From assembly GCA_023380755.1 (NCBI GenBank), contig JAMCSD010000006.1, positions 120,385-184,384 of the forward strand: a stretch of DNA of 64,000 bases. Reading direction: 5' to 3'. Origin of the DNA: Patescibacteria group bacterium. GTDB lineage: Bacteria; Patescibacteriota; Microgenomatia; UBA12405. The notes beneath the pieces are model-generated. The model was not told the DNA's origin. It ran no database searches and saw nothing but the letters and a program-made list of their open reading frames with translations. This document shows positions 1 through 64,000 of the stretch, piece after piece. The position numbers and the translations under genes are program-made. The stretch's first letter is position 1. Each line of letters starts with the position of its first letter.

Positions 1-775
1 AATTGGCCTCTTGGCGCACCCGCACCCATACCCCCGGTTGGACCGTAAAATTAACTTTTTTTTCGGCTATTGTTTCTTCGTCCTGGGTGGACACTCCGGC
101 GACTGATCCGCTGGTCACCGTTGTCACCGGCGCCAAGGATATCTTATTACTCTCAAACAACCTTCCCTTTTCCGGCCGGATCGCCGAGTGTAGCAAGTAA
201 TCAGTCGTTACTCCGTATACTGCCATATCGGTAATTGAATTCTGATAACTGATCCGCCCCACCGCCGATACCATGGGTAGCACTAAGCTAACATGACCGA
301 TTTTGGTAAACTTTTCTAGGCTCGTATCGTTAATTCTATTTTTCACTGAATTTTGAGTCGTCACATCCGCCTGTTTCATCTCTTCCAGGCTCGCCACCCG
401 GGAAACCACTAATCTCTGCAAACCGTATCCCACCGACACCAAAAAAACAATGACACTAATCCCCACCGCCATTCCGGCAATAGTAATCACCGTTCGTGTC
501 TTTTTGGATTTCATGTTCCGCAAAGACAAATCAATTAAGTTTAACCGGCTGATTTCATTTTGATCCCGCTTGTCCAGCATCTCAAAGATTGGTTCAAACC
601 TTTGCCGAAAATCAGTTTTACTGCCCCGCTTAATAAAACGGGTCACATAATTCAATCCCACCGCCAGCGAATAGCTAAACAAAAGTAAGGTAAAACTAGC
701 CAACCGTCCGCTCCAGGCAGAGGCCTTTCGTATTCCATTTTTGGCTAAAATAATTGATTTACTTACTTTTGACAT
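1..775 (-). CDS. ABC transporter permease, FtsX/MacB-like. 5' partial in window: the C-terminus runs off the window start.
   Basis: Manual minus-strand translation gives MSKVSKSIILAKNGIRKASAWSGR... then LSLRNMKSKKTRTVITIAGMAVGISVIVFLVSVGYGLQ, the typical first transmembrane helix of FtsX/MacB permeases. The start overlaps the stop of the upstream ATPase gene. The ORF is absent from the supplied track because its stop lies outside the window. Confidence 0.55.
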   Translation of the reverse strand, partial: MSKVSKSIILAKNGIRKASAWSGRLASFTLLLFSYSLAVGLNYVTRFIKRGSKTDFRQRFEPIFEMLDKRDQNEISRLNLIDLSLRNMKSKKTRTVITIAGMAVGISVIVFLVSVGYGLQRLVVSRVASLEEMKQADVTTQNSVKNRINDTSLEKFTKIGHVSLVLPMVSAVGRISYQNSITDMAVYGVTTDYLLHSAIRPEKGRLFESNKISLAPVTTVTSGSVAGVSTQDEETIAEKKVNFTVQPGVWVRVRQEAN

Positions 776-1544
776 GTTTTTCTTTGCTGGGCATTTCTAA
801 CGTCCGCATTAATTTGTCTTTTTGGCTGCCGGTATATTCACCCACAATTTCTCCGCTAAACATTCTGATCGCCCTTTTGGCATATTTTAAATATTCTAGA
901 TCATGGGTCACCATAATGATTGTCTTTTTTTGGGTAGTATTTAGTTCCACCAAAAATTCCATTAACTCCACCCCATTTTTAAAGTCCAAATTTCCGGTTG
1001 GTTCATCGGCAATTAATAATTCCGGGTCGGTAATTAATGCCCGGGCGAGTGCCACTCTCTGTTGTTGGCCGCTTGATAATTCGGTGGGTATATAAAATGC
1101 CCAGTTTTCCATCCCTACTTCTTTTAGCTTAGTCTGGGCTTTCATTAATCCTTCCTCTCTTGTCTTTCCGGTTAACAATAAGGGGAATGCCACGTTTTCC
1201 CGGACATTTAGGGCTTTTATCCAGTTAGATTGTTGGTACACCACACCCATATATTTCTGCCGCCAGCTGGAGCGGTCGTCTTCAGTCGTGTTTTGATACA
1301 GGTTGTGTTGCCCTAAATAAGCCTCTCCGGCTGTCGGCTTTTCCAGCCCGAGCATGGTATGCAGCAAAGTTGATTTGCCGCAACCCGATGGCCCCACAAT
1401 AATGGCGAAGTCACCCCGGTTAATCGATAAGTTAACGTCTTTTAATACTGGGACTACCTGGGACCCCACCACAAAGGATTTCGCGACTTTTGATAGGCTG
1501 ATCAGTGATTCCATATTATTTCGAGAGAGGACCAATAAATCCAA
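759..1544 (-). CDS. ABC transporter ATP-binding protein (MacB/LolD/FtsE-type)
   Basis: Walker A GPSGCGKST, ABC signature LSGGQQQRVALARAL and Walker B LLIADEPTGNLD are all present. Confidence 0.85.
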   Translation of the reverse strand: MDLLVLSRNNMESLISLSKVAKSFVVGSQVVPVLKDVNLSINRGDFAIIVGPSGCGKSTLLHTMLGLEKPTAGEAYLGQHNLYQNTTEDDRSSWRQKYMGVVYQQSNWIKALNVRENVAFPLLLTGKTREEGLMKAQTKLKEVGMENWAFYIPTELSSGQQQRVALARALITDPELLIADEPTGNLDFKNGVELMEFLVELNTTQKKTIIMVTHDLEYLKYAKRAIRMFSGEIVGEYTGSQKDKLMRTLEMPSKEKHVKSK

Positions 1545-4500
1545 ATGCTTGTTGCAAATTACTAAAGACCAGGTTCAGCGCATTATCTGTTCCCTTAGCA
1601 GTTATCGTCACCATGTCTGATGAATGGCTTTCATTGCCGGCCTTATCTAGGGAAATCGCTCGCAAGTGATAGACCTTTGACGGTGTCAGGCTTGACACAA
1701 TTACCAAATGATTAAGTGTTAGGTTTAAATCCTTTTGTGACTTTTGCGAGTAGTTGTCCCCAGCTCCTTCAGAGAATTCAATTTGAGAGGTTGCCGGTTC
1801 GTCAGTTGTCCAGGACACTAACAGTTGGGAACTGATCTCTTCCGCCGCTCCCGATACTGGTGGCACTGCTTTACTTTCAATCGTTAAATCGGAAATCATT
1901 GGCGGTCGGGTGTCCGTCGCGGTGGTAAATACCTGGACATCACTATCGGCCTCATTCCCAACTTTATCCCGGCCCTTTACTACTAGCACATACCGGGTGT
2001 CATCGCTCAAACCCTTAATGATCATCTGGTGCAAACCCTTAATCATGGTTAGATTTACCTGGTCTTGGGCCGATCCCGCCATTCCGTCCGGATAATACGT
2101 TATAATTGACGACAACTCCGTGTTACTGTTCCATGACACCAAAATCGTCGGTTGGGCTGTATTGATGACTTGCTGGATTTTAATATCTGACACTGTTGGC
2201 CGGGGCAGGGTGGCAAACTGGTGGTCCTCAAAGTCATATTTATTACCGTCGGCATCCTCTAGCTCAATCATGTAATGATAAGTTGTCCCATCATCCAGCT
2301 TGGTCAGTTTGACTGAATACGTACTTTCACTGGTCGCGGTGTTCATGCTCGAAGCGCCGCCATAAGCACTCGTCTTACCATAAAAAATGGTAGCTTTCGA
2401 GGCATTATCTACTGTCATTGTGATTAAGGCACTGCTCAGCGAAATATCGCTTTCCTTTACCGACGATACCGACGGTGCTGCTTGGGTGGCAAATGATTTT
2501 TCATCACTGGTTCCTGTATTCCCATCCTCGTCGGTCCATTTTGCCCGGTAATAGTATGTTTTTCCCGGAGTTAAGTTTGTCAGGTTTATTGTGTGGTCGG
2601 TCACTTGGGAAGAATTTGATGGTTCTTCGTCCTGATAACTATTGCTGCTCGTACCGTATTCCACTTTGGAATCACTGCTCCGGTCGGTGCTCCAGGTAAT
2701 TTTTGCCTTTTTAGTGGTAATACTCGATGCTCCTGGCCCCGACGTTAGGCTGGCGGCACTGGTATAGCGGCCGGTGGGATATTTGCTGGCCGTGGTCGAA
2801 TACGCCGAACAATTATTCGCCGAATCGCAAGCGGTGACACAATAATAATAAGTTTTTTGGGTTAAACCGGTATCTGTATAAGTTGTTCCCGAAGTCGACC
2901 CCACCACTGAAAAGGCGCTGGGTGTGGTGGCACATACCGCATTGGCCGTAGCGCTCCGGTAGACCTTGTAAGTCGCGATACCCGATCCCACCGAAGTCGG
3001 GGCATCCCACGACACCGCCAGCTTCCAATTTGAAGTTGATTTAATCGAAATATCCGATACATCAGTATTCCGTGGTGCCCCGGGAGCCGAAGTGTTGGCC
3101 GTAAAAGTCGCTTCGGCATAAGTGCCATAGTTCACATTACCCGCCTCATCCTTGGCCACTACATCCAAAAAATTTGCCCCATACTGAGTGGCAAAGGCCG
3201 CTGCTGCCAAACTTGTTCCTGTCATCCAATTACCCGTACATAAAAGTGCCGATGGATGGGCATTCACTGTGTAGCAGTAAGTTAGTCCGCCCTCTAATCC
3301 AGAATAAGTTGTTGGTATTGTCCACGAGAAAGCAAAGGAATTATCGGTATTCGTCGCCGGCGTCGCCGTTAGGCTGTTTGGCTCCGATGGCGCGTTCCCG
3401 GAGTATTTCAGTACTGCCGTAATATAAGTGGTGGTCACATTACAGGTGTTGTCCCATGTCCTCAATCTGAAAGTATTTTCCCCATTATTATTAGTTGATA
3501 AAGTGTCGTAGTTACTGTCTAGGGTATAAGATCCGGTGCTGGGACTTAACACATCATTACAATCTTCGGCCCCACTATGGTTAGTGCCATACCATTTCCC
3601 GTCATTAATTTGGTATTGGTAACCCTTAATTCCCGAATCGTTATCTTTGGCGGCCGAAACTCCACTGGTGGCCCAATAAATCGTAAAATCACTCAACGAA
3701 TTTTTGTATGTTTGTGGCGCCGATAACCCCGAAGGATTGGTCGGCAATTGGTTGTCATATCTAAAGGCGGCCACATCTTGGTAAAGTGACGAATCTCCGC
3801 TCCAGACATTACCCGCCTGGTCAACTGCTTTAATCGACAGGTAATATTCTTTTCCCGATGTTAACGTTAATCCAGCAATATTACCCACATTTAAAGAATT
3901 ATAGGTGGTCATGAACGGGCAGTATGTTTGCACTATGCCATCATCTAATCCCGCCAAAGCCCCGCCGGTGGTGGCTGGGTCCAAATGGGTCGAGGTCCCG
4001 GTAGAGCCGCTCCCGATAGTCGTGGCCTCCAACGCCAAACAATAGCCAAAAATACCGCTGCCGCCGCCATTATCGGCGCCGGCTGTCCAGGTTATTGTCG
4101 GGGCGGCGTTCAGCCAATCACCGCTGCTGTGTCCACTCACCCCCACTCCGCTGGCATTGGTTGTCGGCCGGGTTAGGTCCACTACCAAGCTGGCTGTCTG
4201 ATAATTTCCCGCACTGGTTGTGTTCCCGTTACTATCTGTCGCTCGAAAATAAACTGTATATGACCCTTCGGTTAATGCCGGCGACACCGTACAACTAAAA
4301 CTCACCGGACTTGTATTAAAGGAGCCGCTACAATTCGCCCAGCCGCCGCTCGTTGTTGCTCCCACCTGGTAATCCACCATGCTCACCGTTCCATAATCAT
4401 CTGTTGCTGTCCCGGTAAATGTCGGGGTACTGTCGTTGGTCGGTGTAGTCTCGCCAATGGCGGAAATGGTTGGCGGCGTATTGTCATGGCTAATAAATAT

Positions 4501-6012
4501 TTCCGTACTATCAGTACTGATCGTTCCTAAGTATTGGAACAAAAGAATATCGGTGGTGATTCTTGATTCGATTGGGGTTGTCGAATAGGTTCCCGAAGTT
4601 AGCCGTCCCCGCACATAAAACAGAGTCCGGCCGCTATTGAGGCTCGTTGCCGTCCAACTAGTCGGATCACTGCTCCAATAAACCGTTCCCGAAGTTGTCA
4701 GATTACTCACCCCGGTTACCGTTTCCGATACTCCCAGTCCCGCCCAGGCAGCACCGTTCCAGTATTCCCAAGTTATTGTCGGACTCGAGCCGCTGCCGTT
4801 TCGGTTCAAGTTAATATTAATACCCCGGAATTTCGACGTTGATCCAAAAGCAATATAATCCTGATTACCGGCAAAACTAATCGTATAATTTTTCGTAGCG
4901 CTATTTAAATATTCGTTATCCGATCCGGTATACCCGGCATCTGCCAGCTGAGTATAAACACTGCCGGAGTTGGCATAAAACCACGCCTCCGAGAAGGGGA
5001 GAATGTCATCGTTATAATTAGTTCCTTTGGTTTGAGTTACCCCGCCCACCGTTACCTGGGCCGGATCATCTTGCGACCGCCAATTTCTAATCTTAAAAGC
5101 CGGATCCAGCCGGTTATAAGTTCCGCCGTTTATTGTCAAATCAATTTGGATGTTATCCGCATTTAGAACGTAAGCCCCCTCTTGTTCATTAAAAAAGTCA
5201 CTGGTTCCCACCGAATATTCATTAGCATCAAACCAGCCGCTTCCTTTGGATAGTGAACCGCTGAAATCTGCTGGATTGCGGTAGTCTTGCATGTTGCTGG
5301 TTACCGTGCTGGCGGTCGACCGGTAATGTGACAAATCAAACAACACTGTTCCCGAGGTTCCCGTATTTTTTACCCATCCGTACCCTGACGAATGAATGCC
5401 GTCATCACCCCACCCGCCGTTCCCAAAATCATTCGGAGTCCAAGCTTCAATGTTAATTCCGGCAAAGTTATTGTTAGTCGTATCGCTTAATAGCCAGGTC
5501 TGATTAGTTCCATCAAATGTTTGCACTTGTGGAGCATTACTTGTTACCCCCACTTCTTCAGCTAAGTTGTAGTAATAAGTCCCGTTCCACCACATATGGA
5601 CGTAGCTTTTGGCGTCTCCCCAGGTCACCCACGAAACGCCTTGATTGGCATTAGAATTCAGGATTTTGGCCCTTGTCGGAGTCGACTCCAGCAGTTGAAA
5701 AGCTGTTGGTGTCTGTTGGGCCCAAAACCCGGCCAGGTTATCATGGTTATCTCCGCATGATCCGCTATTGCCCACCAAAGGAGTTTGGCCGTTATTAATT
5801 GAGGTGTGATACAGCTGTTTTCCAAAAGCCACATCGCAGTTTTTGGTCACTAACTTAACCGTCCCATTATCGGTGGTAATTGAGGTCGCATCTCGCGTAA
5901 TTGTTAACGAGGCTGCCTCCACCCCCCTAGGTAATACTAGCAAAAATATCCCTATCCATAGGCATAAAAATTTCCCAATTCCGCGCTTAATACTCACATT
6001 TACATCATACAA
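1516..6012 (-). CDS. Giant secreted or surface protein (1498 aa) made of repeated FN3/Ig-like beta-sandwich modules
   Basis: N-terminal signal peptide (LCLWIGIFLLVLPRGVEAAS). The composition is rich in Thr, Ser, Asn and Gly with repeated about 100-aa units carrying FN3-like motifs (KTYYYRAKWTDEDGNTGTS, TYHYMIELEDADGN, RYVLVVKGRDKVGN). It sits directly upstream of the ABC exporter genes and overlaps them. Confidence 0.6.
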   Translation of the reverse strand: MYDVNVSIKRGIGKFLCLWIGIFLLVLPRGVEAASLTITRDATSITTDNGTVKLVTKNCDVAFGKQLYHTSINNGQTPLVGNSGSCGDNHDNLAGFWAQQTPTAFQLLESTPTRAKILNSNANQGVSWVTWGDAKSYVHMWWNGTYYYNLAEEVGVTSNAPQVQTFDGTNQTWLLSDTTNNNFAGINIEAWTPNDFGNGGWGDDGIHSSGYGWVKNTGTSGTVLFDLSHYRSTASTVTSNMQDYRNPADFSGSLSKGSGWFDANEYSVGTSDFFNEQEGAYVLNADNIQIDLTINGGTYNRLDPAFKIRNWRSQDDPAQVTVGGVTQTKGTNYNDDILPFSEAWFYANSGSVYTQLADAGYTGSDNEYLNSATKNYTISFAGNQDYIAFGSTSKFRGININLNRNGSGSSPTITWEYWNGAAWAGLGVSETVTGVSNLTTSGTVYWSSDPTSWTATSLNSGRTLFYVRGRLTSGTYSTTPIESRITTDILLFQYLGTISTDSTEIFISHDNTPPTISAIGETTPTNDSTPTFTGTATDDYGTVSMVDYQVGATTSGGWANCSGSFNTSPVSFSCTVSPALTEGSYTVYFRATDSNGNTTSAGNYQTASLVVDLTRPTTNASGVGVSGHSSGDWLNAAPTITWTAGADNGGGSGIFGYCLALEATTIGSGSTGTSTHLDPATTGGALAGLDDGIVQTYCPFMTTYNSLNVGNIAGLTLTSGKEYYLSIKAVDQAGNVWSGDSSLYQDVAAFRYDNQLPTNPSGLSAPQTYKNSLSDFTIYWATSGVSAAKDNDSGIKGYQYQINDGKWYGTNHSGAEDCNDVLSPSTGSYTLDSNYDTLSTNNNGENTFRLRTWDNTCNVTTTYITAVLKYSGNAPSEPNSLTATPATNTDNSFAFSWTIPTTYSGLEGGLTYCYTVNAHPSALLCTGNWMTGTSLAAAAFATQYGANFLDVVAKDEAGNVNYGTYAEATFTANTSAPGAPRNTDVSDISIKSTSNWKLAVSWDAPTSVGSGIATYKVYRSATANAVCATTPSAFSVVGSTSGTTYTDTGLTQKTYYYCVTACDSANNCSAYSTTASKYPTGRYTSAASLTSGPGASSITTKKAKITWSTDRSSDSKVEYGTSSNSYQDEEPSNSSQVTDHTINLTNLTPGKTYYYRAKWTDEDGNTGTSDEKSFATQAAPSVSSVKESDISLSSALITMTVDNASKATIFYGKTSAYGGASSMNTATSESTYSVKLTKLDDGTTYHYMIELEDADGNKYDFEDHQFATLPRPTVSDIKIQQVINTAQPTILVSWNSNTELSSIITYYPDGMAGSAQDQVNLTMIKGLHQMIIKGLSDDTRYVLVVKGRDKVGNEADSDVQVFTTATDTRPPMISDLTIESKAVPPVSGAAEEISSQLLVSWTTDEPATSQIEFSEGAGDNYSQKSQKDLNLTLNHLVIVSSLTPSKVYHLRAISLDKAGNESHSSDMVTITAKGTDNALNLVFSNLQQAFGFIGPLSK

Positions 6013-6055
6013 TATTCATCGTGTTAATTGTTAAGTAAAAGCCTAAAATCCCAGT

Positions 6056-7138
6056 TTACTTAATATTCCAAATTCCCGGGTCCTCGCCTCCCAGCCGCCA
6101 GATAATAAAATTAGTCAACCCATAACTTTTTGCAATCTTCACCTTCACCTCCATGCTCGTCGCATCCTCAAACCACACCGTATGTGGCGTTAGCTTATCC
6201 CAGTAACTGGCCACCAATTCGGCGGAGTCCGGATCCCGCTGGTTTGATACTTTTAAATTTTTAAGCCGTTGGATCATTTGGTCATATTGCAGCGCTTCTC
6301 CTTTACTGTTCACCCAATCATAGCCATAAGTGGGTAGTCCGACGATTATTTTTTCTTTCGGAATTTGCGCCGTGGCCATCTCTAAGGCCTTTTCGTATTC
6401 GGGGAGGGGGCTGATCGGCCCGGCGCTAGAGGTGTTGTCATGCCAATCGTAAGCCATTAACCTAATTTGGTCGGCTGACTGGCTTAAAGACGGCCAGTCC
6501 TCCGCTGCCGAGGTTGGGTTATCTGACGGCAGCCCCGTTTTGGCTTGGACGGTCACTGACAACTGCATATTTTGCTGGTGTAATTTATCTGCCAGCTCCT
6601 TTACGAAATCACTAAAGCCCTGCTGGTCTCCCGGGTACATTTCTTCCCAGTCAATATCCCAACCCTTATAACCTTGGGCTTGGGCAGTCGCTACCAAGTT
6701 ATCTGTCAACTGGCTCTGCCAATCCTGATTATCCAGCAGTTTCGATACTGCCTCCGGATCAAAGTTGTTGGTAATAGTCGGCATCAGGTCAATTCCTCGC
6801 CCCAACGCCGCCTCCTTAATTTGTTGTTTGTAAGAAGCATTCGGGATTTCGGTCATTTTCCCGCCAGCCGATAACTGGTACCACATCGGGCTTATCACCT
6901 TCATTTTTCCGTTGCTTTGGTTTAATGAGTTAATCGCTTTTTGGCCATCCCACCAGGCTATCCAGGCGGAAATTGTCACCGGCTGGTTGTCTGCCTTCTG
7001 GATAGCGGCGGCTTTTTCCTTCAGCACGTCCTGGTAAGTTTTCCCTGGATTATTCACTATTTCTCCCGGCTTTTTCCATAAGGTTATCCCGACTGCCACT
7101 AGTATCCCGACTAAAATTAAAAATCCGGTATATTTCAT
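6056..7138 (-). CDS. Glycoside hydrolase family 18-like protein, membrane-anchored
   Basis: N-terminal TM segment and a GH18 catalytic-region motif WDIDWEE (DxDWE). Overall length is as expected for a GH18 (beta/alpha)8 barrel. Confidence 0.5.
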   Translation of the reverse strand: MKYTGFLILVGILVAVGITLWKKPGEIVNNPGKTYQDVLKEKAAAIQKADNQPVTISAWIAWWDGQKAINSLNQSNGKMKVISPMWYQLSAGGKMTEIPNASYKQQIKEAALGRGIDLMPTITNNFDPEAVSKLLDNQDWQSQLTDNLVATAQAQGYKGWDIDWEEMYPGDQQGFSDFVKELADKLHQQNMQLSVTVQAKTGLPSDNPTSAAEDWPSLSQSADQIRLMAYDWHDNTSSAGPISPLPEYEKALEMATAQIPKEKIIVGLPTYGYDWVNSKGEALQYDQMIQRLKNLKVSNQRDPDSAELVASYWDKLTPHTVWFEDATSMEVKVKIAKSYGLTNFIIWRLGGEDPGIWNIK

Positions 7139-7236
7139 TTTTTTATAATTACTTTCTTAATTTTACTCAACCCCAAAATTACTAGGTGAACAAAAACCGT
7201 AAAACTATTTAATGGTGAAGTAATTGTGGCCATATT

Positions 7237-8298
7237 TTAATTTGGAGTATACCGGGTGGCTTTGTTCCATCCGGTTTTGTAATCAATTGAAAAAACAATT
7301 TTAAAAAAACTTTTTAAAAAAATTAAACAAGCCAAAAACCGCGCTACATAAAATAAAGGAATATATAAAAATATTTTTCCCGTCCGGTGCCGCCAGGCAG
7401 TCAACGCCATTGTCGGCAATAAAAATAAAAACAAATCAATTGCGGCGGGGATTATTAATAAATATGGATGTTTGTCCATCGCAAAAGGAATTACTAGCAA
7501 AAAAGCTAACATCAGCACCCCGTTATATAAACCCTCTAATGCTAACATCGCCACCTCCGCATCCAGCGCCTGGCCGCCCCAGGGAACGTTGTTTTTAATG
7601 ATGCACTGCCAAAAGCCGGTATACCAGCGGTCAATTTGTTTACAAAAATCTTTTAAGGTCTTCGGGTCTTGGGTCACTACTGTCGCCTTGCCTGTAAAAA
7701 CAATCCTCCCCAAGCACTTCCGGTGAATTTGGAAGGTCATATCCATATCCTCGGTTAGGGTACCGGTGGGAATTGGCAGTGTCTTAAAGATTTCTGACCG
7801 GTAAATCGTGGCGCACCCCGGGCAGACAATAATGGCATTTTCGACCGACTGGGCCGCTTTGTGGATGGTTTGGGCAATTTCATATTCCCACAAGCGGAAA
7901 GTAGTCACCCAGCTATGGCTTTTCCCAATCACTTTCCCCACGGCGCAGGCCACTTTTTTATTAGTATCTTTTTCAAAGATAGCCATTAAATTATTGACAA
8001 AATCTTTGGTGATTTTCGTATCGGCATCCATTGGCAATAGGTATTCATAGCGCTCTGTCAGCTTAAATTGTTCGATAGCAGCGTTCATGGCTTTCGCTTT
8101 TCCCCGATTCGGATGTAGGGGAAGTACATGTTGGGTAAAATTAGCCGCAATCGTTTCAGTCTTATCGGTTGACCCATCCGAAACCACGTAAACATCATCC
8201 GCCGCGAAAACTTCCAGCAGTGATTTTAGTGTCTCGGCAATCACTCCCTCCTCGTTGTGTGCCGGCACTAGAGCAGCTAATTTCTTTTTGGTTGTCAT
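7237..8298 (-). CDS. Processive family-2 glycosyltransferase (PgaC/IcaA or chitin/cellulose-synthase-like) with C-terminal TM segments
   Basis: GT2 N-terminus AALVPAHNEEGVI...VYVVSDGSTDKT, DxD-type motifs, a QxxRW-like motif (KQIDRWYTGFWQ) and hydrophobic C-terminal helices. Confidence 0.7.
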   Translation of the reverse strand: MTTKKKLAALVPAHNEEGVIAETLKSLLEVFAADDVYVVSDGSTDKTETIAANFTQHVLPLHPNRGKAKAMNAAIEQFKLTERYEYLLPMDADTKITKDFVNNLMAIFEKDTNKKVACAVGKVIGKSHSWVTTFRLWEYEIAQTIHKAAQSVENAIIVCPGCATIYRSEIFKTLPIPTGTLTEDMDMTFQIHRKCLGRIVFTGKATVVTQDPKTLKDFCKQIDRWYTGFWQCIIKNNVPWGGQALDAEVAMLALEGLYNGVLMLAFLLVIPFAMDKHPYLLIIPAAIDLFLFLLPTMALTAWRHRTGKIFLYIPLFYVARFLACLIFLKSFFKIVFSIDYKTGWNKATRYTPN

Positions 8299-9245
8299 AG
8301 GCCATTAAAATTTTGCGACGGAGTTGTTTCCGGAGTAATGGTTGGCGTTAATGTCTCGGTTGGCATTGGGGTGCCGGTCCCGACTGTCGGTGTCAATGGC
8401 GCGGCGACTTGTAACTCCAAGGCTTGGGTGGGCAAGACTACTTGCAATCCTGAATTGGCCACCTCATCCATCATCGTGGTAAATTTATCGATACTCGTCG
8501 CATATTTAGATTGGTCATTTTGGATTTGGTGGAATACTATAATCACCCATTGTTTCTTGTTCCTCGCTGTTGCCAACCACGAAGCCACATCTGCCGGCGT
8601 CGTATTCCATTCGACAGCTTGCACCTTTAGCCCATATGGATCCGTCACCGGCAGGTCATTATAACCATCACCCGATGTCCGCAGCGATAAGTAATCTTCC
8701 TTCGCTGTATTAATAATGTTGGGAGTGTTTACCCCGCAAGGGGAAACAAAATTGTTAGCAATAATACCGTGGTTCTTAAGATCCACCTTTGCCCCTCCGA
8801 GCTCCTCGCTGACATAAGCATCTGTCATATCTGTGGGGTTACAGGAATGGTTTCTGGTGTGAGAGGTGATTTCCCAGCCCTTGTGGGACAGCATTCTGAT
8901 TTGGCTCCAGCTCATATAATCGGGATCTCCCACTAATCCTGTCGGTACTGCCAAAGTGGCTTTCAGGTGTCTAGCCTCCAGAATTGGGTAGGCCACCCCG
9001 AACTGGGAATTCCAAGCATCATCAAATCCAATAGTCACCAACCCTTGGCCGTTCCATTTAATAGGTTGGATATTTTCATCAATTACGTCCGTTGCTGATT
9101 GTATTTGAGCCTGACTTTCTTTGGGATTATTTTCTGTCTGCCATTTTGTCTGCCGGTTTAGACCAATCAGATAATTAGTGCTCAACCACACCAGTACTAC
9201 CGGAATCACCAACCAGCTAATAAAAAAGATACGGTTATTATTCAT
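8295..9245 (-). CDS. Polysaccharide deacetylase (CE4, NodB-homology) with TM anchor and Pro/Thr-rich C-terminal tail
   Basis: NodB motifs GFDDAW and SHTRNH are present, with an N-terminal TM segment. The 4-nt overlap with the GT2 gene indicates translational coupling. Confidence 0.7.
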   Translation of the reverse strand: MNNNRIFFISWLVIPVVLVWLSTNYLIGLNRQTKWQTENNPKESQAQIQSATDVIDENIQPIKWNGQGLVTIGFDDAWNSQFGVAYPILEARHLKATLAVPTGLVGDPDYMSWSQIRMLSHKGWEITSHTRNHSCNPTDMTDAYVSEELGGAKVDLKNHGIIANNFVSPCGVNTPNIINTAKEDYLSLRTSGDGYNDLPVTDPYGLKVQAVEWNTTPADVASWLATARNKKQWVIIVFHQIQNDQSKYATSIDKFTTMMDEVANSGLQVVLPTQALELQVAAPLTPTVGTGTPMPTETLTPTITPETTPSQNFNGL

Positions 9246-9248
9246 AAT

Positions 9249-10721
9249 TTAATAGCTCCGTTTGTAAACTAAGTAACCATCCCGGTTGTAAATTGGAGTG
9301 TAATTTCCGGCCAGATTTTCCAAAACAACATTGTGCATCGTACTGTGGATTTGTTCCAGAGTTTCATCGCCGCCGTCCAGTTCGATCCAATCAAAATATC
9401 CGTCGTTTATGGCCGCTAAATAAGCCTTTTGGCCGGTCAGGTTACGGTATTGAAACCAATCAAACGTTACCGTATAGGTTGGGAAATTATTATCGTAAGT
9501 CGCCAGGATGGCCGAAGCTCCCACTTCCGATAACACCTTATCTCCCGGTCGGACATGGGTTGATAAAAAACTCAGCACCGAATTACTGTTCCGCCATAAA
9601 TTATTAAACCGGTAGATTTCCTCGTAGGAGACAAAAGTAAAAATCAACAAAATCGCTATCAAGTTAACCGCCAATAACCGGGACGCCAGTACTGCCCCTC
9701 TGAGGTCTAAAAGATGGGCCAAACCGCCTCCGATTAACGGTGACAAAAACAATACTGTTAAGTAGGTATGCTTGTCCAAAGTCGGTTCCCGTTGGGTCAC
9801 AAAATGGAAAATAATCACCACCAGCGATAAGAAGGAGTAAATAAACCATTTTTTCCAATTAATTTTTGTTAATAGTGGCACACTCGCTATCAACCATAAG
9901 GCCCAAACATAACGGGTATTTATCCAAAATACTTCCCAAATAACTTCCCAGCTATTTTTCCCTCTCACTGCCTGCGAAGCTTCGTACAGCAATAGGTTAT
10001 GTAAATTAATCCCAATGTAATAAAGCATTACCAGTACCAGTGGCACCGCAAAATAACGGACCCAAAACTTAAATTGCTGCTTCAGTTTTCGTGCCTGCCA
10101 AAAAGTATAAATAAATAAAAAGGGGATATATAAACCGATCACTATTTTAGTCAGCAACGCCATTGCCAAGAAAATAAATCCCAAAAAATACCACAAACCG
10201 TAATTAGTTTCCTTTTCCTCGGCCTTGTGAATAAAAAGCAAAGATAATACTAAGAAATAAAAACTTGGCATATCATAAGTCGCCAACCGGCTGACATACA
10301 ATCCAACTGTCGCCACCCCGGCCACCGTGGCTCCGATTAAGCCGGCGATATTGGCTTGACCTTCATCCCGGTAAGCCACCAATTCCTTTGTTAATGCAAA
10401 TATCACCTCAATTGTCAGTACCCCAAAAACGACATTGAGTAGCCGGCTGCCCACAATTCCTCCTGTCAAATAAGCAATCGCCGACATTGGCGGATAAATA
10501 TATGGCTGTCCCGCCATCCACGCCGCCGCATTATATGTCCACCAGTCGCCTTGAAATAAACCCAGTCTTCCGATCACGGTGTAAATGGCTTCGTCATTAA
10601 ATGGAGAATTGTAATTCAGATTTACCACCCGCAAGACCAAGGCGGCGGTTATTATTTCGACCAAAATAATTTGGGCCCAATTTTTTTCTATGAAGACTAC
10701 TGCTTTTTGAATCAACATCAA
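9249..10721 (-). CDS. GT-C fold membrane glycosyltransferase (ArnT/PMT-like, GT39/GT83-type)
   Basis: About 12 predicted TM helices, an acidic motif in the first loop (NDEAIYT) and a C-terminal soluble region. This is the typical architecture of lipid-linked-sugar-dependent glycosyltransferases. Confidence 0.5.
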   Translation of the reverse strand: MMLIQKAVVFIEKNWAQIILVEIITAALVLRVVNLNYNSPFNDEAIYTVIGRLGLFQGDWWTYNAAAWMAGQPYIYPPMSAIAYLTGGIVGSRLLNVVFGVLTIEVIFALTKELVAYRDEGQANIAGLIGATVAGVATVGLYVSRLATYDMPSFYFLVLSLLFIHKAEEKETNYGLWYFLGFIFLAMALLTKIVIGLYIPFLFIYTFWQARKLKQQFKFWVRYFAVPLVLVMLYYIGINLHNLLLYEASQAVRGKNSWEVIWEVFWINTRYVWALWLIASVPLLTKINWKKWFIYSFLSLVVIIFHFVTQREPTLDKHTYLTVLFLSPLIGGGLAHLLDLRGAVLASRLLAVNLIAILLIFTFVSYEEIYRFNNLWRNSNSVLSFLSTHVRPGDKVLSEVGASAILATYDNNFPTYTVTFDWFQYRNLTGQKAYLAAINDGYFDWIELDGGDETLEQIHSTMHNVVLENLAGNYTPIYNRDGYLVYKRSY

Positions 10722-10923
10722 TAAAAAATAAATAATATCCAGTTTCCAGGACTAAACTAATATAATTATAATATTAGTTTTCGTAACCAATAATACCTCT
10801 GGTTAAAATAGTGAATTTTCTATCTCAATACATATCAAACACGTACCGTTATCTTATTTTAATACATCACACACCTCTGTCCACCCTCAATTTCGAATTG
10901 CCTTTGTTCCTCCTCAAAATTAC

Positions 10924-11346
10924 TTATTTTAGTGGCAATTCCGACACCCCACCCCAAAGATCAATCAGAAAATACTTCACCGGTCTTTTATTATCTAGTT
11001 TTCTTATTTCTGCCAACAATATTCGGCTAAATTCCATATGCGCCTGGCGGTCCGCTTCGACCGGCAAATCATGGACTATCGTTTTATCCTGAGCGTAACC
11101 GCCGCAATCCTGATGGTCAAAGACCCATATTTCTTCTGGTTGGTGCAGTCTCAGTGATAATTTAATTTGTCTTATTATGGCTGCCCGATCTTCTTCTTGA
11201 ATTGGCTTAACCAAGTCCCTGGATGCTCCAGCCATGCTGATTAAATCATAATTGTGCTGATATCCCTGGCTGTTCAAATAATGGACTAAGGCTTCTTGAA
11301 TCCTAAAATCAATACAGCTGATGACGCATAGTTTGGCTCGGTGCAT
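10924..11346 (-). CDS. Small beta-carbonic-anhydrase-like zinc-site protein
   Basis: C-I-D-F-R motif (compare CxDSR) and HQDCGG (compare HxxCG). The protein is shorter than a canonical beta-CA, so the assignment is tentative. Confidence 0.3.
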   Translation of the reverse strand: MHRAKLCVISCIDFRIQEALVHYLNSQGYQHNYDLISMAGASRDLVKPIQEEDRAAIIRQIKLSLRLHQPEEIWVFDHQDCGGYAQDKTIVHDLPVEADRQAHMEFSRILLAEIRKLDNKRPVKYFLIDLWGGVSELPLK

Positions 11347-11405
11347 ATTCCTGATTATAGCCTTTCTATTTGGCTCGCCGACGTTGTGTTTTGTAAAATA
11401 AATCC

Positions 11406-12275
11406 ATGAACATATTATTACGCTTATTAGCCATCCTTTTCGCTATTTTGCCAATCCGTCAATCCCGCCCGGCTGCGGCCTCATCATCTTATAACCTGCT
11501 AATTGCCGATCGCGGTCATAATCGTTTGATTGAAGTCGCTCCTGATAAGCGGATTATTTGGGAATACGACTTTCATCTGCCCCGTCCTGGTTTGGGGCCG
11601 GATGACGCCTTTTTTGCTAATCAAGGTCAAACAGTGATTGCCAATTTAGAGGAATATCACCAAATTGTTTTAATTGATTACACCTCTAAAAAAATTCTTT
11701 GGTCCTATGGCCACCCCGGCCTCGCCGGATCGGCTCCCGGTTTCTTAAATACCCCCGATGACGCTTACCTGTTGCCTAATGGCCACATTATTGTGGCCGA
11801 TATTAAAAACAACCGGGTAATAGAAATTGATCAACAATCCCACCTGGTCCATGCCGATACTCATCTTCTCAGCCCCAATGGTGACACGCCACTGGCTAAT
11901 GGCCATCTTCTCATCAGCGAAATTCACCGCCGGGACCTAGTGGAATTAAATGCCCAGTGGCAGGAAGTTTTTCGCTTATCATTACCGGTCAACTACCCTT
12001 CCGACCCCCAACTCACCCTTTCGGGAAATTACCTGGTCTCTGACTATAGCAATCCCGGCAAAATTGTGGAAGTTGATCGGCAGGGGAGTCTTATTTGGGA
12101 ATACACCTCAGGCCTTAACCATCCTTCCATCGCCTTGGAGTTGCCCGATGGCCATATCGTCGCCACTGACGACCTCAACAATCGGGTCATTATCATTGAT
12201 AAAAAAACCAACAAAATAATATGGCAGTACACCGGTGTTAATCTTCCCGACGGCGTCGATTACCGTTTTTCTTAG
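11406..12275 (+). CDS. Secreted beta-propeller repeat protein (NHL/YncE-like)
   Basis: Signal peptide followed by about six repeats containing the recurring motif NNR[LV]IE[IV]D / DxxNNRVI. Confidence 0.5.
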   Translation: MNILLRLLAILFAILPIRQSRPAAASSSYNLLIADRGHNRLIEVAPDKRIIWEYDFHLPRPGLGPDDAFFANQGQTVIANLEEYHQIVLIDYTSKKILWSYGHPGLAGSAPGFLNTPDDAYLLPNGHIIVADIKNNRVIEIDQQSHLVHADTHLLSPNGDTPLANGHLLISEIHRRDLVELNAQWQEVFRLSLPVNYPSDPQLTLSGNYLVSDYSNPGKIVEVDRQGSLIWEYTSGLNHPSIALELPDGHIVATDDLNNRVIIIDKKTNKIIWQYTGVNLPDGVDYRFS

Positions 12276-13408
12276 TCTCGACTGGCTTGTTTCTTAATTT
12301 CATCAATTACTTCCCGGATGCCTTTTAGCAGTTTTCGGGAAAGGCTGTGGGCAATATACATCTTTCCTGAATATAGGTCAATTTTTAACATTATCTCATA
12401 GGCATTAACTTTGCCTTTGAAATTTTTATCCTCCTTTTTGCTCAACGCAATTTGCGAGATTTTTTCACTTTTGCTGATGTGCTCATATAGGCTGGCTATC
12501 CAAACTTCTGTAGTTCGCAATTCCGCTATTCTCACCTCCTCAAAACCCCGCAGTTGTAGCGGCAACGGCCCTGTTTTATCCCGGACCAAAACTGTCTCCA
12601 GCAAATCTCGTAACTCCAATATCCCCGTTGGGTAATTCTCCTCATTAAGTACTGCCACGTAATGTGCCCCACTATTGACGAGGCCAGTCACCAGCCTCTC
12701 CTTGTTTTCTCTTTCCGTGCCGCTGGTTTCGTAAATCTTTTGTTCCACAAATTGCTGCAGGGGGTAATCAGCCCGATCAATCTTTTCACCCACAAAACCT
12801 TTCCATCCGGGAATAGCCTCTAGTCGTAATCCGGCTTTCTGGTTAAAAGCCTTAAGTAAACTCTTTTTAGAAACCACTCCTCGAAAATGGCTTTCTTTAT
12901 CAATCAAAAAAGCATAATTATTTTTCTTGTCGGCTAAGGCCTGAAAAGCTTCCTTAATGCTTGCTTCATTCGGAACTAAAATCGCCTTTTTTATCGGTGT
13001 CCGCAGCATAATCAGATTATGGAAAGTTTCATTCGCCATTAAAACCTTCAAAATACCCGCTGCTGTCAATTGACCCACTATTTGCTTCTTTTGGTCAAAC
13101 ACTGGTATTCGGTACCAGCCATAATCCACCATTTCCTTCACCGCCTTCGTAATCCGATCCTGTCGGTAAATTGTCCCGGCACTCACCTGGTTAATTGCCT
13201 TACTCAAATAAGGCATTCGGCTATGATAAAAAGTATTTTGGATGGAAATTAAACCCTTAAAACCTTCATCTTGGTAAACCAGAATCGGCTCAAAACTGTT
13301 GTTCACTAAATCAATTAGGTTCCCCAAGGTCTCGTCATCGCTGCATTGCACGAAATGTGCCCCTCGCTCCATAAATTTTTCCACTTTCGGTAGGCCTTTA
13401 TTTTTCAT
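12272..13408 (-). CDS. CBS-domain protein (four CBS motifs)
   Basis: Four CBS-like segments, for example YRIPVFDQKKQIVGQLTAAGILKVL and HYVAVLNEENYPTGILELRDLLE. Confidence 0.6.
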   Translation of the reverse strand: MKNKGLPKVEKFMERGAHFVQCSDDETLGNLIDLVNNSFEPILVYQDEGFKGLISIQNTFYHSRMPYLSKAINQVSAGTIYRQDRITKAVKEMVDYGWYRIPVFDQKKQIVGQLTAAGILKVLMANETFHNLIMLRTPIKKAILVPNEASIKEAFQALADKKNNYAFLIDKESHFRGVVSKKSLLKAFNQKAGLRLEAIPGWKGFVGEKIDRADYPLQQFVEQKIYETSGTERENKERLVTGLVNSGAHYVAVLNEENYPTGILELRDLLETVLVRDKTGPLPLQLRGFEEVRIAELRTTEVWIASLYEHISKSEKISQIALSKKEDKNFKGKVNAYEIMLKIDLYSGKMYIAHSLSRKLLKGIREVIDEIKKQASRD

Positions 13409-13409
13409 A

Positions 13410-13793
13410 TTAATGTTCCTCCGTAAAACTAACTTCCACTAACGGGCTTCCCGCCACCCACGAATCCAGTTGCCGTTCTTCGCCTCTACTTTTAGTGATC
13501 TTGGCCAGTATTTCCCGGCGCTCAACCGGGTCGGTAATGGCTCTCGCTGTCGCCGGCAAATCAGCTTGAGTGCTTTCTTTCAGGTGAAAAATAAATTCTG
13601 GATTGGCCAAAAGATTGGCATACCAGTCCCGTTTGCCGGGGTTACCGGTCAGGTAAATTTTCCCCTCAACCACATGGAACCAGGTTTCGATCCGATGTGG
13701 CCGGCCGCTCTTTTTTCCCATGGTGGTGATCTCAATTGTCTGGTCTGTTTTCAGCGCCGTGCTCACCCTCGGTTCCATCATTTTATTAAACAC
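13410..13793 (-). CDS. Nitroreductase-family deazaflavin-dependent oxidoreductase-like protein (PNPOx split-barrel fold)
   Basis: The pattern TTMGKKSGRPHRIETWFHVVEGKIYLTGNPG...WYANLLANPEF matches that family signature. Confidence 0.55.
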   Translation of the reverse strand: MFNKMMEPRVSTALKTDQTIEITTMGKKSGRPHRIETWFHVVEGKIYLTGNPGKRDWYANLLANPEFIFHLKESTQADLPATARAITDPVERREILAKITKSRGEERQLDSWVAGSPLVEVSFTEEH

Positions 13794-13875
13794 TAACTTA
13801 TATAATTTTAGTACGAGTAATTATCGACTACAAATTACTATAGTGATGGTGTGAGTATTTGTTATAATCGAAACA

Positions 13876-15165
13876 ATGGGATTAAATCCTGAACTTCTTC
13901 AAGAAGCCGAATCAATTTGGGCGGAAAATAATAAAATCAACCGCTTCGGCACCCGGTTTGGCATTTACCCCATCGACAAATCCAAGCTCCTTCTCGATCG
14001 GTCCCTGGCTCTGCATCATCAGCTTCGGTCTACCTCCACGCCCACCACCGCTGATGAAGTTTTGGAAAACGAATTATCCCGTCATTTATCTTCCCGGGCT
14101 ATTTCCCTTGACAACTGGTTAAGTGGCCGCACGTGGACCCTTGAAAATTATCTTCACCATTATGGTCTCCAAGCCTCAAAAATTACCGCTCTAAAAGATT
14201 GGTTGGCTGCCAATCGGGCGGCCGCCCTTCAGGGCAGTGAAGATCTGTATCGTCGTTTCCGTGTCGACGCTTATGAATTAGCTTTACCCTTGGAAGTCCC
14301 CCGTCTTCGGGATCAGGCTGTCGGCATCGGTAGCAATCGGGTGGAAATTTATCACCAGGCCTTAGCCGATTTATATAGTTCGGTTAGCGATGCCGGTTCC
14401 TATCTTCGCCAGTTACGGGTTGATGTCACCACCAAAAACCGTTCTGAATTTAATTATCGCAGCCGGCGCTTAGGTCTTAGCCTCGGGTCCATTCTCTATG
14501 AAAACGAGGATGGCAGCCTTCAGGTCCGGGAGCGCGAACTTCTGCGGCTTTACGGCCACGAAGGCTTGGCTCATGCTCTGCAGTACATTATTACCCAAGC
14601 CTCGCCGCTCCCCGTCTTTTTAAAAGAAAACTCCGGAGCCTCGGCCGCCACCGAAGAGGCTCTGGCCCTTCACATGGAGAAAGTTGTCTTTGATGAAGTC
14701 GCTGATTCGCCCGAACTGCAAAAACAGCTCCAACTTACCGATCGTTACCCCGATATTTACGAAGAAGTCAAAGCCACTGCCCTTGTTAACACCTTTAAGC
14801 GCCGTTTTTACCATTATAGTATTTATGTTTTGGCCGATTTGAGTTTTGGCGATCCCGAAGATCCTCAAGTTGTTAACCGCAAAACTGAGCATCTTTCCGA
14901 ACTAGCCATAAATCCTATGGTAGCCCGCAATCTGATTGAAGACAACCGCCGCCATTATGATTCCCAAAAAAATCTTGACTCTGATCTCCTCTCGGAATTG
15001 CGTTATGCCTCCCCTGTGGTTGATGAAGCTTTCGCCGTCTTTGCCCAAAATGGTCTTGACTATACCTCCCGTGCCGGCCGCAGCCTAATTGACTTAACCC
15101 TGTTAACCGGATTTTTCACCCCGGCCGGCTTACTCGAAAATGCCGCTCTGCAACGCTCCCGGTGA
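13876..15165 (+). CDS. Hypothetical protein (429 aa)
   Basis: Long ORF with coding-like composition and no recognised motif. It contains HEGLAH, which has zincin-like residues but the wrong spacing. Confidence 0.5.
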   Translation: MGLNPELLQEAESIWAENNKINRFGTRFGIYPIDKSKLLLDRSLALHHQLRSTSTPTTADEVLENELSRHLSSRAISLDNWLSGRTWTLENYLHHYGLQASKITALKDWLAANRAAALQGSEDLYRRFRVDAYELALPLEVPRLRDQAVGIGSNRVEIYHQALADLYSSVSDAGSYLRQLRVDVTTKNRSEFNYRSRRLGLSLGSILYENEDGSLQVRERELLRLYGHEGLAHALQYIITQASPLPVFLKENSGASAATEEALALHMEKVVFDEVADSPELQKQLQLTDRYPDIYEEVKATALVNTFKRRFYHYSIYVLADLSFGDPEDPQVVNRKTEHLSELAINPMVARNLIEDNRRHYDSQKNLDSDLLSELRYASPVVDEAFAVFAQNGLDYTSRAGRSLIDLTLLTGFFTPAGLLENAALQRSR

Positions 15166-15410
15166 TTTGCCAAGAAAAGACTAAACTGTTACAATGTAAG
15201 TAATAGTTGCTTATCAAAATTCCCCGAAGAAAGTGTACCGCTGTTCTTTGACATCAATGAAGCGGATATTGTCTATTAAATATAGTAGACATTATCCGCT
15301 TCATGCGGGCACAACTTAATAGCAAGTTGCTGTCGGAAAGGAGGTGGTGCTTATTGGAGTCTAGCTTTACTGGATAAGAGATGCTGTATTTTGTTTTGGA
15401 GGTTACTGGA

Positions 15411-15821
15411 ATGTCTAAAAGAAACAAGAGTGGAAATAGTCGAGTTTTTCAGCCTCAATCATCCCAACGCCAATCTTCGAAATATCCCGTCAACAGCCAA
15501 GCTAAGTCTACCGGAGTCCGATTTGGTTATGCTCTCGTCAACGGTAACGAGAAACTCCTCGACGAAATGACCTATAATTCCGTCGCTGAAGGAGCTTCTG
15601 GAGCCGGTGCCAAATCGACCAATATCTCTCGTTTTAAGAACTCTGGTTCTACCAGGCTTGGCCCTGTAATGCCCATTAACGGGCTTCATAGCGGCAAAAA
15701 CGATGAGACTACTATCGCCGCGTTTTTCACTGACGATAACAATAACTTAACCGGCGTCGCGACCATCCAAGTCATGGGCCGCGATCGAATCCACAACTGG
15801 ACCTTCTGTTCCAGTAAGTAA
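15411..15821 (+). CDS. Hypothetical protein (about 136 aa)
   Basis: ATG at 15411 preceded by a GGAGG ribosome-binding site. The track ORF begins upstream at an alternative start. No recognised domain. Confidence 0.45.
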   Translation: MSKRNKSGNSRVFQPQSSQRQSSKYPVNSQAKSTGVRFGYALVNGNEKLLDEMTYNSVAEGASGAGAKSTNISRFKNSGSTRLGPVMPINGLHSGKNDETTIAAFFTDDNNNLTGVATIQVMGRDRIHNWTFCSSK

Positions 15822-15834
15822 CTCTATAAGCATT

Positions 15835-15891
15835 CTAGGGAGGACGTCTTCGCCAACGTCTTCAGACTCAAGTCCTCCCTAGAAATTTTTT
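15835..15891 (+). terminator. Rho-independent terminator (11-bp GC-rich stem followed by a T-run)
   Basis: ctagggaggac...gtcctccctag followed by aaatttttt. It lies between convergent genes. Confidence 0.6.
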
Positions 15892-16485
15892 AAATTCAAT
15901 AATTGCCACTGTCCGAAATCCCGCTTGAGCATAAACCTGACGCATCTTTTGGGATACCTCTGAATTATCGATGGCAATCGTATGGGATTCCCCACAACCT
16001 GATTGTTTCACTATAATCACCGCTGGTGCTTGCAGTTCGGCCGTGCTCAACTCATTAAAATCGTCAACCTTCACCTCTTCTGACTTTTCATTTTCGGGGC
16101 CTTCACCAATTATAGTTTGGCCATTTTTATTCATCGTAATTCTTTTAATTTGGATTCCCTTGGTTTCATACATTTCCCTCATCGCCTTTCCATAACTTCC
16201 GTGTTGGAGCATCAGACTTCCCTGGTGCAAAAAAGCCCCATATTCTCTTGTAATACCTTCCCAATAATCCTGATGGGCTGGCAGTGGTAATCCAAAATAA
16301 GCCATAATTGCCGCCATGGCCACAAAGGGGCAGCCTTCTCCGGTCCTTTCCTGGTCTAGATAAAGTTCCCTTAAATTTGCTTGGTTCCAGTCTAATATAG
16401 TACTCAGCGGTCTTATTTCTAGTGTCGGCAAGGCTATTACTCGGCTTGGATTCCTTTCGGATGTTAATACTTCTTGCCAAGACAT
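15868..16485 (-). CDS. Standalone C39-like (papain-fold) peptidase-domain protein
   Basis: EGCPFVAMAAIMAYFG matches the C39 active-site Cys region (CG.A...M..YYG pattern), and a His occurs later in GCGESHTIAI. Confidence 0.4.
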   Translation of the reverse strand: MSWQEVLTSERNPSRVIALPTLEIRPLSTILDWNQANLRELYLDQERTGEGCPFVAMAAIMAYFGLPLPAHQDYWEGITREYGAFLHQGSLMLQHGSYGKAMREMYETKGIQIKRITMNKNGQTIIGEGPENEKSEEVKVDDFNELSTAELQAPAVIIVKQSGCGESHTIAIDNSEVSQKMRQVYAQAGFRTVAIIEFKKFLGRT

Positions 16486-16678
16486 GGATCACCCCAATAA
16501 TAACAATTTATTAAGGCAAAGACAGATATGTCAAAAATTTGCTTTACAATAGAACATGGTCTATAGCGCTTCTGGAATTTAAATCACCCTCCCCTTTTTT
16601 CCCGCAATATTTACCTAGTAATAAAATTATAGAGATAAATCGTATGGTATATTTACGTTAGAGGGGATTTTTTCCAAA

Positions 16679-18337
16679 ATGCTTATTTCCGATCAACAAC
16701 TTAGCCAAATTATTGTTAACCAAGGTCTTGTTGATAATAAAAAGCTAGAAGATATTATCGCCTTTGCCCGGAACGCCGATCTGCCGCTCTCTGAAGCCTT
16801 GTTAGAGAAAGACATCCTTTCCGATCTGGAACTAGGTCAGCTTTTGGCTGCTCATCTTAAGCTTCCCTTTATTAATCTTTCTGAACTCTCCATCCCTCAT
16901 GAACTTTGCCGAATTATCCCCGAAAACATTGCTAAATCTCAAAAAGTTATCTTATTTGACCGTAGTCCTACTGAAATTAAATTGGCTCTAGCCGACCCTG
17001 CCAATACCGACATCCAACAATCTGTTGCCCAAAAGACTGGTACCAAAGTTACCCCTTATTTAGCCACCCACCGGGATATTGAAAATGCCCTAAAGGTTTA
17101 CCGTCAGGATGTCCAGCAGACCTTTAATTCCATGTTGCGCAATCCTGAATTTGTTCCGGTCGCCGAAATTGCTGACCTCCTTATTGAATATGCCTACCAG
17201 GACAAAGCCTCCGATATCCATATTGAACCCGATGAAAAATACTGTCTCATTCGCTTTCGTCTTGATGGTGTCCTCCACGATATTCTCCGACTTCCTAAGC
17301 CTCTTCACGACCGGATTGTCACCCGCATCAAAGTTTTAGCTCGGTTGCGCACCGATGAGCACCTGACTCCCCAAGATGGCCGCCTCCGTCTCCAGCTCAC
17401 TTCAGAAAATTTGGATATCCGGGTTTCCATTGTCCCTGTAGCCGAAGGTGAAAAAGTCGTTTTAAGATTATTGTCTGCCCGTTCCCGTCAATTTTCTTTG
17501 ATGGATTTAGGGATGCGGTCAACAGACCTCAAAAAAGTCATGAATGCTATCAGTAAATCTTATGGCCTAGTCTTAGCCACCGGCCCTACCGGTTCCGGCA
17601 AAACCACTTCCATTTATTCTCTCCTTAAAATACTCAATACCCGCGATAAAAACATCACCACTATTGAAGATCCGGTTGAATATCGACTCTCCGGTGTTAA
17701 CCAAATCCAGGTCAACCCCCGCTCCAATCTCAGTTTTGCCAATGGCTTACGTTCCATACTCCGTCAGGATCCTAACATAATATTTGTAGGAGAGATACGC
17801 GATAATGACACTGCCGCCATTGGGGTTAACGCCGCTCTGACCGGTCACCTGGTCCTTTCCACTCTCCACACCAATGATGCCGCCACCGCCTTACCGCGAT
17901 TTATTGATATGAAAGTTGAGCCTTTTTTGGTGGCCTCGACGGTCAACGTCGTCATTGCCCAGCGTTTAGTCCGCAAAGTTTGTAAACACTGTCGGCGACC
18001 CCAAGAAATTTCCCTAACCGATCTTCGCCAATTGCTCCCTCCAGATGTCCTTGCCCACAACTTTGGCCGCCGTCCCAAAATCACTGCTTTTACCGGTGAC
18101 GGTTGTGATTTATGCCACCATACTGGTTATTCCGGCCGCATCGGTATCTTTGAAGTCATGGAAGTCACCGCCGCCATCCGCAATTTAATTACCGACAAAA
18201 AGGACTCCACCCTGATTTCCGACTGCGCCCAAAAAGAGGGGATGACCACCATGCTCGATGACGGTTTGCAAAAAGTCCTGACCGGGGACACCACTCTCGA
18301 CGAAATCCTCCGCGTTACAAAAACAGAAACCATATGA
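16679..18337 (+). CDS. pilB: Type IV pilus assembly ATPase PilB (GspE family)
   Basis: N-terminal GspII_E_N-like domain, Walker A GPTGSGKTT, Asp and His boxes, and a tetracysteine motif CKHC...CDLC. Confidence 0.85.
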   Translation: MLISDQQLSQIIVNQGLVDNKKLEDIIAFARNADLPLSEALLEKDILSDLELGQLLAAHLKLPFINLSELSIPHELCRIIPENIAKSQKVILFDRSPTEIKLALADPANTDIQQSVAQKTGTKVTPYLATHRDIENALKVYRQDVQQTFNSMLRNPEFVPVAEIADLLIEYAYQDKASDIHIEPDEKYCLIRFRLDGVLHDILRLPKPLHDRIVTRIKVLARLRTDEHLTPQDGRLRLQLTSENLDIRVSIVPVAEGEKVVLRLLSARSRQFSLMDLGMRSTDLKKVMNAISKSYGLVLATGPTGSGKTTSIYSLLKILNTRDKNITTIEDPVEYRLSGVNQIQVNPRSNLSFANGLRSILRQDPNIIFVGEIRDNDTAAIGVNAALTGHLVLSTLHTNDAATALPRFIDMKVEPFLVASTVNVVIAQRLVRKVCKHCRRPQEISLTDLRQLLPPDVLAHNFGRRPKITAFTGDGCDLCHHTGYSGRIGIFEVMEVTAAIRNLITDKKDSTLISDCAQKEGMTTMLDDGLQKVLTGDTTLDEILRVTKTETI

Positions 18338-19386
18338 AAAAGAATAATCACCGAATCTCCAACAGTGAGAAACTGGCCCTCTACAGTAATTTAGCCACCA
18401 TGCTTCAGGCCGGCATTCCCATTCTGGAGGCTGTCCGTCTTTTAGCCGAGGAGTCCCATGGCAGCCTTAAAAAAATGTTGGAAGCCATCGCCGCTGACCT
18501 GGTCCAGGGAGAGGATTTAAGCACCTCTTTTTCCCGTTTTCCTGCGGCCTTCGATCGGATTACCATTAACATTCTTAAGGCTTCCGAACGTTCCGGCACC
18601 CTGGAGACTACCCTCAAAGATTTACGCAACAATTTACGCCGTGATATCGAATTTACTGACAAAGTTAAATCTTCGTTGCTTTACCCAGCCATCCTCTTGG
18701 TTGTTTTTAGTTTGGTATTTATTGTAATTCTTACTTTCGTTATCCCCCGGATTGCCATGGTCTTTAAGAACCTCAAAGTCGTTTTGCCGCTGCCTACTAA
18801 AATTTTAATTTTTGTTTCTCAAATCTTTACTACCTATACCTTGCCGATCGTTGCTCTGCTTATTGTTTTGGTTTTAGCCTTTGTCTATTTTTATGAAACC
18901 AGACGTAAATCGTTTTTTAAGGTCTTTTCCCATTTGCCGGTTGTTTCTCTTCTGGTCCGCGAGATTGACCTGACCCGTTTTTCCCGGAGTCTCGCCCTCC
19001 TTTTGGGCTCTAATGTCCCCATTGCTTCGGCCTTGGAATTAAGTCAGGATGTGGTGGTCGGCCGCGATTTAAATCAGGCCATTCTCCGCTCCCGGGACAT
19101 TATTCTTTCCGGCGGCCGGCTTTCCGAGGGCTTGCGGACCCCCCGCAAAACCATCCCGGCCGTCATTACCAAAATCATTGAATCCGGCGAAAAAAGCGGC
19201 TCCCTCGATAAATCTATGCAGGATGTTTCCGAGTATCTTGATTACAACGTCACCAATGATCTAAAGATGGTCACTACCCTGCTCGAGCCGCTTATCTTAG
19301 TTGTCGTCGGCCTTTTTGTCGGTGGTATGATGCTCTCCATCATTGCCCCCATTTACAATTTAATCGGACAAATCAGTGCCCATTAA
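18334..19386 (+). CDS. pilC: Type IV pilus platform protein PilC (GspF family)
   Basis: Two GspF-like repeats with three TM segments. The 4-nt overlap with pilB indicates translational coupling. Confidence 0.75.
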   Translation: MKKNNHRISNSEKLALYSNLATMLQAGIPILEAVRLLAEESHGSLKKMLEAIAADLVQGEDLSTSFSRFPAAFDRITINILKASERSGTLETTLKDLRNNLRRDIEFTDKVKSSLLYPAILLVVFSLVFIVILTFVIPRIAMVFKNLKVVLPLPTKILIFVSQIFTTYTLPIVALLIVLVLAFVYFYETRRKSFFKVFSHLPVVSLLVREIDLTRFSRSLALLLGSNVPIASALELSQDVVVGRDLNQAILRSRDIILSGGRLSEGLRTPRKTIPAVITKIIESGEKSGSLDKSMQDVSEYLDYNVTNDLKMVTTLLEPLILVVVGLFVGGMMLSIIAPIYNLIGQISAH

Positions 19387-19852
19387 TCGGGGGTTTGCCC
19401 CGCCGCGTCGGGGTTTTACCCTCATCGAAGTTATTATCACCATGGGGATCTTTGTGGTCCTGTTGTCTTTGGGCACCGTTTCCCTAATTAATGCCCAGCA
19501 CATTGCTTCCTTGGACACCGTCACCAATACCCTGATTACCGATCTTAAACAGCAGCAACTGAAAGCCATGGTCGGGGATACCGAAGGGCGTTTTTCCCGC
19601 AGTTCTTATGGCATTCATTTCGATACTGGTGATTATGTCCTGTTTCACGGCACTTATAATTCCAGTGACCCGACCAATTTTACCGTTCCCCTCGTGGGTT
19701 CCTTATCTTTTGCTTCCGCCGGTGAGGTCAGCTTTTCCCAGGGCAGCGGCCAGGTCACCGGCTTGTCCGTTATCACCTTGTCCGATTCTACCAACGGCCG
19801 GCAAAAAGTTATTAATTTAAATTCCTATGGCGTCGTTACCTCCCTCCACTAA
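19376..19852 (+). CDS. Prepilin-type minor pilin or pseudopilin
   Basis: Class III signal RRGFTLIEV (Gly-1, Phe+1, Glu+5) followed by a hydrophobic helix. Confidence 0.7.
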   Translation: MPINRGFAPPRRGFTLIEVIITMGIFVVLLSLGTVSLINAQHIASLDTVTNTLITDLKQQQLKAMVGDTEGRFSRSSYGIHFDTGDYVLFHGTYNSSDPTNFTVPLVGSLSFASAGEVSFSQGSGQVTGLSVITLSDSTNGRQKVINLNSYGVVTSLH

Positions 19853-21809
19853 CCGCGGCCAATCGATCGTCGATCTCGTTATCGCCATGGGTTTGTGTGC
19901 CGTTTTATTGCCGGCCCTGATTACCGGCCTGGTCGCTTCCCGTAACGGCAAAGCCCAGCAGCAGCAGCGCGACGAAGCCACCACTCTTCTTAAGGAAGCC
20001 GAGGAAGCCGTCCGCAGTATCAAAGAAAAAAGCTGGGACGATCTCGTCCCCATCGGCTCGACCTTGCACTTAGCCCGTGCCGGCACCGGCTGGAGCTTAG
20101 CGGCTTCGCCGGAAACTATTAACGGTTTTACCCGTTCGATTACCATTCATAATGTTTATCGGGACTCTAATTTCAATATCATTGGCACCGGCACCAGCGA
20201 CCAAATTGATCCCTCCACCAAAGAAGTCGCCATTACTGTTTCCTGGTCTCAGCCCATTCCCGCCACCTCTCATACTGATTTCTACCTTACCCGTTACTTA
20301 GGCAATAAATATTATGAAGATACATCTGTCGCCGATTTTAACGCCGTTGGCACCACTCAGACCAACGTCCAGGTCACAAATATATTAGGCGGCGAAGTTA
20401 TCTTAGGACCTGGTAATCTGAATGCTGATTGGTGTCAACCTAATTTAACCGTAACCACCGTCGATTTACCCAAAAACGGAGTAGCTAATGCTATCTCGGC
20501 TATTCCCGCCAACGGGTCCAATCCGGCCTATGCCTTTGCTGGCACCGGCGATAACGCTAGCGGCGTTTCCTTTGCGAAAGTTAATATTACTGATACTAAT
20601 CCTCCTCAAGCTTCCATTCCCAATCCGGGCACTTTTGATGGTTTTAAAACCAATGCTGTCTTTGGAGAAGCTAATTACGCCTACCTTGGGACTGATAACA
20701 ATTCCAAAGAAATTGAAATAATCAATTTACAGACAAATCCCTATTCTGAAGCCGGCTATTTTAACGCTCCCGGTAATGGCAATGGTAACGCTATTTATGT
20801 TGCTAATAATATCGGTTATATGGCCAGTGGAAATAAATTTTATACCTTCGATCTCAGTTCCCGGATAGGTAATCGGGGTAATCCGCTAAACAATGGTCAT
20901 GTCACTACTTTGGCCGGCACCGCCACTAAGATCAGAGTCATTAACTACCGAGCATATATTTCGGAAAATAGTACCTCACGACAAATGGAAATTATTGATG
21001 TTTCCAATCCTGCCAATCCTTCCGTTATCGGTCAAGCAGTCAGCTTAAACGATCAAGGAGCTACCGATATTTTTATCAACGATACCGAAACTCGCGCCTA
21101 TCTGGTAACTTCAGCCTCTTCCACCAAAAATGATCTTTTTGTCCTCGACATTTCCACCCATACCGGAAACCGGCCTGTTCTTACCAGTTACAACACCAAC
21201 GGTATGAGCCCAAAAGGTGTCATCGAAGTCATGAATGACCAACGATTAATTGCCGTTGGCATTGGCGGTACGGAGTATCAAGTTTATTCTTATAACGATT
21301 CCACCCACACCATTAGTCTATGTGGCCCCGGAGTTAATGTTGATAGTGGTATTAATGGGGTTGCCGCTGTCACCCAACCTTCAGGTAATGTGTACTCCTA
21401 CATCATTACCGGAGATGCCACAGCTGAATTGAAAATTATTGCTGGTGGTCCCGGCGGGAGTACTCTTTACGCCACCATAGGTTATTTTTATTCTCGACCC
21501 TTCGATTCTACTAACCCCGTAGTCTACAACCGTTTCTTTGCCAATACCGATACGCCTACTGGCACCACCATTACTTTTAAGCTTGCCGCTGCTCCGCCGG
21601 GAAGTAGTGGTTGTAGCAATGCCAATTATCAATTTGTTGGACCCGATCTTAGCATCAATACTACCTATCCCGGCAGTAGTTTTATTCCCTGGAGTAACGG
21701 CCCCAATTTCTACAATCCTGCCCGTTGTTTTAGATACGAAGCCATTCTTTCCGGTGATGGCACCCACACCCCCACCCTTTACGATTTTACGGTTAACTAC
21801 TCTCCATGA
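19827..21809 (+). CDS. Large modular pilin-like protein (660 aa): pilin-type N-terminus fused to an LVIVD-repeat beta-propeller
   Basis: N-terminus NRGQSIVDLVIAMGLCAVLL is a prepilin-like leader with Asp at +5. The C-terminal 400 aa contains repeats of the form AYLGTD...EIEIINL, AYISEN...MEIIDVSNPANP and AYLVTS...LFVLDIS, which resemble LVIVD beta-propeller blades. Confidence 0.55.
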   Translation: MASLPPSTNRGQSIVDLVIAMGLCAVLLPALITGLVASRNGKAQQQQRDEATTLLKEAEEAVRSIKEKSWDDLVPIGSTLHLARAGTGWSLAASPETINGFTRSITIHNVYRDSNFNIIGTGTSDQIDPSTKEVAITVSWSQPIPATSHTDFYLTRYLGNKYYEDTSVADFNAVGTTQTNVQVTNILGGEVILGPGNLNADWCQPNLTVTTVDLPKNGVANAISAIPANGSNPAYAFAGTGDNASGVSFAKVNITDTNPPQASIPNPGTFDGFKTNAVFGEANYAYLGTDNNSKEIEIINLQTNPYSEAGYFNAPGNGNGNAIYVANNIGYMASGNKFYTFDLSSRIGNRGNPLNNGHVTTLAGTATKIRVINYRAYISENSTSRQMEIIDVSNPANPSVIGQAVSLNDQGATDIFINDTETRAYLVTSASSTKNDLFVLDISTHTGNRPVLTSYNTNGMSPKGVIEVMNDQRLIAVGIGGTEYQVYSYNDSTHTISLCGPGVNVDSGINGVAAVTQPSGNVYSYIITGDATAELKIIAGGPGGSTLYATIGYFYSRPFDSTNPVVYNRFFANTDTPTGTTITFKLAAAPPGSSGCSNANYQFVGPDLSINTTYPGSSFIPWSNGPNFYNPARCFRYEAILSGDGTHTPTLYDFTVNYSP

Positions 21810-22309
21810 AAAAATTAACCCTCGGCTTTACTCTTACCGAAATGATGGTCTATATCGGCCTCTTTTCCATCTTTTTGCTGGTCTTAACTGAAATTTTTGT
21901 TTCCATTCTTGACGTCCAAAAGGAATCCGAAGCCCTATCCAGTGTTGAGCAGGACAGCCGTTTTATTGTTGCCCGGTTAATTTACGACATCCAGCGCGCC
22001 CATAGCATTGATTTACCTTCCACTTTGGGTAGCCAAGGTTCCACCCTCTCCTTAACCATCAACTCAACCACTAATACTTATGCCCTCAATGGAGACAATA
22101 TCGCCGTCACCATCGGCGGTACGGCCACTCAATTTAATAGTTTTGATACTACCGTTTCCAATCTGCTCTTTCAGCATCTTGGCAATCCCGGCGGCAAGCT
22201 TGATTCTGTTGAAGTGTCATTTACCGTTACCAGCCGCACCGTCCGCCCTTCCGGTCCGGAAATTAAAAATGTCGATACTGTCATTAATTTACGACCTAAC
22301 TCTTCATGA
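21806..22309 (+). CDS. Prepilin-type minor pilin or pseudopilin
   Basis: MKKLTLGFTLTEMMVYIGLFSIFLL is a class III signal with Glu+5. Confidence 0.7.
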   Translation: MKKLTLGFTLTEMMVYIGLFSIFLLVLTEIFVSILDVQKESEALSSVEQDSRFIVARLIYDIQRAHSIDLPSTLGSQGSTLSLTINSTTNTYALNGDNIAVTIGGTATQFNSFDTTVSNLLFQHLGNPGGKLDSVEVSFTVTSRTVRPSGPEIKNVDTVINLRPNSS

Positions 22310-22680
22310 AAAAATTAACCACCGGCTCTGCCACCGTCACCCTCATCATTTTTATTGCCATTGCCTCCATTATTACCACTGCCGCCATCACCACCATTGC
22401 CGTCAACTCCTTGGCCGCCTCCCGCTTCGAAGAGGGGAATGTCGCTTCCTTTGTGGCCGAATCGGGCATTGAAGAAGGTTTAATCCGCTTTTTGCGCGAC
22501 CCCCTAAATTACACCGGTGAAACCCTGACGACTTCCGATGGCCAAGCCCAAATCACCGTTTCCGCCGATAAAACCACCCTGACCTCCACCGGCACTGCCG
22601 GTAATTACGTCCGGACCATTCAAGTCCAGCTTAATTATTCCGATAATTTAACTCTCTCCTCATGGCACGAAATCTATTAA
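22306..22680 (+). CDS. PilX-like minor pilin
   Basis: A hydrophobic N-terminal helix followed by SRFEEGNVASFVAESGIEEGL, a PilX_N-like pattern. It shares its first five codons with the preceding gene. Confidence 0.45.
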   Translation: MKKLTTGSATVTLIIFIAIASIITTAAITTIAVNSLAASRFEEGNVASFVAESGIEEGLIRFLRDPLNYTGETLTTSDGQAQITVSADKTTLTSTGTAGNYVRTIQVQLNYSDNLTLSSWHEIY

Positions 22681-23717
22681 AGTTCTCCCCTAAAATAGCC
22701 GTTCTCGTGGTTCAAAAAAACGGTCTTGGCTATTACGATGACTCTCGCGAATTAAATTTTAAGTTTCCTGCGGGGGCTGTGGTTGACCAAGAAATTGTTG
22801 ACCCTCTCCAATTTACTGCCACGCTTCAACAATTTATTCACGACCATCATCTTGAGCCCCACACCCTCTTATTGGTTCTAGATAAATCCTATTGTTTTTC
22901 CAAAATCTTTACCGCCGCCCCCGCCGCCGAAGCGGTTAACGAATTCTTGGCTAACATTCCTTTTTCATCCCTATCCTCGCTTCTTGCCCCGGTCGACAAC
23001 CGCACCTATCTTTTGGCCGTCAATAAAGATCTTTATGAAACCATCAAAAACGTTTTTCATCAGTCGAAATTTAAAATCACCCTGGTTCTCCCGAGTCTGG
23101 CCCTCGAGACTGCCAATTTAACCATCAAAAAACAGCTGACCCCTCATGCTCTTAAAGAAATTTCCCAAAAACAAAAAATCCTTAAAACCTTTAATTTTCT
23201 GGGAAGCCGCTCCCCATCCTATTCCTTTAGTGCCGCCTTTAAGCGTCTCCAAAACCATTCTTCCCGCAACTTATTTATTTTGCTTCCCGTCTTTTTATTT
23301 TTAGTCATTATTTTAGGTGGCCTTTTATGGCTTCGCTCTCATCCGTCGGTTCGTTTAGTCCGCTCCGGCATTACTAATATTCACCCGATCCCGACTAAGG
23401 CAGTTACTCCCACTATCCGCCCTTATTCTTTAGAAAGTACCACCATCAAAATTATTACCGCCGCCAACCGGCCTTCTAAAAATGCCGACAAGCTCAAAGA
23501 TAATCTCGCCTCCCTGGGCTTTAAAAATGTTGTCCTTAGCTCTACTACTGCTCCCAATACTTCCGCCAAAACCATTCTTTCATTTTCTCTTCGCTATCCT
23601 GCTGATCTTAAAGATAAGATTACATCAAGTACCAATAAGTTATTTATAGATACAATTATTCAAGACGATAATAACCTGGCTGCAGATGTCGTAATCACGG
23701 TGGGACAGAGTAATTAA
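22662..23717 (+). CDS. Pilus-assembly-associated bitopic membrane protein: PilM-like N-terminal region, one TM segment, LytR_C-like C-terminal domain
   Basis: A single TM segment (LFILLPVFLFLVIILGGLLWL) occurs mid-protein. The C-terminus IKIITAANRPSKNADKLKDNLASLGFKNVVLSSTTAP...ADVVITVGQ resembles a LytR_C domain. Confidence 0.35.
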   Translation: MARNLLKFSPKIAVLVVQKNGLGYYDDSRELNFKFPAGAVVDQEIVDPLQFTATLQQFIHDHHLEPHTLLLVLDKSYCFSKIFTAAPAAEAVNEFLANIPFSSLSSLLAPVDNRTYLLAVNKDLYETIKNVFHQSKFKITLVLPSLALETANLTIKKQLTPHALKEISQKQKILKTFNFLGSRSPSYSFSAAFKRLQNHSSRNLFILLPVFLFLVIILGGLLWLRSHPSVRLVRSGITNIHPIPTKAVTPTIRPYSLESTTIKIITAANRPSKNADKLKDNLASLGFKNVVLSSTTAPNTSAKTILSFSLRYPADLKDKITSSTNKLFIDTIIQDDNNLAADVVITVGQSN

Positions 23718-23802
23718 AAGAATAAGCGGTAATTTAAATTGACAGAATAATTTATTGTATGTTATCGTGGACTTGGATTGTTAAATATTAATAAAAAAAA
23801 TT

Positions 23803-24258
23803 ATGAGCTTATCCAAGCTTCAGTCAAAATCCTCCCAGGGTTTCACCCTCATCGAATTAGTCGTTGTCATTGGTATTTTGGCCGTCCTTTTAACCATCGT
23901 CTTAGTCGCGGTTAACCCCAGCAAACAATTCCAAGCTGCTGATGACACTAAACGACGTAGTGATGTCAACGCTATTCTAAATGCTATTTCACAATATTCT
24001 GCCGATCATCACGGATTATTACCATCCGGTATTGGTGACTCTGCTGCTGAAATCGGCACCCTTACTAACCTTTGTTCTGATTTGATTACTTCTCCTGGCA
24101 ACTATATTCCCGCTCTACCAGTTGACCCCACTCTTTCCACCGGACCTATTACCACTTGCACCGGCTCTTTCACGACCGATTATAGTGCCATGCATGATTC
24201 AAGTGGACGTGTAACTGTGGCTTCAATCTTAAACTCAGATATTTCTGTAATGCGCTAA
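23803..24258 (+). CDS. pilA: Type IV major pilin (PilA-like)
   Basis: Canonical signal SQGFTLIELVVVIGILAVLL, a small 151-aa protein with a C-terminal Cys pair, and a strong terminator downstream. Confidence 0.8.
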   Translation: MSLSKLQSKSSQGFTLIELVVVIGILAVLLTIVLVAVNPSKQFQAADDTKRRSDVNAILNAISQYSADHHGLLPSGIGDSAAEIGTLTNLCSDLITSPGNYIPALPVDPTLSTGPITTCTGSFTTDYSAMHDSSGRVTVASILNSDISVMR

Positions 24259-24278
24259 TTTTTCTCGAACTTTTAACA

Positions 24279-24308
24279 TCCCCCGCCGCGGCGGGGGTGT
24301 TTTTTTTG
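24279..24308 (+). terminator. Rho-independent terminator
   Basis: atcccccgccgcggcgggggtg followed by tttttttt. Confidence 0.75.
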
Positions 24309-24340
24309 ACATCAACTCTACAATCTGTCATCATACCCCC

Positions 24341-24571
24341 ATGAATAAAACACTCCTTATCGTCCTCTCGGTTGTCGCTGGTTTACTTTGTCTCGTCCTC
24401 GCCTTTATTTATTTCACCACTCCCGCTGCCGCCTTGCCCCACTTTTTGCCTGGCTTTAACGCCGCCTTAACTAAAGTCCATCATTACAAACATGGGTTAG
24501 GTGCGCTTATTTTAGGCTTGGGTTGTTTTGTTTTTGCCTGGTTCCAAAGCGGCCAAAAATCAGCCAAGTAA
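24341..24571 (+). CDS. Small two-TM membrane protein (76 aa), hypothetical
   Basis: Two hydrophobic helices. No known motif. Confidence 0.4.
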   Translation: MNKTLLIVLSVVAGLLCLVLAFIYFTTPAAALPHFLPGFNAALTKVHHYKHGLGALILGLGCFVFAWFQSGQKSAK

Positions 24572-25411
24572 TAAAATTACACTGGTCACTATTCCCGCGG
24601 CCAAGCAGTAAATCGCGAAAGGTTTTAAGGTATCGTTTTTAAAGTATTTTTCCAAAAATCGCACCGAGAAAAAAGCCGCTACAGCTGCCGCTAATGCCCC
24701 GGCCACCGTCGGCCCTAATATCGCCTGGCCGTTGGGGGTAGCGAGCTCCGGAATTTTCAAGAGCGACGCTGCTCCGATTACCGGGGTTGCTAGCAGAAAA
24801 GAAAACCGTGCCGCATCTTCGTGCGACAGTCCGGTTAATAACCCCCCGGTGATCGTTGACCCCGTTCGGGAAAAACCGGGCAAAAGGGCCAAGCATTGTA
24901 AGCCCCCCACCTTTAATGATTGCCCCCAGCTTAGTTTGGCAATTCGCTTGTCGCTGTCACCCGTCGTCTGGGCTACCGCTCTCCGTCGCAAAATTTCCGC
25001 CCCATACAGCATCACTCCGTTAAGTACCAGGAATCCCGCCGCTAATTGGGCTGAGGCAAAAATTTTTTTAAAAGTTTCTTCAAACAGCAAACCCATAATT
25101 CCCGCCGGAATGGTCCCTACGACCAGCAGCCAGCCCAGTTTGGCATCACTGTCTTTTATTTCCCGCTCCTTTAAGGACCTTAAGAGTCCCTTAATAATCC
25201 GCCACCAGTCTTTCCAAAAAAATAAGAAGAGGACTAAGGCTGTCGCGGTGTGAGTAGCCACTAAGAATGTCAAAAACATCGGGTTGCTTTCCTTCATCTG
25301 CCAATTTAAAAACCGTTCCAAAATGACGCTGTGCCCCAGGCTCGAGATGGGAAACAATTCGGTAATACCCTGAAGTGCCCCAATAAGTATCGCTTGAGCG
25401 TATGAAAACAT
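24560..25411 (-). CDS. uppP: Undecaprenyl-diphosphatase UppP/BacA
   Basis: The N-terminus AILIGALQGITELFPISSLGHSVIL is diagnostic, and the protein is a multi-TM membrane protein. Confidence 0.85.
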   Translation of the reverse strand: MFSYAQAILIGALQGITELFPISSLGHSVILERFLNWQMKESNPMFLTFLVATHTATALVLFLFFWKDWWRIIKGLLRSLKEREIKDSDAKLGWLLVVGTIPAGIMGLLFEETFKKIFASAQLAAGFLVLNGVMLYGAEILRRRAVAQTTGDSDKRIAKLSWGQSLKVGGLQCLALLPGFSRTGSTITGGLLTGLSHEDAARFSFLLATPVIGAASLLKIPELATPNGQAILGPTVAGALAAAVAAFFSVRFLEKYFKNDTLKPFAIYCLAAGIVTSVILLLG

Positions 25412-25447
25412 CTAGTCTGAGTATAGGGCACGGCGGTAAAATAATAT

Positions 25448-25765
25448 ATGGCTGAATCTAGTTTCCGGGAGCAGGTTTACGCCCTGGCCCGTCAAATCCC
25501 CAAGGGTTTTGTCGCCACCTATGGCCAGCTGGCTGCCCTGGCCGGCCACCCCCGGGCTGCCCGGGCTGTCGGCTTTTTTATGAAAACCAATCCCGATGCT
25601 CCTCGGACTCCCTGCCACCGGGTCGTCGCCAGTGATGGCCGTTTAACCGGCTATTCTGGGGCTGGGGGAGTAGCCGCTAAACGCGCCATGCTGCAGTCTG
25701 AAGGAGTCGTGTTTAAGGGTAAAAAGGTTGATCTCTCCGTTTCTTCCTGGCTCAAAAAAACTTAA
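25448..25765 (+). CDS. ogt: Methylated-DNA-protein-cysteine methyltransferase, single DNA-binding/active-site domain
   Basis: PCHRVV active-site motif with the conserved Cys. Confidence 0.75.
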   Translation: MAESSFREQVYALARQIPKGFVATYGQLAALAGHPRAARAVGFFMKTNPDAPRTPCHRVVASDGRLTGYSGAGGVAAKRAMLQSEGVVFKGKKVDLSVSSWLKKT

Positions 25766-25771
25766 GCATCG

Positions 25772-26878
25772 TCACTTATACAAATAGAAAAAATCTTTAT
25801 TATAGCCATTTAAATATTGTCCTTTGCCATCATACAGCCGGGTCGACAGCGGCTCGCTTAAGTAATTATTACCACCCTGAGAATTAAAAATATTAAATTT
25901 TACCCAATAAGGATTAATGTCTAACTGGATGGCATTCACCGCCCCGGCCATTTTCAGTGCTTCCGCCAAACTGTCGGCATTCAAATTATTTCCCACCGCA
26001 AACAGCAGGTTGCCATCTTTGGTCAATCCTAATCCCGACCGCCAGGTAAAAATACTGGCCGTAATTGTCCGCCCCCACAGTTTCTTATTTTTTGGGTCGA
26101 GTACCGCTAATTGTCCATTCAACACCAGAATTGGGCAATTCTGCCGCACAAACGCTACCCCCGGCCCCAACTCTTGACCTTCATAATCGATAATCTTCAA
26201 GTCCCCGTTGTCATAGGCTACCAGCGTTCCTAAATCTTTTTTCAATGGTAAATAAGTAGTTTCGCCCACTATCATGCCGTAGGCTCCATCCCGGTACTGA
26301 AAGCCGCCGTCAAACGCCGCTATCAATCGCCCGTTATTCACAATTTCTGCTGGTACCACTCCGGGTCCCGGTTTCCCCACCGGCCCGCCTGGTTCCTTTT
26401 TGCCGGCTACCAATCCCAGTCTTAAGGCTTTGATATCAATTTGCGCCACGTTGACCAGGGCATAAGGCCGTTCCGGATCTGGCCGCACAAAAGTACTGGC
26501 CATTACTGTTTCTTCTGGGAAGAGCTTTAGCGGTCGGTTTTTCCATACTCCCTCTCCTGACAGGGGAGTCAATGCCGGGTTCACCGCCACCGGATTTAAG
26601 TTTAATCGATTCTTATATATGGTGGCTGTTCCTAAGCTATTATCTTGGGCAGCATTAGTCGCCACGGCATTTTTACTGTAAGCTAACTGTTGGGCCTTAT
26701 CCGAGGCATTGTAATAATATTTTTCCAAAGTGATGACATTATTCGCTCCCAGCAAAGGGCGGAGATAGGCATCGGTAAATTCGGCTGCCGCCGGAGTATC
26801 CAATTTTATAAAAGCCACCGCCCCCACTCCCAATACTGCCAGGACCGCGACTACCATAATGCTAAGGCGCTTGAGCAT
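25772..26878 (-). CDS. Secreted protein, phosphodiester-glycosidase-like (DUF2233-type)
   Basis: Signal peptide. AAFDGGFQY and AIQLDIN segments resemble the NAGPA/DUF2233 family. The match is weaker than for the paralog at 48784-49692. Confidence 0.35.
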   Translation of the reverse strand: MLKRLSIMVVAVLAVLGVGAVAFIKLDTPAAAEFTDAYLRPLLGANNVITLEKYYYNASDKAQQLAYSKNAVATNAAQDNSLGTATIYKNRLNLNPVAVNPALTPLSGEGVWKNRPLKLFPEETVMASTFVRPDPERPYALVNVAQIDIKALRLGLVAGKKEPGGPVGKPGPGVVPAEIVNNGRLIAAFDGGFQYRDGAYGMIVGETTYLPLKKDLGTLVAYDNGDLKIIDYEGQELGPGVAFVRQNCPILVLNGQLAVLDPKNKKLWGRTITASIFTWRSGLGLTKDGNLLFAVGNNLNADSLAEALKMAGAVNAIQLDINPYWVKFNIFNSQGGNNYLSEPLSTRLYDGKGQYLNGYNKDFFYLYK

Positions 26879-26911
26879 AAACTTTTCTCATTATAACAAT
26901 GCTAAACTATT

Positions 26912-28096
26912 TTGCCATACATGAAAAAACATGTCCCCGAAATTGATATCGCTCGGGGGATTTCCATTGCCTTTATTGTCTTTTATCATTACTTTTTAGA
27001 ACTTTCCCGCTTTCACCTTCGCCCTATTGTAGGCAGTTTATCCACCAATATTTCCCGCCTCTTCATTCTGCCCTGGTCAATTAAGCTGTCGCTGGTCGTC
27101 AACCCTTTAAGCGCCATTTTTAGTTTTGGCTGGGAGTTTGTCGGCGTCTTCCTTTTCTTAAGTGGCTTTACCCTTTATTACTCCAAAAAAACTTCTCCCC
27201 CCTCCACCAACTCTTTTCTAGTTAAACGGCTCCGGTCGCTAGTTCCGGCTTGGCAGATAGCTATCGCTTTCGCCTTTGTAATTAACCTTATCTTTTCTTG
27301 GGTTTTTCGGTCATATATTATCACTGTGCCCTCCACTAAGATCGTTGATTACCTCTATCTTCTGCTCTATCCTGTCGTCGTCGATTCTGCTTTCCAGCGT
27401 ATACCCGGAGTCAATCCTTCTTTGTGGTTTATGTCGCTCCTGTTTCAATTTTATTTAATTTTTGAAGTCGTATATCTTTTTTGCCAAAAATACGGTATTA
27501 AAAAGGTTTTTTGGTTTTCCTTGCTTATCGATATCTTTTCCCGGGTGATACTGGTTTTTGTTCTTAATGGCATTCCCTCATCGCTCAGTGCCGGAGTTCC
27601 CAAAAATTACCAAGCCTTTACGCTTTTCCCGGCTCGCCTTTTCGAATTTGTTGCCGGCATGTATCTTGCCCAAATCTTTATTGATACTGGCTCCTTTAAA
27701 ACTCTGACCAAAAAGTATGCCCTTCCCGTTGGGATTATTTTTTGGCTTCTGGGCAATATGTGCAACTATTTCGTTGCCGGCTGGGTTCTTTCCGACACCC
27801 TCTTAACCATTGGTCTCGTCATCATCGTTTTTAATGGTTTAGCCCTTTTTAAGGACTTTAAGCACAACACCCTTTTTTCAATCTTAGGAAAAAACTCCAT
27901 TTGGATTTATTTGCTTCACAACCAACCCATTACCCAAATTCTGGTTCCCTTAACTTTTCTTATCGGCCAAAGGTTGCCTTTGTCACTCTCCATCATCCTC
28001 AGCTTTTTAATTTTGGGCATCATTATCGCTTTCTCCACCAAACTTCCTTTTTCTCCCGCTCCATCTAAGACTCTGCTTGTATCACCAACTAAATAA
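26912..28096 (+). CDS. Acyltransferase family 3 membrane protein (OatA/OafA-like)
   Basis: N-terminal IDIARGISIAFIVFYHY motif and about 10 TM helices. Confidence 0.65.
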   Translation: MPYMKKHVPEIDIARGISIAFIVFYHYFLELSRFHLRPIVGSLSTNISRLFILPWSIKLSLVVNPLSAIFSFGWEFVGVFLFLSGFTLYYSKKTSPPSTNSFLVKRLRSLVPAWQIAIAFAFVINLIFSWVFRSYIITVPSTKIVDYLYLLLYPVVVDSAFQRIPGVNPSLWFMSLLFQFYLIFEVVYLFCQKYGIKKVFWFSLLIDIFSRVILVFVLNGIPSSLSAGVPKNYQAFTLFPARLFEFVAGMYLAQIFIDTGSFKTLTKKYALPVGIIFWLLGNMCNYFVAGWVLSDTLLTIGLVIIVFNGLALFKDFKHNTLFSILGKNSIWIYLLHNQPITQILVPLTFLIGQRLPLSLSIILSFLILGIIIAFSTKLPFSPAPSKTLLVSPTK

Positions 28097-28116
28097 GTAG
28101 TAGAATAAGTGTTATA

Positions 28117-29940
28117 ATGAGTATTTACCTTAAGCATACGCCAATTTTGCTATGTCTTATGGTTTTAGCCAGCGCCATTTTCTTGGCCCGGCCTTCCTTG
28201 GCGGCCGTTAGCTCCTGGCAAAAAAGCGCCAGTTTTACTCCCGCCTACCCCGACGATTTTAGCAGTACCAACTTTCAGCAGTCACTCAAAAATTACCAAA
28301 GTATCGGTGGCAATTATGTTACCTTAATCATCACTTTGCTCCAAGATAACGAAGGCTCGACCACTATTTATACCGGCAACAATACCCCTTCCGACCAGTC
28401 ATTAGCCAATGCTACTAAATACGCCCAATCTCTGGGGCTGAATGTTGCTTATAAAATCCATATTGATCTAGTCAATAACCACTGGCGGGCCAATATTAAC
28501 CCTTCAGACCGGGCTACCTGGTTTTCCAACTACAATAACTGGCTTTCCCATTATGCAACCTTGGCCGCCGCTAACGGTGTCAATGAATTATTTATCGGTG
28601 CTGAGTTATACGATATGACTAGTACCAAAGTTAATTCCGGCAATACGGGCTATTGGAATAATATGATAGCCGGCGTTCGAAAAATTTTTTCCGGCAAACT
28701 TTCCTATAGCGCCCAAAGAGGGGACGGTCCTTATTACAACGAATGGGGTGAAATCGGCTTTTGGAATAATCTTGATTACTTGGGTATTTCTGCGTATTAC
28801 CCCCTCGCCACCAATCTCAGCAATCCTACGGTCAATGATTATATGGATTCCTGGAAATCGATTGATAGCACTTGGTTTGCGCCGATGTATCAACAATACC
28901 AAAAACCGATTTTATTCAGTGAATTGGGTTACCGCTCCGAGACTGGCACCCACTATCACCCTTTTGACGGCAACACCAACGGCGCGCCCAACATGCAGGA
29001 GCAGGCCGATCTTTATCAGGCCATGCTGCAATACTGGAATAATCAAAACTATGTCCAAGGCCTCCATTTATGGGATTGGCAAACCGATCCTAATGCTGGC
29101 GGTCCCAATGATAACCGTTATACTCCCCAAAACAAACCCGCCCAGTCAGTCATCGCCTCCTGGTTTCAGGGTGGCAGCACTCCCAATCCGACCACTACTC
29201 CCGCTCCCACGGCTGCCCCTGCCCCAACTTCTGCTCCCGGCCAATTTACTTTGTCGGCAGCTATTAACCCCGCCAATCCCACACTTAACCAACCCCTGAC
29301 TGTTACTAGCAGCGTCGCTAATTCCGGCACGGTCAATGATGCCATTGTTGATATTGAAATTTATAATAGCCAAAACCAGCAAGTCTTTCAAAAGTACTTT
29401 GAACACCAAAATCTGTCAAGCACGGCCATTAGTTACCCCCTTTCCTGGCAAACCGGTCAAACCGGTGCCTATCGGGTAGCCATCGGCATCTTCAACAATA
29501 ACTGGTCGGTTAATTACCTCTGGAATAACCAGCTGACCACCTTCACCGTCGGTGCTGTAGCTACTCCGCCTTCGCCTACTCCTACCCCCACCACCACTCC
29601 TACATTACCCACTCCCACCTCCGCTCCTCCCGCTCCCGTCTCCGGCAGCCTAAATATCTGGTGGCCGACCAGCGGTGCCACCCTTTCCGGTGTCCAGCCA
29701 TTTAAGGCCATATTGACCAATAACGATATAAATAATTACCACTTGTATTGGCAGGTTGATGGCGGCGGTCTTAATGAAATGAACAATAGTACTCAAGATT
29801 ACCCTCACAAAGAAACCTCAGTTGATGTTAGCTCCTGGAACTGGCGGGGAAATGGCCCTTACACCATTAATTTTATTGCCAAAGACAATAGTGGCAACAT
29901 CCTCCAGCAACTCTCAGTTTCCATCAATGTCAGTCATTAG
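28117..29940 (+). CDS. Secreted modular glycoside hydrolase ((beta/alpha)8, clan GH-A-like) with Pro/Thr linkers and a conserved 95-aa C-terminal domain
   Basis: Signal peptide, candidate catalytic Glu in GAELYD and FSELGY, PTPTPTTTP linkers, and a C-terminal module also found in the GH5 enzyme at 56121-57701. Confidence 0.45.
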   Translation: MSIYLKHTPILLCLMVLASAIFLARPSLAAVSSWQKSASFTPAYPDDFSSTNFQQSLKNYQSIGGNYVTLIITLLQDNEGSTTIYTGNNTPSDQSLANATKYAQSLGLNVAYKIHIDLVNNHWRANINPSDRATWFSNYNNWLSHYATLAAANGVNELFIGAELYDMTSTKVNSGNTGYWNNMIAGVRKIFSGKLSYSAQRGDGPYYNEWGEIGFWNNLDYLGISAYYPLATNLSNPTVNDYMDSWKSIDSTWFAPMYQQYQKPILFSELGYRSETGTHYHPFDGNTNGAPNMQEQADLYQAMLQYWNNQNYVQGLHLWDWQTDPNAGGPNDNRYTPQNKPAQSVIASWFQGGSTPNPTTTPAPTAAPAPTSAPGQFTLSAAINPANPTLNQPLTVTSSVANSGTVNDAIVDIEIYNSQNQQVFQKYFEHQNLSSTAISYPLSWQTGQTGAYRVAIGIFNNNWSVNYLWNNQLTTFTVGAVATPPSPTPTPTTTPTLPTPTSAPPAPVSGSLNIWWPTSGATLSGVQPFKAILTNNDINNYHLYWQVDGGGLNEMNNSTQDYPHKETSVDVSSWNWRGNGPYTINFIAKDNSGNILQQLSVSINVSH

Positions 29941-30642
29941 TTAGCGGAGTTGTAATCCCAAGCCAGTTAACCCTCCAATCGTATAAGCTATGGCTAAGTA
30001 CAAAGTTAATGGAACTTGCCGCCAACTAACCTTCCGAAAAAGGAAAAAAATATCCGTAGTGATCATTGTCAATAGGGCATAAACCATGCTGATGGCCACC
30101 GTTCCTCGAGTGACGTTAATCGCAATAATGGCGGCTAATATCAAACTATTGATCGCTACCAGAATTAATTCCCGGCCGTTAATACTTACCGGCGCCATTC
30201 TCTCCAGGATTATCAAAGATAAGTTTACTAAGTACGCCCCTCCAAAAATAAACAGGTTGCTCAAATAAAAATCATTTACCGCCAGTCCTCGGCAAAATGT
30301 TCCCGGAACTAAGGTCAAATCACAATAACTATTCAGAAAAAAATTCGTCACCTCGTGAATCCCGTTGCCCACTGCGTAAAAATAGATGCCCAAGAAGAAA
30401 ATTACCCCCAACGCTATTCCTAAGCCATTCTGCAATTTTTGAAATCTGCCGGTGACCGTCCTTAGTATCATAAAAGCGATGACGATAGTTAAGGGCAATA
30501 TTACGGCTATCTGGATTAGTTCATGCAGCCTCAAAAAATCATCAGGTTCTAAATAAACGGCTCCGGTACCCAGCAGCCCTCCGGCTGTCATCGCCAACAA
30601 GCCTATCGATAAGAGTGATAACCAGACAGTTAACGCATTCAT
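29941..30642 (-). CDS. Hypothetical multi-TM membrane protein
   Basis: Six to seven hydrophobic helices. No recognised motif. Confidence 0.45.
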   Translation of the reverse strand: MNALTVWLSLLSIGLLAMTAGGLLGTGAVYLEPDDFLRLHELIQIAVILPLTIVIAFMILRTVTGRFQKLQNGLGIALGVIFFLGIYFYAVGNGIHEVTNFFLNSYCDLTLVPGTFCRGLAVNDFYLSNLFIFGGAYLVNLSLIILERMAPVSINGRELILVAINSLILAAIIAINVTRGTVAISMVYALLTMITTDIFFLFRKVSWRQVPLTLYLAIAYTIGGLTGLGLQLR

Positions 30643-30806
30643 AATGGTCTATATAATGATACCTTAGATCAGACTAGAACTACTATCATAATAGTTGCAG
30701 TATGATTACACCGATTACTATCCTTCGGGCTAAAACTTCTCCGATACCCTTTCCGGGTTCCTCACCCAGCCCCCCAGCTCCGACGAGCTCGCTGGCCAAG
30801 TCCGAA

Positions 30807-32021
30807 TCACTGAATCTGAATCTTATTAATTTCCCGGATGCTTTTTACGCTGTAGTGGTCAGTAAATGGGACATTGTGCCCATCCTTTAGGTAAGGGTCA
30901 TGCATTCGATAATTACCATTACTTCCCGAAATCAAGGTCACAAAATGATCGGGTAGGGGACCGCCGTCATAGCTGATACCCACAATTACCGGCCGGCCGG
31001 CATTTAACTCACCATCAACGTCGGCACTAATTCGGGTTAAGGTCGCTCCGTCCGCATAAACCGTTTTCGATAACCAAGCCGGTTCGTAAGACGCAAAATT
31101 GTCGGGATTGCTATTAATCGTAATCGGGTTAACACTGCGGTGTCCGAAGTGGGTAAAGACCATCGCCACGTCGGTCAACAAACACCCGTCGGAGGCGATA
31201 GTATAGTGGGTATTGTTCAAGGGAATTGGCCCCCACTGGCTATCCCGCTGGTTGTAGTAGCAACCCCAGTCATCGCAACTGGTCTGGTTTGACAGCAGCT
31301 GGTCGCCCCCCTGGCTGTTAACGAAAGCGCGGAAGTTTTGCAGCTGTGCTTGGGCTTGGGCCAATAGTTTGGCATAATTAGCTTCACTGCCTCTCGTTTG
31401 GGTTAAGAGGTCATTCTTTTGTGACTTTTGCTGGTTTAAATTGGCCGTATAACCAATTAATTGTTTCTGCAGATCATCTTGTTTCTTTTTTTGGGCTTCC
31501 AATAGTTGCTTTTGGTCTTGAAAACTATTTTGCGTCACTTGGGCGGTGTACATTAGTTGTTTATCGTGGGCTTGGATGGCCTTTAAATAGCTCATTTGGC
31601 GCACGTAATTTTCCATCGTGCCCGTATCGGCTAAAAATTGGAATACAGGCATTTTTTCCGCCTCGTACGTGGCTGCAATCCGTTTAATCAGCACTGTGGC
31701 CATACTGGTTAAAGTGACGTCCAATTCATCAATTTTTTGTTTTGTTTTATCGATGTCGACCGCCAGCTGGGCGATGGCTTCTTTGGTGGCCTCAATCTTC
31801 ACTTCCGTCAGCTTAATTTGGCTATCCATCACCGCAATCTGGTTAGTCAGGGTTTTTTCCTGCCCCTGTAAATCCGAAATCTTATTTTTTAAGTCATCAA
31901 TTTGTTTTTGTAAGGCATCTACCGCCGGTGTGGCTTCTTGCGCCCGGGCTGCTTTTGGCGCCCCCAACGTCCCGATTACCACCAACACCATCATTCCATA
32001 TAACAATTTAGGAAAAGGCAT
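30807..32021 (-). CDS. Secreted coiled-coil protein with C-terminal C39-like/papain-fold peptidase domain (PcsB-like architecture)
   Basis: Signal peptide and about 200 aa of Gln/Lys-rich coiled coil. The C-terminal DGCLLTDVAMVFTHFG matches the C39-like Cys motif. Confidence 0.4.
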   Translation of the reverse strand: MPFPKLLYGMMVLVVIGTLGAPKAARAQEATPAVDALQKQIDDLKNKISDLQGQEKTLTNQIAVMDSQIKLTEVKIEATKEAIAQLAVDIDKTKQKIDELDVTLTSMATVLIKRIAATYEAEKMPVFQFLADTGTMENYVRQMSYLKAIQAHDKQLMYTAQVTQNSFQDQKQLLEAQKKKQDDLQKQLIGYTANLNQQKSQKNDLLTQTRGSEANYAKLLAQAQAQLQNFRAFVNSQGGDQLLSNQTSCDDWGCYYNQRDSQWGPIPLNNTHYTIASDGCLLTDVAMVFTHFGHRSVNPITINSNPDNFASYEPAWLSKTVYADGATLTRISADVDGELNAGRPVIVGISYDGGPLPDHFVTLISGSNGNYRMHDPYLKDGHNVPFTDHYSVKSIREINKIQIQ

Positions 32022-32067
32022 ACCTTATCCATTTTACCGTAAAGCGCTTTCGCCATCCGCCTCAATT

Positions 32068-32096
32068 TTGACTTTCGCCACCTTCCGATTTATACT
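32068..32096 (+). promoter_or_regulatory. Sigma70-like promoter (TTGACT, 17-nt spacer, TATACT)
   Basis: Near-consensus hexamers with optimal spacing, about 120 nt upstream of the 32215 gene. Confidence 0.4.
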
Positions 32097-32214
32097 TCTC
32101 CACTCATAAAATACACCCTATTTTAGGCAGACATAAGCGTCTACTCTTAAATAGCTTAAGTCCTTTAACATTCCGACGTTTACCCACACTCGTACCCTAC
32201 TTTCGGAGGTTTTT

Positions 32215-32601
32215 ATGTCCTTACCCATCCAGGAACCTAGTGTTCCTCTGGACATCACTTACCGTCATCCGCCTATAGTTGACGACATAGTCTGGATCAC
32301 TGCCAAAGAAGCCAACTACCTTAGTTTTGATGTCCATGCCCCCCGGGTGATTTTGGAAGATCTTCAAAACTGGCTGGAAACCGAACCGGAGACGGTAATT
32401 TATCACTATTATGTCACCCGGGGAACGGTTCGCATTGTGGTTCACCGTTGTGCCGATGCCACAGCTTTCCGCCAAATTGTTCAAAAGTATCTTCATGACC
32501 TCTGGCAGACGCTAATAGTTCCCAGTTTGCCGCCTCAGTCAGCGAAACCACCATTCCTTGCTCGTGTTTGTCGGTCCCTATTAGGAGGAAACCATGTCTA
32601 A
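32215..32601 (+). CDS. Hypothetical protein, tandem paralog A (128 aa)
   Basis: GGAGG ribosome-binding site. It shares motifs with the next gene (FDVHAPRVILEDL versus FDLVAPREVVNHL, and VRIVVHRCADA versus VRVLHCTSAEA). Confidence 0.5.
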   Translation: MSLPIQEPSVPLDITYRHPPIVDDIVWITAKEANYLSFDVHAPRVILEDLQNWLETEPETVIYHYYVTRGTVRIVVHRCADATAFRQIVQKYLHDLWQTLIVPSLPPQSAKPPFLARVCRSLLGGNHV

Positions 32602-33031
32602 CTTTCCTGCGTTCCTGGTCCCTAACGATATTGTCCACCATGACACCCCTCACGTGGATGATTTGCGCAACCAAGGCAAAGAATTTGACCTCGTGGCTCC
32701 ACGTGAAGTGGTTAACCACTTGCTGATCGAACTTAGAGATTCTCCTGCCGTTGAAAGAGCCGATGCTATGGGGCACTTTAGCATTCATGTTGAGCTTGGC
32801 CCCCTGGTCCGTGCCGAATTGTTCCGACTTTATGTCATGGCCTATGTCTATCAGTGTTGCGTCAATCTCGACCTCTACGTCCGCCACCCGCCGCTTAATC
32901 CTTCTGCGGATGTTGTCCGGGTTCTCCATTGCACTTCAGCTGAGGCGGCGGATATCGTTTTAATTCTTAACTCCTGGGCCAACCCCCAGCCTCCTGCTAC
33001 TCTCCATACGTTAAAAATCCTTGTCAACTAA
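32594..33031 (+). CDS. Hypothetical protein, tandem paralog B (145 aa)
   Basis: AGGAGG ribosome-binding site and an 8-nt overlap with paralog A. Confidence 0.5.
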   Translation: MSNFPAFLVPNDIVHHDTPHVDDLRNQGKEFDLVAPREVVNHLLIELRDSPAVERADAMGHFSIHVELGPLVRAELFRLYVMAYVYQCCVNLDLYVRHPPLNPSADVVRVLHCTSAEAADIVLILNSWANPQPPATLHTLKILVN

Positions 33032-33365
33032 ACGTCGGAACCCCGGAACGCCTGTTTTGGCTCATACCAACTAGGCGTTCCGGTCTAAATTCTTATGATC
33101 GAACAATATTCTTCTTCCCCCGGCCCCGCTAAGAGTGAGCTCCTGACTCGAGCCGCCAATGTCATTAGGAATGGCAGCGGACTCACGAAGCCTGGATTTC
33201 GGTGGCCAAGGTGGTAGCTCAACAGGATATTTACCGTCAACTTCTAGGTCAACCTAAATGTTATAATTTCCTTGTAATCAAAATTACGGTAATAGCGCCG
33301 TTTATTGTGGTTCTTTAACAATCTACGGTAAAGGAGTTTTTCTATCATCTTCTGTCGGTTCCGGT

Positions 33366-34085
33366 TTGTCGTTCTTCAACCATGAGTTTCTCAAAGGCAG
33401 GTTTTTTGCTATGAATGTCGATTCCATTTGGGCCCGTCGTGGTGAGAGTACGTTGTCCAAAGCCACTTATATCCGTCTGACCTCTCTTTTTACGGTCCTG
33501 GAAGGCTTCTTGGTTTACATCGGCGCCTTCGTTTCCCGCAGCTGGCCGAGTTCCGGTTGGTTGGCTTTGTTAATGTTTCTCGTATCCCTGGTCGGCGTCT
33601 TTATGATCAAGACCAATGGCAATGTCTATCGCAGTGCCCTGGGTGTCACCATCATGAGTCTTTCCCTGGGGTTGATGTGCGGTCCTTTCTTTGCCCTTAA
33701 CTCGTCCGCCGTCTTGGTTGAGAGTATCCTTCTCACCGTGTCCGTTATGGTGGTTATGTCCCTGGTCGGCATTACTTTTCCCGCTGTCTTTGAAGGCTGG
33801 GGAATTTGGCTTTTGCTAGCCTTAGTCCTGTTGTTGGTGGTTCAGATTGCCCAGTCGGTGTTAATGAGTCTGGGATACATGTCGAGTGACATGACCCTCC
33901 TCGCTTGGTTGGGGATTCTCATTTTTACCGCTGTCGTCGCCCATGATTGGTCCCGCGCTCTGCGGATTCCCTACACTGTCAACAACGCTATCGATGCCTC
34001 CGGCGGCCTCATCTTGAGTGCCATCAACTTGGCCCTTCGCTTTGTGATTTTGCTGCGTGGTGGCAGTGTTAGTCGCTCTGGTTAA
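33366..34085 (+). CDS. Seven-TM membrane protein (possibly BI-1/YccA-like)
   Basis: Seven hydrophobic helices and a length typical of the BI-1/YccA family. No diagnostic motif seen. Confidence 0.4.
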   Translation: MSFFNHEFLKGRFFAMNVDSIWARRGESTLSKATYIRLTSLFTVLEGFLVYIGAFVSRSWPSSGWLALLMFLVSLVGVFMIKTNGNVYRSALGVTIMSLSLGLMCGPFFALNSSAVLVESILLTVSVMVVMSLVGITFPAVFEGWGIWLLLALVLLLVVQIAQSVLMSLGYMSSDMTLLAWLGILIFTAVVAHDWSRALRIPYTVNNAIDASGGLILSAINLALRFVILLRGGSVSRSG

Positions 34086-34107
34086 TACCGTAGGTTGTTC
34101 GTTTAGT

Positions 34108-34146
34108 AAAGCCGTTATGGCCTCTTCGCCTTAGCGGCTTTTTTGT
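34108..34146 (+). terminator. Probable rho-independent terminator
   Basis: Imperfect stem aaagccgttatggcc/gccttagcggcttt followed by ttttgtggg. Confidence 0.4.
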
Positions 34147-34273
34147 GGGAAAAAATTAACACGGAGATTTCCAAAAAATAAAAAATTGACGAAGCTCTTT
34201 CATCATTATCTTTTTTGGGTTGTTTGCCTCAGGGCAGGGGATTAGCAGTCTCCATCCTGCCCCGGCTTTCAGC

Positions 34274-34570
34274 TTAATATAAAATAGCTACTTCATCTTC
34301 ATCGAAAATGTCTTGGTCGCTGGTGACCTTCGCCGCCTTTTTTATTTCCACATCCACCGCTCTTGTCTCCCGCGCCTCTCGGATTGCCTGTTGGACGAAC
34401 CGCCACGCCTTGCCGTCGACCGGTCCAAACTCCAAAATGTGATGGGCGAGCCCCAGTGCCTCCTCCCTTTGACTATCGGTCAGGCCTCTGTCTGTAACCA
34501 TCAACAGGTCATCAATTACTTGCACAATATTTCCCAGGTCGGTATTTCGGGTTCCCATAAAGTCCTCCAA
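34274..34570 (-). CDS. Hypothetical acidic protein (98 aa)
   Basis: Clean ORF with no recognised motif. Confidence 0.4.
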   Translation of the reverse strand: MEDFMGTRNTDLGNIVQVIDDLLMVTDRGLTDSQREEALGLAHHILEFGPVDGKAWRFVQQAIREARETRAVDVEIKKAAKVTSDQDIFDEDEVAILY

Positions 34571-34711
34571 AAGTGTATCTTAAGCTGCTCCGTGTTAATT
34601 TAAAGTGCCAAAAAATCGGCAAAAGTAATTATATACCCCCCGGCCTTTTAGTCAAATAGGGACTAAACTATGATAAAATTAGTAATAGTTAATTTAACCC
34701 CGGAGGTGCTT

Positions 34712-34843
34712 ATGATTGATGCCCAAAGGTTAAAACTCCAAGCTCAATTGGATCGTCTTAAAGCCGAGTTGGAAAACGCCGCTGCTGATACTCGGATATC
34801 TATCCAGCGCGAAATTGAGGCTATTGAGGCCCGTCTGCGTTAA
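34712..34843 (+). CDS. Small coiled-coil peptide (43 aa), hypothetical
   Basis: GGAGGTG ribosome-binding site 7 nt upstream. The peptide is helical (MIDAQRLKLQAQLDRLKAELENAAAD...). It is not in the supplied track because it is shorter than 60 aa. Confidence 0.35.
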   Translation: MIDAQRLKLQAQLDRLKAELENAAADTRISIQREIEAIEARLR

Positions 34844-34867
34844 TCCTTTAATCATTAATCTGCTTTT

Positions 34868-35089
34868 ATGCCTTACCAAAACAATAATGACCTTCCCGAC
34901 CGTGTCAAAAATTTCCTGCCGTCCCACGCCCAAGATATTTATCGCGAGGCTTTCAATCATGCTTGGGATGAATACCGGGAAGGCGGCCAAGGCAGCCGCA
35001 GCCGTGAAGAAACCGCCCACGCTGTCGCTTGGAGCGCCGTCGAAAATAAGTTTCACAAAGACTCCCATGGTAACTGGGTGGAAAAATAA
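34868..35089 (+). CDS. chaB: ChaB-family protein
   Basis: LPDRVKNFLPSHAQDIYREAFNHAWDEY matches the ChaB domain signature. Confidence 0.6.
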   Translation: MPYQNNNDLPDRVKNFLPSHAQDIYREAFNHAWDEYREGGQGSRSREETAHAVAWSAVENKFHKDSHGNWVEK

Positions 35090-35389
35090 TTAAGGCGTAT
35101 TGTCTAAGTCATTCTCCACGTCGGTCAATCGCCGTTGCCCTTCATTGACCGTCTTATTAGTGGTCTTTTTAACTTCTTCTCCCTTACCTTTCATCTTTTC
35201 CATTACTTCTTTACCTTTTTGTTTTACCTTACCCATCGCCTCGTTCATTTTTTGGCGGTTTTCTTCTTTCGATAAAATGGCCGCTGTCGCTGCCCCGGCT
35301 ATGGCGGCTGTGCCCAGCATCGCTGCCTTCATCGCGGCACTGGTTTTGCCCTGACTCATTTTTTTCTTATCTTCTTGATTATTGTCCAT
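35090..35389 (-). CDS. Lys/Glu-rich hydrophilic protein (YtxH/DUF948-like stress protein)
   Basis: Ala-rich N-terminal helix followed by KGKEVMEKMKGKGEEVKK repeats. Confidence 0.4.
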   Translation of the reverse strand: MDNNQEDKKKMSQGKTSAAMKAAMLGTAAIAGAATAAILSKEENRQKMNEAMGKVKQKGKEVMEKMKGKGEEVKKTTNKTVNEGQRRLTDVENDLDNTP

Positions 35390-35483
35390 AACTTCCTCCT
35401 GGTTAATGTTAATTTTTTATAAAGTCCGGTCGCGATCTCGGTCGCGGATTGGCTCCCAATCACTAACTCTTACTACTAGTATA

Positions 35484-37631
35484 CTAGTACGAGTTAACCA
35501 CTTCAACCGTTTCTGTCTTAGTTGCTACCAGTATCTTCGCATCCACCCCCCAAATTTCCTCCGGGGTCACTATCACCGGGTTGATCTCTAAATCGCTCAC
35601 CAATTCTTCCGCTTCCACCAGCTGACCCATTTCCACCATCAATTTAACCAATTTTTCTACCGGGTAAGTTGGGCCGCCGCGATATCCGGCCAAAATTTTA
35701 TAAACCTTTGACTGCTTAATTAACCCCAATGCTTTCGTAGGGTTTAGCGGTAGGGAACACAAATTTTTATCCGCAATCAACTCTACCAGTTTCCCACCCA
35801 TGCCAAACAACATAATCGGCCCGAAAGTTGGATCTCTTTTAATCCCCACAATTACTTCCACCGCGGCCCTGAGCGGGATCTCTTCTTGTAACTCGATTCC
35901 GATTTCCCTCGGAATAGTATTTTTTAACGATTTAATTGTTTCTTGCATTTTATTCCAGGCGGCTTCTAAGGCAACCTCGTCCTTAATTTGTCCGATTACT
36001 CCTCCCACCTCACTTTTGTGCAAGATAAAAGGGCTGGCCAGTTTTATGACCACCCCGCCCGGTTTTGTTTGCCAAAAATTCTTGGCTTCAGTGAACGTAG
36101 TGACTACCCGGCTTTCGGGTGTTTTGATTGACAGATTCCTTAGTAGTTCCTCGGCTTCCAGCGGGTCGCAGGCTGCCCGTTTCTCTTGGGACACCTTTTC
36201 GATTATCGGAGTCACTGCCGAGAAATCAGGCATATTTTCTGCCGTTTTCTCCTCGTTAACTTGTATCTGCCGCCATTGCTCCCATTTATAAAGTACCGAA
36301 AGTGTTTTAATCGCCCTCTCGGGGAACCTAAAAGTGGGAATCGATAGTTTATTTAGTATGGCTTCTCCGGCCATCGTGTAGCCACCGCCGATAAAGGAGG
36401 CCACCACTGGTTTCTCGTATCTTTTTGACAAATTACCAATTAGTTCTGCTGTTTCGGCAATTTGTGTCATTAGTTGCGGCGTTAATATTACCACCACCGC
36501 ATCCACCGTATTTTCTTGCAAAACAATTTCCGCTGCTTTCACAAACCGGTCTGCCAGGGCATCCCCTAAAATATCCACCGGGTTAAACAGGCTGGCTGTT
36601 CGCGGCAAATACTCGGCTAACCTTTTTTCTGTTTCTTCCGAAAAGGAGGCTAACTTTAGGCCCTCATTTTCAATCGAATCCGTGGTCAGTACTGCTGGCC
36701 CCCCGGCATTCGAGACAATGGCCACGTTAGGGCCTTTAGGCATTTTTGACCAGGCAAAAGCCCGCGAATAATCAAAAAAATCTTCTAATTCCGAGCACCT
36801 AATAATTCCTGCTTCGGCCGCCACCGCTTCCAAAACACTGTCTTCTCCGGCGATTGATCCGGTATGTGATTTCATCGCGTGGGCTGCCGCTTTTGATTTC
36901 CCTGGTTTCAACAAAAACACCGGTTGCTTCAGGGATAACTGTCGACAGTCTTGTAAAAATTTTTTTCCTTCGGCAATTGACTCCAAGTAAATTCCTATCG
37001 GCCCCGGGTTTTCCTGTGTTAGCCAATACTCCAAAAAATCATTTTCCGTTAAACCGCCCTTATTCCCCAAGGAAACAAAATCACTAAAACCTAAACCAAT
37101 GGCCTGAAACCAGTCAAACAAACTGGTTGCCAATGCCCCCGATTGGCTAATGAAACGCAGAGTCCCCGGCAGCATTTTAATCTTGCCAAAAGTGGCGTTT
37201 AATGGGGTTCGCGTGCTGGCCAGCCCTAAACAATTTGGCCCCACAATGTTCACCTGATACTTAATGGCGATGCTTTTTAACTCTTCTTCCAACCTGACGC
37301 CTTCGCCGCCCACTTCCTTAAAACCGGCGCTATAAATCACCACATTTTTTACTCCCTTTTTTCCGGCCGCCTCCGCTTCTGGCAGCACCCCGGCCGCTGG
37401 TATAGCAATTAACACTACATCCACTGCTTCCGGCAATTCTTCAATATGGGGATAACATTTCAAGCCGTTTATATCCGAATACTTAGGATTAATGGGGTAA
37501 ATATTGCCCTTAAAACCGCCTTCTAAAAGATTGTTAAGAACAATTGCTCCCACTTTGGTTTTTTCGGGTGAAGCTCCAATAACCGCCACGGAGTGGGGGA
37601 GAAATAAAGATTCCAGATTACTCAACGTCAC
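35484..37631 (-). CDS. Acetyl-CoA synthetase (ADP-forming), fused alpha/beta subunits
   Basis: CoA-binding N-terminus SVAVIGASPEKTKVGAIVLNNLLEGGFKGNIYPINPKY, a succinyl-CoA-synthetase-like flavodoxin domain and a C-terminal ATP-grasp domain, 715 aa in total. Confidence 0.8.
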   Translation of the reverse strand: MTLSNLESLFLPHSVAVIGASPEKTKVGAIVLNNLLEGGFKGNIYPINPKYSDINGLKCYPHIEELPEAVDVVLIAIPAAGVLPEAEAAGKKGVKNVVIYSAGFKEVGGEGVRLEEELKSIAIKYQVNIVGPNCLGLASTRTPLNATFGKIKMLPGTLRFISQSGALATSLFDWFQAIGLGFSDFVSLGNKGGLTENDFLEYWLTQENPGPIGIYLESIAEGKKFLQDCRQLSLKQPVFLLKPGKSKAAAHAMKSHTGSIAGEDSVLEAVAAEAGIIRCSELEDFFDYSRAFAWSKMPKGPNVAIVSNAGGPAVLTTDSIENEGLKLASFSEETEKRLAEYLPRTASLFNPVDILGDALADRFVKAAEIVLQENTVDAVVVILTPQLMTQIAETAELIGNLSKRYEKPVVASFIGGGYTMAGEAILNKLSIPTFRFPERAIKTLSVLYKWEQWRQIQVNEEKTAENMPDFSAVTPIIEKVSQEKRAACDPLEAEELLRNLSIKTPESRVVTTFTEAKNFWQTKPGGVVIKLASPFILHKSEVGGVIGQIKDEVALEAAWNKMQETIKSLKNTIPREIGIELQEEIPLRAAVEVIVGIKRDPTFGPIMLFGMGGKLVELIADKNLCSLPLNPTKALGLIKQSKVYKILAGYRGGPTYPVEKLVKLMVEMGQLVEAEELVSDLEINPVIVTPEEIWGVDAKILVATKTETVEVVNSY

Positions 37632-37668
37632 TTACGTAGTATGCCACAGAACTTTGTTCCCCACTCAA

Positions 37669-38499
37669 CTAAATGCTTTGGGTCGATAAAAAGCCTTTAA
37701 TTACATTGACCGGAATGGCAAAACCGATATTTTGCCCGTTTGGCGCGATGGCAGTATTTATGCCGATTACCTGGCCGCTGGAATTAATCAATGGCCCTCC
37801 GGAATTTCCCGGATTAATCGCCGCATTCGTTTGAATCACATTATCCAGCCGCTCGACATACCCTTGTAAATCCGACCCGGCCGTAATTCCTCGGCCCAAC
37901 CCGGAAACTATGCCGTTGGTAACCGTATTGGTAAATTGGCCCAACGGTGTCCCAACGGCATAAACCGTCTGCCCCAGTTTCAAATTACTCGAATCTCCCA
38001 AAGATATTGCTTTTAAGTTTTGGGCGTTGATCCGCAGCAGAGCCAAATCATTGTTCGGGTCAGTGGTAATTTTATCGACACTATATTCTTTGCCGTCGTT
38101 GGTAATTACCGAGTATGTCGCCCCTTGTTGGGAGACCACATGTTTGTTGGTCACAATCAATCCATTACTGTCGACCACGAAACCGCTGCCAATGTTTTGG
38201 GAAACATTGGTTGGTTGTCCGGGTACCCGTTGGATGGGGTTGAAAAAATTAAATGGGTCAAAACGGTAATAATCATTTTGGGTAATGGTCGAAATCTTGA
38301 CGGTGACCACCGAGGCCACGGCATTACTGATTAAGTTTTCCGTATTGTTCTCGATGGCCGGAGTCGGCTGGACGGCGGTTTGCAGGGTTTGGGGGTTAAT
38401 TGTCACCCCGGTTTTCTCTAGAGCCGGAATAATCGTGTAAAGTTTGGCCAGAGTCGCCAAATTCAAAAATACCAATAATCCCAAAATAATATTTTTCAT
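37669..38499 (-). CDS. Secreted trypsin-like serine protease (S1C/HtrA-like, no PDZ domain)
   Basis: His region TNKHVV, Asp region, and catalytic Ser in GNSGGPLINSSGQVIGINTA. Signal peptide or anchor present. Confidence 0.75.
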   Translation of the reverse strand: MKNIILGLLVFLNLATLAKLYTIIPALEKTGVTINPQTLQTAVQPTPAIENNTENLISNAVASVVTVKISTITQNDYYRFDPFNFFNPIQRVPGQPTNVSQNIGSGFVVDSNGLIVTNKHVVSQQGATYSVITNDGKEYSVDKITTDPNNDLALLRINAQNLKAISLGDSSNLKLGQTVYAVGTPLGQFTNTVTNGIVSGLGRGITAGSDLQGYVERLDNVIQTNAAINPGNSGGPLINSSGQVIGINTAIAPNGQNIGFAIPVNVIKGFLSTQSI

Positions 38500-38564
38500 A
38501 TGTCCTACTCTAGTCTACGAAACTTAAATTACCCTGAAAAAATTCTGTATTTCGTTTTTAAAAA

Positions 38565-39071
38565 CTATACCTCGGAAACTACTGACCGCATCAGTGTTCC
38601 CGCCAGCATCGTCAGCCCATCCGCTGTCACCATTTCTTCTCCTAAACTTTGTTCTAAAATCTTAGCCTCTTCCTCGGCTCCCAACAATTTACACCAATTA
38701 ATTAATCCTTGGTACATGGCCATTTCGCTATGTTCCACCTTCAATGCCGCCTCAATTACCGCCATATCTTTTAAGTAGGCATCATCAATTTTCTTCAAGC
38801 CTCCGCCCCCTTCGCTGACCAGTGACAGGAAGGTTGGATCCTTTTGTTTTTTGGTATTTAATCCTAAGCTTTGAAAAATACTTTCCAACCGCGTTGTTTG
38901 ATTTTTTGTTTGCTCGAGATGGTATCCCAGCGCTCGGATTAATTTATCCTCATGGGATTCCTTCATCATCTTGGGCAATTCTTCCGTGATGGTGTTTTCG
39001 ATAAAGTACATTTTTTGTAGTCCCATTTCTAACAAATCTTTCTTTGATACGGCCATACCCACCTCCTCCAA
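38565..39071 (-). CDS. Ferritin-like YciE/YciF (DUF892) family protein
   Basis: All-helical protein of DUF892 length with a matching residue pattern. Confidence 0.5.
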   Translation of the reverse strand: MEEVGMAVSKKDLLEMGLQKMYFIENTITEELPKMMKESHEDKLIRALGYHLEQTKNQTTRLESIFQSLGLNTKKQKDPTFLSLVSEGGGGLKKIDDAYLKDMAVIEAALKVEHSEMAMYQGLINWCKLLGAEEEAKILEQSLGEEMVTADGLTMLAGTLMRSVVSEV

Positions 39072-39189
39072 ATAACTAATTGTAAATTAATAGTAGATGA
39101 TTCTCTGGATGGATGCAACCATTATGACGATCCGGAAAAACTTCACCCTCTTTTAAGCTTACTCTCAGAAGCCGCCATTATCATTCAAT

Positions 39190-39660
39190 ATGAAAAAAAC
39201 ATTTATTGCTGGATTCGTCGTCGTTTCCTTTGTGGCCTATGCCTTTTTGGAGCAAGTCAAATCATGGGGTTTTGGTGATGATTCCACCCTCCCTCCTTCC
39301 CGTTCTAATTCGGCTCCTAATCCCAATCTTACCACGCTCAATTCTGGCTCCTCTCCCAAGCCCCAAACTGCCGCTGGCCACTTTAAGAACGGCCAATATA
39401 CCGGCGATTCCACCGATGCCTTTTATGGCAATGTCCAGGTAAGGGTCACCATTAGCAGTGGCAAAATTACTAACGTTCAGTTTCTGGATTACCCTCAAGA
39501 CCGCGACCGTTCCCTTGCCATCAATACTGTTGCCATGCCCCAACTTACCAGTGAAGCCATCCAAGCCCAATCTGCCAACGTCGATGTCGTCTCTGGAGCT
39601 ACTGCCACCAGCCAAGCTTTTGTTCAATCATTACAATCCGCCCTTAACCAGGCCCAATAA
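39190..39660 (+). CDS. Membrane-anchored FMN-binding domain protein with ApbE flavinylation motif
   Basis: N-terminal anchor, Ser/Pro linker, then an FMN_bind domain ending in VDVVSGATATS, the Dxx[ST]GA[ST] covalent-FMN acceptor motif. Confidence 0.7.
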   Translation: MKKTFIAGFVVVSFVAYAFLEQVKSWGFGDDSTLPPSRSNSAPNPNLTTLNSGSSPKPQTAAGHFKNGQYTGDSTDAFYGNVQVRVTISSGKITNVQFLDYPQDRDRSLAINTVAMPQLTSEAIQAQSANVDVVSGATATSQAFVQSLQSALNQAQ

Positions 39661-39665
39661 CTAAT

Positions 39666-40421
39666 ATGAAAGACACCCGCCTCCTCATGGGCATGCCCAT
39701 CACCGTGGAGATTGCCGATCCTGAATCTACTTTAGATTCCCTTAGCGAAGTCTTTGCTTATTTCCATTATGTTGACGAAAAATTTAGCCTTTACAAAAAC
39801 ACCAGCGAAATTGCCCAAATAAACCACCGGAAACTTCCGGAATCTCAATATAGTCCGGACATGAAAACTGTCTTTGCGCTCTGTGAGGAGACAAAAAAAT
39901 TAACTGATGGCTTTTTTGATATCAAGCATTCCGGCCGCCTTGATCCTTCCGGCTTGGTCAAGGGCTGGGCAATTCATAACGCCGCCCAAAAACTGCGCCA
40001 CCACGGATATCGGCATTTCTATGTCGAAGCCGGCGGCGACATCGAGGTTGCCGGGCTTAGCTCACGGCACCAGCCCTGGCAAATCGGTATCCGTAACCCT
40101 TTTAATATCCGCCAAATCGTTAAAGTCGTTGCACTCACTAATGGCGGCATCGCCACTTCTGGTACCTATTTTCGCGGCCAACACGTCTATAATCCCAAAA
40201 AATTCCATCGGCCGATTACTGACATTTTAAGCCTCACCGTTATCGGCCCCGATATTTATGAAGCCGACCGTTTTGCCACCGCCGCTTTTGCCATGGGACG
40301 TCCCGGCATCGAATTTATTGAATCTCTGCCCGGTTTTGAAGGTTATCAAATTGATAACCAGGGTGTCGCCACTTTCACCACTGCTTTTAATCGTTATCTT
40401 TCCGATGCTAAAGATTATTGA
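39666..40421 (+). CDS. apbE: FAD:protein FMN transferase ApbE
   Basis: ApbE-family motifs (DPSGLVKGWA, GGIATSGTY) in a 251-aa protein immediately downstream of its likely substrate. Confidence 0.7.
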   Translation: MKDTRLLMGMPITVEIADPESTLDSLSEVFAYFHYVDEKFSLYKNTSEIAQINHRKLPESQYSPDMKTVFALCEETKKLTDGFFDIKHSGRLDPSGLVKGWAIHNAAQKLRHHGYRHFYVEAGGDIEVAGLSSRHQPWQIGIRNPFNIRQIVKVVALTNGGIATSGTYFRGQHVYNPKKFHRPITDILSLTVIGPDIYEADRFATAAFAMGRPGIEFIESLPGFEGYQIDNQGVATFTTAFNRYLSDAKDY

Positions 40422-40443
40422 CCGCTATCTAAATATCATCACT

Positions 40444-41922
40444 ATGTACCGGCTCATTTTGTATTATCTTTTAGTCCTCTTACTTGGGGCTGCCTTTTTA
40501 AGTTACTTGGGTATTCTCCACTATAGTGTTTTTTCCATCCTGGCCTCGGCTTTGTTTCTGATTGTCTTAAGTTGGAGCACCAACACCCTTTTTGCCGCCG
40601 CTTACCAGGCTCCGACTAATGTCGAATCGGTTTACATTTCCGCCTTAATCCTGGCCTTAATTCTGACTCCGGCCCAAACTCCCCATGATTATCTTTTTTT
40701 AGGTTGGGCCGCCATTTTCACTATGGCTTCCAAATATTTACTTAATATTGGCAAAAAACACCTTTTTAATCCGGTCGCTATTGCCGTGGTTATCACCGCC
40801 CTGATGATCAAACAATCCGCCAGCTGGTGGGTGGGCACTCTATATATGTTGCCCTTTGTAGTGATCGGTGGCTTTCTTATTGTCCGTAAAATCCGCCGCT
40901 TTAATTTAGTCCTCAGTTTCTTTATCGTCGCTTTGTTTACCATTGTCGGGATCGGCCTAATTCAAGGCCAATCAGTTATCAGCCTGTTGCGGATTGCCCT
41001 GCTCGATTCCCCCTTTTTCTTTTTTGCCTTTGTCATGCTTACCGAGCCGCTCACTACTCCCCCCACCCGAACTTGGCAAATTCTTTACGGGGCCCTCGTC
41101 GGTTTTCTTTTTGCTCCCCAAATCCACGTTGGCCATCTGTATACCACCCCCGAAATTGCCTTAAGTTTAGGTAACTTATTTTCTTACGGTGTCAGTCCGA
41201 AAGCTAAGCTTTTATTAAGTCTGGAGCAAAAAATCCGGCTTACCCCCGATACTTACGATTTTGTCTTCTCCAAACCTCCCCGTTTCAGTTATCGTCCGGG
41301 TCAGTATATGGAATGGACCTTAGCCCACCCCCGCACCGATGATCGTGGTAACCGTCGTTATTTCACCTTGGCCTCATCTCCCACTGAAGATACTCTTCGC
41401 TTAGGCATTAAATTTAACGACCACAGCAGCAGCTTTAAAAATAACCTTTTATCTCTAAGTTCCGAGACTCCGATTATGGCCGGGCAGTTAGCCGGTGACT
41501 TCGTTCTCCCCCGTAATCGTCAGCAAAAAATTGTTTTTATGGCTGGCGGTATCGGTATTACCCCTTTTCGCAGCATGGTTAAATACTTAATCGATCGGGG
41601 CGAAAAACGGGACATCGTTCTTTTTTATGCCAACAAAGAAGCCTCGGAAATTGTTTACCGGGATATCTTTGACCGTGGCCGTTCCGTCGGCCTGCGGCCG
41701 GTTTATGTTTTGACCGACCAGGCGAAAATTCCTCCCCAATGGCCTGGCTTAAGCGGCCGGATTACCGCCGCGGTCATCACCCAGGAAGTTCCCGATTACC
41801 GGGAGCGCACCTTTTATCTTTCTGGTCCTAATGCCATGGTCACTGCCTATCGGGAAATGCTGAGGCATTTAGGTTTACCTTCGTCCCAAGTTAAAACCGA
41901 CTTTTTCCCTGGCTTTGCCTAA
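40444..41922 (+). CDS. Membrane-anchored FNR-like FAD/NAD(P)H oxidoreductase (polytopic N-terminal domain plus FAD_binding_6/NAD_binding_1)
   Basis: About eight TM helices N-terminally. RYFTLASSP (the RxY[ST] FAD site) and GGIGITP (NAD(P) site) follow. The ATG at 40444 is preferred over the track start, which overlaps apbE out of frame. Confidence 0.65.
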   Translation: MYRLILYYLLVLLLGAAFLSYLGILHYSVFSILASALFLIVLSWSTNTLFAAAYQAPTNVESVYISALILALILTPAQTPHDYLFLGWAAIFTMASKYLLNIGKKHLFNPVAIAVVITALMIKQSASWWVGTLYMLPFVVIGGFLIVRKIRRFNLVLSFFIVALFTIVGIGLIQGQSVISLLRIALLDSPFFFFAFVMLTEPLTTPPTRTWQILYGALVGFLFAPQIHVGHLYTTPEIALSLGNLFSYGVSPKAKLLLSLEQKIRLTPDTYDFVFSKPPRFSYRPGQYMEWTLAHPRTDDRGNRRYFTLASSPTEDTLRLGIKFNDHSSSFKNNLLSLSSETPIMAGQLAGDFVLPRNRQQKIVFMAGGIGITPFRSMVKYLIDRGEKRDIVLFYANKEASEIVYRDIFDRGRSVGLRPVYVLTDQAKIPPQWPGLSGRITAAVITQEVPDYRERTFYLSGPNAMVTAYREMLRHLGLPSSQVKTDFFPGFA

Positions 41923-41943
41923 TTTGGTAAAATGTAACTTTAT

Positions 41944-42393
41944 ATGATCACTAAATTTGGCCGGCAAAAACTGGAAGAACATCTCCACCAGCTCCAGGGC
42001 GAACTTGAGCGGACTCTCGAGGAACGCTCCCGGGCGGCTGCAGAAGGGGATTTACGGGAAAACTCAGCCTACCTCTTTTTGGGGGAGCGGGCCGATGTCT
42101 TGCGCTCCCAAATTGCCGAAGTTACCCAAGATCTTCAGGCATCAGTCGTCCAGGCCGCTCCCGAGCAGAACGTAACCATTGCTTTTGGCCACCAGGTCAG
42201 TTTACGGTATCTTGCCGATAACCGGGAAATTACCTTAGTATTAGTGGGAAAAAATGATGCCCGCCTTCAACCTAATTGGATTTCCCTGGAAAGTCCCCTG
42301 GGTCAAGCCTTACTCGGACATCATTTGGGGGACAAGGTCGAGGTTAACGGTCAAAAAATTTTGATTTTAAGTATCGAAAAAGGCGCTATCTAG
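41944..42393 (+). CDS. greA: Transcription elongation factor GreA family
   Basis: N-terminal coiled coil with GDLRENSAY and a C-terminal FKBP-like segment ISLESPLGQALLGHHLGDKVEV. Confidence 0.7.
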   Translation: MITKFGRQKLEEHLHQLQGELERTLEERSRAAAEGDLRENSAYLFLGERADVLRSQIAEVTQDLQASVVQAAPEQNVTIAFGHQVSLRYLADNREITLVLVGKNDARLQPNWISLESPLGQALLGHHLGDKVEVNGQKILILSIEKGAI

Positions 42394-42416
42394 CTAATTT
42401 TTGCTACAATGTTTAT

Positions 42417-43139
42417 GTGCCCCGATTTGTTTTTCCTAAATATCTTTCTCCGCTTAAAAAACATCTTTTTCAATCTCCCGTCGGTCTCTTGATTGGCCTG
42501 GAAATGATTATTGGGGTTTTTTCTAGTTTTACCTTGGCCTATTTCTTTCTCAAGATCGCCGATGAAGTCGTTGACAAAAATACCCAATTTCTGGATATCA
42601 CCCTCTCCACTCTGATCTATCACCTGCGCACTCCCACACTGACTCACATTATGATTCTCATTAGCAATTTTGGAGCGGCCTATACCCTTGTTGGTCTAAT
42701 GTTCATCCTCATTGCCCTGTTGCTCCGCCGTCACCGCAAGGAGGCTCTCCTTTTTTCCTTGGTCAGTGCCCTCGGCCTGGGCATCAATCTCTTGCTTAAG
42801 AACGTTTTTGCCCGTCCCCGGCCCCTGATCTCTCCCCTCATTCCTGCCAGTTCTTATAGCTTCCCTTCCGGCCACGCCATGAATTCTCTGGTTTTTTATT
42901 TTATGATCTCCGCTTACATGTATCACTTCACTCACAATAAACTTCTGAGTATTTTTGCTGTCCTGATTTCGATCTTAATGGTTATTTTAATCGGATTCAG
43001 CCGTATCTATTTGGGTGTTCATTATCCTTCCGATATCCTTGGCGGTTATTTTATTGGCCTCTGGTGGCTGGTGACGGCCTTTTTTATTGACAAAACCATT
43101 ATCTTTTTCGAACTCTTTAAAGAGCCCAAAACGCGTTAA
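42417..43139 (+). CDS. PAP2-family lipid phosphatase (PgpB/undecaprenyl-PP phosphatase-like)
   Basis: PAP2 motifs KNVFARPRP, PSGHA and SRIYLGVHYPSD. Confidence 0.8.
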   Translation: MPRFVFPKYLSPLKKHLFQSPVGLLIGLEMIIGVFSSFTLAYFFLKIADEVVDKNTQFLDITLSTLIYHLRTPTLTHIMILISNFGAAYTLVGLMFILIALLLRRHRKEALLFSLVSALGLGINLLLKNVFARPRPLISPLIPASSYSFPSGHAMNSLVFYFMISAYMYHFTHNKLLSIFAVLISILMVILIGFSRIYLGVHYPSDILGGYFIGLWWLVTAFFIDKTIIFFELFKEPKTR

Positions 43140-43147
43140 ACTGAAAT

Positions 43148-43534
43148 ATGGCTCCATCTTTAACCAAATTCTTTCACAGTTTCACTTGTGCTTTCAATGG
43201 TATCCGCGTGGCTTATCGCGGCCGGAACATGCGCATTCATGGCTTAGTTACTTTACTAGTTGTCGTTGCTGGTTTATGGTGGCGGCTTTCCCCTTTGGAA
43301 TGGATCATTATTTTAATCTTGATCGGATTAGTCTGGTCAGCAGAACTGGTTAATACTAGTCTCGAGGAACTTGCTGACCTCATCCGCGACCACCAACATC
43401 TGCCTTATCAGGCCACTCGTGATACTCGGGACATTGCCGCCGGTGCCGTTTTAATCTTAGCCATCATCTCGGCTCTGGTCGGATTTATTATTTTTTGGCC
43501 TCACCTTAGTTCGACTGCTCTTTTTATTCCTTAG
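43148..43534 (+). CDS. dgkA: Diacylglycerol/undecaprenol kinase DgkA family
   Basis: Three TM segments and the SAELVNTSLEE motif in a 128-aa protein. Confidence 0.7.
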   Translation: MAPSLTKFFHSFTCAFNGIRVAYRGRNMRIHGLVTLLVVVAGLWWRLSPLEWIIILILIGLVWSAELVNTSLEELADLIRDHQHLPYQATRDTRDIAAGAVLILAIISALVGFIIFWPHLSSTALFIP

Positions 43535-43552
43535 TGTTCTATAATGTAGTTA

Positions 43553-44149
43553 ATGCTTCGCCGTTCTTCTTTGGTGACTGCCTTTTTCTTTTGGCTGCCG
43601 GTTGGCGTGATTACTACTCTCCTTTGTGGTTTAATTTACTTTCTTGAATTTCAACATTTTCGTCTTCCGGCTTACGATCCCCAGGTCCAATTAGCCGAGG
43701 ACATTGCTGCTTCCTTATCGGCGAATCGTCCTCTGGAATCGGTCGTTTCCTTAACAGTACACGTTGACTTAACTAAAAGCTTGGCTCCCTTTGCTAACTT
43801 TTATGATAGCCAGGGTCGGCCGGAAGCGGGTACCGGCTTCATCGATAATGCTGTTCCTTCTATTCCGGCTGGTGTTTTCAAATACACCACCGCTCACGGC
43901 GAAGACCGTATCACCTGGCAGCCCCGGCCGGGCATCCGCCAAGCTATCGTGGTCAAGCCCTATAAAAGTAAAACCAGCAGTGGTTTTGTGGTTGTCGGCC
44001 GTTCCCTGCGGGAAGTTGAACAACGCGAACGAATTCTTTTTGAGGAAGTCGCTGTTGGCCTCTTGTTCCTTTTAGTTATCTCCTTTCTTTTGGTCTGGCT
44101 TGCCGTTCTTCAGCTTCCGCATTTGGCATCTTCTGGTAGATCACGGTAA
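43553..44149 (+). CDS. Hypothetical protein with N- and C-terminal TM segments
   Basis: Clean ORF with no recognised motif. Confidence 0.4.
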   Translation: MLRRSSLVTAFFFWLPVGVITTLLCGLIYFLEFQHFRLPAYDPQVQLAEDIAASLSANRPLESVVSLTVHVDLTKSLAPFANFYDSQGRPEAGTGFIDNAVPSIPAGVFKYTTAHGEDRITWQPRPGIRQAIVVKPYKSKTSSGFVVVGRSLREVEQRERILFEEVAVGLLFLLVISFLLVWLAVLQLPHLASSGRSR

Positions 44150-44158
44150 AATTATTAT

Positions 44159-44812
44159 ATGTGTGGTCGTTATACTCTTTATACCCCCGAGGCCTTGGCC
44201 GATCATTATCACTTAGGTAATGATCTTAAGTTAGCTCCTGCCTACAACGTGGCGCCGGGAGCTGCCCATCCGGTGGTCTTCCGTGAATCTGGTACCAATC
44301 TGATTCAGGAAATGCATTGGGGTCTGATTCCCTTTTGGGCCAAGGACCCGAGCATCGGCACCCGGCTCATCAATGCCCGGGCTGATTCTGCCGCCACCAA
44401 ACCCGCCTTCCGCTCCTCCTTTAAGAGCTGCCGCTGTTTAATTCCGGCCAATGGCTTTTATGAATGGTCCCCGGCGCGCCAACCTTATTATTACCATTTA
44501 CCTCACAGCCCCCTTTTTTCTTTAGCCGGTCTTTACGATATTTGGACCGATACCTTTGGTCGCGAAATGTACTCTTTTACCATTATTACCACCGACCCCA
44601 ACTCTTTAGTCAAAACCGTCCATGACCGGATGCCGGTTATCCTCTCTGCCGACAACGAGGACCTTTGGCTGCAGCCCCACACTTCCCCCGAAACCCTCGT
44701 CTCCTTATTTGCGCCCTTTCCGGAACATCAAATGAAGGCTTATCCCGTCGCCCCTTTAGTCAATAATCCCTCCAGCAACACCCCCGATCTTATCAAAGAA
44801 ATTCCCCATTAA
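44159..44812 (+). CDS. SOS-response-associated peptidase (SRAP/YedK) abasic-site processing protein
   Basis: N-terminal MCGRY with the catalytic Cys2 and family-typical length. Confidence 0.8.
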   Translation: MCGRYTLYTPEALADHYHLGNDLKLAPAYNVAPGAAHPVVFRESGTNLIQEMHWGLIPFWAKDPSIGTRLINARADSAATKPAFRSSFKSCRCLIPANGFYEWSPARQPYYYHLPHSPLFSLAGLYDIWTDTFGREMYSFTIITTDPNSLVKTVHDRMPVILSADNEDLWLQPHTSPETLVSLFAPFPEHQMKAYPVAPLVNNPSSNTPDLIKEIPH

Positions 44813-45216
44813 TCAAACCGTCCTTTTAGGGTAGCCAAATATTTTTGCGCCATTCCTACCGTCCCCACTATCACCCCCGCCTTCATCACAAAATCGACTG
44901 ACCATCGCGGCTGCCGGGTTTCGTGCCAAATAATAATGAGTTTCAAGCATTTGTCTCCCGGCGCCTTAGTGTGGAATGCCAAAAAATAGCCGATTTCAAT
45001 CCAGGTTCCCTCCGATGGCGCCACCCCGGGATTAGCCAGCATTATATCCGCCCGTTTCACTGCCAATAAATCTTGAGGAAAAAAGGTGTCCGGGGAGCTT
45101 TGGTCCGCATCAATTTCCGGGTCAAAAAAATCAAACCCTGGCGTTTTTTTGATTTCATCCTTCCAGTGTTCGTGGTAGGCATTCCATTGCCCCGCCAAAT
45201 AAACCATCGGTGCCAT
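44809..45216 (-). CDS. Nucleoside 2-deoxyribosyltransferase-like protein
   Basis: VYLAGQW (compare YLAGPF) and GTWIEIGYF (compare GTAFEIGYA). Confidence 0.45.
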   Translation of the reverse strand: MAPMVYLAGQWNAYHEHWKDEIKKTPGFDFFDPEIDADQSSPDTFFPQDLLAVKRADIMLANPGVAPSEGTWIEIGYFLAFHTKAPGDKCLKLIIIWHETRQPRWSVDFVMKAGVIVGTVGMAQKYLATLKGRFD

Positions 45217-45258
45217 AATTAATTTTACCCCAAACCAAGCGTAAATTACCGAAAATAA

Positions 45259-45501
45259 TTAGATAAGAGGGGACACAAAGCCTTCTTTAGCAAACACCCA
45301 TCCCTCGTTCATTAAGCTAGAAATCCGTCTACAAATTGTTTCTGTGGCAAATTCTTCTCCTAACCTAGCTGCAATTCTTTCATAAACCGCGCCAACCGTC
45401 ACCGGGTCATGGTTGCGCAACCCAATATTAAGGAGCCGCATTGTATCGGCATTCCACTGAATTAGTTCATCCATCGGAGATTTCATTAATATTTCATTCA
45501 T
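45259..45501 (-). CDS. Hypothetical small protein (80 aa), possibly HTH-like
   Basis: Clean ORF with no confident motif. Confidence 0.35.
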   Translation of the reverse strand: MNEILMKSPMDELIQWNADTMRLLNIGLRNHDPVTVGAVYERIAARLGEEFATETICRRISSLMNEGWVFAKEGFVSPLI

Positions 45502-45628
45502 GCTCTAGTATATCAGTTCACCGACTTTGATATTTTCCCTATCTTTCTGTATAATAAACCTCTAAGAACCAAAAGCACTGGCGCTTTCAGGGTTTAGGAG
45601 AGTTTTTGCACCTTAAAAGGAGATTAAT

Positions 45629-46624
45629 ATGTCAAAATTAGTGGCCGAAATTAACAAACGGAAGGTTTACTCAGATAAGGAAGTTCGAGCCATCGTCGAC
45701 ACCAAAGTCTACTTTGTCGATGGTAGTTGGTGCGATGTCGCCACCGGTGAAACCGTCAACAACGGCCCTGGTTCTATAAGCTTCGATAATCCAGGTGCTA
45801 CCGCTGAAAAGATCACTGTCGGCCCAACCCCCTTCATGGCTAGTTCTTTAGAAGTTCGTGGCGTAATAGCCGATGTCGAAATCAATGTCAAATCTAGTCC
45901 CACCATCGAGGTCGAAATTACGGGTCCGAAAAAGGAAGTCGAGGCCATCAAGGTCGCCAAAGTTGGGGATACGGTCGTCGTCGAAAGCGAGGATCGCGAC
46001 ACCGGCTTTTCCAGAAGCCAGGGGACGACAGTCATTGCTGGCAGTGGTAACGTGGTGACTCGTATTGGTAGGGCCCGTGGTATGGTTATTTCCGGTGATC
46101 TGGTCATGGGTCGTCGGCGGACGGTCATTTCCACCGGAGATATGTATGTCTCGGGCGATAATGTCATTCTCTCCGGAGGCGGCGAGGCCAGCACCAAGGT
46201 CATCATCGGTGTGCCTCAAAAGACGGGTGTCACCGTTACCAAGGTTACCGGTAATACCGTTATCGGCGATACCCAAGGTCGGGTGTCCGTCAGTGGTAAC
46301 AATGGTGAAATGAGGATTGGTCGTGTTGGCCCTGCCAAACTTGGAGTTTCCGGTAGTAGTGACATTAGCGTCAAAGAAGTCACTGGCTCCATGCTCGACA
46401 TCCGTATCATGGGTTCTGGCGATATCCGGATCGAAGCTGGTCAAGTGGATCAGTTGTCGGTCGAAGTCATGGGCTCCGGTGATGCCCGCTTTCATGGCCG
46501 CGCCACTGACAGCAACCTAAGCATCATGGGTTCCGGCGACATTTGGGTGGCCCATTCGGTCAACAAGCCAGTCGAAGATGTCATGGGCTCAGGGGATATT
46601 CACGTTAGTCGAGTTGGCAATTAA
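45629..46624 (+). CDS. DUF2807/DUF4097 (GIN-domain) beta-helical repeat protein
   Basis: Periodic V/I-x-G-SGD-I/A repeats (MGSGDIRI, VMGSGDARF, IMGSGDIWV, VMGSGDIHV). The gene lies in the GC-elevated block. Confidence 0.5.
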   Translation: MSKLVAEINKRKVYSDKEVRAIVDTKVYFVDGSWCDVATGETVNNGPGSISFDNPGATAEKITVGPTPFMASSLEVRGVIADVEINVKSSPTIEVEITGPKKEVEAIKVAKVGDTVVVESEDRDTGFSRSQGTTVIAGSGNVVTRIGRARGMVISGDLVMGRRRTVISTGDMYVSGDNVILSGGGEASTKVIIGVPQKTGVTVTKVTGNTVIGDTQGRVSVSGNNGEMRIGRVGPAKLGVSGSSDISVKEVTGSMLDIRIMGSGDIRIEAGQVDQLSVEVMGSGDARFHGRATDSNLSIMGSGDIWVAHSVNKPVEDVMGSGDIHVSRVGN

Positions 46625-46795
46625 TCTCGTTAGTTCCTAAACCGCTTGGGTTTTTGATTATCATAATCACTGACCCCGGCGGTTTTTTTTGTTTAAAAAT
46701 TACCTGCACCCATACGGCAAAAACTAAGATATTGTTTACCAGCATTTGGTACCCTTTTTCTTAATCTTTGCCCGTATGGGTGTAACTGTCGTCTT

Positions 46796-47143
46796 TTACC
46801 ACTTCGGGATTTCGACGACGACTTCGCCATCTGGATCCTGGAGCACTATCCTGACAGCGTTTTTTTGGCTGTCCCTTTGGGTCAGATTAGTAAAATTCTT
46901 TCCGATCCACAACAGGCGGCACCAGATATTCCCGACCACTCTCACTTCGGAATCCTCTGGGAAAAACACTGTCCTAACTGCGTGCTCATCTTCGACTACC
47001 AGCATATAGCCTTCGGCCACACTGACGCTGGTGACTAGTCCCTGATAAGCGAAATTTAGAATTGGGGTCTCCGGGGCACAAAGCTTGGCCAGTCTTTCGC
47101 GCTCCAACCGCAGCTCTTCAGCTGTCCACTTTCTCGGGTTCAT
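46796..47143 (-). CDS. Hypothetical protein (about 115 aa); start re-assigned to the ATG at 47143
   Basis: An AAGGGAGGA ribosome-binding site sits 7 nt upstream of the ATG at 47143-47141. The track start (47206) would place the N-terminus inside a structured RNA motif. The gene lies in the GC-elevated block. Confidence 0.45.
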   Translation of the reverse strand: MNPRKWTAEELRLERERLAKLCAPETPILNFAYQGLVTSVSVAEGYMLVVEDEHAVRTVFFPEDSEVRVVGNIWCRLLWIGKNFTNLTQRDSQKNAVRIVLQDPDGEVVVEIPKW

Positions 47144-47169
47144 GAAAATCCTCCCTTTTAAACGAACTT

Positions 47170-47222
47170 GAGTATTTCGTCCTTTCGGACTCATCGGGTC
47201 TGACACTCATCAGACGATACTC
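47170..47222 (-). ncRNA. Hammerhead-ribozyme-like motif (type III topology) in the intercistronic leader
   Basis: The minus-strand RNA reads GAGUAUC / GUCUGA-UGAGUG-UCAGAC / CCGAUGA / GUCC-GAAA-GGAC / GAAA / UACUC. It has stem III from its two ends, a stem I hairpin, a stem II hairpin GUCC-GAAA-GGAC, the GAAA core and an NUH site (AUC). It deviates from the core only at position 4 (C instead of U). A perfect CUGAUGAG copy also occurs in loop I. Confidence 0.4.
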
Positions 47223-47310
47223 ACCCCACACCTCGACCCCGAGACCAAAAAACTTGAAACCGCACGAGGGCTTCTTGTCTTTTGGTCTCTGTAGGCCGGG
47301 TGTTTAGAGC

Positions 47311-48585
47311 TTAGCTAGTGCGCGGATCGAAGTCCAACTTGACCCACTTACCGTTAACGAACATTTCAAACCACTTGTCCGCGACGAAGTCGTCATGGAC
47401 GTAATGACTCGAATCATGGCGGGGATCAGGGTCCCACACACGGCGAAGGTCACGATCCTCCAAGTTCGTCCCGCCCCATTCGAGGTGAGCCGGAAAAGGA
47501 TTCTTGCCTTCACGGTCCGAATGCTGCAGGAAGACCCGCATTTCCACGTCACCACTTCGGGCCATTTCCGTGAGCATTCGACGGAAGAGGGTGTAGCGGG
47601 TCCAGTAAATCGTGTGCTCTGCGGGAGACTCAACAAACACAATCCGTTCATCGCGAACCGGAGGTCGTAAGCCTTTGCCGGCAGGGAGTAGCTTCCAGAC
47701 CAGACGATTGTTCTCGAAGGCCATGGTCAAACCATTGGCCATCCACACCATTATCGAAACGGTCGCTTCACCATTCCAGTACTCCGCCTCCCCAGCCGTC
47801 AGGTTCCACTTGGCGACCCGAGCCGTATGCAGCTCTGCAAAGTCAACCTCTCTCGATGGCGAAGTGGCGGCTTTTGTCTTCGGTTCCTCGGTCTGAGCCT
47901 GTTGGCTTGCTCGCTTGGCGGCGATTTGGGCATCGCTCCATTCGGTCTCCAAGCACCAAGGCTTAGCCCGCAACACCGGATTGCCATTTCGGTCCGTGGT
48001 GTCGATGACGATGAACTTGACACCAGTGCCGACTCGGGGCGCATAATCCAACAAGCTAGGTGTCCAGGTTACTGACCCGTCGGCGCCCAAGGTGGGTAAG
48101 CCATGGTCATTCTGGTCGAAGAACACCTCATCGTTGGCGCTATTTACGTTGAAGAAACCCTGGGACATCCAGTGGAACGGGTACTTGAGTACCTTACCAT
48201 CGATTATGCCCCGAGGCGTTGTCGTCGCCGAGAGCGGCTGCTCCTTGGCCCAATCATAGTTTTTCTCAAAAGCCCAGAGTATTGCCGGCCGTCGATTGCC
48301 TTCTTCGGGCTTTTCGTCGCTGGCGATAAAGACTATCTGGTCACCAACTCTTGGCTCTGGTAGTACGTCATCAGGAAAGCTCGAGGGAACCCATTCCAGG
48401 TGATCGGCGACGGGGCGGATAAAGTAGCCCGCATTCCGGTGAATGAAGAATTCCTCCGGCATGCCGTCAGGTCCTTTGCTAATAGCATACCCAAAGTGTC
48501 GTCCGATGTTGTTCCAGCGGACAATACGTCCCACCTTCAAACCGTCGGTGCTGAACCACAAACTCTGCGGTTGATTCCTGCTCAT
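47311..48585 (-). CDS. Protein with N-terminal cold-shock domain followed by further OB-like segments and a long unknown C-terminal region (424 aa)
   Basis: Residues 18-55 (GRIVRWNNIGRHFGYAISKGPDGMPEEFFIHRNAG) match the CSD signature (GxVKWFNxxKGFGFI...DxFVH). AAAAGGAGA ribosome-binding site. GC-rich codon usage that is atypical for the window. Confidence 0.5.
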   Translation of the reverse strand: MSRNQPQSLWFSTDGLKVGRIVRWNNIGRHFGYAISKGPDGMPEEFFIHRNAGYFIRPVADHLEWVPSSFPDDVLPEPRVGDQIVFIASDEKPEEGNRRPAILWAFEKNYDWAKEQPLSATTTPRGIIDGKVLKYPFHWMSQGFFNVNSANDEVFFDQNDHGLPTLGADGSVTWTPSLLDYAPRVGTGVKFIVIDTTDRNGNPVLRAKPWCLETEWSDAQIAAKRASQQAQTEEPKTKAATSPSREVDFAELHTARVAKWNLTAGEAEYWNGEATVSIMVWMANGLTMAFENNRLVWKLLPAGKGLRPPVRDERIVFVESPAEHTIYWTRYTLFRRMLTEMARSGDVEMRVFLQHSDREGKNPFPAHLEWGGTNLEDRDLRRVWDPDPRHDSSHYVHDDFVADKWFEMFVNGKWVKLDFDPRTS

Positions 48586-48783
48586 CGGAAAGTCTCCTTT
48601 TTACGAACAAAGTTTACGAACATTTTGGTCACAATGACCTATCTGTCCCGACGTGACGTCGGGATACATAGGCCACTGCGACCTTAACTTAAGCTCTATA
48701 GGGTGTTAAAGAACTATTTGGAATATCCAAATATGTTATTATTATCTCACATTATAGGATAAAAATCAAACCCTGTTATATAA

Positions 48784-49692
48784 TTAACCATCAAAGTTTT
48801 ACTGTTAACCGCTGCCACTCTGATTGCCCTTTTTTATCTTAAGTTGTTTATTCCCGCCTCGGTCACTGCCCCGACCCAACCCCGGCCGTCACCCACTCTC
48901 ACTCCGACTCCCATCCCTAGCCCTACCTCTACTCCCACCCCGCTACCTACGTCCACCCCCCGTCCGACTCCTCGCCCTTCGCCCTCCGTAGTTTCAACAA
49001 AGGAGGGTCCCAAAACCGGCCAATCCGTCACCATCGATAGCGGCACCTTCACTGTCAACGTTATTTCAGCTAATTTAAATGACACCAAGGTAGTGGTGGA
49101 TACCGCCTCCGACTCCGATTGTGCCAACAACTGCCCGGTCAAATCTTTGGCTGAATTTGCCCAAAGGCGTGGCGCTATTGCTGCCATCAATGGGCCTTAT
49201 TTTTGCCCCGGAAGTTATCCCGCCTGTGCCGGCAAAACTAACTCCTTCGATACCCTCCTGATGAATCTCAACAAAACCTACTTTAATTCCAATAATAATG
49301 TTTACAGCCAAAACCCGGTCGCCATCTTTTCGGCTACTTCCCGTTTTGTCGCCGCTGGCCAGGAGTGGGGGAGAGATACTTCGGTAGATTCCGTCATTAT
49401 GAGCCGGCCCCTTTTAGTCTTTAATAACGAAGTCAAATTTTTTGGTAATGGTGACTCCAAGGAAACGGAAAAAGTCAGCCGGGCTTTTATTGGCGCCACC
49501 GGCTCGACAGTTTATATCGGCGTGGTTTACACTGCTTCGGTCGCCGACATGGCCAAAGTTTTACAAAAAATGGGTATCCAAAATGCCCTTAATTTAGACA
49601 GCTCTGGCTCCCTGGCTTTCTGGGCCAATGGCCGCTATCTCGCCGGTCCCGGCCGCAATACTCCTTTTGGCATTCTTTTAGTCAAGCGCTAA
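48784..49692 (+). CDS. Secreted phosphodiester-glycosidase-family (DUF2233/NAGPA-like) protein with Pro/Thr-rich linker
   Basis: The hallmark ALNLDSSGS (compare NLDGGGS) and AINGPYF (compare INGGFF) motifs are present. The track start (TTG at 48844) is probably too far downstream, because the in-frame upstream extension from 48784 encodes a signal/TM segment LLLTAATLIALFYL. Confidence 0.5.
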   Translation, partial: LTIKVLLLTAATLIALFYLKLFIPASVTAPTQPRPSPTLTPTPIPSPTSTPTPLPTSTPRPTPRPSPSVVSTKEGPKTGQSVTIDSGTFTVNVISANLNDTKVVVDTASDSDCANNCPVKSLAEFAQRRGAIAAINGPYFCPGSYPACAGKTNSFDTLLMNLNKTYFNSNNNVYSQNPVAIFSATSRFVAAGQEWGRDTSVDSVIMSRPLLVFNNEVKFFGNGDSKETEKVSRAFIGATGSTVYIGVVYTASVADMAKVLQKMGIQNALNLDSSGSLAFWANGRYLAGPGRNTPFGILLVKR

Positions 49693-49700
49693 TTGATCTC

Positions 49701-49994
49701 TTGTCCTTTCGGGTTTTATTCGGGTATACTTATCTTATGAATCTCAAGGTCGATGTCCCGGTTGCCGTTACCTTATTATACGAGCCCAAAGGGGCCAAAA
49801 TCTGCCCTTTGGCCGTTCGCTGGGATGGCCGGGTTTACCGGATTAGCAAATTAGGCTTGCACCACACCTTCCGTGAGGGCCGCACCCTTTACCATGTTTT
49901 TTCCGTGGCTTCGGAAACCGCCTTTTTTCGTTTAGTTTTAAACACCGACAACTTATTTTGGCGCCTAACGGAGGTCTCTGATGGTGAATCCTAA
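49701..49994 (+). CDS. Small hypothetical protein translationally coupled to the Y-family polymerase (possible accessory factor)
   Basis: It overlaps the downstream polymerase gene by 14 nt. An ATG at 49737 is an alternative start. No recognised motif. Confidence 0.4.
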   Translation: MSFRVLFGYTYLMNLKVDVPVAVTLLYEPKGAKICPLAVRWDGRVYRISKLGLHHTFREGRTLYHVFSVASETAFFRLVLNTDNLFWRLTEVSDGES

Positions 49995-51249
49995 GCCGGT
50001 CATTGGACTGCCCTTCAACCAAAAGCCTTCCACCCTGCTCCATATCGACCTTAATTCCTGCTTTGCCACCATTGAGCAGCAGGCCAATCCCTTGCTCCGC
50101 GGCCGGCCCATTGCCGTGGCGGCCTACACTACTCCTTCCGGCTGTATCTTGGCCCCATCGGTGGAGGCCAAACGCCTCGGCGTTAAGGTCGGCATGCGGG
50201 TCAAAGAGGGGAAACTCTTGTGTCCGGACCTCCAAATCCTTGGCCCCGACCCCTGGAAATACCGCAATATTCATCTCCAGCTGAAGACCCTCCTTTCCCA
50301 ATACAGTGCCTCTGTAGTCCCTAAATCCATTGATGAATTTGTCGTCGACCTGGAGGGTTACCCCAGTTTTCAGTGGGGGGTTCAGACCGCCGCCCAAACT
50401 ATCAAAAATCGCATTAAACAGGAAATTGGCGACTGGCTGACGGTTTCCGTCGGCATCGGCCCCAACCGTTTTTTGGCCAAACTCGCCGCTGGCCTCAAAA
50501 AACCCGATGGCCTGGAAGAAATTAACTGCCAAAATTATTCTGATGTTTATCGCCACTTAACTTTAATGGATATTACCGGCATTAAAAAGGCCAATACTGC
50601 CCGCCTTAATTCTGTCGGCGTCTATACCGTCCTCGATTTTTACCGCGCCCCGGTTTCCGCTCTGCGCTCGGCTTTTCATTCTATTAACGGCTATTACTGG
50701 TACTTGCGCCTCCGTGGCTGGGAGATTGATGACGTAGATTTCGGCCGTAAAAGCTTTGGCAACATGTATTCTTTGCCGGAAACCAAAACTACTCCCGAGG
50801 AGCTTTCTCCCATTCTTCACAAACTGGTGGAAAAGTCGTCTGAGCGCATGCGGAGTGCTGGCTACTTTGCCCGCGGCGTCCATGTGGCCCTCCTTTATCG
50901 TGACCATTCTTTTTGGCATCATGGCCATGTCAGCCACGATCTCCTTTACGACCCCCGCGACGTTTACAAATCTGCCTTTCGCATTTTAACCGCCGCTCCC
51001 TACCGCAAACCGGTGGCCAACCTCGCCATTTCTTGTTTTGATTTACAAAAGACTGCCACCTGCCAACTCGATCTTTTCCGTGACCTTAATCGGCAAACCC
51101 GGTTGGTTGATGCTATTGATGATGTCAACCAGCGTTGGGGTAGCTTTGTCATTACTCCGGCGGCCATGTTGGCTGCCCGCGACCTGGTTCCCGACCGGAT
51201 TGCCTTTGGTGGCGTCAAAGAATTAGAGCAGTATATTTTGGCAAAATAA
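49981..51249 (+). CDS. Y-family DNA polymerase (DinB/UmuC-like)
   Basis: LLHIDLNSCFATIEQ (compare HVDMDCFFAAVE) and the catalytic SIDEFVVDLEG motif are present, with a C-terminal little-finger region. Confidence 0.75.
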   Translation: MVNPKPVIGLPFNQKPSTLLHIDLNSCFATIEQQANPLLRGRPIAVAAYTTPSGCILAPSVEAKRLGVKVGMRVKEGKLLCPDLQILGPDPWKYRNIHLQLKTLLSQYSASVVPKSIDEFVVDLEGYPSFQWGVQTAAQTIKNRIKQEIGDWLTVSVGIGPNRFLAKLAAGLKKPDGLEEINCQNYSDVYRHLTLMDITGIKKANTARLNSVGVYTVLDFYRAPVSALRSAFHSINGYYWYLRLRGWEIDDVDFGRKSFGNMYSLPETKTTPEELSPILHKLVEKSSERMRSAGYFARGVHVALLYRDHSFWHHGHVSHDLLYDPRDVYKSAFRILTAAPYRKPVANLAISCFDLQKTATCQLDLFRDLNRQTRLVDAIDDVNQRWGSFVITPAAMLAARDLVPDRIAFGGVKELEQYILAK

Positions 51250-51317
51250 CCCGATTTTGTGAGATAATACTCCGTCTTTTGATTTCGCACTTTCACATAC
51301 TAAGGAAGGTTATTTGT

Positions 51318-51731
51318 ATGTTGCAACAACTACTGTTCGCCACCCCCGATCGTCGCCAAACCGGTCAACTTTATTACTTAGCTTACAATTTGCCGGGAAA
51401 TCATATCTTTTTCACCGTTACAAAAAATGAGATAGTTGGAGTTGATTTTCGTGCTTTTGCCGTTGCTCAAATTAAAAGTGATCTAAAAATTCCTGAGTAC
51501 GCTCTCAACTACTTCTACTTTGAAATCTGTACTCACCGACTCTACCCAGAACTTCAATCAGGCGAATATCGGGTCAATATTTGTGTCCCCAGTCAACGAC
51601 ATGGTCGAAACATGGTCGACGTCTATCCGTTTACGAGTACTCTTACTCAAGGTCCGCTCACTTTCAACACCCACACCTTGTGGACGCTACCATTCGAAGT
51701 GACAAAAGAGTTTGCTGAGTTTATTGCCTAA
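51318..51731 (+). CDS. Hypothetical protein, paralog 1 of an unknown family
   Basis: AAGGAAGG ribosome-binding site. It shares motifs with the next gene (LWTLPFEVTKEFAEFI versus LWQLPKAVLHEFRTYI, and SGEYRVNICVPSQRH versus PGEYEAYYVFCQRRN). Confidence 0.45.
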   Translation: MLQQLLFATPDRRQTGQLYYLAYNLPGNHIFFTVTKNEIVGVDFRAFAVAQIKSDLKIPEYALNYFYFEICTHRLYPELQSGEYRVNICVPSQRHGRNMVDVYPFTSTLTQGPLTFNTHTLWTLPFEVTKEFAEFIA

Positions 51732-51739
51732 GGAGTCAC

Positions 51740-52369
51740 ATGAGAATCATTAAATCGGAGCTTCTGCCGGCTAATGCCAGCCTTGTGGTTTACAGCCGCT
51801 ACCTCGATCAAATTTTCTTTACTGGCTTGTCCCCCTTTGGCCGGGCCATGTCCACGGTCAATCAAGCCGAAGAAATTATCATTGCTCTTTGCCAGCAGGA
51901 AAGGCTTGATCTTCACGGCACGATGTTTTTTGACCTCCGGACCCATCTTCAATATGACTATTTGCGCCCCGGAGAGTATGAAGCTTATTATGTTTTTTGC
52001 CAGCGCCGCAATCTCCACGTTAGCCTCCACTGGCAGCTTATGTCAGCTAACACCGACCGCTTTAAAACCCGTGACCTTTGGCAACTTCCTAAGGCCGTTC
52101 TCCATGAATTTCGTACCTACATCTTTGCTCCCCGCTGGGGTGAGGAAGTGACCCTCAACCTCGTCGATTGGATTGCCGGACTGACTCCCGATGAAGTTGA
52201 AAAGGAAATAAATACTCTCGTCCAGTCTGCCAATCTGCAACTCCAACCATCGGATAAAGAAACCACTGCTATCCAGTTGCGGCTCGCCCTGCGCCATTTT
52301 TTCGAAAATCCCTCACGTTACTCTCATTTACCTACCGTTTCGGCAGCCTTAGCCCCGATCCCTCTTTAG
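51740..52369 (+). CDS. Hypothetical protein, paralog 2 of the same unknown family
   Basis: See paralog 1. Tandem arrangement with an 8-nt intergenic gap. Confidence 0.45.
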   Translation: MRIIKSELLPANASLVVYSRYLDQIFFTGLSPFGRAMSTVNQAEEIIIALCQQERLDLHGTMFFDLRTHLQYDYLRPGEYEAYYVFCQRRNLHVSLHWQLMSANTDRFKTRDLWQLPKAVLHEFRTYIFAPRWGEEVTLNLVDWIAGLTPDEVEKEINTLVQSANLQLQPSDKETTAIQLRLALRHFFENPSRYSHLPTVSAALAPIPL

Positions 52370-52578
52370 TGGCCGCCGCGACTCAACCATCACCTTCCTT
52401 GTTGTAAAAATGCCCCGCCGCCTTCGGTCATACTGGTTCGTTTCTACCACAGAAACAACAACCCTAAAACCGAAGCAGCGGGGCAAAAACAAATCCGATT
52501 TTCCCGTAATACTAACCATCCTATAATATTGATTTTTCCCTTAATTTCTGATATTATCCACACTCGATAGTAAGAAAT

Positions 52579-52600
52579 GCCTCTCTGCGAGGCTTTTTTC
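52579..52600 (+). terminator. Rho-independent terminator
   Basis: Stem gcctc-tctgc-gaggc followed by tttttt. Confidence 0.5.
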
Positions 52601-52723
52601 TTGCTTTATTTTTGTACTTTAACAACCCGAGAGTATTTACACCTAACTTTGGAATGATGCGTTCGCTGTGCCCCGCTACCGCGGGATAGAGTGAACGTAT
52701 CAATCTACAAAGGAAGGTTAATC

Positions 52724-54445
52724 ATGTTTACCCGCCAGTTTCGTTTTTTACCGTTAGCCGTATACATTATCATTCTGTCTGCCTGCGCTACGTCCGTTGC
52801 GGTTACCGGTAGCGGTACTCCCATGGAGTATCTTTACGATCAGGTCTCGCAAGGGACACTCGCTGCCTGGGGTTTTGCCCACCTCGTGGTGCCTATACTC
52901 TGGGCTTGTGTGGTCGGTGTCGTTCTTGGCGCCTTCACCAATAAAGGCGTTGGTTTTATTGCCGGTATTGTTGTCGCGGTTGGTATCTTTATTTTCATGT
53001 CTGGTGATATCAACAATCGTGCTGATGCCCAGGGCATTCATGCCATGACTGCTGGTTTCGACCAAGCCAAGACTAATAAAGCCAATGTCTACATCGAAGT
53101 TTTGCATGTTCCGATAGTGGCTGCCACGGTTCAAACCCGCTCTTGCCGCTCCTCCATCAATTCCTCGACAGGTTGCGGTCCCTATGAATGGAGCCACGAA
53201 GTTAATCCTCATAAGTGCAACTGCACCTGCACCAGCAAGACCAAAAGTGGAACTTGTCTTAGTGAATCCTGTAACACCTGTTGGGATACAGAATACGTTC
53301 CGTACTTTAACCAGCTCGATCAGTATGCCATACGTGTTCGGATGATGGACTCGCTAGCTAATTCCGAAACGGGACTCACCAAAGATCCCAACACCAAGGA
53401 TTGCCCGACGCGTATCCTCTCCGATCATTGGATGGTACCGCCTGACTATAACAGTCACTGGTATGGAGGCAGCCGCTATCAGGTTAAAGCATCCGACTAC
53501 ACCCCACCCGCTGATTGGACTTTGTACTCCAACGCCTTGAAAAACAACACCATTCCTTTGGCGAATGTCTATCACCAGTATACTAATTGGACCTTCGCCT
53601 CCGACGCTACGGTCTACCGACAGACGCAAAACAATGTCGCTACCTACCAAAAAGCCGGACTCTTGCCGACTATGAATACCATATATAGTCGCCTTGGTCA
53701 GGGCTGGCCGGCGGCTTACGACTTTGTCCAATTCGTTGGTGGCCTCCATGTACCCCAGGATCAATACCAAGCTTGGCAAGATCTCGCGAGCACCTTCAGT
53801 ACCTTCTTTGGCAATGACCGCCAAGGTTCACTTGAGTTGGTCTTTGCGCCGAAGACTGCTGTTGATTCGCTGGGTACGGTCGATCTTTGGGCCGATACCA
53901 TCAGGGCTGCTTATTCTGCCAAGGGTGCTTGGGACTTTAGCCTCAACGGCCAAAAACTCCAGCGGCTAATGCCCAAGAACATGTTCATCATCGCCTGCGA
54001 AGTGGACGGCAACACCATCCCCGCCGCTGGCTGTCGTTTCCGCACCGGAATGCCTCAAGGCAACGAGCAAGTCATTGATGACTTTGCTACCGGTCGGCCG
54101 ACCCAACTTCTGAACATGACCTTCGCGCCAGTAAGCTTCTTTGGTGATCTTAAAGCCGTCCCGGCTCCCGGTAAAGACGGTTTCCCGGTGGTCAAATTAC
54201 AGCGAGACGGCAATCATCCGATTGATCTTCTCTTGCGCGATGACCCCGCCGGTGTTCGTCGTATCAGTATGAAAGGGTACGATTATCTGAAAGCGGATAT
54301 CACCTTGGACCAGTCAGAAATGACGGCCTTGGTTAACGCCGAGATTAAGGTCCAATCCGATGCCGCCCTCGTCTCAATAATCATCCCGATCGTGGCTTTA
54401 GTCATTGTCGGATTTGGTTTGGTTGCTATCAAGAGTCAGAGTTAA
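52724..54445 (+). CDS. Large Cys-rich membrane/surface protein (N-terminal lipobox-like signal, TM segments, Cys-rich extracytoplasmic domain, C-terminal TM anchor)
   Basis: AAGGAAGG ribosome-binding site before the ATG at 52724. Lipobox-like IILSAC, two further TM helices, a cysteine cluster (CRSSINSSTGCGPYEW...CNCTCTSKTKSGTCLSESCNTCW) and a C-terminal TM helix. Confidence 0.5.
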   Translation: MFTRQFRFLPLAVYIIILSACATSVAVTGSGTPMEYLYDQVSQGTLAAWGFAHLVVPILWACVVGVVLGAFTNKGVGFIAGIVVAVGIFIFMSGDINNRADAQGIHAMTAGFDQAKTNKANVYIEVLHVPIVAATVQTRSCRSSINSSTGCGPYEWSHEVNPHKCNCTCTSKTKSGTCLSESCNTCWDTEYVPYFNQLDQYAIRVRMMDSLANSETGLTKDPNTKDCPTRILSDHWMVPPDYNSHWYGGSRYQVKASDYTPPADWTLYSNALKNNTIPLANVYHQYTNWTFASDATVYRQTQNNVATYQKAGLLPTMNTIYSRLGQGWPAAYDFVQFVGGLHVPQDQYQAWQDLASTFSTFFGNDRQGSLELVFAPKTAVDSLGTVDLWADTIRAAYSAKGAWDFSLNGQKLQRLMPKNMFIIACEVDGNTIPAAGCRFRTGMPQGNEQVIDDFATGRPTQLLNMTFAPVSFFGDLKAVPAPGKDGFPVVKLQRDGNHPIDLLLRDDPAGVRRISMKGYDYLKADITLDQSEMTALVNAEIKVQSDAALVSIIIPIVALVIVGFGLVAIKSQS

Positions 54446-54465
54446 GTAATCGGAGGTAAAAACAC

Positions 54466-55446
54466 ATGAACCGCAAGAATAGTTTGACCCTGTTTGCCCT
54501 TTCGCTCGTCATCGCTTTGCTCGCTGCCTGTGGCTCTCCGGCTCAAACCGCCCTCGGTTTGTCCGCTGGTTTGAAAACCGCTTATATAGAAGCGGATACG
54601 GTCTACAGTCAGCTAGTCACCCAAGAAACCACCATCGACGCCGATTACCAAGTCTGGATGGAATCGTACAGTACGATGTTGGCTGGTGCCGGGGATCAGC
54701 TCACGCTGGTCAACCAGTGCTTCAGCAACACCGCCACAGTGATTGCCCAGGCAGCTAATAGCGTTTTCTCCAAGGATGCCAACGGTAACCCCGTTTCGGC
54801 AGCCGATGAAAACAAGGCCTTCATCAATGCCTTAGGTACGGGTGGCTCACTTTATGCCGGGAACGTTGACAAATGCCAGCAAGCCGCCTTGGATCTTATG
54901 TCCTATGTCCGCGTCAAGCGTGACAGCTTGCTTGGTGCTCGGACCAAGATCATTGACGAACTTCGTGCCTACGACTTGAGCCAGGTACGCAATCTCAAAA
55001 TTGCCACGGTGATGCACTTCTACAACCAGTACGGGCCTGAACTGGCACAACTGGAACAGAAGGGCGAAACCGCCCTCCTCGATGCGGTCGCTTCCGGTGC
55101 CGGCCTCCAGCCGATGCCGATTACCTTCATTGGTTTTCCGACTTCGGCGTTGAAGGTTGAGTCCCGCAGTCAGGATATCTGTTCGTATTATTACGGCCTG
55201 TATACCGGCGAAACCAAGACGCCCCAGAATCGGAATAAGGAGTTGTACTTAACGGATGACTGGAATCCGGCTTTAAAGAGCTGTCAGCTCTATCGTTACT
55301 CGGCTTATGAGTACATGAGCCGGGCGTTCCTGACTCAGCAAGCCTCAGTCCGCATTGATTGTGGACAAGATGCCGGAATTCAGGACAAAATGAATCCCGA
55401 TTGCACCGTCTCTTCACCGACCGCCGAACCCACCAAGACCAAGTAA
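54466..55446 (+). CDS. Lipoprotein, hypothetical (326 aa)
   Basis: Signal peptide with lipobox LLAACGSP, immediately downstream of the Cys-rich protein. Confidence 0.5.
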   Translation: MNRKNSLTLFALSLVIALLAACGSPAQTALGLSAGLKTAYIEADTVYSQLVTQETTIDADYQVWMESYSTMLAGAGDQLTLVNQCFSNTATVIAQAANSVFSKDANGNPVSAADENKAFINALGTGGSLYAGNVDKCQQAALDLMSYVRVKRDSLLGARTKIIDELRAYDLSQVRNLKIATVMHFYNQYGPELAQLEQKGETALLDAVASGAGLQPMPITFIGFPTSALKVESRSQDICSYYYGLYTGETKTPQNRNKELYLTDDWNPALKSCQLYRYSAYEYMSRAFLTQQASVRIDCGQDAGIQDKMNPDCTVSSPTAEPTKTK

Positions 55447-55457
55447 ATACTCTCGCT

Positions 55458-55520
55458 CACTAGCGCTCGACCTGAAGGGGTTTTCCTTTCGAGAACCCCT
55501 TCTCTTTGACCGCGCTAGTG
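55458..55520 (+). terminator. Nested double-hairpin terminator-like element
   Basis: An outer 9-bp stem cactagcgc/gcgctagtg encloses an inner hairpin gaaggggtt/aaccccttc. Confidence 0.4.
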
Positions 55521-55655
55521 TGTCTGTCCTTCTACAAATGTGCGTTTGTACTGATGAGACCAAAAGGTCGAAAAGGATACACAGTAGATATATAATAAGT
55601 TGTTCCTTAAAAGTCTTGTTGGAATGCATTGATATATACACACCCAAAGGAGTTC

Positions 55656-55940
55656 ATGACGATGGAACTAAAGAAAGGTACCGTCCTCTGGTGCCGCAAT
55701 GGTAACGGATCAGTCAAGGTTGATGGCCGGTGTACCGCTTTTAGCCTTACCAACTATCAAATTTTACGCGCTGAAAATGACCACCTTGTCTGGCAAGCTT
55801 CGCAACGACCACCGGTCGCACCCGACGCATATGAAACCATTTGTCTTGAGCAGGATGACGTAACCGGCAAGGTCCTCCATTGGACCTCGAAGTATGTCTA
55901 CGACATTGCGGTTGCGCCATTGCTATCACAAAATAAATAA
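55656..55940 (+). CDS. Hypothetical small protein (94 aa)
   Basis: AAAGGAG ribosome-binding site. No recognised motif. Confidence 0.4.
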   Translation: MTMELKKGTVLWCRNGNGSVKVDGRCTAFSLTNYQILRAENDHLVWQASQRPPVAPDAYETICLEQDDVTGKVLHWTSKYVYDIAVAPLLSQNK

Positions 55941-56071
55941 GTCGCCTACACTCGTTCTCCTCCCCAACAAGCCACGGCTAACAGACCTCAAATAAAATCA
56001 CTGGACCCCCAAGCGGATCCACAATCTTTTATTTTTGCTGTTAGCCGTGTTTAATCAATTTTAATTACTCA

Positions 56072-56107
56072 AAATCCCCCCGCTGCGGCGGGGGGATTTC
56101 TTTTTGG
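56072..56107. terminator. Bidirectional rho-independent terminator
   Basis: tccccccgctgcggcgggggga flanked by an A-run and a T-run, between convergent genes. Confidence 0.7.
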
Positions 56108-56120
56108 TTCCCATCTTTTA

Positions 56121-57716
<1,596 letters not shown>

Positions 57717-57749
57717 CTAACACGCCCCGGTTGACCGATGCAAATCCGT

Positions 57750-59201
57750 TTAGTCGTACCGTAATTTATAGACCCGAATATCAATAGATGCCGGAAATTC
57801 CATACTTTTTAATCGCTGATAATGGTGGTCCATGTAATCCACTATCTTTCCTTGGTAACCCTGATCATAAGACAATACCAAATAGATATTATCGTAAACT
57901 TTAGCGTAATCTTTAAGTTGGGAAACTAGCTCATTGGTCGTGAAAGGAGGAATCGGCCCTTGCACATAACGGTTCCAATGGGGAATAGTATCTATTCTGG
58001 CCAAACCTCCATAATAATATTCAATCGGGTAAACCGTGAAAGGTGCACTCACTGCGATAATATCGTGAGGGGTAGCATGGGTTACCAGGTATTTATCCAC
58101 CTCTCGATAACTCTCCTTTACTGGTGTCATGGCCGAGGTGTCTTGGAAGTTTAATGAGAGCAGCATCAAGGCAATTATCACTACCGACACGATGGAAATT
58201 ACCTGCCGTCCAAAATTAATTAGAATCCATGCCAGCAGCGTAAACAAAGACGGGGTCACAAAGATCAGATAACGGGGTAAAAATATTGGTTTAAAAAAAG
58301 AAAATAAATAAATTAACAACACGGGCAGAATGCTGATCACCACAAAATAATCCGTCCGCTGAAGTTTCACTGTTACCTGTCGCGTGAAAATAAAAAAGAT
58401 AATCATTAAGAATAATGGCCATAAAGAAATCACTATCGATTGGATTAACTGATTTTGAAAACCGATAAAGAAATTGAAATATATTTGCAGCAAGTTAAAA
58501 GAATTCGGCTGTGGGATTATTGGTTGGGTGTTGGCCGCCAATCCCAAAGTGTACACATAATATGCCCATGGTAAAAACAGGTTTACCATACAAGCCCCCA
58601 GCAATATAAAGGTTATTGTTAATTGGCGGCTGCTCTCAAACTTTTTGATTAACAGGTATATTGCCTGGGACAGCAACATGAAGGCGAAAAAATAGTGACT
58701 ATATATTCCCAAGAGACCGGTAATAAAATAACCCCATCGCCCTTTTTCTCCTTTACTGTCCACTATCTGTAAAAAATAATAATGGTTGACTGTGGCCAAC
58801 AAAGTGAGGAGGGTATAGGTCCGTGCTTCTTGGCTATACCATAAGACAAAAGGGGAGAGGGCAAATAAAGCCGTTCCCAAAATTGCTGTTGCTCGGTTTG
58901 TTACTCGTTTAATCAGAAAATACAAAAACGGTAACGTCAGGATAAAAAATATCAACGAAAGCAATCGGGAAATAACTATATCCGTCCCCAAAATTTGCAT
59001 CCAGAAATGCAAAATAAGCGTATATAACGGCGTTTGAACGTCTTGTCCGTTAATCTTTAATAATGTTGGTACCGACTTCGTGGCCACCCAGATTGATTGA
59101 GCCTCATCAAGACGTATGGACTGGGAATAAAGATAAAATAAATTAATTAATAAAGAGGCAATGACTACGGCATAAATGATAAAAACTTCTAGTCTTTTCA
59201 T
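57750..59201 (-). CDS. GT-C fold membrane glycosyltransferase (ArnT/PMT_2-like)
   Basis: About 12 TM helices and an RLDEAQS motif in the first extracytoplasmic loop. Confidence 0.5.
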   Translation of the reverse strand: MKRLEVFIIYAVVIASLLINLFYLYSQSIRLDEAQSIWVATKSVPTLLKINGQDVQTPLYTLILHFWMQILGTDIVISRLLSLIFFILTLPFLYFLIKRVTNRATAILGTALFALSPFVLWYSQEARTYTLLTLLATVNHYYFLQIVDSKGEKGRWGYFITGLLGIYSHYFFAFMLLSQAIYLLIKKFESSRQLTITFILLGACMVNLFLPWAYYVYTLGLAANTQPIIPQPNSFNLLQIYFNFFIGFQNQLIQSIVISLWPLFLMIIFFIFTRQVTVKLQRTDYFVVISILPVLLIYLFSFFKPIFLPRYLIFVTPSLFTLLAWILINFGRQVISIVSVVIIALMLLSLNFQDTSAMTPVKESYREVDKYLVTHATPHDIIAVSAPFTVYPIEYYYGGLARIDTIPHWNRYVQGPIPPFTTNELVSQLKDYAKVYDNIYLVLSYDQGYQGKIVDYMDHHYQRLKSMEFPASIDIRVYKLRYD

Positions 59202-60715
59202 ACATTTGCTTGCGTCGCCACGGCCATCTTGTTGGCTTTATGAAATGGTAATAAATTTGCTGCTACCAGCACGTAAGGCATAAACATGGCGACATTAAAT
59301 AGTGCCCAAGCCATATTGGTGGCTACTGATGGATTAATCTCTTCCCGGTGGATGGCTAACACTGAGCCAGCCGCCACCAAAATAATATAAATAATATGGG
59401 GAAAACTTAGTTTCAGATAATTGCCACTTTGGGCTTGTTTTGGCGTGACTGAAAACGACACTGTCCTACGCATCAATACCGAAAAAATCGCCATCAGTTG
59501 TAAGTACCATGAGGAATAGGAAAAAGAAAAAGTTTTAAAACTAATATCCGCCCCCGCTGCCAGGTTAAGAGTATAAAGATTGATAAATATAAACGGTAAA
59601 AAATAAACTGCAAAACTGGTGGTTGATACCCCTACCGGCTGCACCGCAAAGAATAAATATAAAAGAGGCATCAGCAGGTCGATTAGGATCACAAAACCAT
59701 TAAAATAATACAGTGCTGAAGCCAGGTACTGCACCTTTTGACCTAATGTGAGCCCCTTTTTAAAAAATGGATTTTGATTAAATAACACCTCTAATGACCC
59801 CCGGGCCCAGCGAAATTGCTGTTTGTGATATGACAGTAAATCTTGGGGAGCTAACCCCTTAGCTAAAACTTCGGGAAGGTATCTCGAGCGCCAGCCGGCT
59901 TGGTGGATGTACAGTGAAGTTAAAAAATCTTCCGCAATATTTCTTTCTTCCATCCCCCCCACCTTTTCCAACGCTTTTCTTCTTATCACTACATTGGTGC
60001 CGCAGATAAACGAAGCATTACTTTTTTCCTTGCCTCGCATAATCGGTCCGAAAAACAATTTTTGTTGATCCCAAGCCGCGGCCGTCACTAAATTTTCTCC
60101 AGAGTTTACGTAAAATTGAGGTGTTTGCACAAAGCCCATCATCTGGTCTTTAAAAAAGGGAACTGTTCGTACTAGAAATTCCGGTTCCGGAACCATATCC
60201 GCGTCAAAAATGGCGACCAAATCACTTTTGGTCTCCCGGAGGGCATTATTAATATTGCCTGCTTTGGCCCCCCCAGCTACTTTCCGGGTGATGCAGTGAA
60301 TACCTAATTTTTTGGCCATCGCCTCAATCTGCTGCCAATTGTCTTTTTTGGCTACATAGCCGTCATTTAAGATATATATTTCCTTATTGCGGTAATCCAT
60401 CTCTTTGGCTGCTTGGGCTGTTTTTTCCACAACTTCAACCGGTTCTCCGGCTACTGTAATAAACACCGCGACACTCGGTTGGTAAATTTTATCGATGACT
60501 ATGACCGTAATTTTGTTGGCTGGCCAGACAGTAAACCAAAAAGTAAGAGCCATGATTACATGGTATATTTCCCCGATAAATAGGAGCGTGTATAACCACA
60601 GGTTACTGATGTGTGCCGGGGTCACCCACCAACTGAAATAAAAAATCGCTACCAAAACATCAACTAATATCAGTAGTCGGCTGACTCGATGGTAAGAAAT
60701 TGTTTCTAAATGCAT
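59198..60715 (-). CDS. Processive GT2 beta-glycan synthase (cellulose-synthase-like catalytic subunit)
   Basis: Motifs DAD and QTPQ, QxxRW (KQQFRWARG), with N- and C-terminal TM helices. The 4-nt overlap with the downstream GT-C gene indicates coupling. Confidence 0.7.
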   Translation of the reverse strand: MHLETISYHRVSRLLILVDVLVAIFYFSWWVTPAHISNLWLYTLLFIGEIYHVIMALTFWFTVWPANKITVIVIDKIYQPSVAVFITVAGEPVEVVEKTAQAAKEMDYRNKEIYILNDGYVAKKDNWQQIEAMAKKLGIHCITRKVAGGAKAGNINNALRETKSDLVAIFDADMVPEPEFLVRTVPFFKDQMMGFVQTPQFYVNSGENLVTAAAWDQQKLFFGPIMRGKEKSNASFICGTNVVIRRKALEKVGGMEERNIAEDFLTSLYIHQAGWRSRYLPEVLAKGLAPQDLLSYHKQQFRWARGSLEVLFNQNPFFKKGLTLGQKVQYLASALYYFNGFVILIDLLMPLLYLFFAVQPVGVSTTSFAVYFLPFIFINLYTLNLAAGADISFKTFSFSYSSWYLQLMAIFSVLMRRTVSFSVTPKQAQSGNYLKLSFPHIIYIILVAAGSVLAIHREEINPSVATNMAWALFNVAMFMPYVLVAANLLPFHKANKMAVATQANV

Positions 60716-60717
60716 AA

Positions 60718-61893
60718 TTAAAAAGTCACTAAATAATTAAGGTACAGGGCTGTCCCAAACCATAACCAATTTGTTTCGTAATACGGCAGATCATTACGGA
60801 ACGAGTTAGTGTCGTTAGAGTATAAATTAATAATTTTGGTGTTATAAATTACCTGCGCCTCATTCTGGTTTACTAGCCGAAAAAAATATAAAGCCGTGGC
60901 ATACATCACTGGATCTTCGTTGGGATTTAAAGAATTTCCCGCATGGTCAAAACCAGTTGGCAGCTTTTTATTCTGTTGATAAAATCCCTCTAAATACTTT
61001 AATGACTGAAGATAAGTTTGGGCTGAGGTATCTTTATTCCAGACATAATCGACTGCCACCCGCCACGGCACTCTCATCGCGTCAAAGGAATAGTTTGTCG
61101 TTAACCCCGGCGTATTGCTGGCAGTAATACTCCCATTCGGTTTACTTACGGCCACCCAATCTGGTGGCAACCCCACTGCCTTGTTTTTATCCAATGGAAT
61201 GTTCGACGAAACTGTTAATAATTCGTAAGCTGGGTTTATTAAACTGCTCCAGTCATTTTGAGTGTCAATCTTGGCAAAAATTCGCCAAGCATAAGGAGCT
61301 AAATACGAAGGATTAACAATATCTTTATCCGACCCTATCGCCCAATTTCCGGCTACTAAATACCTTTTTCCATTCACCACATCAGTCTCCGTTTTCCAAA
61401 TATCCGCCATCATTGGTTTGGCCTGGTCAGTATATGAAGAATTCCGCCACCGTTCTCCGGCCAAAACTAATGCCAGCGCCGTATCCGTGTCCGCATCCGC
61501 AGCACTATTATTACCGCCATTAGGTAAGAACCCATAACTGTTTTTATTTGGGTCCAATTTTCCCCACCGCCACCCGAGCAAATTATCCCCTGGGCGTTTC
61601 ATATTATCTTTTGTCCAGCTCCAAACTTTGTCAAAAGTAGCTTTATCGTCCATCCACACGGATTGCAACAAGGCGTAACTTTGACCTTCGGAAGTAGTGA
61701 TGTCGCCCTGGCTGTAGTCGATTACCCGGCCATCATTATTAATAAAGCGCGTCTTATAATTTTCCCACGATGAGGTCAGCAGGGTATAAGGAGAAAAAGT
61801 TCTCGTTTGTTGGCTAAATTTCCGCACATACAATACACTGACTAACAATCCCAAGCCAATAATAATGAAGATCAACCCTAAATACTTTTTCAT
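60718..61893 (-). CDS. Glycoside hydrolase family 8 endoglucanase (BcsZ-like), membrane-anchored
   Basis: The GH8 catalytic motif TSEGQSYAL is present, with an N-terminal anchor. Confidence 0.65.
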   Translation of the reverse strand: MKKYLGLIFIIIGLGLLVSVLYVRKFSQQTRTFSPYTLLTSSWENYKTRFINNDGRVIDYSQGDITTSEGQSYALLQSVWMDDKATFDKVWSWTKDNMKRPGDNLLGWRWGKLDPNKNSYGFLPNGGNNSAADADTDTALALVLAGERWRNSSYTDQAKPMMADIWKTETDVVNGKRYLVAGNWAIGSDKDIVNPSYLAPYAWRIFAKIDTQNDWSSLINPAYELLTVSSNIPLDKNKAVGLPPDWVAVSKPNGSITASNTPGLTTNYSFDAMRVPWRVAVDYVWNKDTSAQTYLQSLKYLEGFYQQNKKLPTGFDHAGNSLNPNEDPVMYATALYFFRLVNQNEAQVIYNTKIINLYSNDTNSFRNDLPYYETNWLWFGTALYLNYLVTF

Positions 61894-62687
61894 CGGTATA
61901 CCCTCAATAAAATTAAACCGGTAAGAATGAATAACATGGAGATAGTAATTAACACTGAATAACTATGCGATGACATTAATTGTGTGGGATAATAGGATCG
62001 CGGATTTTCTCGGAAAAGATAATTTAATGGCGGCTCAATAATTTTTAACGTTTGCGGAATCACATTGCTTACCGGCGGTAATGGGGCACTAGTCGGCCTT
62101 ATCACCGGCACCGGTGTATTCGTCGGTCCGGGTGTCGTGCTGGTGCTGGGAGTGGTTTGCGCTCCGGCGACACTTCCCGTGGGCGTCGGCATTGGTGTTT
62201 CAATAGTTGCCGCTGGAGTCCCGGTAATGGTTTTAGTAGGCTGTGCCGTTACGGCCGCCGTCGGTGTTAGTGCCGGAGTGCCGCTCACTGGCCCTGAAGT
62301 CACCGTTGGTTGGGGAGTGGTTCCGGCAGTTGGCACCGGACTACCCGGAGTCGGTGTATTGTTTATGGTTCCGCTGGGAATTGCCGACGGGTTGGGTGGT
62401 ACTGGTGTCGGTGGTGGTGGGTCAATACTTGGTGGTGGATCGAGAGTTATTGGGGGTGGATCTAAAGTGGGACTAGCAGCTATAGTGAGGCTGGGCAGGG
62501 GGCTCGCCACTGGGCTGGGATTAAGTAACAGCGATGGTGTATCGTTGACGGTGGGCGCAGCACTTTGAGAAACGATCGGGGTCACGTTGGCGTTGGTTGG
62601 CGGCACAGCCGTCGGAGAGGCTCCGGTTGCTTGCGCTAACAAATTCCTGCCAATTTGCTCGGCCAACAAAAGCATAAGCGGACCCAA
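61890..62687 (-). CDS. Pro/Thr-rich low-complexity protein with C-terminal TM anchor
   Basis: PPP/TPT-rich sequence, a C-terminal hydrophobic helix (VLITISMLFILTGLILL) and a 4-nt overlap with the GH8 gene. Confidence 0.4.
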   Translation of the reverse strand: MGPLMLLLAEQIGRNLLAQATGASPTAVPPTNANVTPIVSQSAAPTVNDTPSLLLNPSPVASPLPSLTIAASPTLDPPPITLDPPPSIDPPPPTPVPPNPSAIPSGTINNTPTPGSPVPTAGTTPQPTVTSGPVSGTPALTPTAAVTAQPTKTITGTPAATIETPMPTPTGSVAGAQTTPSTSTTPGPTNTPVPVIRPTSAPLPPVSNVIPQTLKIIEPPLNYLFRENPRSYYPTQLMSSHSYSVLITISMLFILTGLILLRVYR

Positions 62688-62748
62688 ATAGTAACATAAG
62701 GTATATTCAATATAACATAAACTATTACTATAGAACTAGGAGTAAATC

Positions 62749-63285
62749 TTACTCTCGCATCCAGGCGCGGTACTTTTCAAAAACATGCTGTAATTTCGGT
62801 GCAATAATCAAGCTGCAATATGGCTGGTTACGGTTGTTCTGATAGTAGTTTTGATGATATTTTTCCGCGGGAAAAAAGTTAGTCAAGGGCTCAACCTCGG
62901 TGACTATCGTCCGCCCAAAAGCTCCGGATTCGTTTAACACCCGCTTTGACCTTTCGGCTTTAATTCTTTGTTCGTCGTTACTATAAAAAATGATGGACCG
63001 ATACTGGCTGCCCACATCGTTTCCTTGTCGATTCAAACTGGTGGGATCATGTGATTCCCAAAACACGCTTAAGAGCTGGTCATAAGTAATAATTTTAGGA
63101 TTATAAGTTACTTCAATTACCTCTGCATGCCCGGTCATTCCTGATGATACTGACTCATATGACGGATTTGGTGTCGCTCCCCCGGCATACCCCGGTTCCA
63201 CTTTAATCACTCCTTTTAGCCGCTCAAAAACCGCCTCGGTACACCAAAAGCAGCCGCCGCCAAAATAGGCTTTATCATCGGTCAT
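62749..63285 (-). CDS. msrA: Peptide-methionine (S)-S-oxide reductase MsrA
   Basis: [18 protein letters not shown] matches the MsrA active-site region. Confidence 0.85.
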
Positions 63286-63643
63286 CTTTGGGAATAAACT
63301 TTAACGATAATGAGTTCACGCAGTGTCGGGTATCTTTGGGAGTCAAATGCTCACCCTCAAAAACGTGTCCTAAATGAGCTCCGCATGCCCGGCAAATGAT
63401 TTCCGTCCTGACTCCATCCGCATCCCGAACCCTGGTGATTGCCCCTTCAATTTCTTGATCGAAACTGGGCCAGCCGCAGCGGGCTTCGAATTTGTCTTCT
63501 GAGCGGTAAAGTGGGGTTTCGCATCTCCGGCAAACATATACTCCCTTATCCCATTTATCAACATATACACCACTAAAAGGAGGTTCCGTATGCTTCTTGA
63601 CGATGACCGCTTCTTCTTCGGGTGTCAGTTTATTATGTTTCAT
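63275..63643 (-). CDS. msrB: Peptide-methionine (R)-S-oxide reductase MsrB
   Basis: Two CxxC zinc motifs, the CGWPSF motif and the catalytic [17 protein letters not shown] region. An 11-nt overlap with msrA. Confidence 0.85.
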
Positions 63644-63692
63644 ATATTATGCTATCAAAACTAGTATAAAAATAATAGGAGTTAAATGGTCT

Positions 63693-63722
63693 AAAAAAGC
63701 TGGTTGTTCGCCAGCTTTTTTA
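63693..63722. terminator. Bidirectional rho-independent terminator
   Basis: aaaaaagctgg-ttgttcg-ccagctttttt. Confidence 0.65.
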
Positions 63723-63738
63723 AATTCTGAAGAAATTG

Positions 63739-64000
63739 CTATTGGTTTAAATTCGGAGTTCCTGTCGGCCTTATTCGTTGTTCTGGATTAAGCTGGATTA
63801 ATTGCGCCGTCACGCTCCCGTCAGAGTTGTTTGTTCCGATGACCTGCACTGTTTGCCCCACGGTTAAATCCTGTTGGCTGGCCTTAGTGTTTTTGCCGAT
63901 GGTTGTGTTTCCGGCCAACAAGACTATTTTACTGCTCCCATCCGACATTTTTACGGTAATCGAGTTGTTGTCAGCCGAAATAATACTCCCTAAAACTGGC
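63739..64000 (-). CDS. Hypothetical protein, 3' end (the gene continues beyond the window end)
   Basis: The ORF is open to the window edge. Thr/Gln-rich. No motif. Confidence 0.3.
   Translation of the reverse strand, partial: PVLGSIISADNNSITVKMSDGSSKIVLLAGNTTIGKNTKASQQDLTVGQTVQVIGTNNSDGSVTAQLIQLNPEQRIRPTGTPNLNQ

Follow-up and report, generated by a model that had tools for sequence, protein, structure and literature searches.

A candidate modular minor pilin with an LVIVD-type beta-propeller in a type IV pilus operon conserved across Microgenomates

We start from the type IV pilus operon found in a 64-kb stretch of Patescibacteria DNA (the window), in which all features described here lie on the + strand. 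The operon is translationally coupled, with seven genes whose stops and starts overlap, then pilA, then a terminator; the order is pilB, pilC, a minor pilin, a 660-aa gene, two minor pilins, a membrane protein and pilA. The pilus extension ATPase pilB (16679..18337, 552 aa) matches T2SSE and MshEN in Pfam (4e-126 and 7.5e-16), and its product matches PilB/GspE in NCBIfam at about 1e-150. The start of pilC (18334..19386) overlaps the pilB stop by 4 nt and its product, a platform protein of 350 aa, matches T2SSF in two stretches (Pfam, 1.3e-48). Minor pilin 1 (19376..19852, 158 aa) is GspH/ComGD-like, with the site RRG/FTLIE (the slash marks the predicted cut), a Pfam N_methyl match of 3.8e-7, and NCBIfam matches to ComGD and GspH that are both sub-threshold. 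The 660-aa gene (19827..21809), the modular minor pilin that is the subject of this work, overlaps this upstream gene by 26 nt at its start. Its own stop is overlapped by 4 nt by the start of minor pilin 3 (21806..22309, 167 aa, TLG/FTLTE), which has an N_methyl match in Pfam (8.7e-4) and a weak match to ComGF. Minor pilin 4 (22306..22680, 124 aa, TTG/SATVT), assigned by inspection of its sequence, has no Glu at +5, as is also true of its orthologs in two related loci (L001 and L003), and gives a faint PilX_N match (E=0.46). GspK, PilX and ComGG likewise lack Glu at this position.

The membrane protein that comes next (22662..23717, 351 aa) is bitopic, with one hydrophobic segment near residues 203-223. 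It has been described as a PilM-like protein with a LytR_C-like tail; the first part of this description finds no sequence support, there being no match to PilM or to any other Pfam family at E<=0.1, and the second comes down to a faint LytR_C match (E=0.18, residues 271-349). The protein is about 25% identical to its positional equivalents in related loci, and a word-based homolog search returned only the protein itself. It is possibly an accessory of the assembly platform. Recognisable PilN/O/P-type alignment proteins are absent from the operon. The major pilin candidate, pilA (23803..24258, 151 aa, SQG/FTLIE), has an N_methyl match in Pfam (7.3e-8) and GspG/ComGC-like matches, and the operon ends at an intrinsic-terminator-like hairpin of seven G-C pairs with a T run (24280..24307). 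The pilB-pilC-pseudopilin-pilA setting proposed for the 660-aa gene is thus borne out by the Pfam and NCBIfam matches of its neighbours. The minor pilins of the operon number exactly four, of which one lacks E5, and sets of four minor pilins are known elsewhere as GspHIJK, FimU-PilVWX and ComGD-GG. The 660-aa gene is the second of the four, which hints that it may occupy the GspI/ComGE slot.

We turn to the retraction ATPase and the prepilin peptidase, which the sequence-only reading had reported as missing from the window. The same result is obtained here: a tblastn search with PilB as the query finds no pilT in the window, and Pfam scans of 57 of its 79 ORFs of at least 110 aa give no Peptidase_A24 match for pilD, the other 22 ORFs being mostly nested or overlapping frames. 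Neither gene was found within 7 kb of 73-80 related operons, where the pilD part of the search was a motif regular expression and is weak. With no prepilin peptidase found near the operon, processing would therefore rely on a gene elsewhere; PilD is reported to be widespread in CPR bacteria (PMC6744442).

The 660-aa ORF exists as it was first described, from 19827 to 21809. Its product has the same sequence as a hypothetical protein that NCBI lists for a Patescibacteria MAG, and it has 748 homologs at E<=1e-3. Is this protein a prepilin? The precursor begins with MASLPPSTNRG and continues after the cut site as QSIVDLVIAMGL..., of which the first residues are QSIVD. The leader peptide (residues 1-11, 19827..19859) is short, polar and positively charged, has Gly as its last residue, Gly(-1), and is followed by Q. 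Among 117 homologs the leaders are 4 to 34 aa long and are not conserved in sequence, and a hydrophobic stretch of more than 20 residues comes after the variable leader. The positions around the cut are near-invariant in these homologs (G(-1) in 114, Q(+1) in 108 and E(+5) in 116), and this bears out the prepilin-type N-terminus that had been proposed for the ORF. The window protein has Asp at +5 (codon GAT), the sole Asp in the set, in place of Glu. Of the G(-1)...D(+5) pattern once expected in orthologs, the Gly half is therefore kept, but +5 is Glu in all homologs except this one, and we reject Asp(+5) as a family trait. The Asp is a conservative departure, because the carboxylate is retained, in one member of a family that otherwise has Glu. 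The N_methyl motif gives no match in the window protein, either in Pfam at E<=0.1 or in NCBIfam, and is matched in 27 of 66 orthologs at E<=0.01 (Pfam, best 1.8e-5). As far as it can be tested, the N-terminus does not look like an ordinary Sec signal, and the features of a class III signal are conserved in the family.

The AlphaFold2 model of the full-length protein (pLDDT 88.7) has four parts: an N-terminal helix, a small beta-sheet, a propeller and a C-terminal beta-sandwich. The pilin module (residues 12-170, 19860..20336, pLDDT mostly above 90) contains Q(+1), D(+5) and the hydrophobic alpha1. Here a helix of about 60 residues (9-68, with an invariant Pro29) is followed by a beta-sheet with strands between 79 and 165, and the same helix and sheet are obtained when the module is modelled alone. 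In the model, the helix and the small sheet together resemble the "lollipop" shape of a pilin. A Foldseek search of the isolated module against the PDB gives nothing significant (best E=0.06), with a pseudopilus model and a Thermus competence pilin appearing only at a probability of 0.25-0.7. Profile searches of PDB sequences with the full-length and pilin-module alignments find no solved relative, and their matches, all sub-threshold, are all to pilin N-terminal helices. The linker (residues 171-199, 20337..20423) has short strands (177-193) in the full-length model only; in the model of the pilin module by itself this segment is disordered, with a pLDDT of about 55.

The linker leads into a seven-bladed LVIVD-type beta-propeller (residues 200-548, 20424..21470), identified by AlphaFold2, Foldseek and the LVIVD matches of the family. 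Between residues 206 and 542 the model has 28 strands in seven groups of four, so that the repeats are predicted to fold as a propeller of four-stranded blades. Searched with Foldseek, the model of the 660-aa protein matches 7-bladed propellers at E about 1e-10, with TM up to 0.72 on the target. The blades are 44-52 aa each, and an HMM of the family's fourth blade recovers four other blades in the window protein, in agreement with the blade alignment. Invariant loops lie at T240-G246, at K274-N276 and at 313-321, the last with the sequence NAPGNGNGN. The sequence-only reading had about 400 aa of repeats in this region; the blade HMM and AlphaFold2 confirm that the repeats are real, but their span is about 350 aa. 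As for their kind, the window protein has a single sub-threshold Pfam match to LVIVD (residues 366-402, E=0.052, 13.3 bits against a cut-off of 20.2). Of 66 orthologs, 61 match LVIVD at E<=0.01, the best at 1.2e-16, and many orthologs carry a precomputed PF08309 match. We make the assignment for the window propeller through the family, because 61 of the 66 orthologs match and its own match lies below threshold; with the seven-bladed model, these family matches uphold the earlier suggestion of an LVIVD-type propeller.

A domain that had been missed before follows the propeller. This C-terminal beta-sandwich (residues 549-660, 21471..21806) has strands at 551-659 in the AlphaFold2 model, a pLDDT of 84-97 beyond the junction at residues 541-550, two invariant Cys (C596 and C634), and no Pfam match. 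The propeller also has two invariant Cys (C203 and C499), and we predict the putative disulfides C203-C499 and C596-C634 in the head.

How widely is this arrangement conserved? In Microgenomates, a large group of ultrasmall bacteria, about 70 genomes have the 660-aa gene at this place in the operon. In related loci the propeller-pilin gene has upstream of it PilB (68/71), PilC (70/71) and minor pilin 1 (68/71), and downstream of it minor pilin 3 (63/64), the pilin without E5 (64/64) and PilA (56/64). Over 80 related loci, recovered from a collection with one genome per GTDB species, the mean identity to the window protein is 45.6%, near the 49% of PilC and higher than the 38-43% of the other minor pilins. 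The most conserved domain of the family is the propeller. It is acidic in the window protein (pI 4.7) and throughout the 66 orthologs (median pI 4.4, net charge about -14), and the acidity of the orthologs extends to their C-terminal domain (median pI 4.4).

A pilin module followed by a propeller recalls PilY1/PilC, known for adhesion and priming as a non-pilin that rides on the minor-pilin complex. In Pseudomonas, Neisseria and Myxococcus (type IVa) a propeller and four minor pilins likewise come together at the tip, the tip placement being our proposal for the present protein. PilY1 is a separate protein with a propeller of another family (IPR008707); here the propeller belongs to the same polypeptide as one of the four minor pilins, and the PilY1/Neisseria_PilC family has no Pfam match in the window protein or in the 66 orthologs. 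The 660-aa protein is an analogue of PilY1/PilC and not a member of that family.

Closer in architecture are the modular pilins catalogued by Raynaud et al. 2021 (PMC8179133, Dataset S1), which include proteins combining IPR012902 (prepilin N-methylation) with IPR013211, the entry for LVIVD (PMC10210494). The catalogue holds thirty such proteins with 1 to 13 LVIVD signatures, of which the authors single out an 860-aa Falkowbacteria protein, and calls the LVIVD motif 'of unknown function' (PMC8179133). These proteins are of the same kind and from the same superphylum as ours, with a pilin module and then LVIVD repeats. The catalogue is a count of domain architectures, without structure, operon context or conservation analysis. 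Such a survey would pass over the window protein, since its two signatures are both sub-threshold. In the sense of Raynaud et al. 2021, that of a pilin module joined to a domain that is not pilus-specific, the 660-aa protein is a modular pilin. It also resembles the other modular minor pilins that have been characterised structurally, Streptococcus sanguinis PilB (vWA) and PilC (lectin), ETEC CofB and Thermus ComZ (PMC8179133), where a small pilin module and a short linker carry a bulky functional module for display on the filament. The folds grafted in those pilins are vWA, lectin, beta-repeat and beta-solenoid; none of them combines a propeller with a sandwich domain after it.

The last comparison is with a minor pilin from Saccharibacteria, PilX2 of Nanosynbacter lyticus TM7x, which bears a seven-bladed propeller and was proposed as a tip adhesin (PMC11623550). 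Deletion of PilX2 halves host binding while filaments are still made (PMC11623550). Both proteins are Patescibacteria minor pilins, the largest of their loci, and both have a seven-bladed propeller, which in PilX2 is C-terminal. However, the PilX2 propeller is made of RCC1 repeats and the protein has no predicted PilD signal, whereas the 660-aa family has LVIVD repeats, the canonical G(-1)/E(+5) and a further sandwich domain at the C-terminus, and its conservation far exceeds that of the pilins in that study. RCC1 has no Pfam match in the window protein or the 66 orthologs, and no sequence relation to PilX2 was detected.

Combining this information, we consider it probable that the 660-aa protein belongs to a type IV pilus of monoderm type (Com/T4a-like) as a modular minor pilin, processed by PilD, incorporated in the tip complex, and displaying its propeller as a binding module. 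The pilin-propeller fusion within a type IV pilus locus, with a PilY1/PilC-like role, is supported; the cleavage, the tip incorporation and the binding function are what we infer from it. The hydrophobic alpha1 helix would insert the precursor into the membrane, and a prepilin peptidase encoded elsewhere would cleave after Gly11. The mature protein (Gln1...Asp5) could then combine with the operon's other three minor pilins into a tip complex that primes assembly on PilC/PilB. The propeller and the C-terminal sandwich, about 490 residues, would reach the distal tip because this pilin is proposed to enter the filament first. There the head may act as a ligand-binding module, as do the separate PilY1/PilC in Proteobacteria or the RCC1-propeller PilX2 in Saccharibacteria. 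Since the propeller is acidic and very conserved, it suggests a conserved ligand that is not DNA (a glycan or a cell-wall component of a partner), or to a conserved protein partner.

Several observations are counted against this tip-adhesin reading. The window protein itself has the Asp at +5, lacks the N_methyl match and has LVIVD below the cut-off. The isolated pilin module has no significant Foldseek match in the PDB. Neither a prepilin peptidase nor a retraction ATPase was found in the searches of the window and of the 7 kb around 73-80 related operons. A head of about 50 kDa has to cross the cell wall, and such strong conservation over lineages with presumably different partners is unusual for a host-specific adhesin.

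That conservation also bears on an improbable alternative, in which the protein is a component of the machine: it would stay at the base by its pilin-like anchor, or only prime or stabilise assembly (compare PilY1, which primes and counteracts retraction, and the alignment proteins), with the propeller binding a conserved self component (minor pilins, cell wall, S-layer) and no foreign ligand. A protein conserved like PilC, with the propeller as its most conserved domain, suits a constant partner better than diverse hosts, and the operon has no recognisable PilN/O/P-type proteins, its sole accessory gene being very divergent. The conserved G(-1) and E(+5), however, are hallmarks of subunits that are cleaved and packed in the filament. 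Moreover, priming and tip display are compatible, and the complex that primes assembly ends up as the tip in the systems known. PilY1 primes assembly in Myxococcus, as cited in PMC11623550, but TM7x without PilX2 still makes filaments (PMC11623550).

Could the large head instead capture DNA, as the receptor in a pilus of the competence type? DNA scavenging is thought to occur in Patescibacteria, and the operon is Com-like (pilB only), with no pilT beside it and with ComGD, ComGF, ComGC and ComGE as the best NCBIfam matches of the neighbours, all below cut-offs. Pili that take up DNA were put forward for CPR bacteria (PMC6744442), and ComZ of Thermus is a modular DNA-binding pilin (PMC8179133). 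We nevertheless regard this role as very improbable and give it little weight, since in each of the 66 orthologs the head is acidic, in both the propeller and the C-terminal domain. Furthermore, no DNA-binding family is present among the Pfam matches of the window protein and the 66 orthologs, and competence of TM7x is unchanged by deletion of the T4P-2 pilins (PMC11623550). A further reading makes the protein an LVIVD surface protein of the ordinary kind, Sec-exported or anchored in the membrane, that sits in the pilus operon and is prepilin-like by chance. It would agree with the Asp and the missing N_methyl match of the window protein and with the frequent presence of LVIVD repeats in cell-surface proteins of unknown function (PMC10210494), but is close to refuted by the near-invariant G(-1) and E(+5) of 117 homologs, whose spacing from a 60-residue helix is constant, by the N_methyl matches of 27 of the 66 orthologs, and by a fixed place among minor pilins, with overlapping frames, in about 70 genomes.

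Returning to the modular minor pilin, the pilin-LVIVD architecture is already on record, and the 660-aa protein is a well-supported further case. Both the modular-pilin principle and this combination of domains were recorded earlier, and the picture of pilus biology is unchanged. Much of bacterial diversity belongs to the Patescibacteria. Very few of them have been cultivated, their presumed way of life is attachment to other cells, and type IV pili are leading candidates for how they find and hold their partners. To our knowledge, experimental data on such pili in Patescibacteria come from Saccharibacteria only, and we know of no cultured member of Microgenomates. What the present analysis provides is that the Microgenomates pilus operon carries a fixed, well-conserved propeller pilin in each of its copies, in about 70 genomes, and that residues 200-660 are a concrete, expressible target for ligand screens, antibodies and cryo-ET labelling.

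A bolder reading, which we think doubtful although worth stating, is that the type IV pili of Microgenomates all have the LVIVD-propeller pilin as their tip device, inherited vertically, and that its unusual conservation reflects one conserved ligand superphylum-wide. If this is true, the ligand could be a common cell-wall glycan of the partners, or an essential self component that primes assembly in a machine without secretin and poor in PilNOP. The head would then be a single handle with which to find the partners of an uncultivated superphylum, or to block their attachment. Tandem double-propeller variants exist in the propeller-pilin family, and on the same condition they would represent an expansion of avidity or specificity.

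We begin by considering the N-terminus of the giant pilin, the 660-residue product of the ORF at 19827-21809 (+), which is 100% identical in sequence to a protein annotated as hypothetical from a Patescibacteria MAG, encoded on a contig of 381,725 bp. The protein opens with MASLPPSTNRG, followed by the prepilin cut and QSIVDLVIAMGLCAVLLPALITGLVA. We align the signal region in its 120 best homologs and count the 117 that are N-terminally complete: Gly stands at -1 in 114, Gln at +1 in 108 and Glu at +5 in 116, behind leaders of 4 to 34 residues whose sequence is not conserved. The Asp at +5, which the sequence-only reading had offered as a possible ortholog pattern, occurs in the window protein alone; the homolog P0036, for example, reads AG/QSLVE (cut after G), with Glu at +5. 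In this alignment Asp(+5) is a single conservative departure from the standard G(-1)...E(+5) rule, which the family follows. The N_methyl threshold is reached by 27 of 66 orthologs, while the window protein falls below all such thresholds. The AlphaFold2 model with the 66 orthologs as input (pLDDT 88.7, pTM 0.65) has an unbroken helix (residues 9-68) and then an antiparallel sheet (strands 79-165), i.e., the pilin lollipop, and residues 1-198 modelled separately give the same helix and sheet with pLDDT above 90. A Foldseek comparison of the module with the PDB returns nothing significant (a pseudopilus model and a Thermus competence pilin at low probability only), and profile searches of PDB sequences give sub-threshold matches only, all to pilin N-terminal helices. 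The predicted model, with no independent confirmation from these searches, is consistent with a pilin fold. The prepilin-type N-terminus first proposed from the sequence is supported by the conserved signal; the N_methyl matches of orthologs and the modelled lollipop are in line with it.

The model then arranges 28 strands as seven four-stranded groups (residues 206-542), and its Foldseek matches are to seven-bladed propellers (DDB1 BPB domain, WDR12, eIF3i; E ~1e-8 to 1e-10). The seven blades share one pattern, closing with a hydrophobic run, then D/N, then a turn that contains Pro (e.g., MEIIDVSNPANP, LFVLDISTHTGNRP and IEIINLQTNPY), and an HMM built from blade 4 of the family detects four further blades in the window protein. 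Pfam LVIVD scores 13.3 bits on this protein, below the cut-off of 20.2, and matches 61 of the 66 orthologs (best 1.2e-16). The claim of an LVIVD-type propeller is supported by the modelled blades, the repeating blade HMM and the ortholog matches. A well-predicted beta-sandwich (549-660) follows, containing two invariant cysteines; two more, C203 and C499, lie in the propeller. A disulfide-forming system is reported to be enriched in CPR bacteria (PMC6744442). Conservation is highest in the propeller and alpha1.

We turn to the operon, which comprises eight ORFs at 16679-24258 (+). The first seven are contiguous, overlapping by 4, 11, 26, 4, 4 and 19 nt; pilA, the eighth, lies 85 nt beyond. A strong hairpin (7 GC pairs) with a T run (24280-24307 (+), 22 nt 3' of pilA) closes the operon. 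The 85-nt gap holds a promoter-like site (23739-23768 (+): TTGACA, 18 nt, TATCGT, with TG upstream), and this putative promoter and the terminator-like hairpin suggest that the major pilin may be transcribable on its own. Pfam and NCBIfam searches identify PilB (T2SSE, 4e-126), PilC (T2SSF, 1.3e-48) and the prepilin N-methylation motif in three small proteins (158 aa, 167 aa and the 151-aa PilA candidate). The last minor pilin (22306-22680 (+), 124 aa; PilX_N match faint, E=0.46) has Gly(-1) and a pilin-like N-terminus, TTG/SATVT (cut between G and S), in which Thr stands at +5 and the acidic residue is missing. Its positional orthologs in the related loci L001 and L003 also lack Glu5 (G/QALVV and G/QALMT; cut after G), a feature that reads as the signature of a top-most tip subunit (GspK/PilX/ComGG type). 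Two antisense ORFs inside the giant pilin gene (21381-21767 (-), 128 aa; 19817-20146 (-), 109 aa) translate into low-complexity sequence and probably arose by chance.

Between the minor pilins and pilA lies a 351-aa protein (22662-23717 (+)) with one hydrophobic segment near residues 203-223. It had been called PilM-like, a label that finds no sequence support here: the protein matches none of PilM, GspL and PilN. The LytR_C-like tail described with it has a match at residues 271-349, at a sub-threshold E=0.18 only. A word search for homologs returns the protein itself alone. Because its positional equivalents in related loci have only 224-247 aa and align over the N-terminal 150-240 residues (~25% identity), the C-terminal tail appears to be an addition in this genome. 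As noted earlier from the sequence, the window shows no pilT or pilD: a tblastn search with PilB finds no second T2SSE ATPase in the 64 kb, and Pfam scans of 57 of its 79 ORFs of >=110 aa find no Peptidase_A24. The 7 kb on either side of the related operons show neither (there the pilD check is a motif regex). PilT and PilD are probably encoded elsewhere in the genome, since both are reported as widespread in CPR genomes (PMC6744442).

Against 1.84 billion representative proteins, the pilin-module profile finds 250 clusters at E<=1e-30, mostly of 600-700 aa and some of ~950-1030 aa. The long forms (L003 8001-11048, P0005-P0014, P0018, P0020) carry two tandem propellers, in the order pilin, propeller, propeller, C-terminal domain for the ~1020-aa variants; the L003 operon also has an additional 306-aa ORF and three pilA paralogs. 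Relatives are encoded in 144 stretches of GTDB species-representative genomes, and the informative record titles among these are all Microgenomates (Gottesman-, Ames-, Levy- and Roizmanbacteria). In the 80 loci fetched, the gene order is nearly invariant: upstream of the giant pilin are PilB (68/71), PilC (70/71) and the first minor pilin (68/71), and downstream the third minor pilin (63/64), the E5-less minor pilin (64/64) and PilA (56/64). This order, with PilB, PilC and pilins identified around the ORF, upholds its placement within a pilus locus. Compared with its counterpart in the window, the giant pilin has a mean identity of 45.6%, PilB 57%, PilC 49%, PilA 44% and the remaining minor pilins 38-43%. 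Many operon-bearing records are titled "uncultured Gammaproteobacteria bacterium" (TPA; L014-L016, L019, L021, L030, L033-L035, L077 and others) and one "Candidatus Limnocylindrales"; the shared gene order and the 43-50% identity point to wrong titles rather than to transfer of the operon.

In its standard make-up, the priming/tip complex of type IV filaments has four minor pilins, one without Glu5, whose genes lie between those of the platform protein and the major pilin (GspHIJK, FimU-PilVWX, ComGD-GG). The operon here encodes such a set, and one member, the giant pilin, bears a head of ~490 residues. From this standard set with one large head we propose tip display. The precursor would be cut after Gly11, the mature protein would assemble with its three partner minor pilins on the PilC/PilB platform, and, exiting first, it would carry the propeller to the tip to serve there as a binding module; we infer cleavage, position at the tip and binding. 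That the head is so well conserved favours a ligand or partner that is itself conserved. This conservation would agree as well with a base-located or purely priming role in which the partner is the cell's own, a reading we consider unlikely: it is at odds with the conserved cleavage and packing residues, and priming overlaps with tip display in any case. That the head captures DNA is more doubtful still; the neighbours are Com-like in flavour and CPR bacteria have been proposed as DNA scavengers (PMC6744442), but the charge does not fit, as the head is acidic family-wide (median pI 4.4), an argument against a DNA receptor. The conserved signal and the synteny nearly rule out an unrelated, Sec-exported surface protein that happens to sit in the operon.

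The PilY1-type role put forward for the pilin-fused propeller is supported, as a putative one, by signal, fold and synteny. It parallels PilX2, the Saccharibacteria pilin without which host binding falls by half but filaments still form (PMC11623550). PilY1 is a propeller protein that rides on a pilin, whereas the giant pilin has the propeller fused to it, a predicted solution otherwise the same. The modular-pilin principle is established: an InterPro survey of pilins with extra domains (Raynaud et al. 2021, PMC8179133) lists seven IPR012902-IPR013211 architectures (30 proteins in total, Dataset S1) and draws attention to a protein from Falkowbacteria in which a "motif of unknown function" (IPR013211) recurs a dozen times. 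As IPR013211 is the LVIVD repeat (PMC10210494), the pilin-LVIVD combination was already catalogued. Our literature search found no paper treating this family specifically. Newly added here are the predicted structure including the C-terminal sandwich, the fixed slot in an operon found across Microgenomates, a conservation profile, variants with two propellers and the corrected +5 position (Glu as the family rule). The observation of a giant pilin is confirmed, and its interpretation is supported with three corrections; for work on an uncultivated superphylum, the protein offers a usable handle.

Directly after the L003 pilus operon, a protein of >1262 aa (15876-19048) carries RCC1 repeats, Peptidase_M23 and Big_13; the PilX2 propeller is likewise built of RCC1 repeats (PMC11623550). 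In the window, the 4 kb upstream position relative to the pilus genes is taken by a second, small beta-propeller protein (11406-12275 (+), 289 aa; PQQ_2 1.3e-8, NHL repeat). The product of 1516-6012 (-), 1498 aa long and combining fn3, Big_13 and purple-acid-phosphatase N-terminal-type domains, is probably a large surface protein. For a small genome, the window is rich in glycan-active enzymes (6056-10721 (-), 28117-29940 (+), 56121-61893 (-)): GH18, GH113, GH5 cellulase, GH8, two GT2 enzymes (one cellulose-synthase-like), two PMT_2 glycosyltransferases and a polysaccharide deacetylase. It also encodes two NAGPA phosphodiester glycosidases (25772-26878, 48844-49692). Of the 32 2-kb bins of 1-64000, 31 have more C than G on the + strand (negative GC skew), irrespective of coding strand, with a minimum of -0.28 and a near-monotonic cumulative fall to about -4; an unusual strand composition disparity has reportedly been described for one Microgenomates genome.

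Follow-up and report, generated by a model that had tools for sequence, protein, structure and literature searches.

NQR/RNF-like flavinylation-associated systems have been described from genome sequences by Meheust et al. 2021 (eLife, PMC8238504) and Huang et al. 2024 (mSystems, PMC11334425). They are known from genomes, and a laboratory test of such a system was not found in the literature. The definition followed here was taken from the Methods of PMC8238504, and the clusters are treated in that paper as being without other Nqr/Rnf subunits. According to Fig. 4F-G of PMC11334425, the membrane domains of these systems do not conserve the Thr that is flavinylated in NqrB/RnfD. PMC11334425 also contains an AF-multimer model in which the FMN_bind subunit is docked on the outer face, and a proposal that its covalent FMN serves at the outer flavin site.

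A three-gene operon located in a 64-kb stretch of DNA (hereafter the window) was compared with these systems and belongs to the same, already described class. One of its proteins combines a PF03116-type domain with a C-terminal PF00175 domain, genes for an FMN_bind protein and an ApbE adjoin the fusion gene on the same strand, only a partial Nqr/Rnf set is present, and the flavinylated Thr of NqrB/RnfD is missing. The architecture was found to be the same as that of the described systems (model organism Ktedonobacter racemifer), with no difference, and the system is carried by the same lineages (candidate phyla radiation, Chloroflexota, Actinobacteria). We consider it likely, with a probability of roughly 70%, that the three genes specify an Nqr/Rnf-like electron conduit of two subunits spanning the membrane, together with a dedicated flavin transferase.

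Canonical Rnf (RnfC-RnfD-RnfG arm) and Na+-NQR (NqrF-NqrB-NqrC) share with the operon the modelled fold of the membrane subunit (TM 0.58-0.73), an anchored FMN_bind partner with an ApbE motif and an NqrF-like FNR module. Both complexes have A/E (D/E) subunits and Fe-S clusters, which the operon lacks, and the window holds no six-subunit operon, RnfA/E (NqrD/E) pair or Fe-S subunits. In the operon the NAD(P)H module is instead fused straight to the membrane domain, the ~80-residue loop with the covalent FMN is deleted, and electron flow is predicted to be one-way rather than U-shaped, with no sign of ion pumping.

Listeria EET (Ndh2, DMK, EetA/B, PplA, FmnB) likewise has an FMN_bind protein, flavinylated by ApbE and located outside a monoderm membrane, as the recipient of NADH electrons, but it uses a quinone and EetA/B in place of the RnfD-like domain, and FmnB is exported as a lipoprotein, in contrast to the leaderless ApbE described here. 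MsrQ-like and PepSY-like cytochromes fused to PF00175 follow the same logic of membrane domain, cytoplasmic NAD module and flavinylated outer partner, and have VIT1 as an occasional neighbour, as here; their electrons are carried by bis-His haems, whereas the present domain lacks His pairs of this kind and differs in fold. The cytoplasmic ApbE of Klebsiella pneumoniae also has no signal peptide and has conserved catalytic residues (PMC12052999); its substrate is a soluble cytoplasmic fumarate reductase, while the substrate here has a signal anchor or lipoprotein signal, and the present ApbE is ~55 residues shorter.

Operon structure and gene boundaries

All three ORFs are present on the plus strand in the ORF list of the stretch. 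The genes and sequence motifs quoted in the original prediction, which had been made from the DNA alone, are real, and their Pfam matches and motif coordinates were recovered as follows:

39190-39660, plus strand: gene 1, FMN_bind protein, NqrC/RnfG-like, 156 aa (PF04205)
39202-39258, plus strand: single N-terminal hydrophobic helix of gene 1, residues 5-23, FIAGFVVVSFVAYAFLEQV, after MKK (Kyte-Doolittle peak 1.92)
39583-39603, plus strand: flavinylation motif DVVSGAT (D-x-x-S-G-A-T) of gene 1, residues 132-138 (position in the translated ORF)
39666-40421, plus strand: gene 2, short, leaderless ApbE (FAD:protein FMN transferase), 251 aa (PF02424)
40405-41922, plus strand: gene 3, RnfD/NqrB-like membrane domain and FNR-type FAD/NAD(P)H module, 505 aa (corrected start)
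40405-41214, plus strand: membrane domain of gene 3, residues 1-270, ~10 helices, modelled RnfD/NqrB fold (PF03116, Foldseek, hhalign)
40813-40830, plus strand: short outer loop QSASWW of gene 3, residues 137-142 (global hhalign with RsxD)
41215-41919, plus strand: cytoplasmic FNR module of gene 3 (PF00175, Foldseek)

The start of apbE lies 5 nt past the TAA stop of gene 1, and the expected ApbE directly downstream of the FMN_bind gene was confirmed by its PF02424 match. Gene 3 starts at the ATG at 40405 and shares its first 17 nt with the end of apbE. An earlier start at 40258 was 147 nt too far upstream, because homologues are 505-506 aa long, align from residue 1 at 100% query coverage and conserve residues D6, L9 and T13 at the N-terminus. 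The corrected start gives a protein of 505 aa with a membrane domain of ~270 aa, in place of the ~280 aa first given. The idea that FMN_bind and ApbE are joined by a conserved frameshift or read-through was rejected, since inter-gene spacing and frame vary between loci.

Around the operon, the promoter scan returned fewer promoter-like sites than shuffled sequence, and the terminator scan returned none that was convincing. The 64-kb window contains no tRNA genes and no Rfam matches. A type IV pilus ATPase, PMT_2 glycosyltransferases and many orphan ORFs are also encoded in it; this gene content and the nearest homologues point, short of proof, to Patescibacteria.

Conservation and genomic neighbourhood

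The order FMN_bind-ApbE-fusion is kept in 64 of the 75 untruncated loci, which were drawn from Patescibacteria, Chloroflexota, Alphaproteobacteria, Spirochaetota and Actinobacteria. Because the same three genes recur in the same order in several phyla, the arrangement is far beyond chance. In other genomes, too, the gene immediately upstream of ApbE encodes an FMN_bind homologue. The nearest relatives of gene 3 are fusions of ~505 aa (55-68% identity), called RnfD or ferredoxin-NADP reductase in the source annotations, and the fusion family is common (578 clusters at 50% identity, E<=1e-30).

When the ORFs of 80 loci were clustered all-against-all and the two flanking genes per side were searched with Pfam, the neighbours were heterogeneous and did not include a conserved gene for an acceptor or partner. 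A two-component system adjoins the operon in about one fifth of loci. Metal-related neighbours occur in a minority (P-type ATPase in 6, VIT1 in 4, Nramp in 3), and MacB/HlyD are also among the neighbours.

Within the 64-kb window, phmmer queries with E. coli RsxA/B/C/G/E gave no match, and only RsxD matches gene 3. The genes next to the operon are unrelated to Nqr/Rnf subunits, and no Fe-S motif, haem motif or further Rnf/Nqr subunit accompanies the three-gene unit. These results bear on the alternative that the genes are a remnant or accessory of a full Rnf or Na+-NQR whose A/E, B and C subunits are encoded elsewhere in the genome. In its favour are the homology of the two subunits to RnfD/NqrB and RnfG/NqrC and the view of only 64 kb of the genome. 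It is nevertheless very improbable: the window has no RsxA/B/C/E homologue, the unit is self-contained and conserved across phyla including Patescibacteria, the D-like domain already has the NADH-binding function fused to it and is without the flavinylation loop kept by every Rnf/Nqr complex, and the clusters are described without other subunits in PMC8238504.

The predicted flavinylated subunit

Gene 1 matches PF04205 at residues 79-153 (E 4.9e-12) and gives partial NCBIfam matches to PplA (2e-06) and RnfG (2.7e-05). A signal anchor at its N-terminus is followed by a linker rich in Pro, Ser and Thr and, at the C-terminal end, by the FMN-binding domain. With its FMN_bind domain, D-x-x-[ST]-G-A-[ST] motif and anchor, it has the characters of NqrC/RnfG/PplA-type proteins. 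The helix is predicted to be an N-in/C-out anchor. Over 70 homologues, the mean charges flanking the anchor were +2.4/-0.5 on the N side and +0.8/-1.4 on the C side, with an N-in bias in 59 of them. In Actinobacteria the FMN_bind partners are lipoproteins, with the lipoboxes VTGC and AGC. A cytoplasmic location was accordingly not predicted when location was assessed from the KK and TM anchor, the N-in bias and the actinobacterial lipoproteins.

The acceptor motif was defined according to PMC12052999. The phosphoester link to FMN is predicted to form at Thr138 (nt 39601-39603). The motif DVVSGAT is present in the FMN_bind protein as claimed; it had been placed at the very end of the protein and lies 18 residues before the C-terminus. 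Conservation of the acceptor residue was upheld, with [STA]G[AS][ST] in 67 of 70 partner proteins (acceptor Thr in 44, Ser in 23).

The membrane domain of gene 3

Gene 3 was modelled with AF2 (pLDDT 86.7). Since a full-length Foldseek search gave only matches to the FNR domain, the membrane domain was modelled separately. The best 15 PDB matches to this model were all RnfD or NqrB (TMq 0.58-0.73). Against PF03116 the domain scored 25.9 bits (E 7.6e-06), slightly short of the gathering cut-off of 27.7, and homologues of gene 3 carry a precomputed PF03116 match. Alignment with E. coli RsxD by hhalign gave a probability of 90% over residues 155-266, with the TDP/TEP-type motif region aligned; the sequence of the N-terminal half could not be aligned to RnfD. 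When the PDB was searched with a sequence profile of the membrane domain, only a weak RnfD match (E 0.025) resulted. On the model and these alignments, the domain has an RnfD/NqrB fold and is not the unusual membrane reductase originally proposed, and the module therefore belongs to the described class rather than to a new one.

The sequence QSASWW stands in place of the ~80-residue RnfD loop that carries the flavinylated Thr187, and position 3 of the short loop is S, T or N among homologues. Judged from the alignment, this loop has been deleted and the membrane domain is without a flavinylation site of its own. It contains no Cys, and there is no conserved Cys anywhere in the fusion protein.

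Two other readings of the domain were weighed against the structural matches. That it is a haem-based ferric-reductase/NOX-type (MsrQ-like) domain fused to FNR would agree with the domain order, membrane domain then FNR, and with the presence of DUOX and SpNOX among the full-length Foldseek matches; these matches stem from the FNR module only, however, and the membrane domain alone returned only RnfD/NqrB. No PF01794 match was obtained, and the ferric-reductase option raised in the original prediction was dropped in favour of the RnfD/NqrB fold. The conserved His pair that might have ligated haem was likewise not found: H119 is the only invariant His and H241 is nearly so, they lie in loops on opposite sides, and there are no intrahelical bis-His pairs. 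The NOX-type reading is effectively refuted, its probability being close to nil.

The other reading takes the RnfD-like domain to be mainly a channel or transporter, with the FNR module and the flavoprotein partner as redox regulators. The RnfD-like fold is related to urea transporters, which came next after RnfD/NqrB structurally, but non-significantly (E >= 1); significant structural matches were confined to the redox subunits RnfD/NqrB, and no transporter matches the domain better than these. Electron transfer is indicated by the tight, conserved association with ApbE and a flavinylated partner, and the locus neighbourhood survey found no conserved transport-related neighbour of the operon. 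We give a transport role very little probability.

The FNR module

The predicted FAD/NAD(P)H-binding module was corroborated by its PF00175 match (E 5.2e-14, 53.2 bits) and FNR fold, with NqrF FAD/NAD domains, flavohaemoglobin and b5 reductase among the Foldseek matches (E 1e-13 to 1e-17) and the NqrF domain among the best of these. The FAD motif RYFTLASSP is located at nt 41356-41382 and the NAD(P)H motif GGIGITP at nt 41545-41565; the C-terminal sequence is DFFPGFA. The possibility that RYFTLASSP is a flavinylation site in the cytoplasm was dismissed: it is the R-x-Y-[ST] motif by which FNR proteins usually bind FAD, as the FNR structural matches support.

The predicted flavin transferase and membrane topology

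Gene 2 matches PF02424 (E 5.7e-41, 141 bits) and ApbE structures in the PDB (E ~1e-13), and is ~55 residues shorter than the latter, with a gap between query residues 86 and 92. Catalytic residues were placed by alignment to Vibrio cholerae ApbE (6NXI), and Ser165, His173 and Asp201 are invariant in 67/67 operon-linked ApbEs. By this alignment, gene 2 is a member of the ApbE family with an intact catalytic triad.

In a hydropathy check, a signal peptide or lipobox was absent from gene 2 and from all 67 operon-linked ApbEs, and none of the 67 has a hydrophobic stretch ahead of the conserved MG[MT]/IGT motif. The gene 2 ORF cannot be lengthened upstream. Gene 2 thus has neither the signal peptide nor the lipobox of the extracytosolic ApbEs of NQR, RNF and Listeria EET. 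Because the ApbE is leaderless here and in all 67 homologues, the extracytosolic flavinylation first proposed for it is not straightforward. A missing ApbE export signal is not discussed in the sections of PMC8238504 and PMC11334425 used here.

The whole assembly could alternatively face the cytoplasm, with FMN_bind flavinylated inside by the leaderless ApbE and the proteins forming a membrane-attached NAD(P)H-oxidising flavoprotein with a membrane or cytoplasmic acceptor. The 67 leaderless ApbEs with their triad kept would fit, as would the known cytoplasmic ApbEs that act on cytoplasmic FMN_bind domains (PMC12052999). Set against this are the KK and TM anchor of FMN_bind with its N-in bias (59/70), the actinobacterial lipoprotein signals and the Pro/Ser/Thr-rich linker after the anchor. 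The FMN site of RnfD/NqrB, moreover, is on the outer side, and the fusion shares that topology, since an inside position is required of its FNR module; the published AF-multimer model (PMC11334425) also puts the FMN_bind subunit outside. A cytoplasm-facing assembly is decidedly unlikely.

The ApbE has no export signal and its substrate is predicted to be outside, so that one step of biogenesis calls for an explanation. A tentative and rather unlikely solution is that the ApbE of the cluster is cytoplasmic in every lineage examined and that the RnfG-like subunit is flavinylated before or during export; if the ApbE is inside and the substrate is exported, flavinylation must precede or accompany export. 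Such flavinylation could act on a short linear motif near the C-terminus of gene 1. In loci whose FMN_bind anchors contain RR motifs, of which two from Arthrobacter are examples, a folded substrate could be flavinylated before it is exported by Tat. Tat export was rejected as a general explanation, since most FMN_bind anchors have KK or KR and not RR.

Proposed electron conduit

The core of the original prediction, a conduit related to NQR/RNF that leads from NAD(P)H to an ApbE-flavinylated FMN_bind protein outside, agrees with the reading given in PMC8238504 and PMC11334425. In the proposed conduit, NAD(P)H would reduce the FAD of the FNR module, and electrons would cross the membrane via a flavin held non-covalently in the RnfD-like domain. 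The FMN that ApbE links covalently to the anchored subunit at Thr138 would then occupy or visit the outer flavin site, a role suggested by the loss of the domain's own flavinylation loop, and would hand electrons to an external acceptor. The conduit would resemble the RnfC-RnfD-RnfG arm of Rnf working one way only, and nothing points to a partner that pumps ions.

The three-gene unit does not encode the acceptor. The most plausible candidates are ferric iron or another metal, for assimilation, or a general NAD(P)+-regenerating sink in a fermentative cell. An ADP-forming acetyl-CoA synthetase encoded 1.5 kb upstream of the operon is consistent with a fermentative host.

Significance

Naming the proteins as subunits of an Nqr/Rnf-like complex and its ApbE is proposed, in place of 'RnfD' or 'ferredoxin-NADP reductase'. 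If flavinylation does take place before or during export, extracytosolic flavoproteins could be made without FAD outside the cell, which would be attractive for Patescibacteria with their tiny genomes. With two proteins and flavins only, the system is the smallest known relative of Rnf/Nqr and a good model for electron carriage by RnfD/NqrB. Where a respiratory chain is missing, as in many Patescibacteria, it is probably among the few routes by which NAD(P)H electrons can be exported, and the cell may use such export to reduce and take up metals or to balance its redox state.

Operon structure and gene models

All three forward-strand open reading frames of the original prediction were present in the window.

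Genes of the operon (window positions)
39190–39660, + strand: gene 1, FMN_bind protein, 156 aa (Pfam FMN_bind, E 4.9e-12)
39666–40421, + strand: gene 2, ApbE, 251 aa (ApbE match, E 5.7e-41)
40405–41922, + strand: gene 3, membrane domain fused to an FNR module, start ATG 40405, 505 aa (NAD_binding_1, E 5.2e-14)

The motif DVVSGAT occupies residues 132–138 of gene 1, 18 residues from the C-terminus, and gene 2 starts 5 nt after the gene 1 stop. Gene 3 carries RYFTLASSP and GGIGITP as predicted, but its start was corrected: the frame is also readable from 40258, and ATG 40405 was preferred. The product was set at 505 aa because the best 120 homologues are 505–506 aa long and align from residue 1 when the query starts at ATG 40405, with D6, L9 and T13 kept among homologues. 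Its membrane part spans about 270 aa, with a 17-nt overlap between the gene and the apbE stop. A public 132 kb contig (L082, Logan contig SRR10278331_68) carries an identical copy of the gene 3 protein, there called from the internal Met at 40444 (492 aa); the contig's end cuts through apbE, and its genes downstream correspond to the window's.

Published system and distribution

Meheust et al. (2021, eLife, PMC8238504) had already described the architecture of a membrane-FNR fusion with FMN_bind and ApbE, in 127 clusters chiefly from Actinobacteria and the candidate phyla radiation. According to Huang et al. (2024, mSystems, PMC10979944, PMC11334425), who modelled the Ktedonobacter racemifer complex with AlphaFold-multimer, the membrane subunit lacks the NqrB/RnfD flavinylation site but has a site for non-covalent flavin, which they propose is sampled by the FMN of the outer subunit. 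Independent tests on the window proteins reproduced each of these published points. The window module is a further member, at 55–68% identity, of this computationally described kind, and the predicted function, an NAD(P)H conduit to a flavinylated outer protein, is essentially the published one. No experimental work on this Nqr/Rnf-like system was found in the literature.

With one genome scanned per species, at least 438 loci encoding relatives were recorded, of which 80 were fetched (L001–L080). These came from many Patescibacteria lineages, Chloroflexota (including the cultured Dictyobacter aurantiacus and Ktedonospora formicarum), Alphaproteobacteria (Mesorhizobium, Kaistia and others), Spirochaetota and Actinobacteria (Agreia, Arthrobacter). 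Of the 75 loci uncut by a contig end, 64 keep the order FMN_bind-ApbE-fusion on one strand, and the operon genes in other genomes usually overlap or nearly abut. A divergent FMN_bind protein (VSGSS/VAGSS motif) with a longer ApbE of ~290 aa was seen in some Saccharibacteria, Uhrbacteria and Actinobacteria loci and in several MAGs labelled Gammaproteobacteria. In a MAG labelled Candidatus Acidiferrales (L007, 4955–5955), two tandem FMN_bind genes, both with D-I-[VI]-S-G-A-T, immediately precede the fusion gene; no adjoining ApbE was detected there. An exhaustive profile search with the membrane domain against 1.84 billion representative proteins returned 578 clusters with E<=1e-30, rising to 1335 with E<=1e-10, and most relatives among the matches listed were about 500 aa long.

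Identity of the membrane domain

The domain had been thought an unusual membrane reductase, a view that gave way to an RnfD/NqrB fold. Sequence models pointed there faintly: Pfam NQR2_RnfD_RnfE scored 25.9 bits, below its 27.7 cut-off, NCBIfam gave weak matches to RsxD (E. coli RnfD), RnfD and NqrB, and the sole PDB sequence match to the domain profile was Azotobacter RnfD (E 0.025). Profile-to-sequence comparison aligned gene 3 residues 155–266 with RsxD 231–345 with 90% probability; the aligned stretch takes in the LTEPLTTPPT/LTDPVTASTT region. An AlphaFold2 model of the domain by itself (pLDDT 87.4) had only RnfD/NqrB chains as its 15 best PDB structure matches (TM-score 0.58–0.73 over ~280–335 columns), and all matches ranked below these were non-significant. 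Little weight was given to the domain being a transporter.

A haem-based reductase likewise carried low weight, and the ferric-reductase identity was rejected. The membrane domain of the window protein has no cysteine, and the only conserved histidines of the family, the invariant H119 and the nearly invariant H241, lie in loops, which leaves no haem or Fe-S site; the structure matches to RnfD/NqrB also speak against it.

In a global alignment with RsxD, gene 3 lacks the ~80-residue outer loop bearing the flavinylated Thr187 of RnfD; the conserved KH-FNP helix runs directly into QSASWW and the next helix, and the third residue of this short loop is S, T or N in homologues. The missing loop predicts that the membrane domain cannot bear a covalent FMN of its own in the RnfD/NqrB manner.

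The FNR module is ordinary: at E 1e-13 to 1e-17 the full-length gene 3 model (pLDDT 86.7) matched NqrF FAD/NAD domains as well as flavohaemoglobins and b5 reductases.

Predicted topology and the leaderless ApbE

After an initial MKK, the gene 1 protein has a hydrophobic helix of 19 residues and then a linker rich in Pro, Ser and Thr. Over 70 FMN_bind partners, mean charges were +2.4/-0.5 in the N flank and +0.8/-1.4 in the C flank, and the Agreia and Arthrobacter partners have a lipoprotein signal at the N-terminus. On this anchor, these charges and these signals, the FMN_bind domain should lie outside the membrane, as both predicted and published. Sequence inspection indicates that the gene 3 loops obey the positive-inside rule (KKH, RKIRR and PKAK inside), which would put the FNR module on the cytoplasmic side and leave the short QSASWW loop facing outward. 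An assembly facing the cytoplasm entirely was given little weight.

The lipoprotein signals were read in L074, L076, L078 and L080 (genes at about 4490–5157; e.g. LLGVVTGC, ILGTAGC). FMN_bind anchors mostly carry KK or KR; a twin-arginine-like, Tat-compatible motif (PRRFPF, HRRALT) stands ahead of the signal in the two Arthrobacter loci, a hint that the protein may be flavinylated first and then exported by Tat.

Against solved ApbEs gene 2 matched at E about 1e-13, with ~55 residues absent between its residues 86 and 92. The V. cholerae ApbE triad Ser241/His257/Asp285 (PMC12052999) corresponds to S165, H173 and D201, invariant in all 67 operon-linked homologues examined. In most lineages the operon-linked ApbE is shortened in this way, to about 247 aa, with Ser/His/Asp kept. 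Upstream extension of the gene 2 reading frame is impossible, and none of the 67 operon-linked ApbEs, even at maximal extension, has a hydrophobic stretch or credible lipobox before the conserved MG[MT]/IGT N-terminal motif. Leaderless cytoplasmic ApbEs are known, but their substrate is cytoplasmic (PMC12052999), whereas that of the operon enzyme is predicted to be exported. ApbE can act on tags seven residues long (PMC12052999), so that a cytoplasmic ApbE might conceivably modify the FMN_bind chain while it is still unfolded, ahead of its export.

Genomic neighbourhood

No conserved gene beyond the three was found in the flanks of the fetched loci. An OmpR-type response regulator with a histidine kinase stands near the operon in about a fifth of loci (16–22 of 80), MacB/FtsX permeases of MacB-type ABC systems in 21 and an HlyD adaptor in 10. 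Such recurrent, non-universal neighbours were seen at L003, L001, L009, L032 and others. Heavy-metal P-type ATPases (6 loci), VIT1 (4) and Nramp (3) lean weakly towards metal handling, in line with the suggestion of Meheust et al.

In the window the neighbours are unrelated genes: upstream a trypsin-like protease with the DUF892 and acetyl-CoA synthetase genes, downstream GreA, PAP2 phosphatase, diacylglycerol kinase and SRAP peptidase.

Other features of the window
38565–39071, - strand: DUF892 (YciE/YciF-type ferritin-like), separated from the operon by 118 nt and transcribed divergently; adjacency not conserved in other genomes
35484–37631, - strand: ADP-forming acetyl-CoA synthetase, 715 aa (CoA_binding, Succ_CoA_lig, ATP-grasp_5)
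45629–46624, + strand: DUF2807/DUF4097 protein (adhesin-head or 'toastrack'), 331 aa, internal repeat ending MGSGDI/GSGD
16679–18337, + strand: type IV pilus/T2SS ATPase (T2SSE, E 4e-126)
56121–61893, - strand: block of GH5 cellulase, PMT_2 glycosyltransferase, cellulose-synthase-like GT2 and GH8
28117–29940: GH113

ADP-forming acetyl-CoA synthetase is typical of fermentative organisms making ATP from acetyl-CoA. Many large open reading frames had no Pfam match; together with the pilus ATPase and the glycosyl hydrolase and glycosyltransferase genes, this would suit a Patescibacteria-type genome. No tRNA genes or Rfam matches were detected across 1–64000, and GC skew was below zero in almost all 2-kb bins (cumulative about -4) regardless of local gene orientation.

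Proposed electron path

The domain identities, operon, motif and lack of other cofactor sites are shown by the analysis, and the best-supported mechanism is an electron conduit from NAD(P)H through an outer FMN to an external acceptor. Homology with the RnfC-RnfD-RnfG arm of Rnf is the basis for the electron path, for its direction and for a flavin in the membrane domain: NAD(P)H would reduce the FAD of the FNR module, electrons would pass to a flavin held in the RnfD-like domain and on to FMN covalently bound at Thr138 of the anchored subunit, and would end on the external acceptor. That the genes are instead a fragment of a full Rnf/Nqr complex carries low weight, no other Rnf subunit gene being present in the 64-kb window. 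A specialist would recognise the conduit system at once; what it still offers is its biochemistry and the puzzle that the leaderless ApbE poses.

Follow-up and report, generated by a model that had tools for sequence, protein, structure and literature searches.

Gene content and layout of the locus

The locus lies in a 64,000-nt stretch of DNA from a Patescibacteria group bacterium, the whole of which was analysed and is called the window here. It is framed by a SRAP gene on the left and a 97-aa/DinB pair on the right, and between them are found an NDT-like 135-aa gene, an 80-aa ORF, a DUF2807 gene, a 115-aa gene, a hammerhead ribozyme (HH1), a 424-aa gene and NAGPA (Table 1). A first-pass annotation had singled out 45629-48665, hereafter the block, and the 424-aa and 115-aa minus-strand genes that it described there are found at the same positions in our ORF lists and in the independent gene calls of the public assembly. 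The plus-strand protein with GSGD repeats, which it had assigned to the DUF2807 type, is equally well founded: this 331-aa product, a beta-rich protein of the 'toastrack' type with repeated MGSGD motifs, lies above the curated Pfam cutoffs for both PF10988 (DUF2807; E = 6e-12, 46.1 bits against a cutoff of 24.2) and PF13349 (DUF4097; E = 6e-6, 26.3 bits against 22.9), both domains also appear in the precomputed annotation, and its GSGD units can be seen as nucleotide repeats (repeat families D1 and D5). The gene is convergent with the minus-strand pair, and the inverted repeat in the spacer between it and the 115-aa gene probably acts as a terminator for the two converging transcripts.

The 115-aa gene has a GGGAGG ribosome-binding site 7 nt ahead of its ATG. 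A 136-aa version of the ORF with a GTG start was rejected because such a reading frame would run through the ribozyme. When 5.8 billion proteins were searched, the 115-aa protein matched only its own entry, which is annotated as a hypothetical protein (115 aa) and assigned to a Patescibacteria bacterium; searches against Pfam, PHROGs, PADLOC and the sequences of the PDB gave no match. On the other side of the 424-aa gene, a nearly perfect palindrome is located in what is the probable 5' UTR of this gene (fold of 48575-48760, minus strand, z = -6.9). Farther upstream, the divergent spacer holds three overlapping minus-strand promoter-like sites, which are consensus matches only, the region-wide count being 5 against 3.0 expected from shuffles.

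Table 1. Coordinates of the features at the locus, in positions of the window
Feature	Position	Strand	Basis or remark
SRAP gene	44159-44812		Flanks the extra DNA on the left
Extra DNA between SRAP and the 97-aa/DinB pair (putative extent)	44813-49700		tblastn synteny, 80 DinB loci, Microgenomates-group genomes
331-aa DUF2807/DUF4097 protein	45629-46624	+	ORF list and Pfam
Inverted repeat (I8) between the convergent DUF2807 and 115-aa genes	46707-46782		16-nt arms, 88% complementary
115-aa ORF, downstream cistron	46796-47143	-	ORF list; ATG at 47143
HH1, type III hammerhead	47171-47221	-	Rfam RF00008, fold, class model R1, motif scan
Long imperfect hairpin (I3), 88 nt	47223-47310	-	Immediately 3' of the 424-aa TAA stop codon, abuts HH1
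424-aa protein, three cold-shock-derived modules and C-terminal domain	47311-48585	-	ORF list, profile comparisons
Palindrome (I1), 28-nt arms	48627-48683	-	42-98 nt upstream of the 424-aa start codon
Promoter-like hexamer pairs in the divergent AT-rich spacer common to the 424-aa and NAGPA genes	48741-48808	-	Consensus scan
NAGPA gene through DinB	48844-51249		51.7% GC
97-aa/DinB pair	49701-51249		Flanks the extra DNA on the right
HH2, same class as HH1, canonical CUGAUGA core	55527-55577	+	Motif scan, class model, RF00008, fold

The hairpin and hammerhead between the minus-strand genes

The hairpin and hammerhead-like element noticed in the first-pass annotation between the two minus-strand genes are borne out by folding and by matches to both RF00008 and a model of the class (R1). 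The region 47140-47320 folds with -68.8 kcal/mol (z = -5.1). Within the long hairpin, an inner hairpin (47256-47274) followed by AAGUUUUUUGG makes a terminator-like site, which could end most transcripts ahead of HH1. The minimum-energy fold of HH1 itself is a three-way junction in which stem I (GUCUGAU-GAGU-GUCAGAC) and stem II (GUCC-GAAA-GGAC, then GAA) each end in a loop and stem III (GAGUAU/AUACUC; 47169-47223 if its extension is counted) is open. The core, CCGAUGA / GAA, deviates only in the change of U4 to C, and cleavage is predicted between 47216 and 47215. The hammerhead motif scan gave three matches in 1.37 Mb and none in 30 shuffles. HH1 aligns over its full length with RF00008 (37.0 bits, E = 3e-6) and with model R1, built from 124 members (62.0 bits, E = 8e-18), the only other match to R1 in the window being HH2 (70.2 bits; 38.2 bits with RF00008). 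The whole-window Rfam scan at gathering thresholds (48.5 bits for RF00008) gave no match; as the class model gives 62 and 70 bits, the sub-threshold Rfam scores of HH1 and HH2 reflect the fit of the Rfam model to a compact subclass.

HH2 lies outside the block, 8 kb from HH1, in the same kind of arrangement. It is preceded by a hairpin (55457-55521), sits between a 326-aa gene (54466-55446) and a 94-aa ORF (55656-55940), and is predicted to be cleaved between 55532 and 55533.

The class to which both belong is abundant in metagenome contigs and in IMG/VR viral contigs, with at least 123 metagenome matches to the search pattern CYGAYGAGWCCNAAAGGWCGAAA, which leaves stems I and III out; these two stems are identical in layout in 115 of the 123 metagenome matches listed. 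In an alignment of 124 members from the matches listed, all collected with stems I and III of at least 4 bp each, 99.4% of the cells are paired, against 33-44% when the partners are slid, and 15 of the 17 pairs show changes on both sides. As for gene context, among the 266 class members in the matches listed the gene on the 5' side is co-oriented with the ribozyme in 160 cases and opposed in 16, its stop codon lies a median of 32-80 nt from the ribozyme, and the upstream 80 nt are much more structured (mean z -3.0 to -3.5) than the downstream ones (-0.3 to -1.4; Wilcoxon p = 3e-27). The class, then, typically sits between co-directional genes and just 3' of a hairpin. No description of such a tight coupling to an upstream hairpin was found within the narrow set of papers on bacterial and phage hammerheads that we covered.

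HH1 shares with the type III hammerheads of bacteria and phages (RF00008, clan CL00010; PMC3088659) the three-helix junction with an open stem III, the core C3-A9 (apart from position 4) and G12-A14, C17 and the pairs A15.1-U16.1 and G10.1-C11.1 (the pairs and C17 being required by the motif scan), and an intergenic position between co-directional genes with several copies in a few kb. It differs from them in the C at core position 4, in a score that, like that of HH2, remains at 37-38 bits against the gathering 48.5, in the compact form of an 18-nt stem-loop I (U.G closing pair, GNGU-like tetraloop) and a 12-nt stem-loop II, and in a host, common to HH1 and HH2, that is a candidate-phyla-radiation (CPR) bacterium with no prophage visible.

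One way to read the element is as a decaying and inactive relic, in which case the hairpin would act as an ordinary intrinsic terminator, with the 115-aa gene either transcribed alone or silent. The U4C change strongly lowers activity in vitro, so that HH1 is expected to cut slowly there, the inner hairpin and its U-run resemble a terminator, and the 115-aa ORF is an orphan. However, HH1 is intact in all three stems and at each of the remaining 12 conserved core positions, and U4C outnumbers every other single core variant of the class by a wide margin, accounting for 7 of the 8 single-mismatch cores among the matches listed, in members with unrelated stems; this recurrence suggests that the change is tolerated. 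In a viroid, U4C has been reported to retain function in vivo, the variant remaining infectious (Perreault 2011, PMC3088659). Also against a relic, the consensus scan predicts no sigma-70-type promoter-like site between the 424-aa and 115-aa genes, and the latter has a strong, correctly spaced ribosome-binding site. We consider it unlikely that HH1 is a relic.

The role that we favour, self-cleavage that uncouples two cistrons, is likely from these sequence features. The 424-aa and 115-aa genes are, we infer, co-transcribed. A transcript that reads through the 88-nt hairpin would fold HH1, which would cut after C17. The upstream mRNA, with the 424-aa gene, would be left with a stable 3' hairpin and a 2',3'-cyclic phosphate, and the downstream mRNA, with the 115-aa gene, would have a 5'-OH end followed by the folded ribozyme body; the ribosome-binding site begins about 15 nt after the ribozyme and the ATG lies 28 nt after it. 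Each cistron could then have its own stability and yield. The uncoupling of cistrons by hammerhead self-cleavage is a function already proposed in the literature, and the published hypothesis that bacterial and phage hammerheads process polycistronic transcripts is founded on the occurrence of several copies in a few kb (PMC3088659). HH1, which the first-pass annotation named only briefly, is the best-supported functional element of the block.

A protein with three cold-shock-derived modules

The 424-aa protein had been described as a canonical cold-shock domain at the N-terminus, followed by two OB-like segments and a 200-aa C-terminus of no known kind. The first part of this description does not hold, as the protein gives no match to the Pfam cold-shock domain (PF00313) at E <= 0.1, nor do its last 173 residues at E <= 0.01. 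What was taken as the C-terminus comprises a third degenerate module and a conserved domain of about 85 aa (approximately residues 344-424; motifs W.G.NL..R.L..VWDP ... WFE ... W ... DPR). The more general proposal, an unusual fusion of several cold-shock-related modules, proved sound. The protein is an orphan in a word-indexed search, and exhaustive HMMER searches recovered 170-180-aa relatives of its residues 279-424. These belong to a family of uncharacterised proteins of 170-215 aa annotated as 'cold shock domain-containing' (P0003, P0004, P0006-P0013), which is rare, with only about ten clusters found among 5.8 billion proteins, and PF00313 is matched by all nine homologs scanned (best E = 5.8e-12). 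When the profile of the N-module of 12 homologs positive for the cold-shock domain was compared by hhalign with the three tandem, degenerate modules of the 424-aa protein (approximately residues 17-113, 141-220 and 260-343), the probabilities were 96.4% for module 1 (E = 1e-9), 93.6% for module 3 (E = 2e-7) and 73.8% for module 2 (E = 3e-5), a moderate level of support in the last case.

The family aligns end to end with residues ~250-424 of the window protein, at 23-34% identity, with invariant residues that include several tryptophans and a near-invariant DPR-type motif at the C-terminus. Its members have one N-module against three in the window protein, and they occupy other gene contexts (one lies between secY and adk), none with a hammerhead nearby. 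These alignments indicate that the 424-aa protein arose when the cold-shock-derived N-module of the family was triplicated in tandem and the copies decayed; it ends in the family's C-terminal domain. Likeness to the CspA family is found in the N-modules of the family members, all nine with their PF00313 match, and in RNP1/RNP2-like aromatic motifs in module 1; CspA is also the top PDB fold match of the N part, at only E = 0.14. Differences are the missing PF00313 match of the window protein itself, the length of its modules (~95-110 aa; past the ~70-aa barrel they continue in a conserved extension, P.xGD.IVF ... PW ... Y..A) and the additional C-terminal domain. With its tandem cold-shock-type modules on a single chain, the protein is reminiscent of Unr/CSDE1, a eukaryotic multi-CSD protein.

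The AF2 model of residues 252-424 has a pLDDT of 74.6, with 85-93 over most of the C-terminal domain and poor values of 43-72 around module 3; the closest PDB match of its N part is CspA, with a probability of 0.87 and E = 0.14 in a region where the model is of low confidence. Comparison with the PDB and viral fold libraries gave nothing significant for the C-terminal domain. By eye, the aromatic motifs (HFGYAI, FFIH) are present only in module 1, most of the aromatic residues having been lost from modules 2 and 3. Because module 1 retains these motifs, the 424-aa protein is most likely a binder of single-stranded nucleic acid, probably RNA.

Synteny, composition and origin of the extra DNA

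In the 16 related Microgenomates loci that have SRAP, out of 80 DinB loci compared by tblastn, this gene directly adjoins the 97-aa/DinB pair in every case, at a distance of less than 100 nt in 13 of them; in the window the distance is 4889 nt. These relatives are distant (DinB is 57-72% identical), and synteny with them is likewise absent downstream of DinB. The comparison supports the reading of the region as extra DNA relative to related genomes, with horizontal acquisition as a putative route. It would extend from about 44813 to 49700, or to 48843 if NAGPA is native, and thus beyond the limits 45629-48665 given in the first-pass annotation; the right boundary is uncertain because NAGPA-like genes occur near DinB in some lineages. 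On balance, and with some reserve, we take the block to be the core of some 4-4.9 kb of lineage-specific DNA that splits the elsewhere closely linked SRAP/97-aa/DinB module of this Microgenomates-group bacterium, with the two-gene minus-strand unit, its hairpin and its hammerhead as the centrepiece. Since the relatives are distant and synteny is absent beyond DinB, the extra DNA could also have been built up stepwise or through rearrangement.

CPR genomes very commonly carry orphan genes, and the genes could be native and fast-evolving, SRAP and DinB having been separated by local rearrangement; GC differences would then reflect nothing more than the amino-acid composition of the proteins and the level at which the genes are expressed. 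None of the relatives shows good synteny beyond the SRAP/97-aa/DinB module, SRAP is found upstream of the module in some of them and downstream in others, NAGPA homologs exist elsewhere in related genomes, and the compositional signal is weak. We nonetheless regard native origin as improbable: wherever SRAP is present it adjoins the module, and the relatives of the 424-aa gene are scattered over unrelated contexts and lineages, which fits sporadic transfer.

That the stretch is the remnant of a prophage or mobile element, with the hammerheads left over from phage transcript processing, seems rather more doubtful. The abundance of the class in viral contigs would agree with it, as would the frequent location of published bacterial hammerheads in prophages, the presence of two copies in the 64-kb window when 1.29 Mb of chromosomal DNA from relatives has one, and the orphan genes that adjoin both HH1 and HH2. 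However, the ten genes around the two ribozymes have no significant match in PHROGs (the only one is marginal, E = 0.009, between the NDT-like gene and a nucleoside 2-deoxyribosyltransferase family), PADLOC gave no matches, Pfam found no integrase in the block and neighbouring genes scanned, no tRNA gene was detected in the window by Rfam at the gathering threshold, and the repeat search revealed no terminal repeats or convincing flanking direct repeats. The earlier remark that neither integrase nor flanking repeats are visible was thus accurate. Moreover, the conserved chromosomal DinB module lies between HH1 and HH2, and a third CPR example comes after a gene for a membrane protein, in surroundings that are not phage-like. 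The lineage-specific DNA that we favour resembles genomic islands and integrative elements in that it breaks a conserved gene adjacency and carries mostly orphan or accessory genes; it differs from them in having no integrase, tRNA target, convincing direct repeats or clear compositional contrast.

The one candidate for a flanking repeat is an exact 15-nt direct repeat (45126-45140 and 48761-48775) that roughly brackets the block. It is unlikely to be an attachment site because its left copy is inside an intact NDT-like domain (Pfam, residues 5-83) and the flanks share no similarity.

Horizontal acquisition of the block had been suggested on composition, a ground that turned out to be weak; synteny offers better support for an insertion. 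The block is the GC-richest 3-kb stretch of the window, at 52.5% where the window as a whole has 46.6%. This puts it about 2.4 sd above the average 3-kb stretch, a smaller excess than the ~55% against 45-47% first estimated. GC content does not return to background after 48590, as NAGPA through DinB has the value given in Table 1, and the GC-richest 7.1-kb stretch is 44159-51249, with 50.7% in SRAP plus the NDT-like gene, 51.5% in SRAP alone and 52.1% in DinB; these two conserved native genes equal most of the block in GC. Instead of an abrupt shift in codon usage at 45629, only the minus-strand pair is mildly atypical (z of -1.5 for the 424-aa and -1.3 for the 115-aa gene; two of the 61 genes are less typical than this pair), the DUF2807 gene (+0.5, typical) and NAGPA (+0.9) having positive values. 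GC and codon usage do not clearly delimit a discrete island, and composition is a weak bump. A discrete 3-kb acquired island from 45629 to about 48590-48665, marked by these properties, is therefore the least probable reading: it could draw on the GC maximum, on the top GC3 of the 424-aa gene, on the two orphan genes with mildly atypical codons and on the bracketing repeat, but the small GC excess continues through the conserved native SRAP and DinB genes, the DUF2807 gene is typical in its codons, the synteny break extends beyond the block and the left repeat copy lies in an intact domain with dissimilar flanks. The GC3 of the 424-aa gene, 0.647, is the maximum of the window, and three other genes reach 0.62-0.64. 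The AT-rich spacers said to flank the block are indeed there, at 36-39% GC, and look like ordinary AT-rich intergenic regions with ribosome-binding sites and promoter-like matches.

Composition and synteny of the interval between SRAP and DinB

The block at 45629-48665 had been described in the first-pass annotation as a GC-rich island of about 55% in which codon usage shifts abruptly, and this description survives only in part. The block is the most GC-rich 3-kb stretch in the window, but its excess is smaller than had been proposed (52.5% against 46.6% for the whole window, about 2.4 standard deviations above the mean of 3-kb stretches), and GC content does not return to background after 48590, since the DNA from the NAGPA-like gene to DinB still stands at 51.7%. 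The SRAP and NDT-like genes reach 50.7%, and the highest-GC 7.1-kb window is 44159-51249. When codon typicality was measured by a leave-one-out synonymous-codon score over 61 genes, the 424-aa and 115-aa genes were mildly atypical (z = -1.5 and -1.3, ranks 3 and 4 from the least typical end), whereas the DUF2807 and NAGPA genes had positive scores (+0.5 and +0.9). This mixture of codon scores, together with the persistence of elevated GC, therefore leaves no abrupt shift across the block. The AT-rich 'spacers' on either side (36-39% GC) resemble ordinary intergenic DNA and harbour promoter-like matches as well as ribosome-binding sites. As a GC island, the block is ordinary.

Gene order was more informative. 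We fetched 80 loci from species-representative genomes with the DinB-like gene, whose best matches (57-72% identical) belong to the Microgenomates group (Shapirobacteria, Woesebacteria, WWE3 and others), and compared the window proteins against them by tblastn. The 97-aa ORF lies alongside DinB in 78 of the 80 loci. SRAP (44159-44812) was found in 16, in every one of which it directly adjoins the 97-aa/DinB pair, on the same strand in 15 and with a gap of less than 100 nt in 13. In the window this gap is 4889 nt and holds six genes (NDT-like, 135 aa; an 80-aa ORF; DUF2807; the 115-aa and 424-aa genes; and NAGPA-like). As far as gene order can tell among relatives that are distant, that also lack synteny downstream of DinB and some lineages of which have NAGPA-like genes near DinB, the break supports acquisition of the DNA between SRAP and the DinB pair. 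The horizontal acquisition suggested earlier is thus supported, with wider boundaries than first drawn (44813-49700 rather than 45629-48665). For genome scans in general this is a caution: here it was synteny that gave evidence of transfer, and not a GC excess of 5-6 points in a genome of 47% GC.

The absence of an integrase and of flanking repeats, already remarked upon, was confirmed in that we found no hallmark of mobility. PHROGs returned nothing significant for ten genes, the sole match being a marginal one of the NDT-like gene to the nucleoside 2-deoxyribosyltransferase family (E = 0.009); PADLOC gave no match for the six block genes; and Rfam detected no tRNA genes at the gathering threshold. 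A prophage or defence island was rejected on the PHROGs and PADLOC results. The exact 15-nt direct repeat AAAAATCAAACCCTG, which occurs only twice in the window, encloses 3.6 kb roughly coincident with the block. Since its left copy falls inside an NDT-like domain that is intact (residues 5-83 by Pfam) and the flanks of the two copies are unrelated, this repeat is probably due to chance; it was the only notable repeat, and terminal repeats were accordingly rejected.

The earlier gene positions agree with our ORF list and with the public-assembly gene calls, which are identical for the 331-, 424- and 115-aa genes, and the plus-strand product is, as had been claimed, of the DUF2807 type. In the public record both minus-strand products are named hypothetical proteins of 'Patescibacteria group bacterium'. 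A 136-aa, GTG-started version of the 115-aa gene was rejected because it would overlap the ribozyme, and because 115 aa is the length given both by the ATG with its ribosome-binding site and by the two public annotations.

Two minor observations concern the neighbourhood of DinB. The 97-aa ORF has no Pfam match and shares 14 nt with the start of the DinB-like gene; its conservation beside DinB in related CPR loci points to an unannotated translesion-polymerase partner. Downstream, two adjacent orphan genes encode paralogous proteins of 150 and 209 aa (32% identity over 71 aa, E = 2e-5) with no Pfam or PHROGs match and no counterpart near DinB among the 80 related loci.

Features of the window and of one related locus (window positions except for L068)
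Feature	Position	Strand	Remarks
15-nt direct repeat	45126-45140; 48761-48775		exact copies
DUF2807/DUF4097 protein gene, 331 aa	45629-46624	+	ORF list; clear Pfam member
115-aa protein gene	46796-47143	-	ATG 7 nt after GGGAGG site
HH1, type III hammerhead	47171-47221	-	adjoins 88-nt hairpin; RF00008, fold
Imperfect hairpin, 88 nt	47223-47310	-	starts directly after TAA stop of 424-aa gene
424-aa protein gene	47311-48585	-	ORF list; TAA stop 47311-47313
Near-perfect palindrome, 57 nt	48627-48683		28-nt arms, 1-nt spacer; probable 5' leader of 424-aa gene
Promoter-like sites	48741-48808		predicted; upstream of 424-aa gene
97-aa ORF	49701-49994	+	
DinB-like gene	49981-51249		
150-aa orphan gene	51279-51731	+	
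209-aa orphan gene	51740-52369	+	
326-aa lipoprotein-like orphan	54466-55446		flanks HH2
HH2, second hammerhead	55527-55577	+	canonical CUGAUGA core; hairpin-plus-hammerhead unit 55457-55577
94-aa orphan	55656-55940		flanks HH2
L068 hairpin-hammerhead	4838-4925	+	related Microgenomates genome; after 250-aa membrane-protein gene

The 424-aa protein and its family

This protein had been read as one canonical cold-shock domain, two further OB-like segments and 200 unknown C-terminal residues. A Pfam scan did not find a cold-shock domain in it, and a word-indexed search of 5.8 billion proteins returned only the protein itself. In an exhaustive HMMER search of 1.84 billion representatives, residues 279-424 were matched by four proteins of 170-180 aa (E = 1e-18 to 1e-4); one further match was rejected as a spurious repeat match. 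Profile searches enlarged the family to about ten clusters in total (170-215 aa), some members of which are annotated as 'cold shock domain-containing protein', and all nine members scanned match PF00313 (best E = 5.8e-12), unlike the segment encoded in the window. Family alignments define an N-module of about 95 aa, made up of a cold-shock barrel and a conserved extension (P.xGD.IVF ... PW ... Y..A), and, following it, a domain of about 85 aa that has invariant tryptophans and whose C-terminal DPR-type motif is nearly invariant. Against a profile built from the N-modules of 12 homologs only, the successive thirds of the 424-aa protein scored 96.4% (E = 1e-9), 73.8% (E = 3e-5) and 93.6% (E = 2e-7), and a direct comparison also matched module 1 with module 2 (30% over 54 aa, E = 8e-4). 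On these profile matches and the C-domain homology, the protein is, by sequence, a series of three tandem, progressively degenerate cold-shock-derived modules followed by the family C-domain. The single canonical domain thus gives way to three degenerate ones, and the unknown C-terminus to module 3 and the C-domain.

Structure prediction with AF2 and the family alignment gave a pLDDT of 74.6 for residues 252-424, with 85-93 across most of the C-domain; a single-sequence model of the protein (pLDDT 36) was discarded. The best PDB match for the N part of the model in Foldseek was CspA (probability 0.87, E = 0.14), and a viral fold library returned S1-motif and CSD-annotated proteins with similarly weak E-values; the C-domain had no significant match in either library. 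Aromatic RNP1/RNP2-like motifs are kept in module 1 only, and the protein may bind nucleic acids. Its homologs reside in varied chromosomal contexts, two of them beside DUF8173 genes. The placement of a 188-aa member between secY and adk, in a ribosomal-protein cluster of an uncultivated bacterium (homologue loci L003/L004/L005; L003, 6001-6567), hints at a housekeeping, RNA-related role of the family. The triplicated N-module is a new architecture, and extends a very rare and uncharacterised cold-shock-fusion family. Comparison did not support a relationship between the 115-aa protein and the cold-shock-like module, and this candidate was rejected. As a side observation, the palindromic leader of the 424-aa gene (fold z = -6.9) may recall the structured leaders of cold-shock genes.

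Hairpin-hammerhead units and the compact hammerhead class

The hairpin and hammerhead-like element reported between the two minus-strand genes are indeed present. The inner stem of the hairpin is followed by AAGUUUUUUGG, and HH1 matches the Rfam type III hammerhead, RF00008, with 37.0 bits (E = 3e-6, 801 bases searched), though below the gathering score of 48.5. It consists of stem III (GAGUAU/AUACUC), C17, a 7-bp stem I closed by the loop GAGU, the core CCGAUGA, stem II (GUCC-GAAA-GGAC) and GAA, and a change of U4 to C is its sole deviation from 13 conserved core positions. U4C is reported to reduce in vitro activity while leaving a viroid infectious (Perreault et al. 2011, PMC3088659); with this core, cleavage of HH1 would probably be slow or condition-dependent.

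A motif scan of the window and 89 loci (1.37 Mb) found three hammerheads, HH1, HH2 and one in L068, against none in 30 shuffles. All three lie just downstream of a gene stop codon and a long hairpin. Because the gene 3' of the L068 hammerhead is convergent, the constant feature is gene-hairpin-ribozyme and not the downstream cistron. The three hairpins have no common sequence, and copies of a repeat element were therefore rejected. The 94-aa ORF after HH2 resembles a cold-shock-like module by eye and in weak pairwise matches, but the resemblance is not significant (E = 0.44, rank 5 of 5857 ORF segments), and it was rejected as a single such module.

A pattern restricted to the core and stem II, CYGAYGAGWCCNAAAGGWCGAAA, occurs in at least 120 stretches of metagenome contigs and at least 120 of IMG/VR viral contigs. 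A compact architecture, with an 18-nt stem-loop I, a U.G closing pair and a GNGU-type loop, is formed by 115 of 123 metagenome matches among those listed. In an alignment of 124 members, among the matches listed and pre-filtered for at least 4 bp in stems I and III, 99.4% of cells are paired and 15 of 17 pairs have changes on both sides. R1, the covariance model built from it, has exactly two hits in the window (HH2, 70.2 bits; HH1, 62.0 bits) and one match in 1.29 Mb of related CPR DNA. Because even the canonical HH2 scores just 38.2 bits against RF00008, short of the gathering score, Rfam's threshold appears to miss this abundant compact subclass, which is relevant to annotation. A structure-only scan without core constraint gave 206 perfect cores and eight with a single mismatch, seven of which carry U4C.

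The layout is consistent in 266 class members among the matches listed: the gene on the 5' side shares the ribozyme's orientation in 160 cases and opposes it in 16, and the gene on the 3' side does so in 128 and 31, respectively; the 80 nt upstream fold more stably than the downstream sequence (mean z of -3.0 to -3.5 versus -0.3 to -1.4; Wilcoxon p = 3e-27); and the stop codon lies a median of 32 nt from the ribozyme in viral contigs and of 80 nt in metagenome contigs. Many class loci (L090-L329, among the matches listed) have two or three copies. Clustered bacterial and phage hammerheads are reported to flank genes, which suggested processing of long transcripts (Perreault et al. 2011, PMC3088659), a role still unproven according to a 2019 review. 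Among the papers covered by our literature search, none combined hammerheads with CPR/Patescibacteria.

Predicted cleavage of a probable two-cistron transcript

The genes for the 424-aa and 115-aa proteins are probably transcribed together, since promoter-like sites precede the former and no sigma-70-type site is predicted between the two. In transcripts reading through the hairpin, HH1 would fold and cleave the RNA 3' of C17, between 47216 and 47215. The upstream message would be left with a stable hairpin and a cyclic phosphate at its end. The downstream message would carry a 5'-OH and start with the ribozyme body, its ribosome-binding site following about 15 nt further on, so that the stability and yield of the two cistrons would be expected to become uncoupled.

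In itself HH1 is a known kind of ribozyme in a known kind of position, to which its tight association with a hairpin upstream and its occurrence in a CPR chromosome without prophage are modest additions. A far bolder reading, which we consider quite improbable, is that hairpin and hammerhead are a general 'punctuation mark' for mRNA ends in phages and some CPR bacteria, and that the 424-aa protein acts on its own ribozyme transcript. The ribozyme would then make a hairpin-protected 3' end, beside or instead of intrinsic termination, and the cold-shock-like RNA binder, by assisting or repressing ribozyme folding and cleavage as a chaperone or repressor, would determine the ratio between the two cistrons. 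A general tie of cold-shock-like genes to the class was rejected: the family profile (alignment A1) matched none of 185 ribozyme-flanking ORFs, a set that excluded the window's own 424-aa gene (a shadow ORF having been chosen as upstream neighbour) and hence had no positive control, and no hammerhead was found in the 424-aa homologue loci. The sole recurrent flanking family is an upstream neighbour of about 320 aa (13 members; motifs FTIGFE.EKN ... SCG.EA.THVLPL), unrelated to the cold-shock-like one.

The locus, made up of a hairpin, a ribozyme with a natural U4C core and two small genes, is a simple test case, for which HH2, the canonical twin 8 kb away in the same genome, provides an internal control. 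The consistent gene-hairpin-ribozyme-gene layout of the class makes differential stability after cleavage directly testable.
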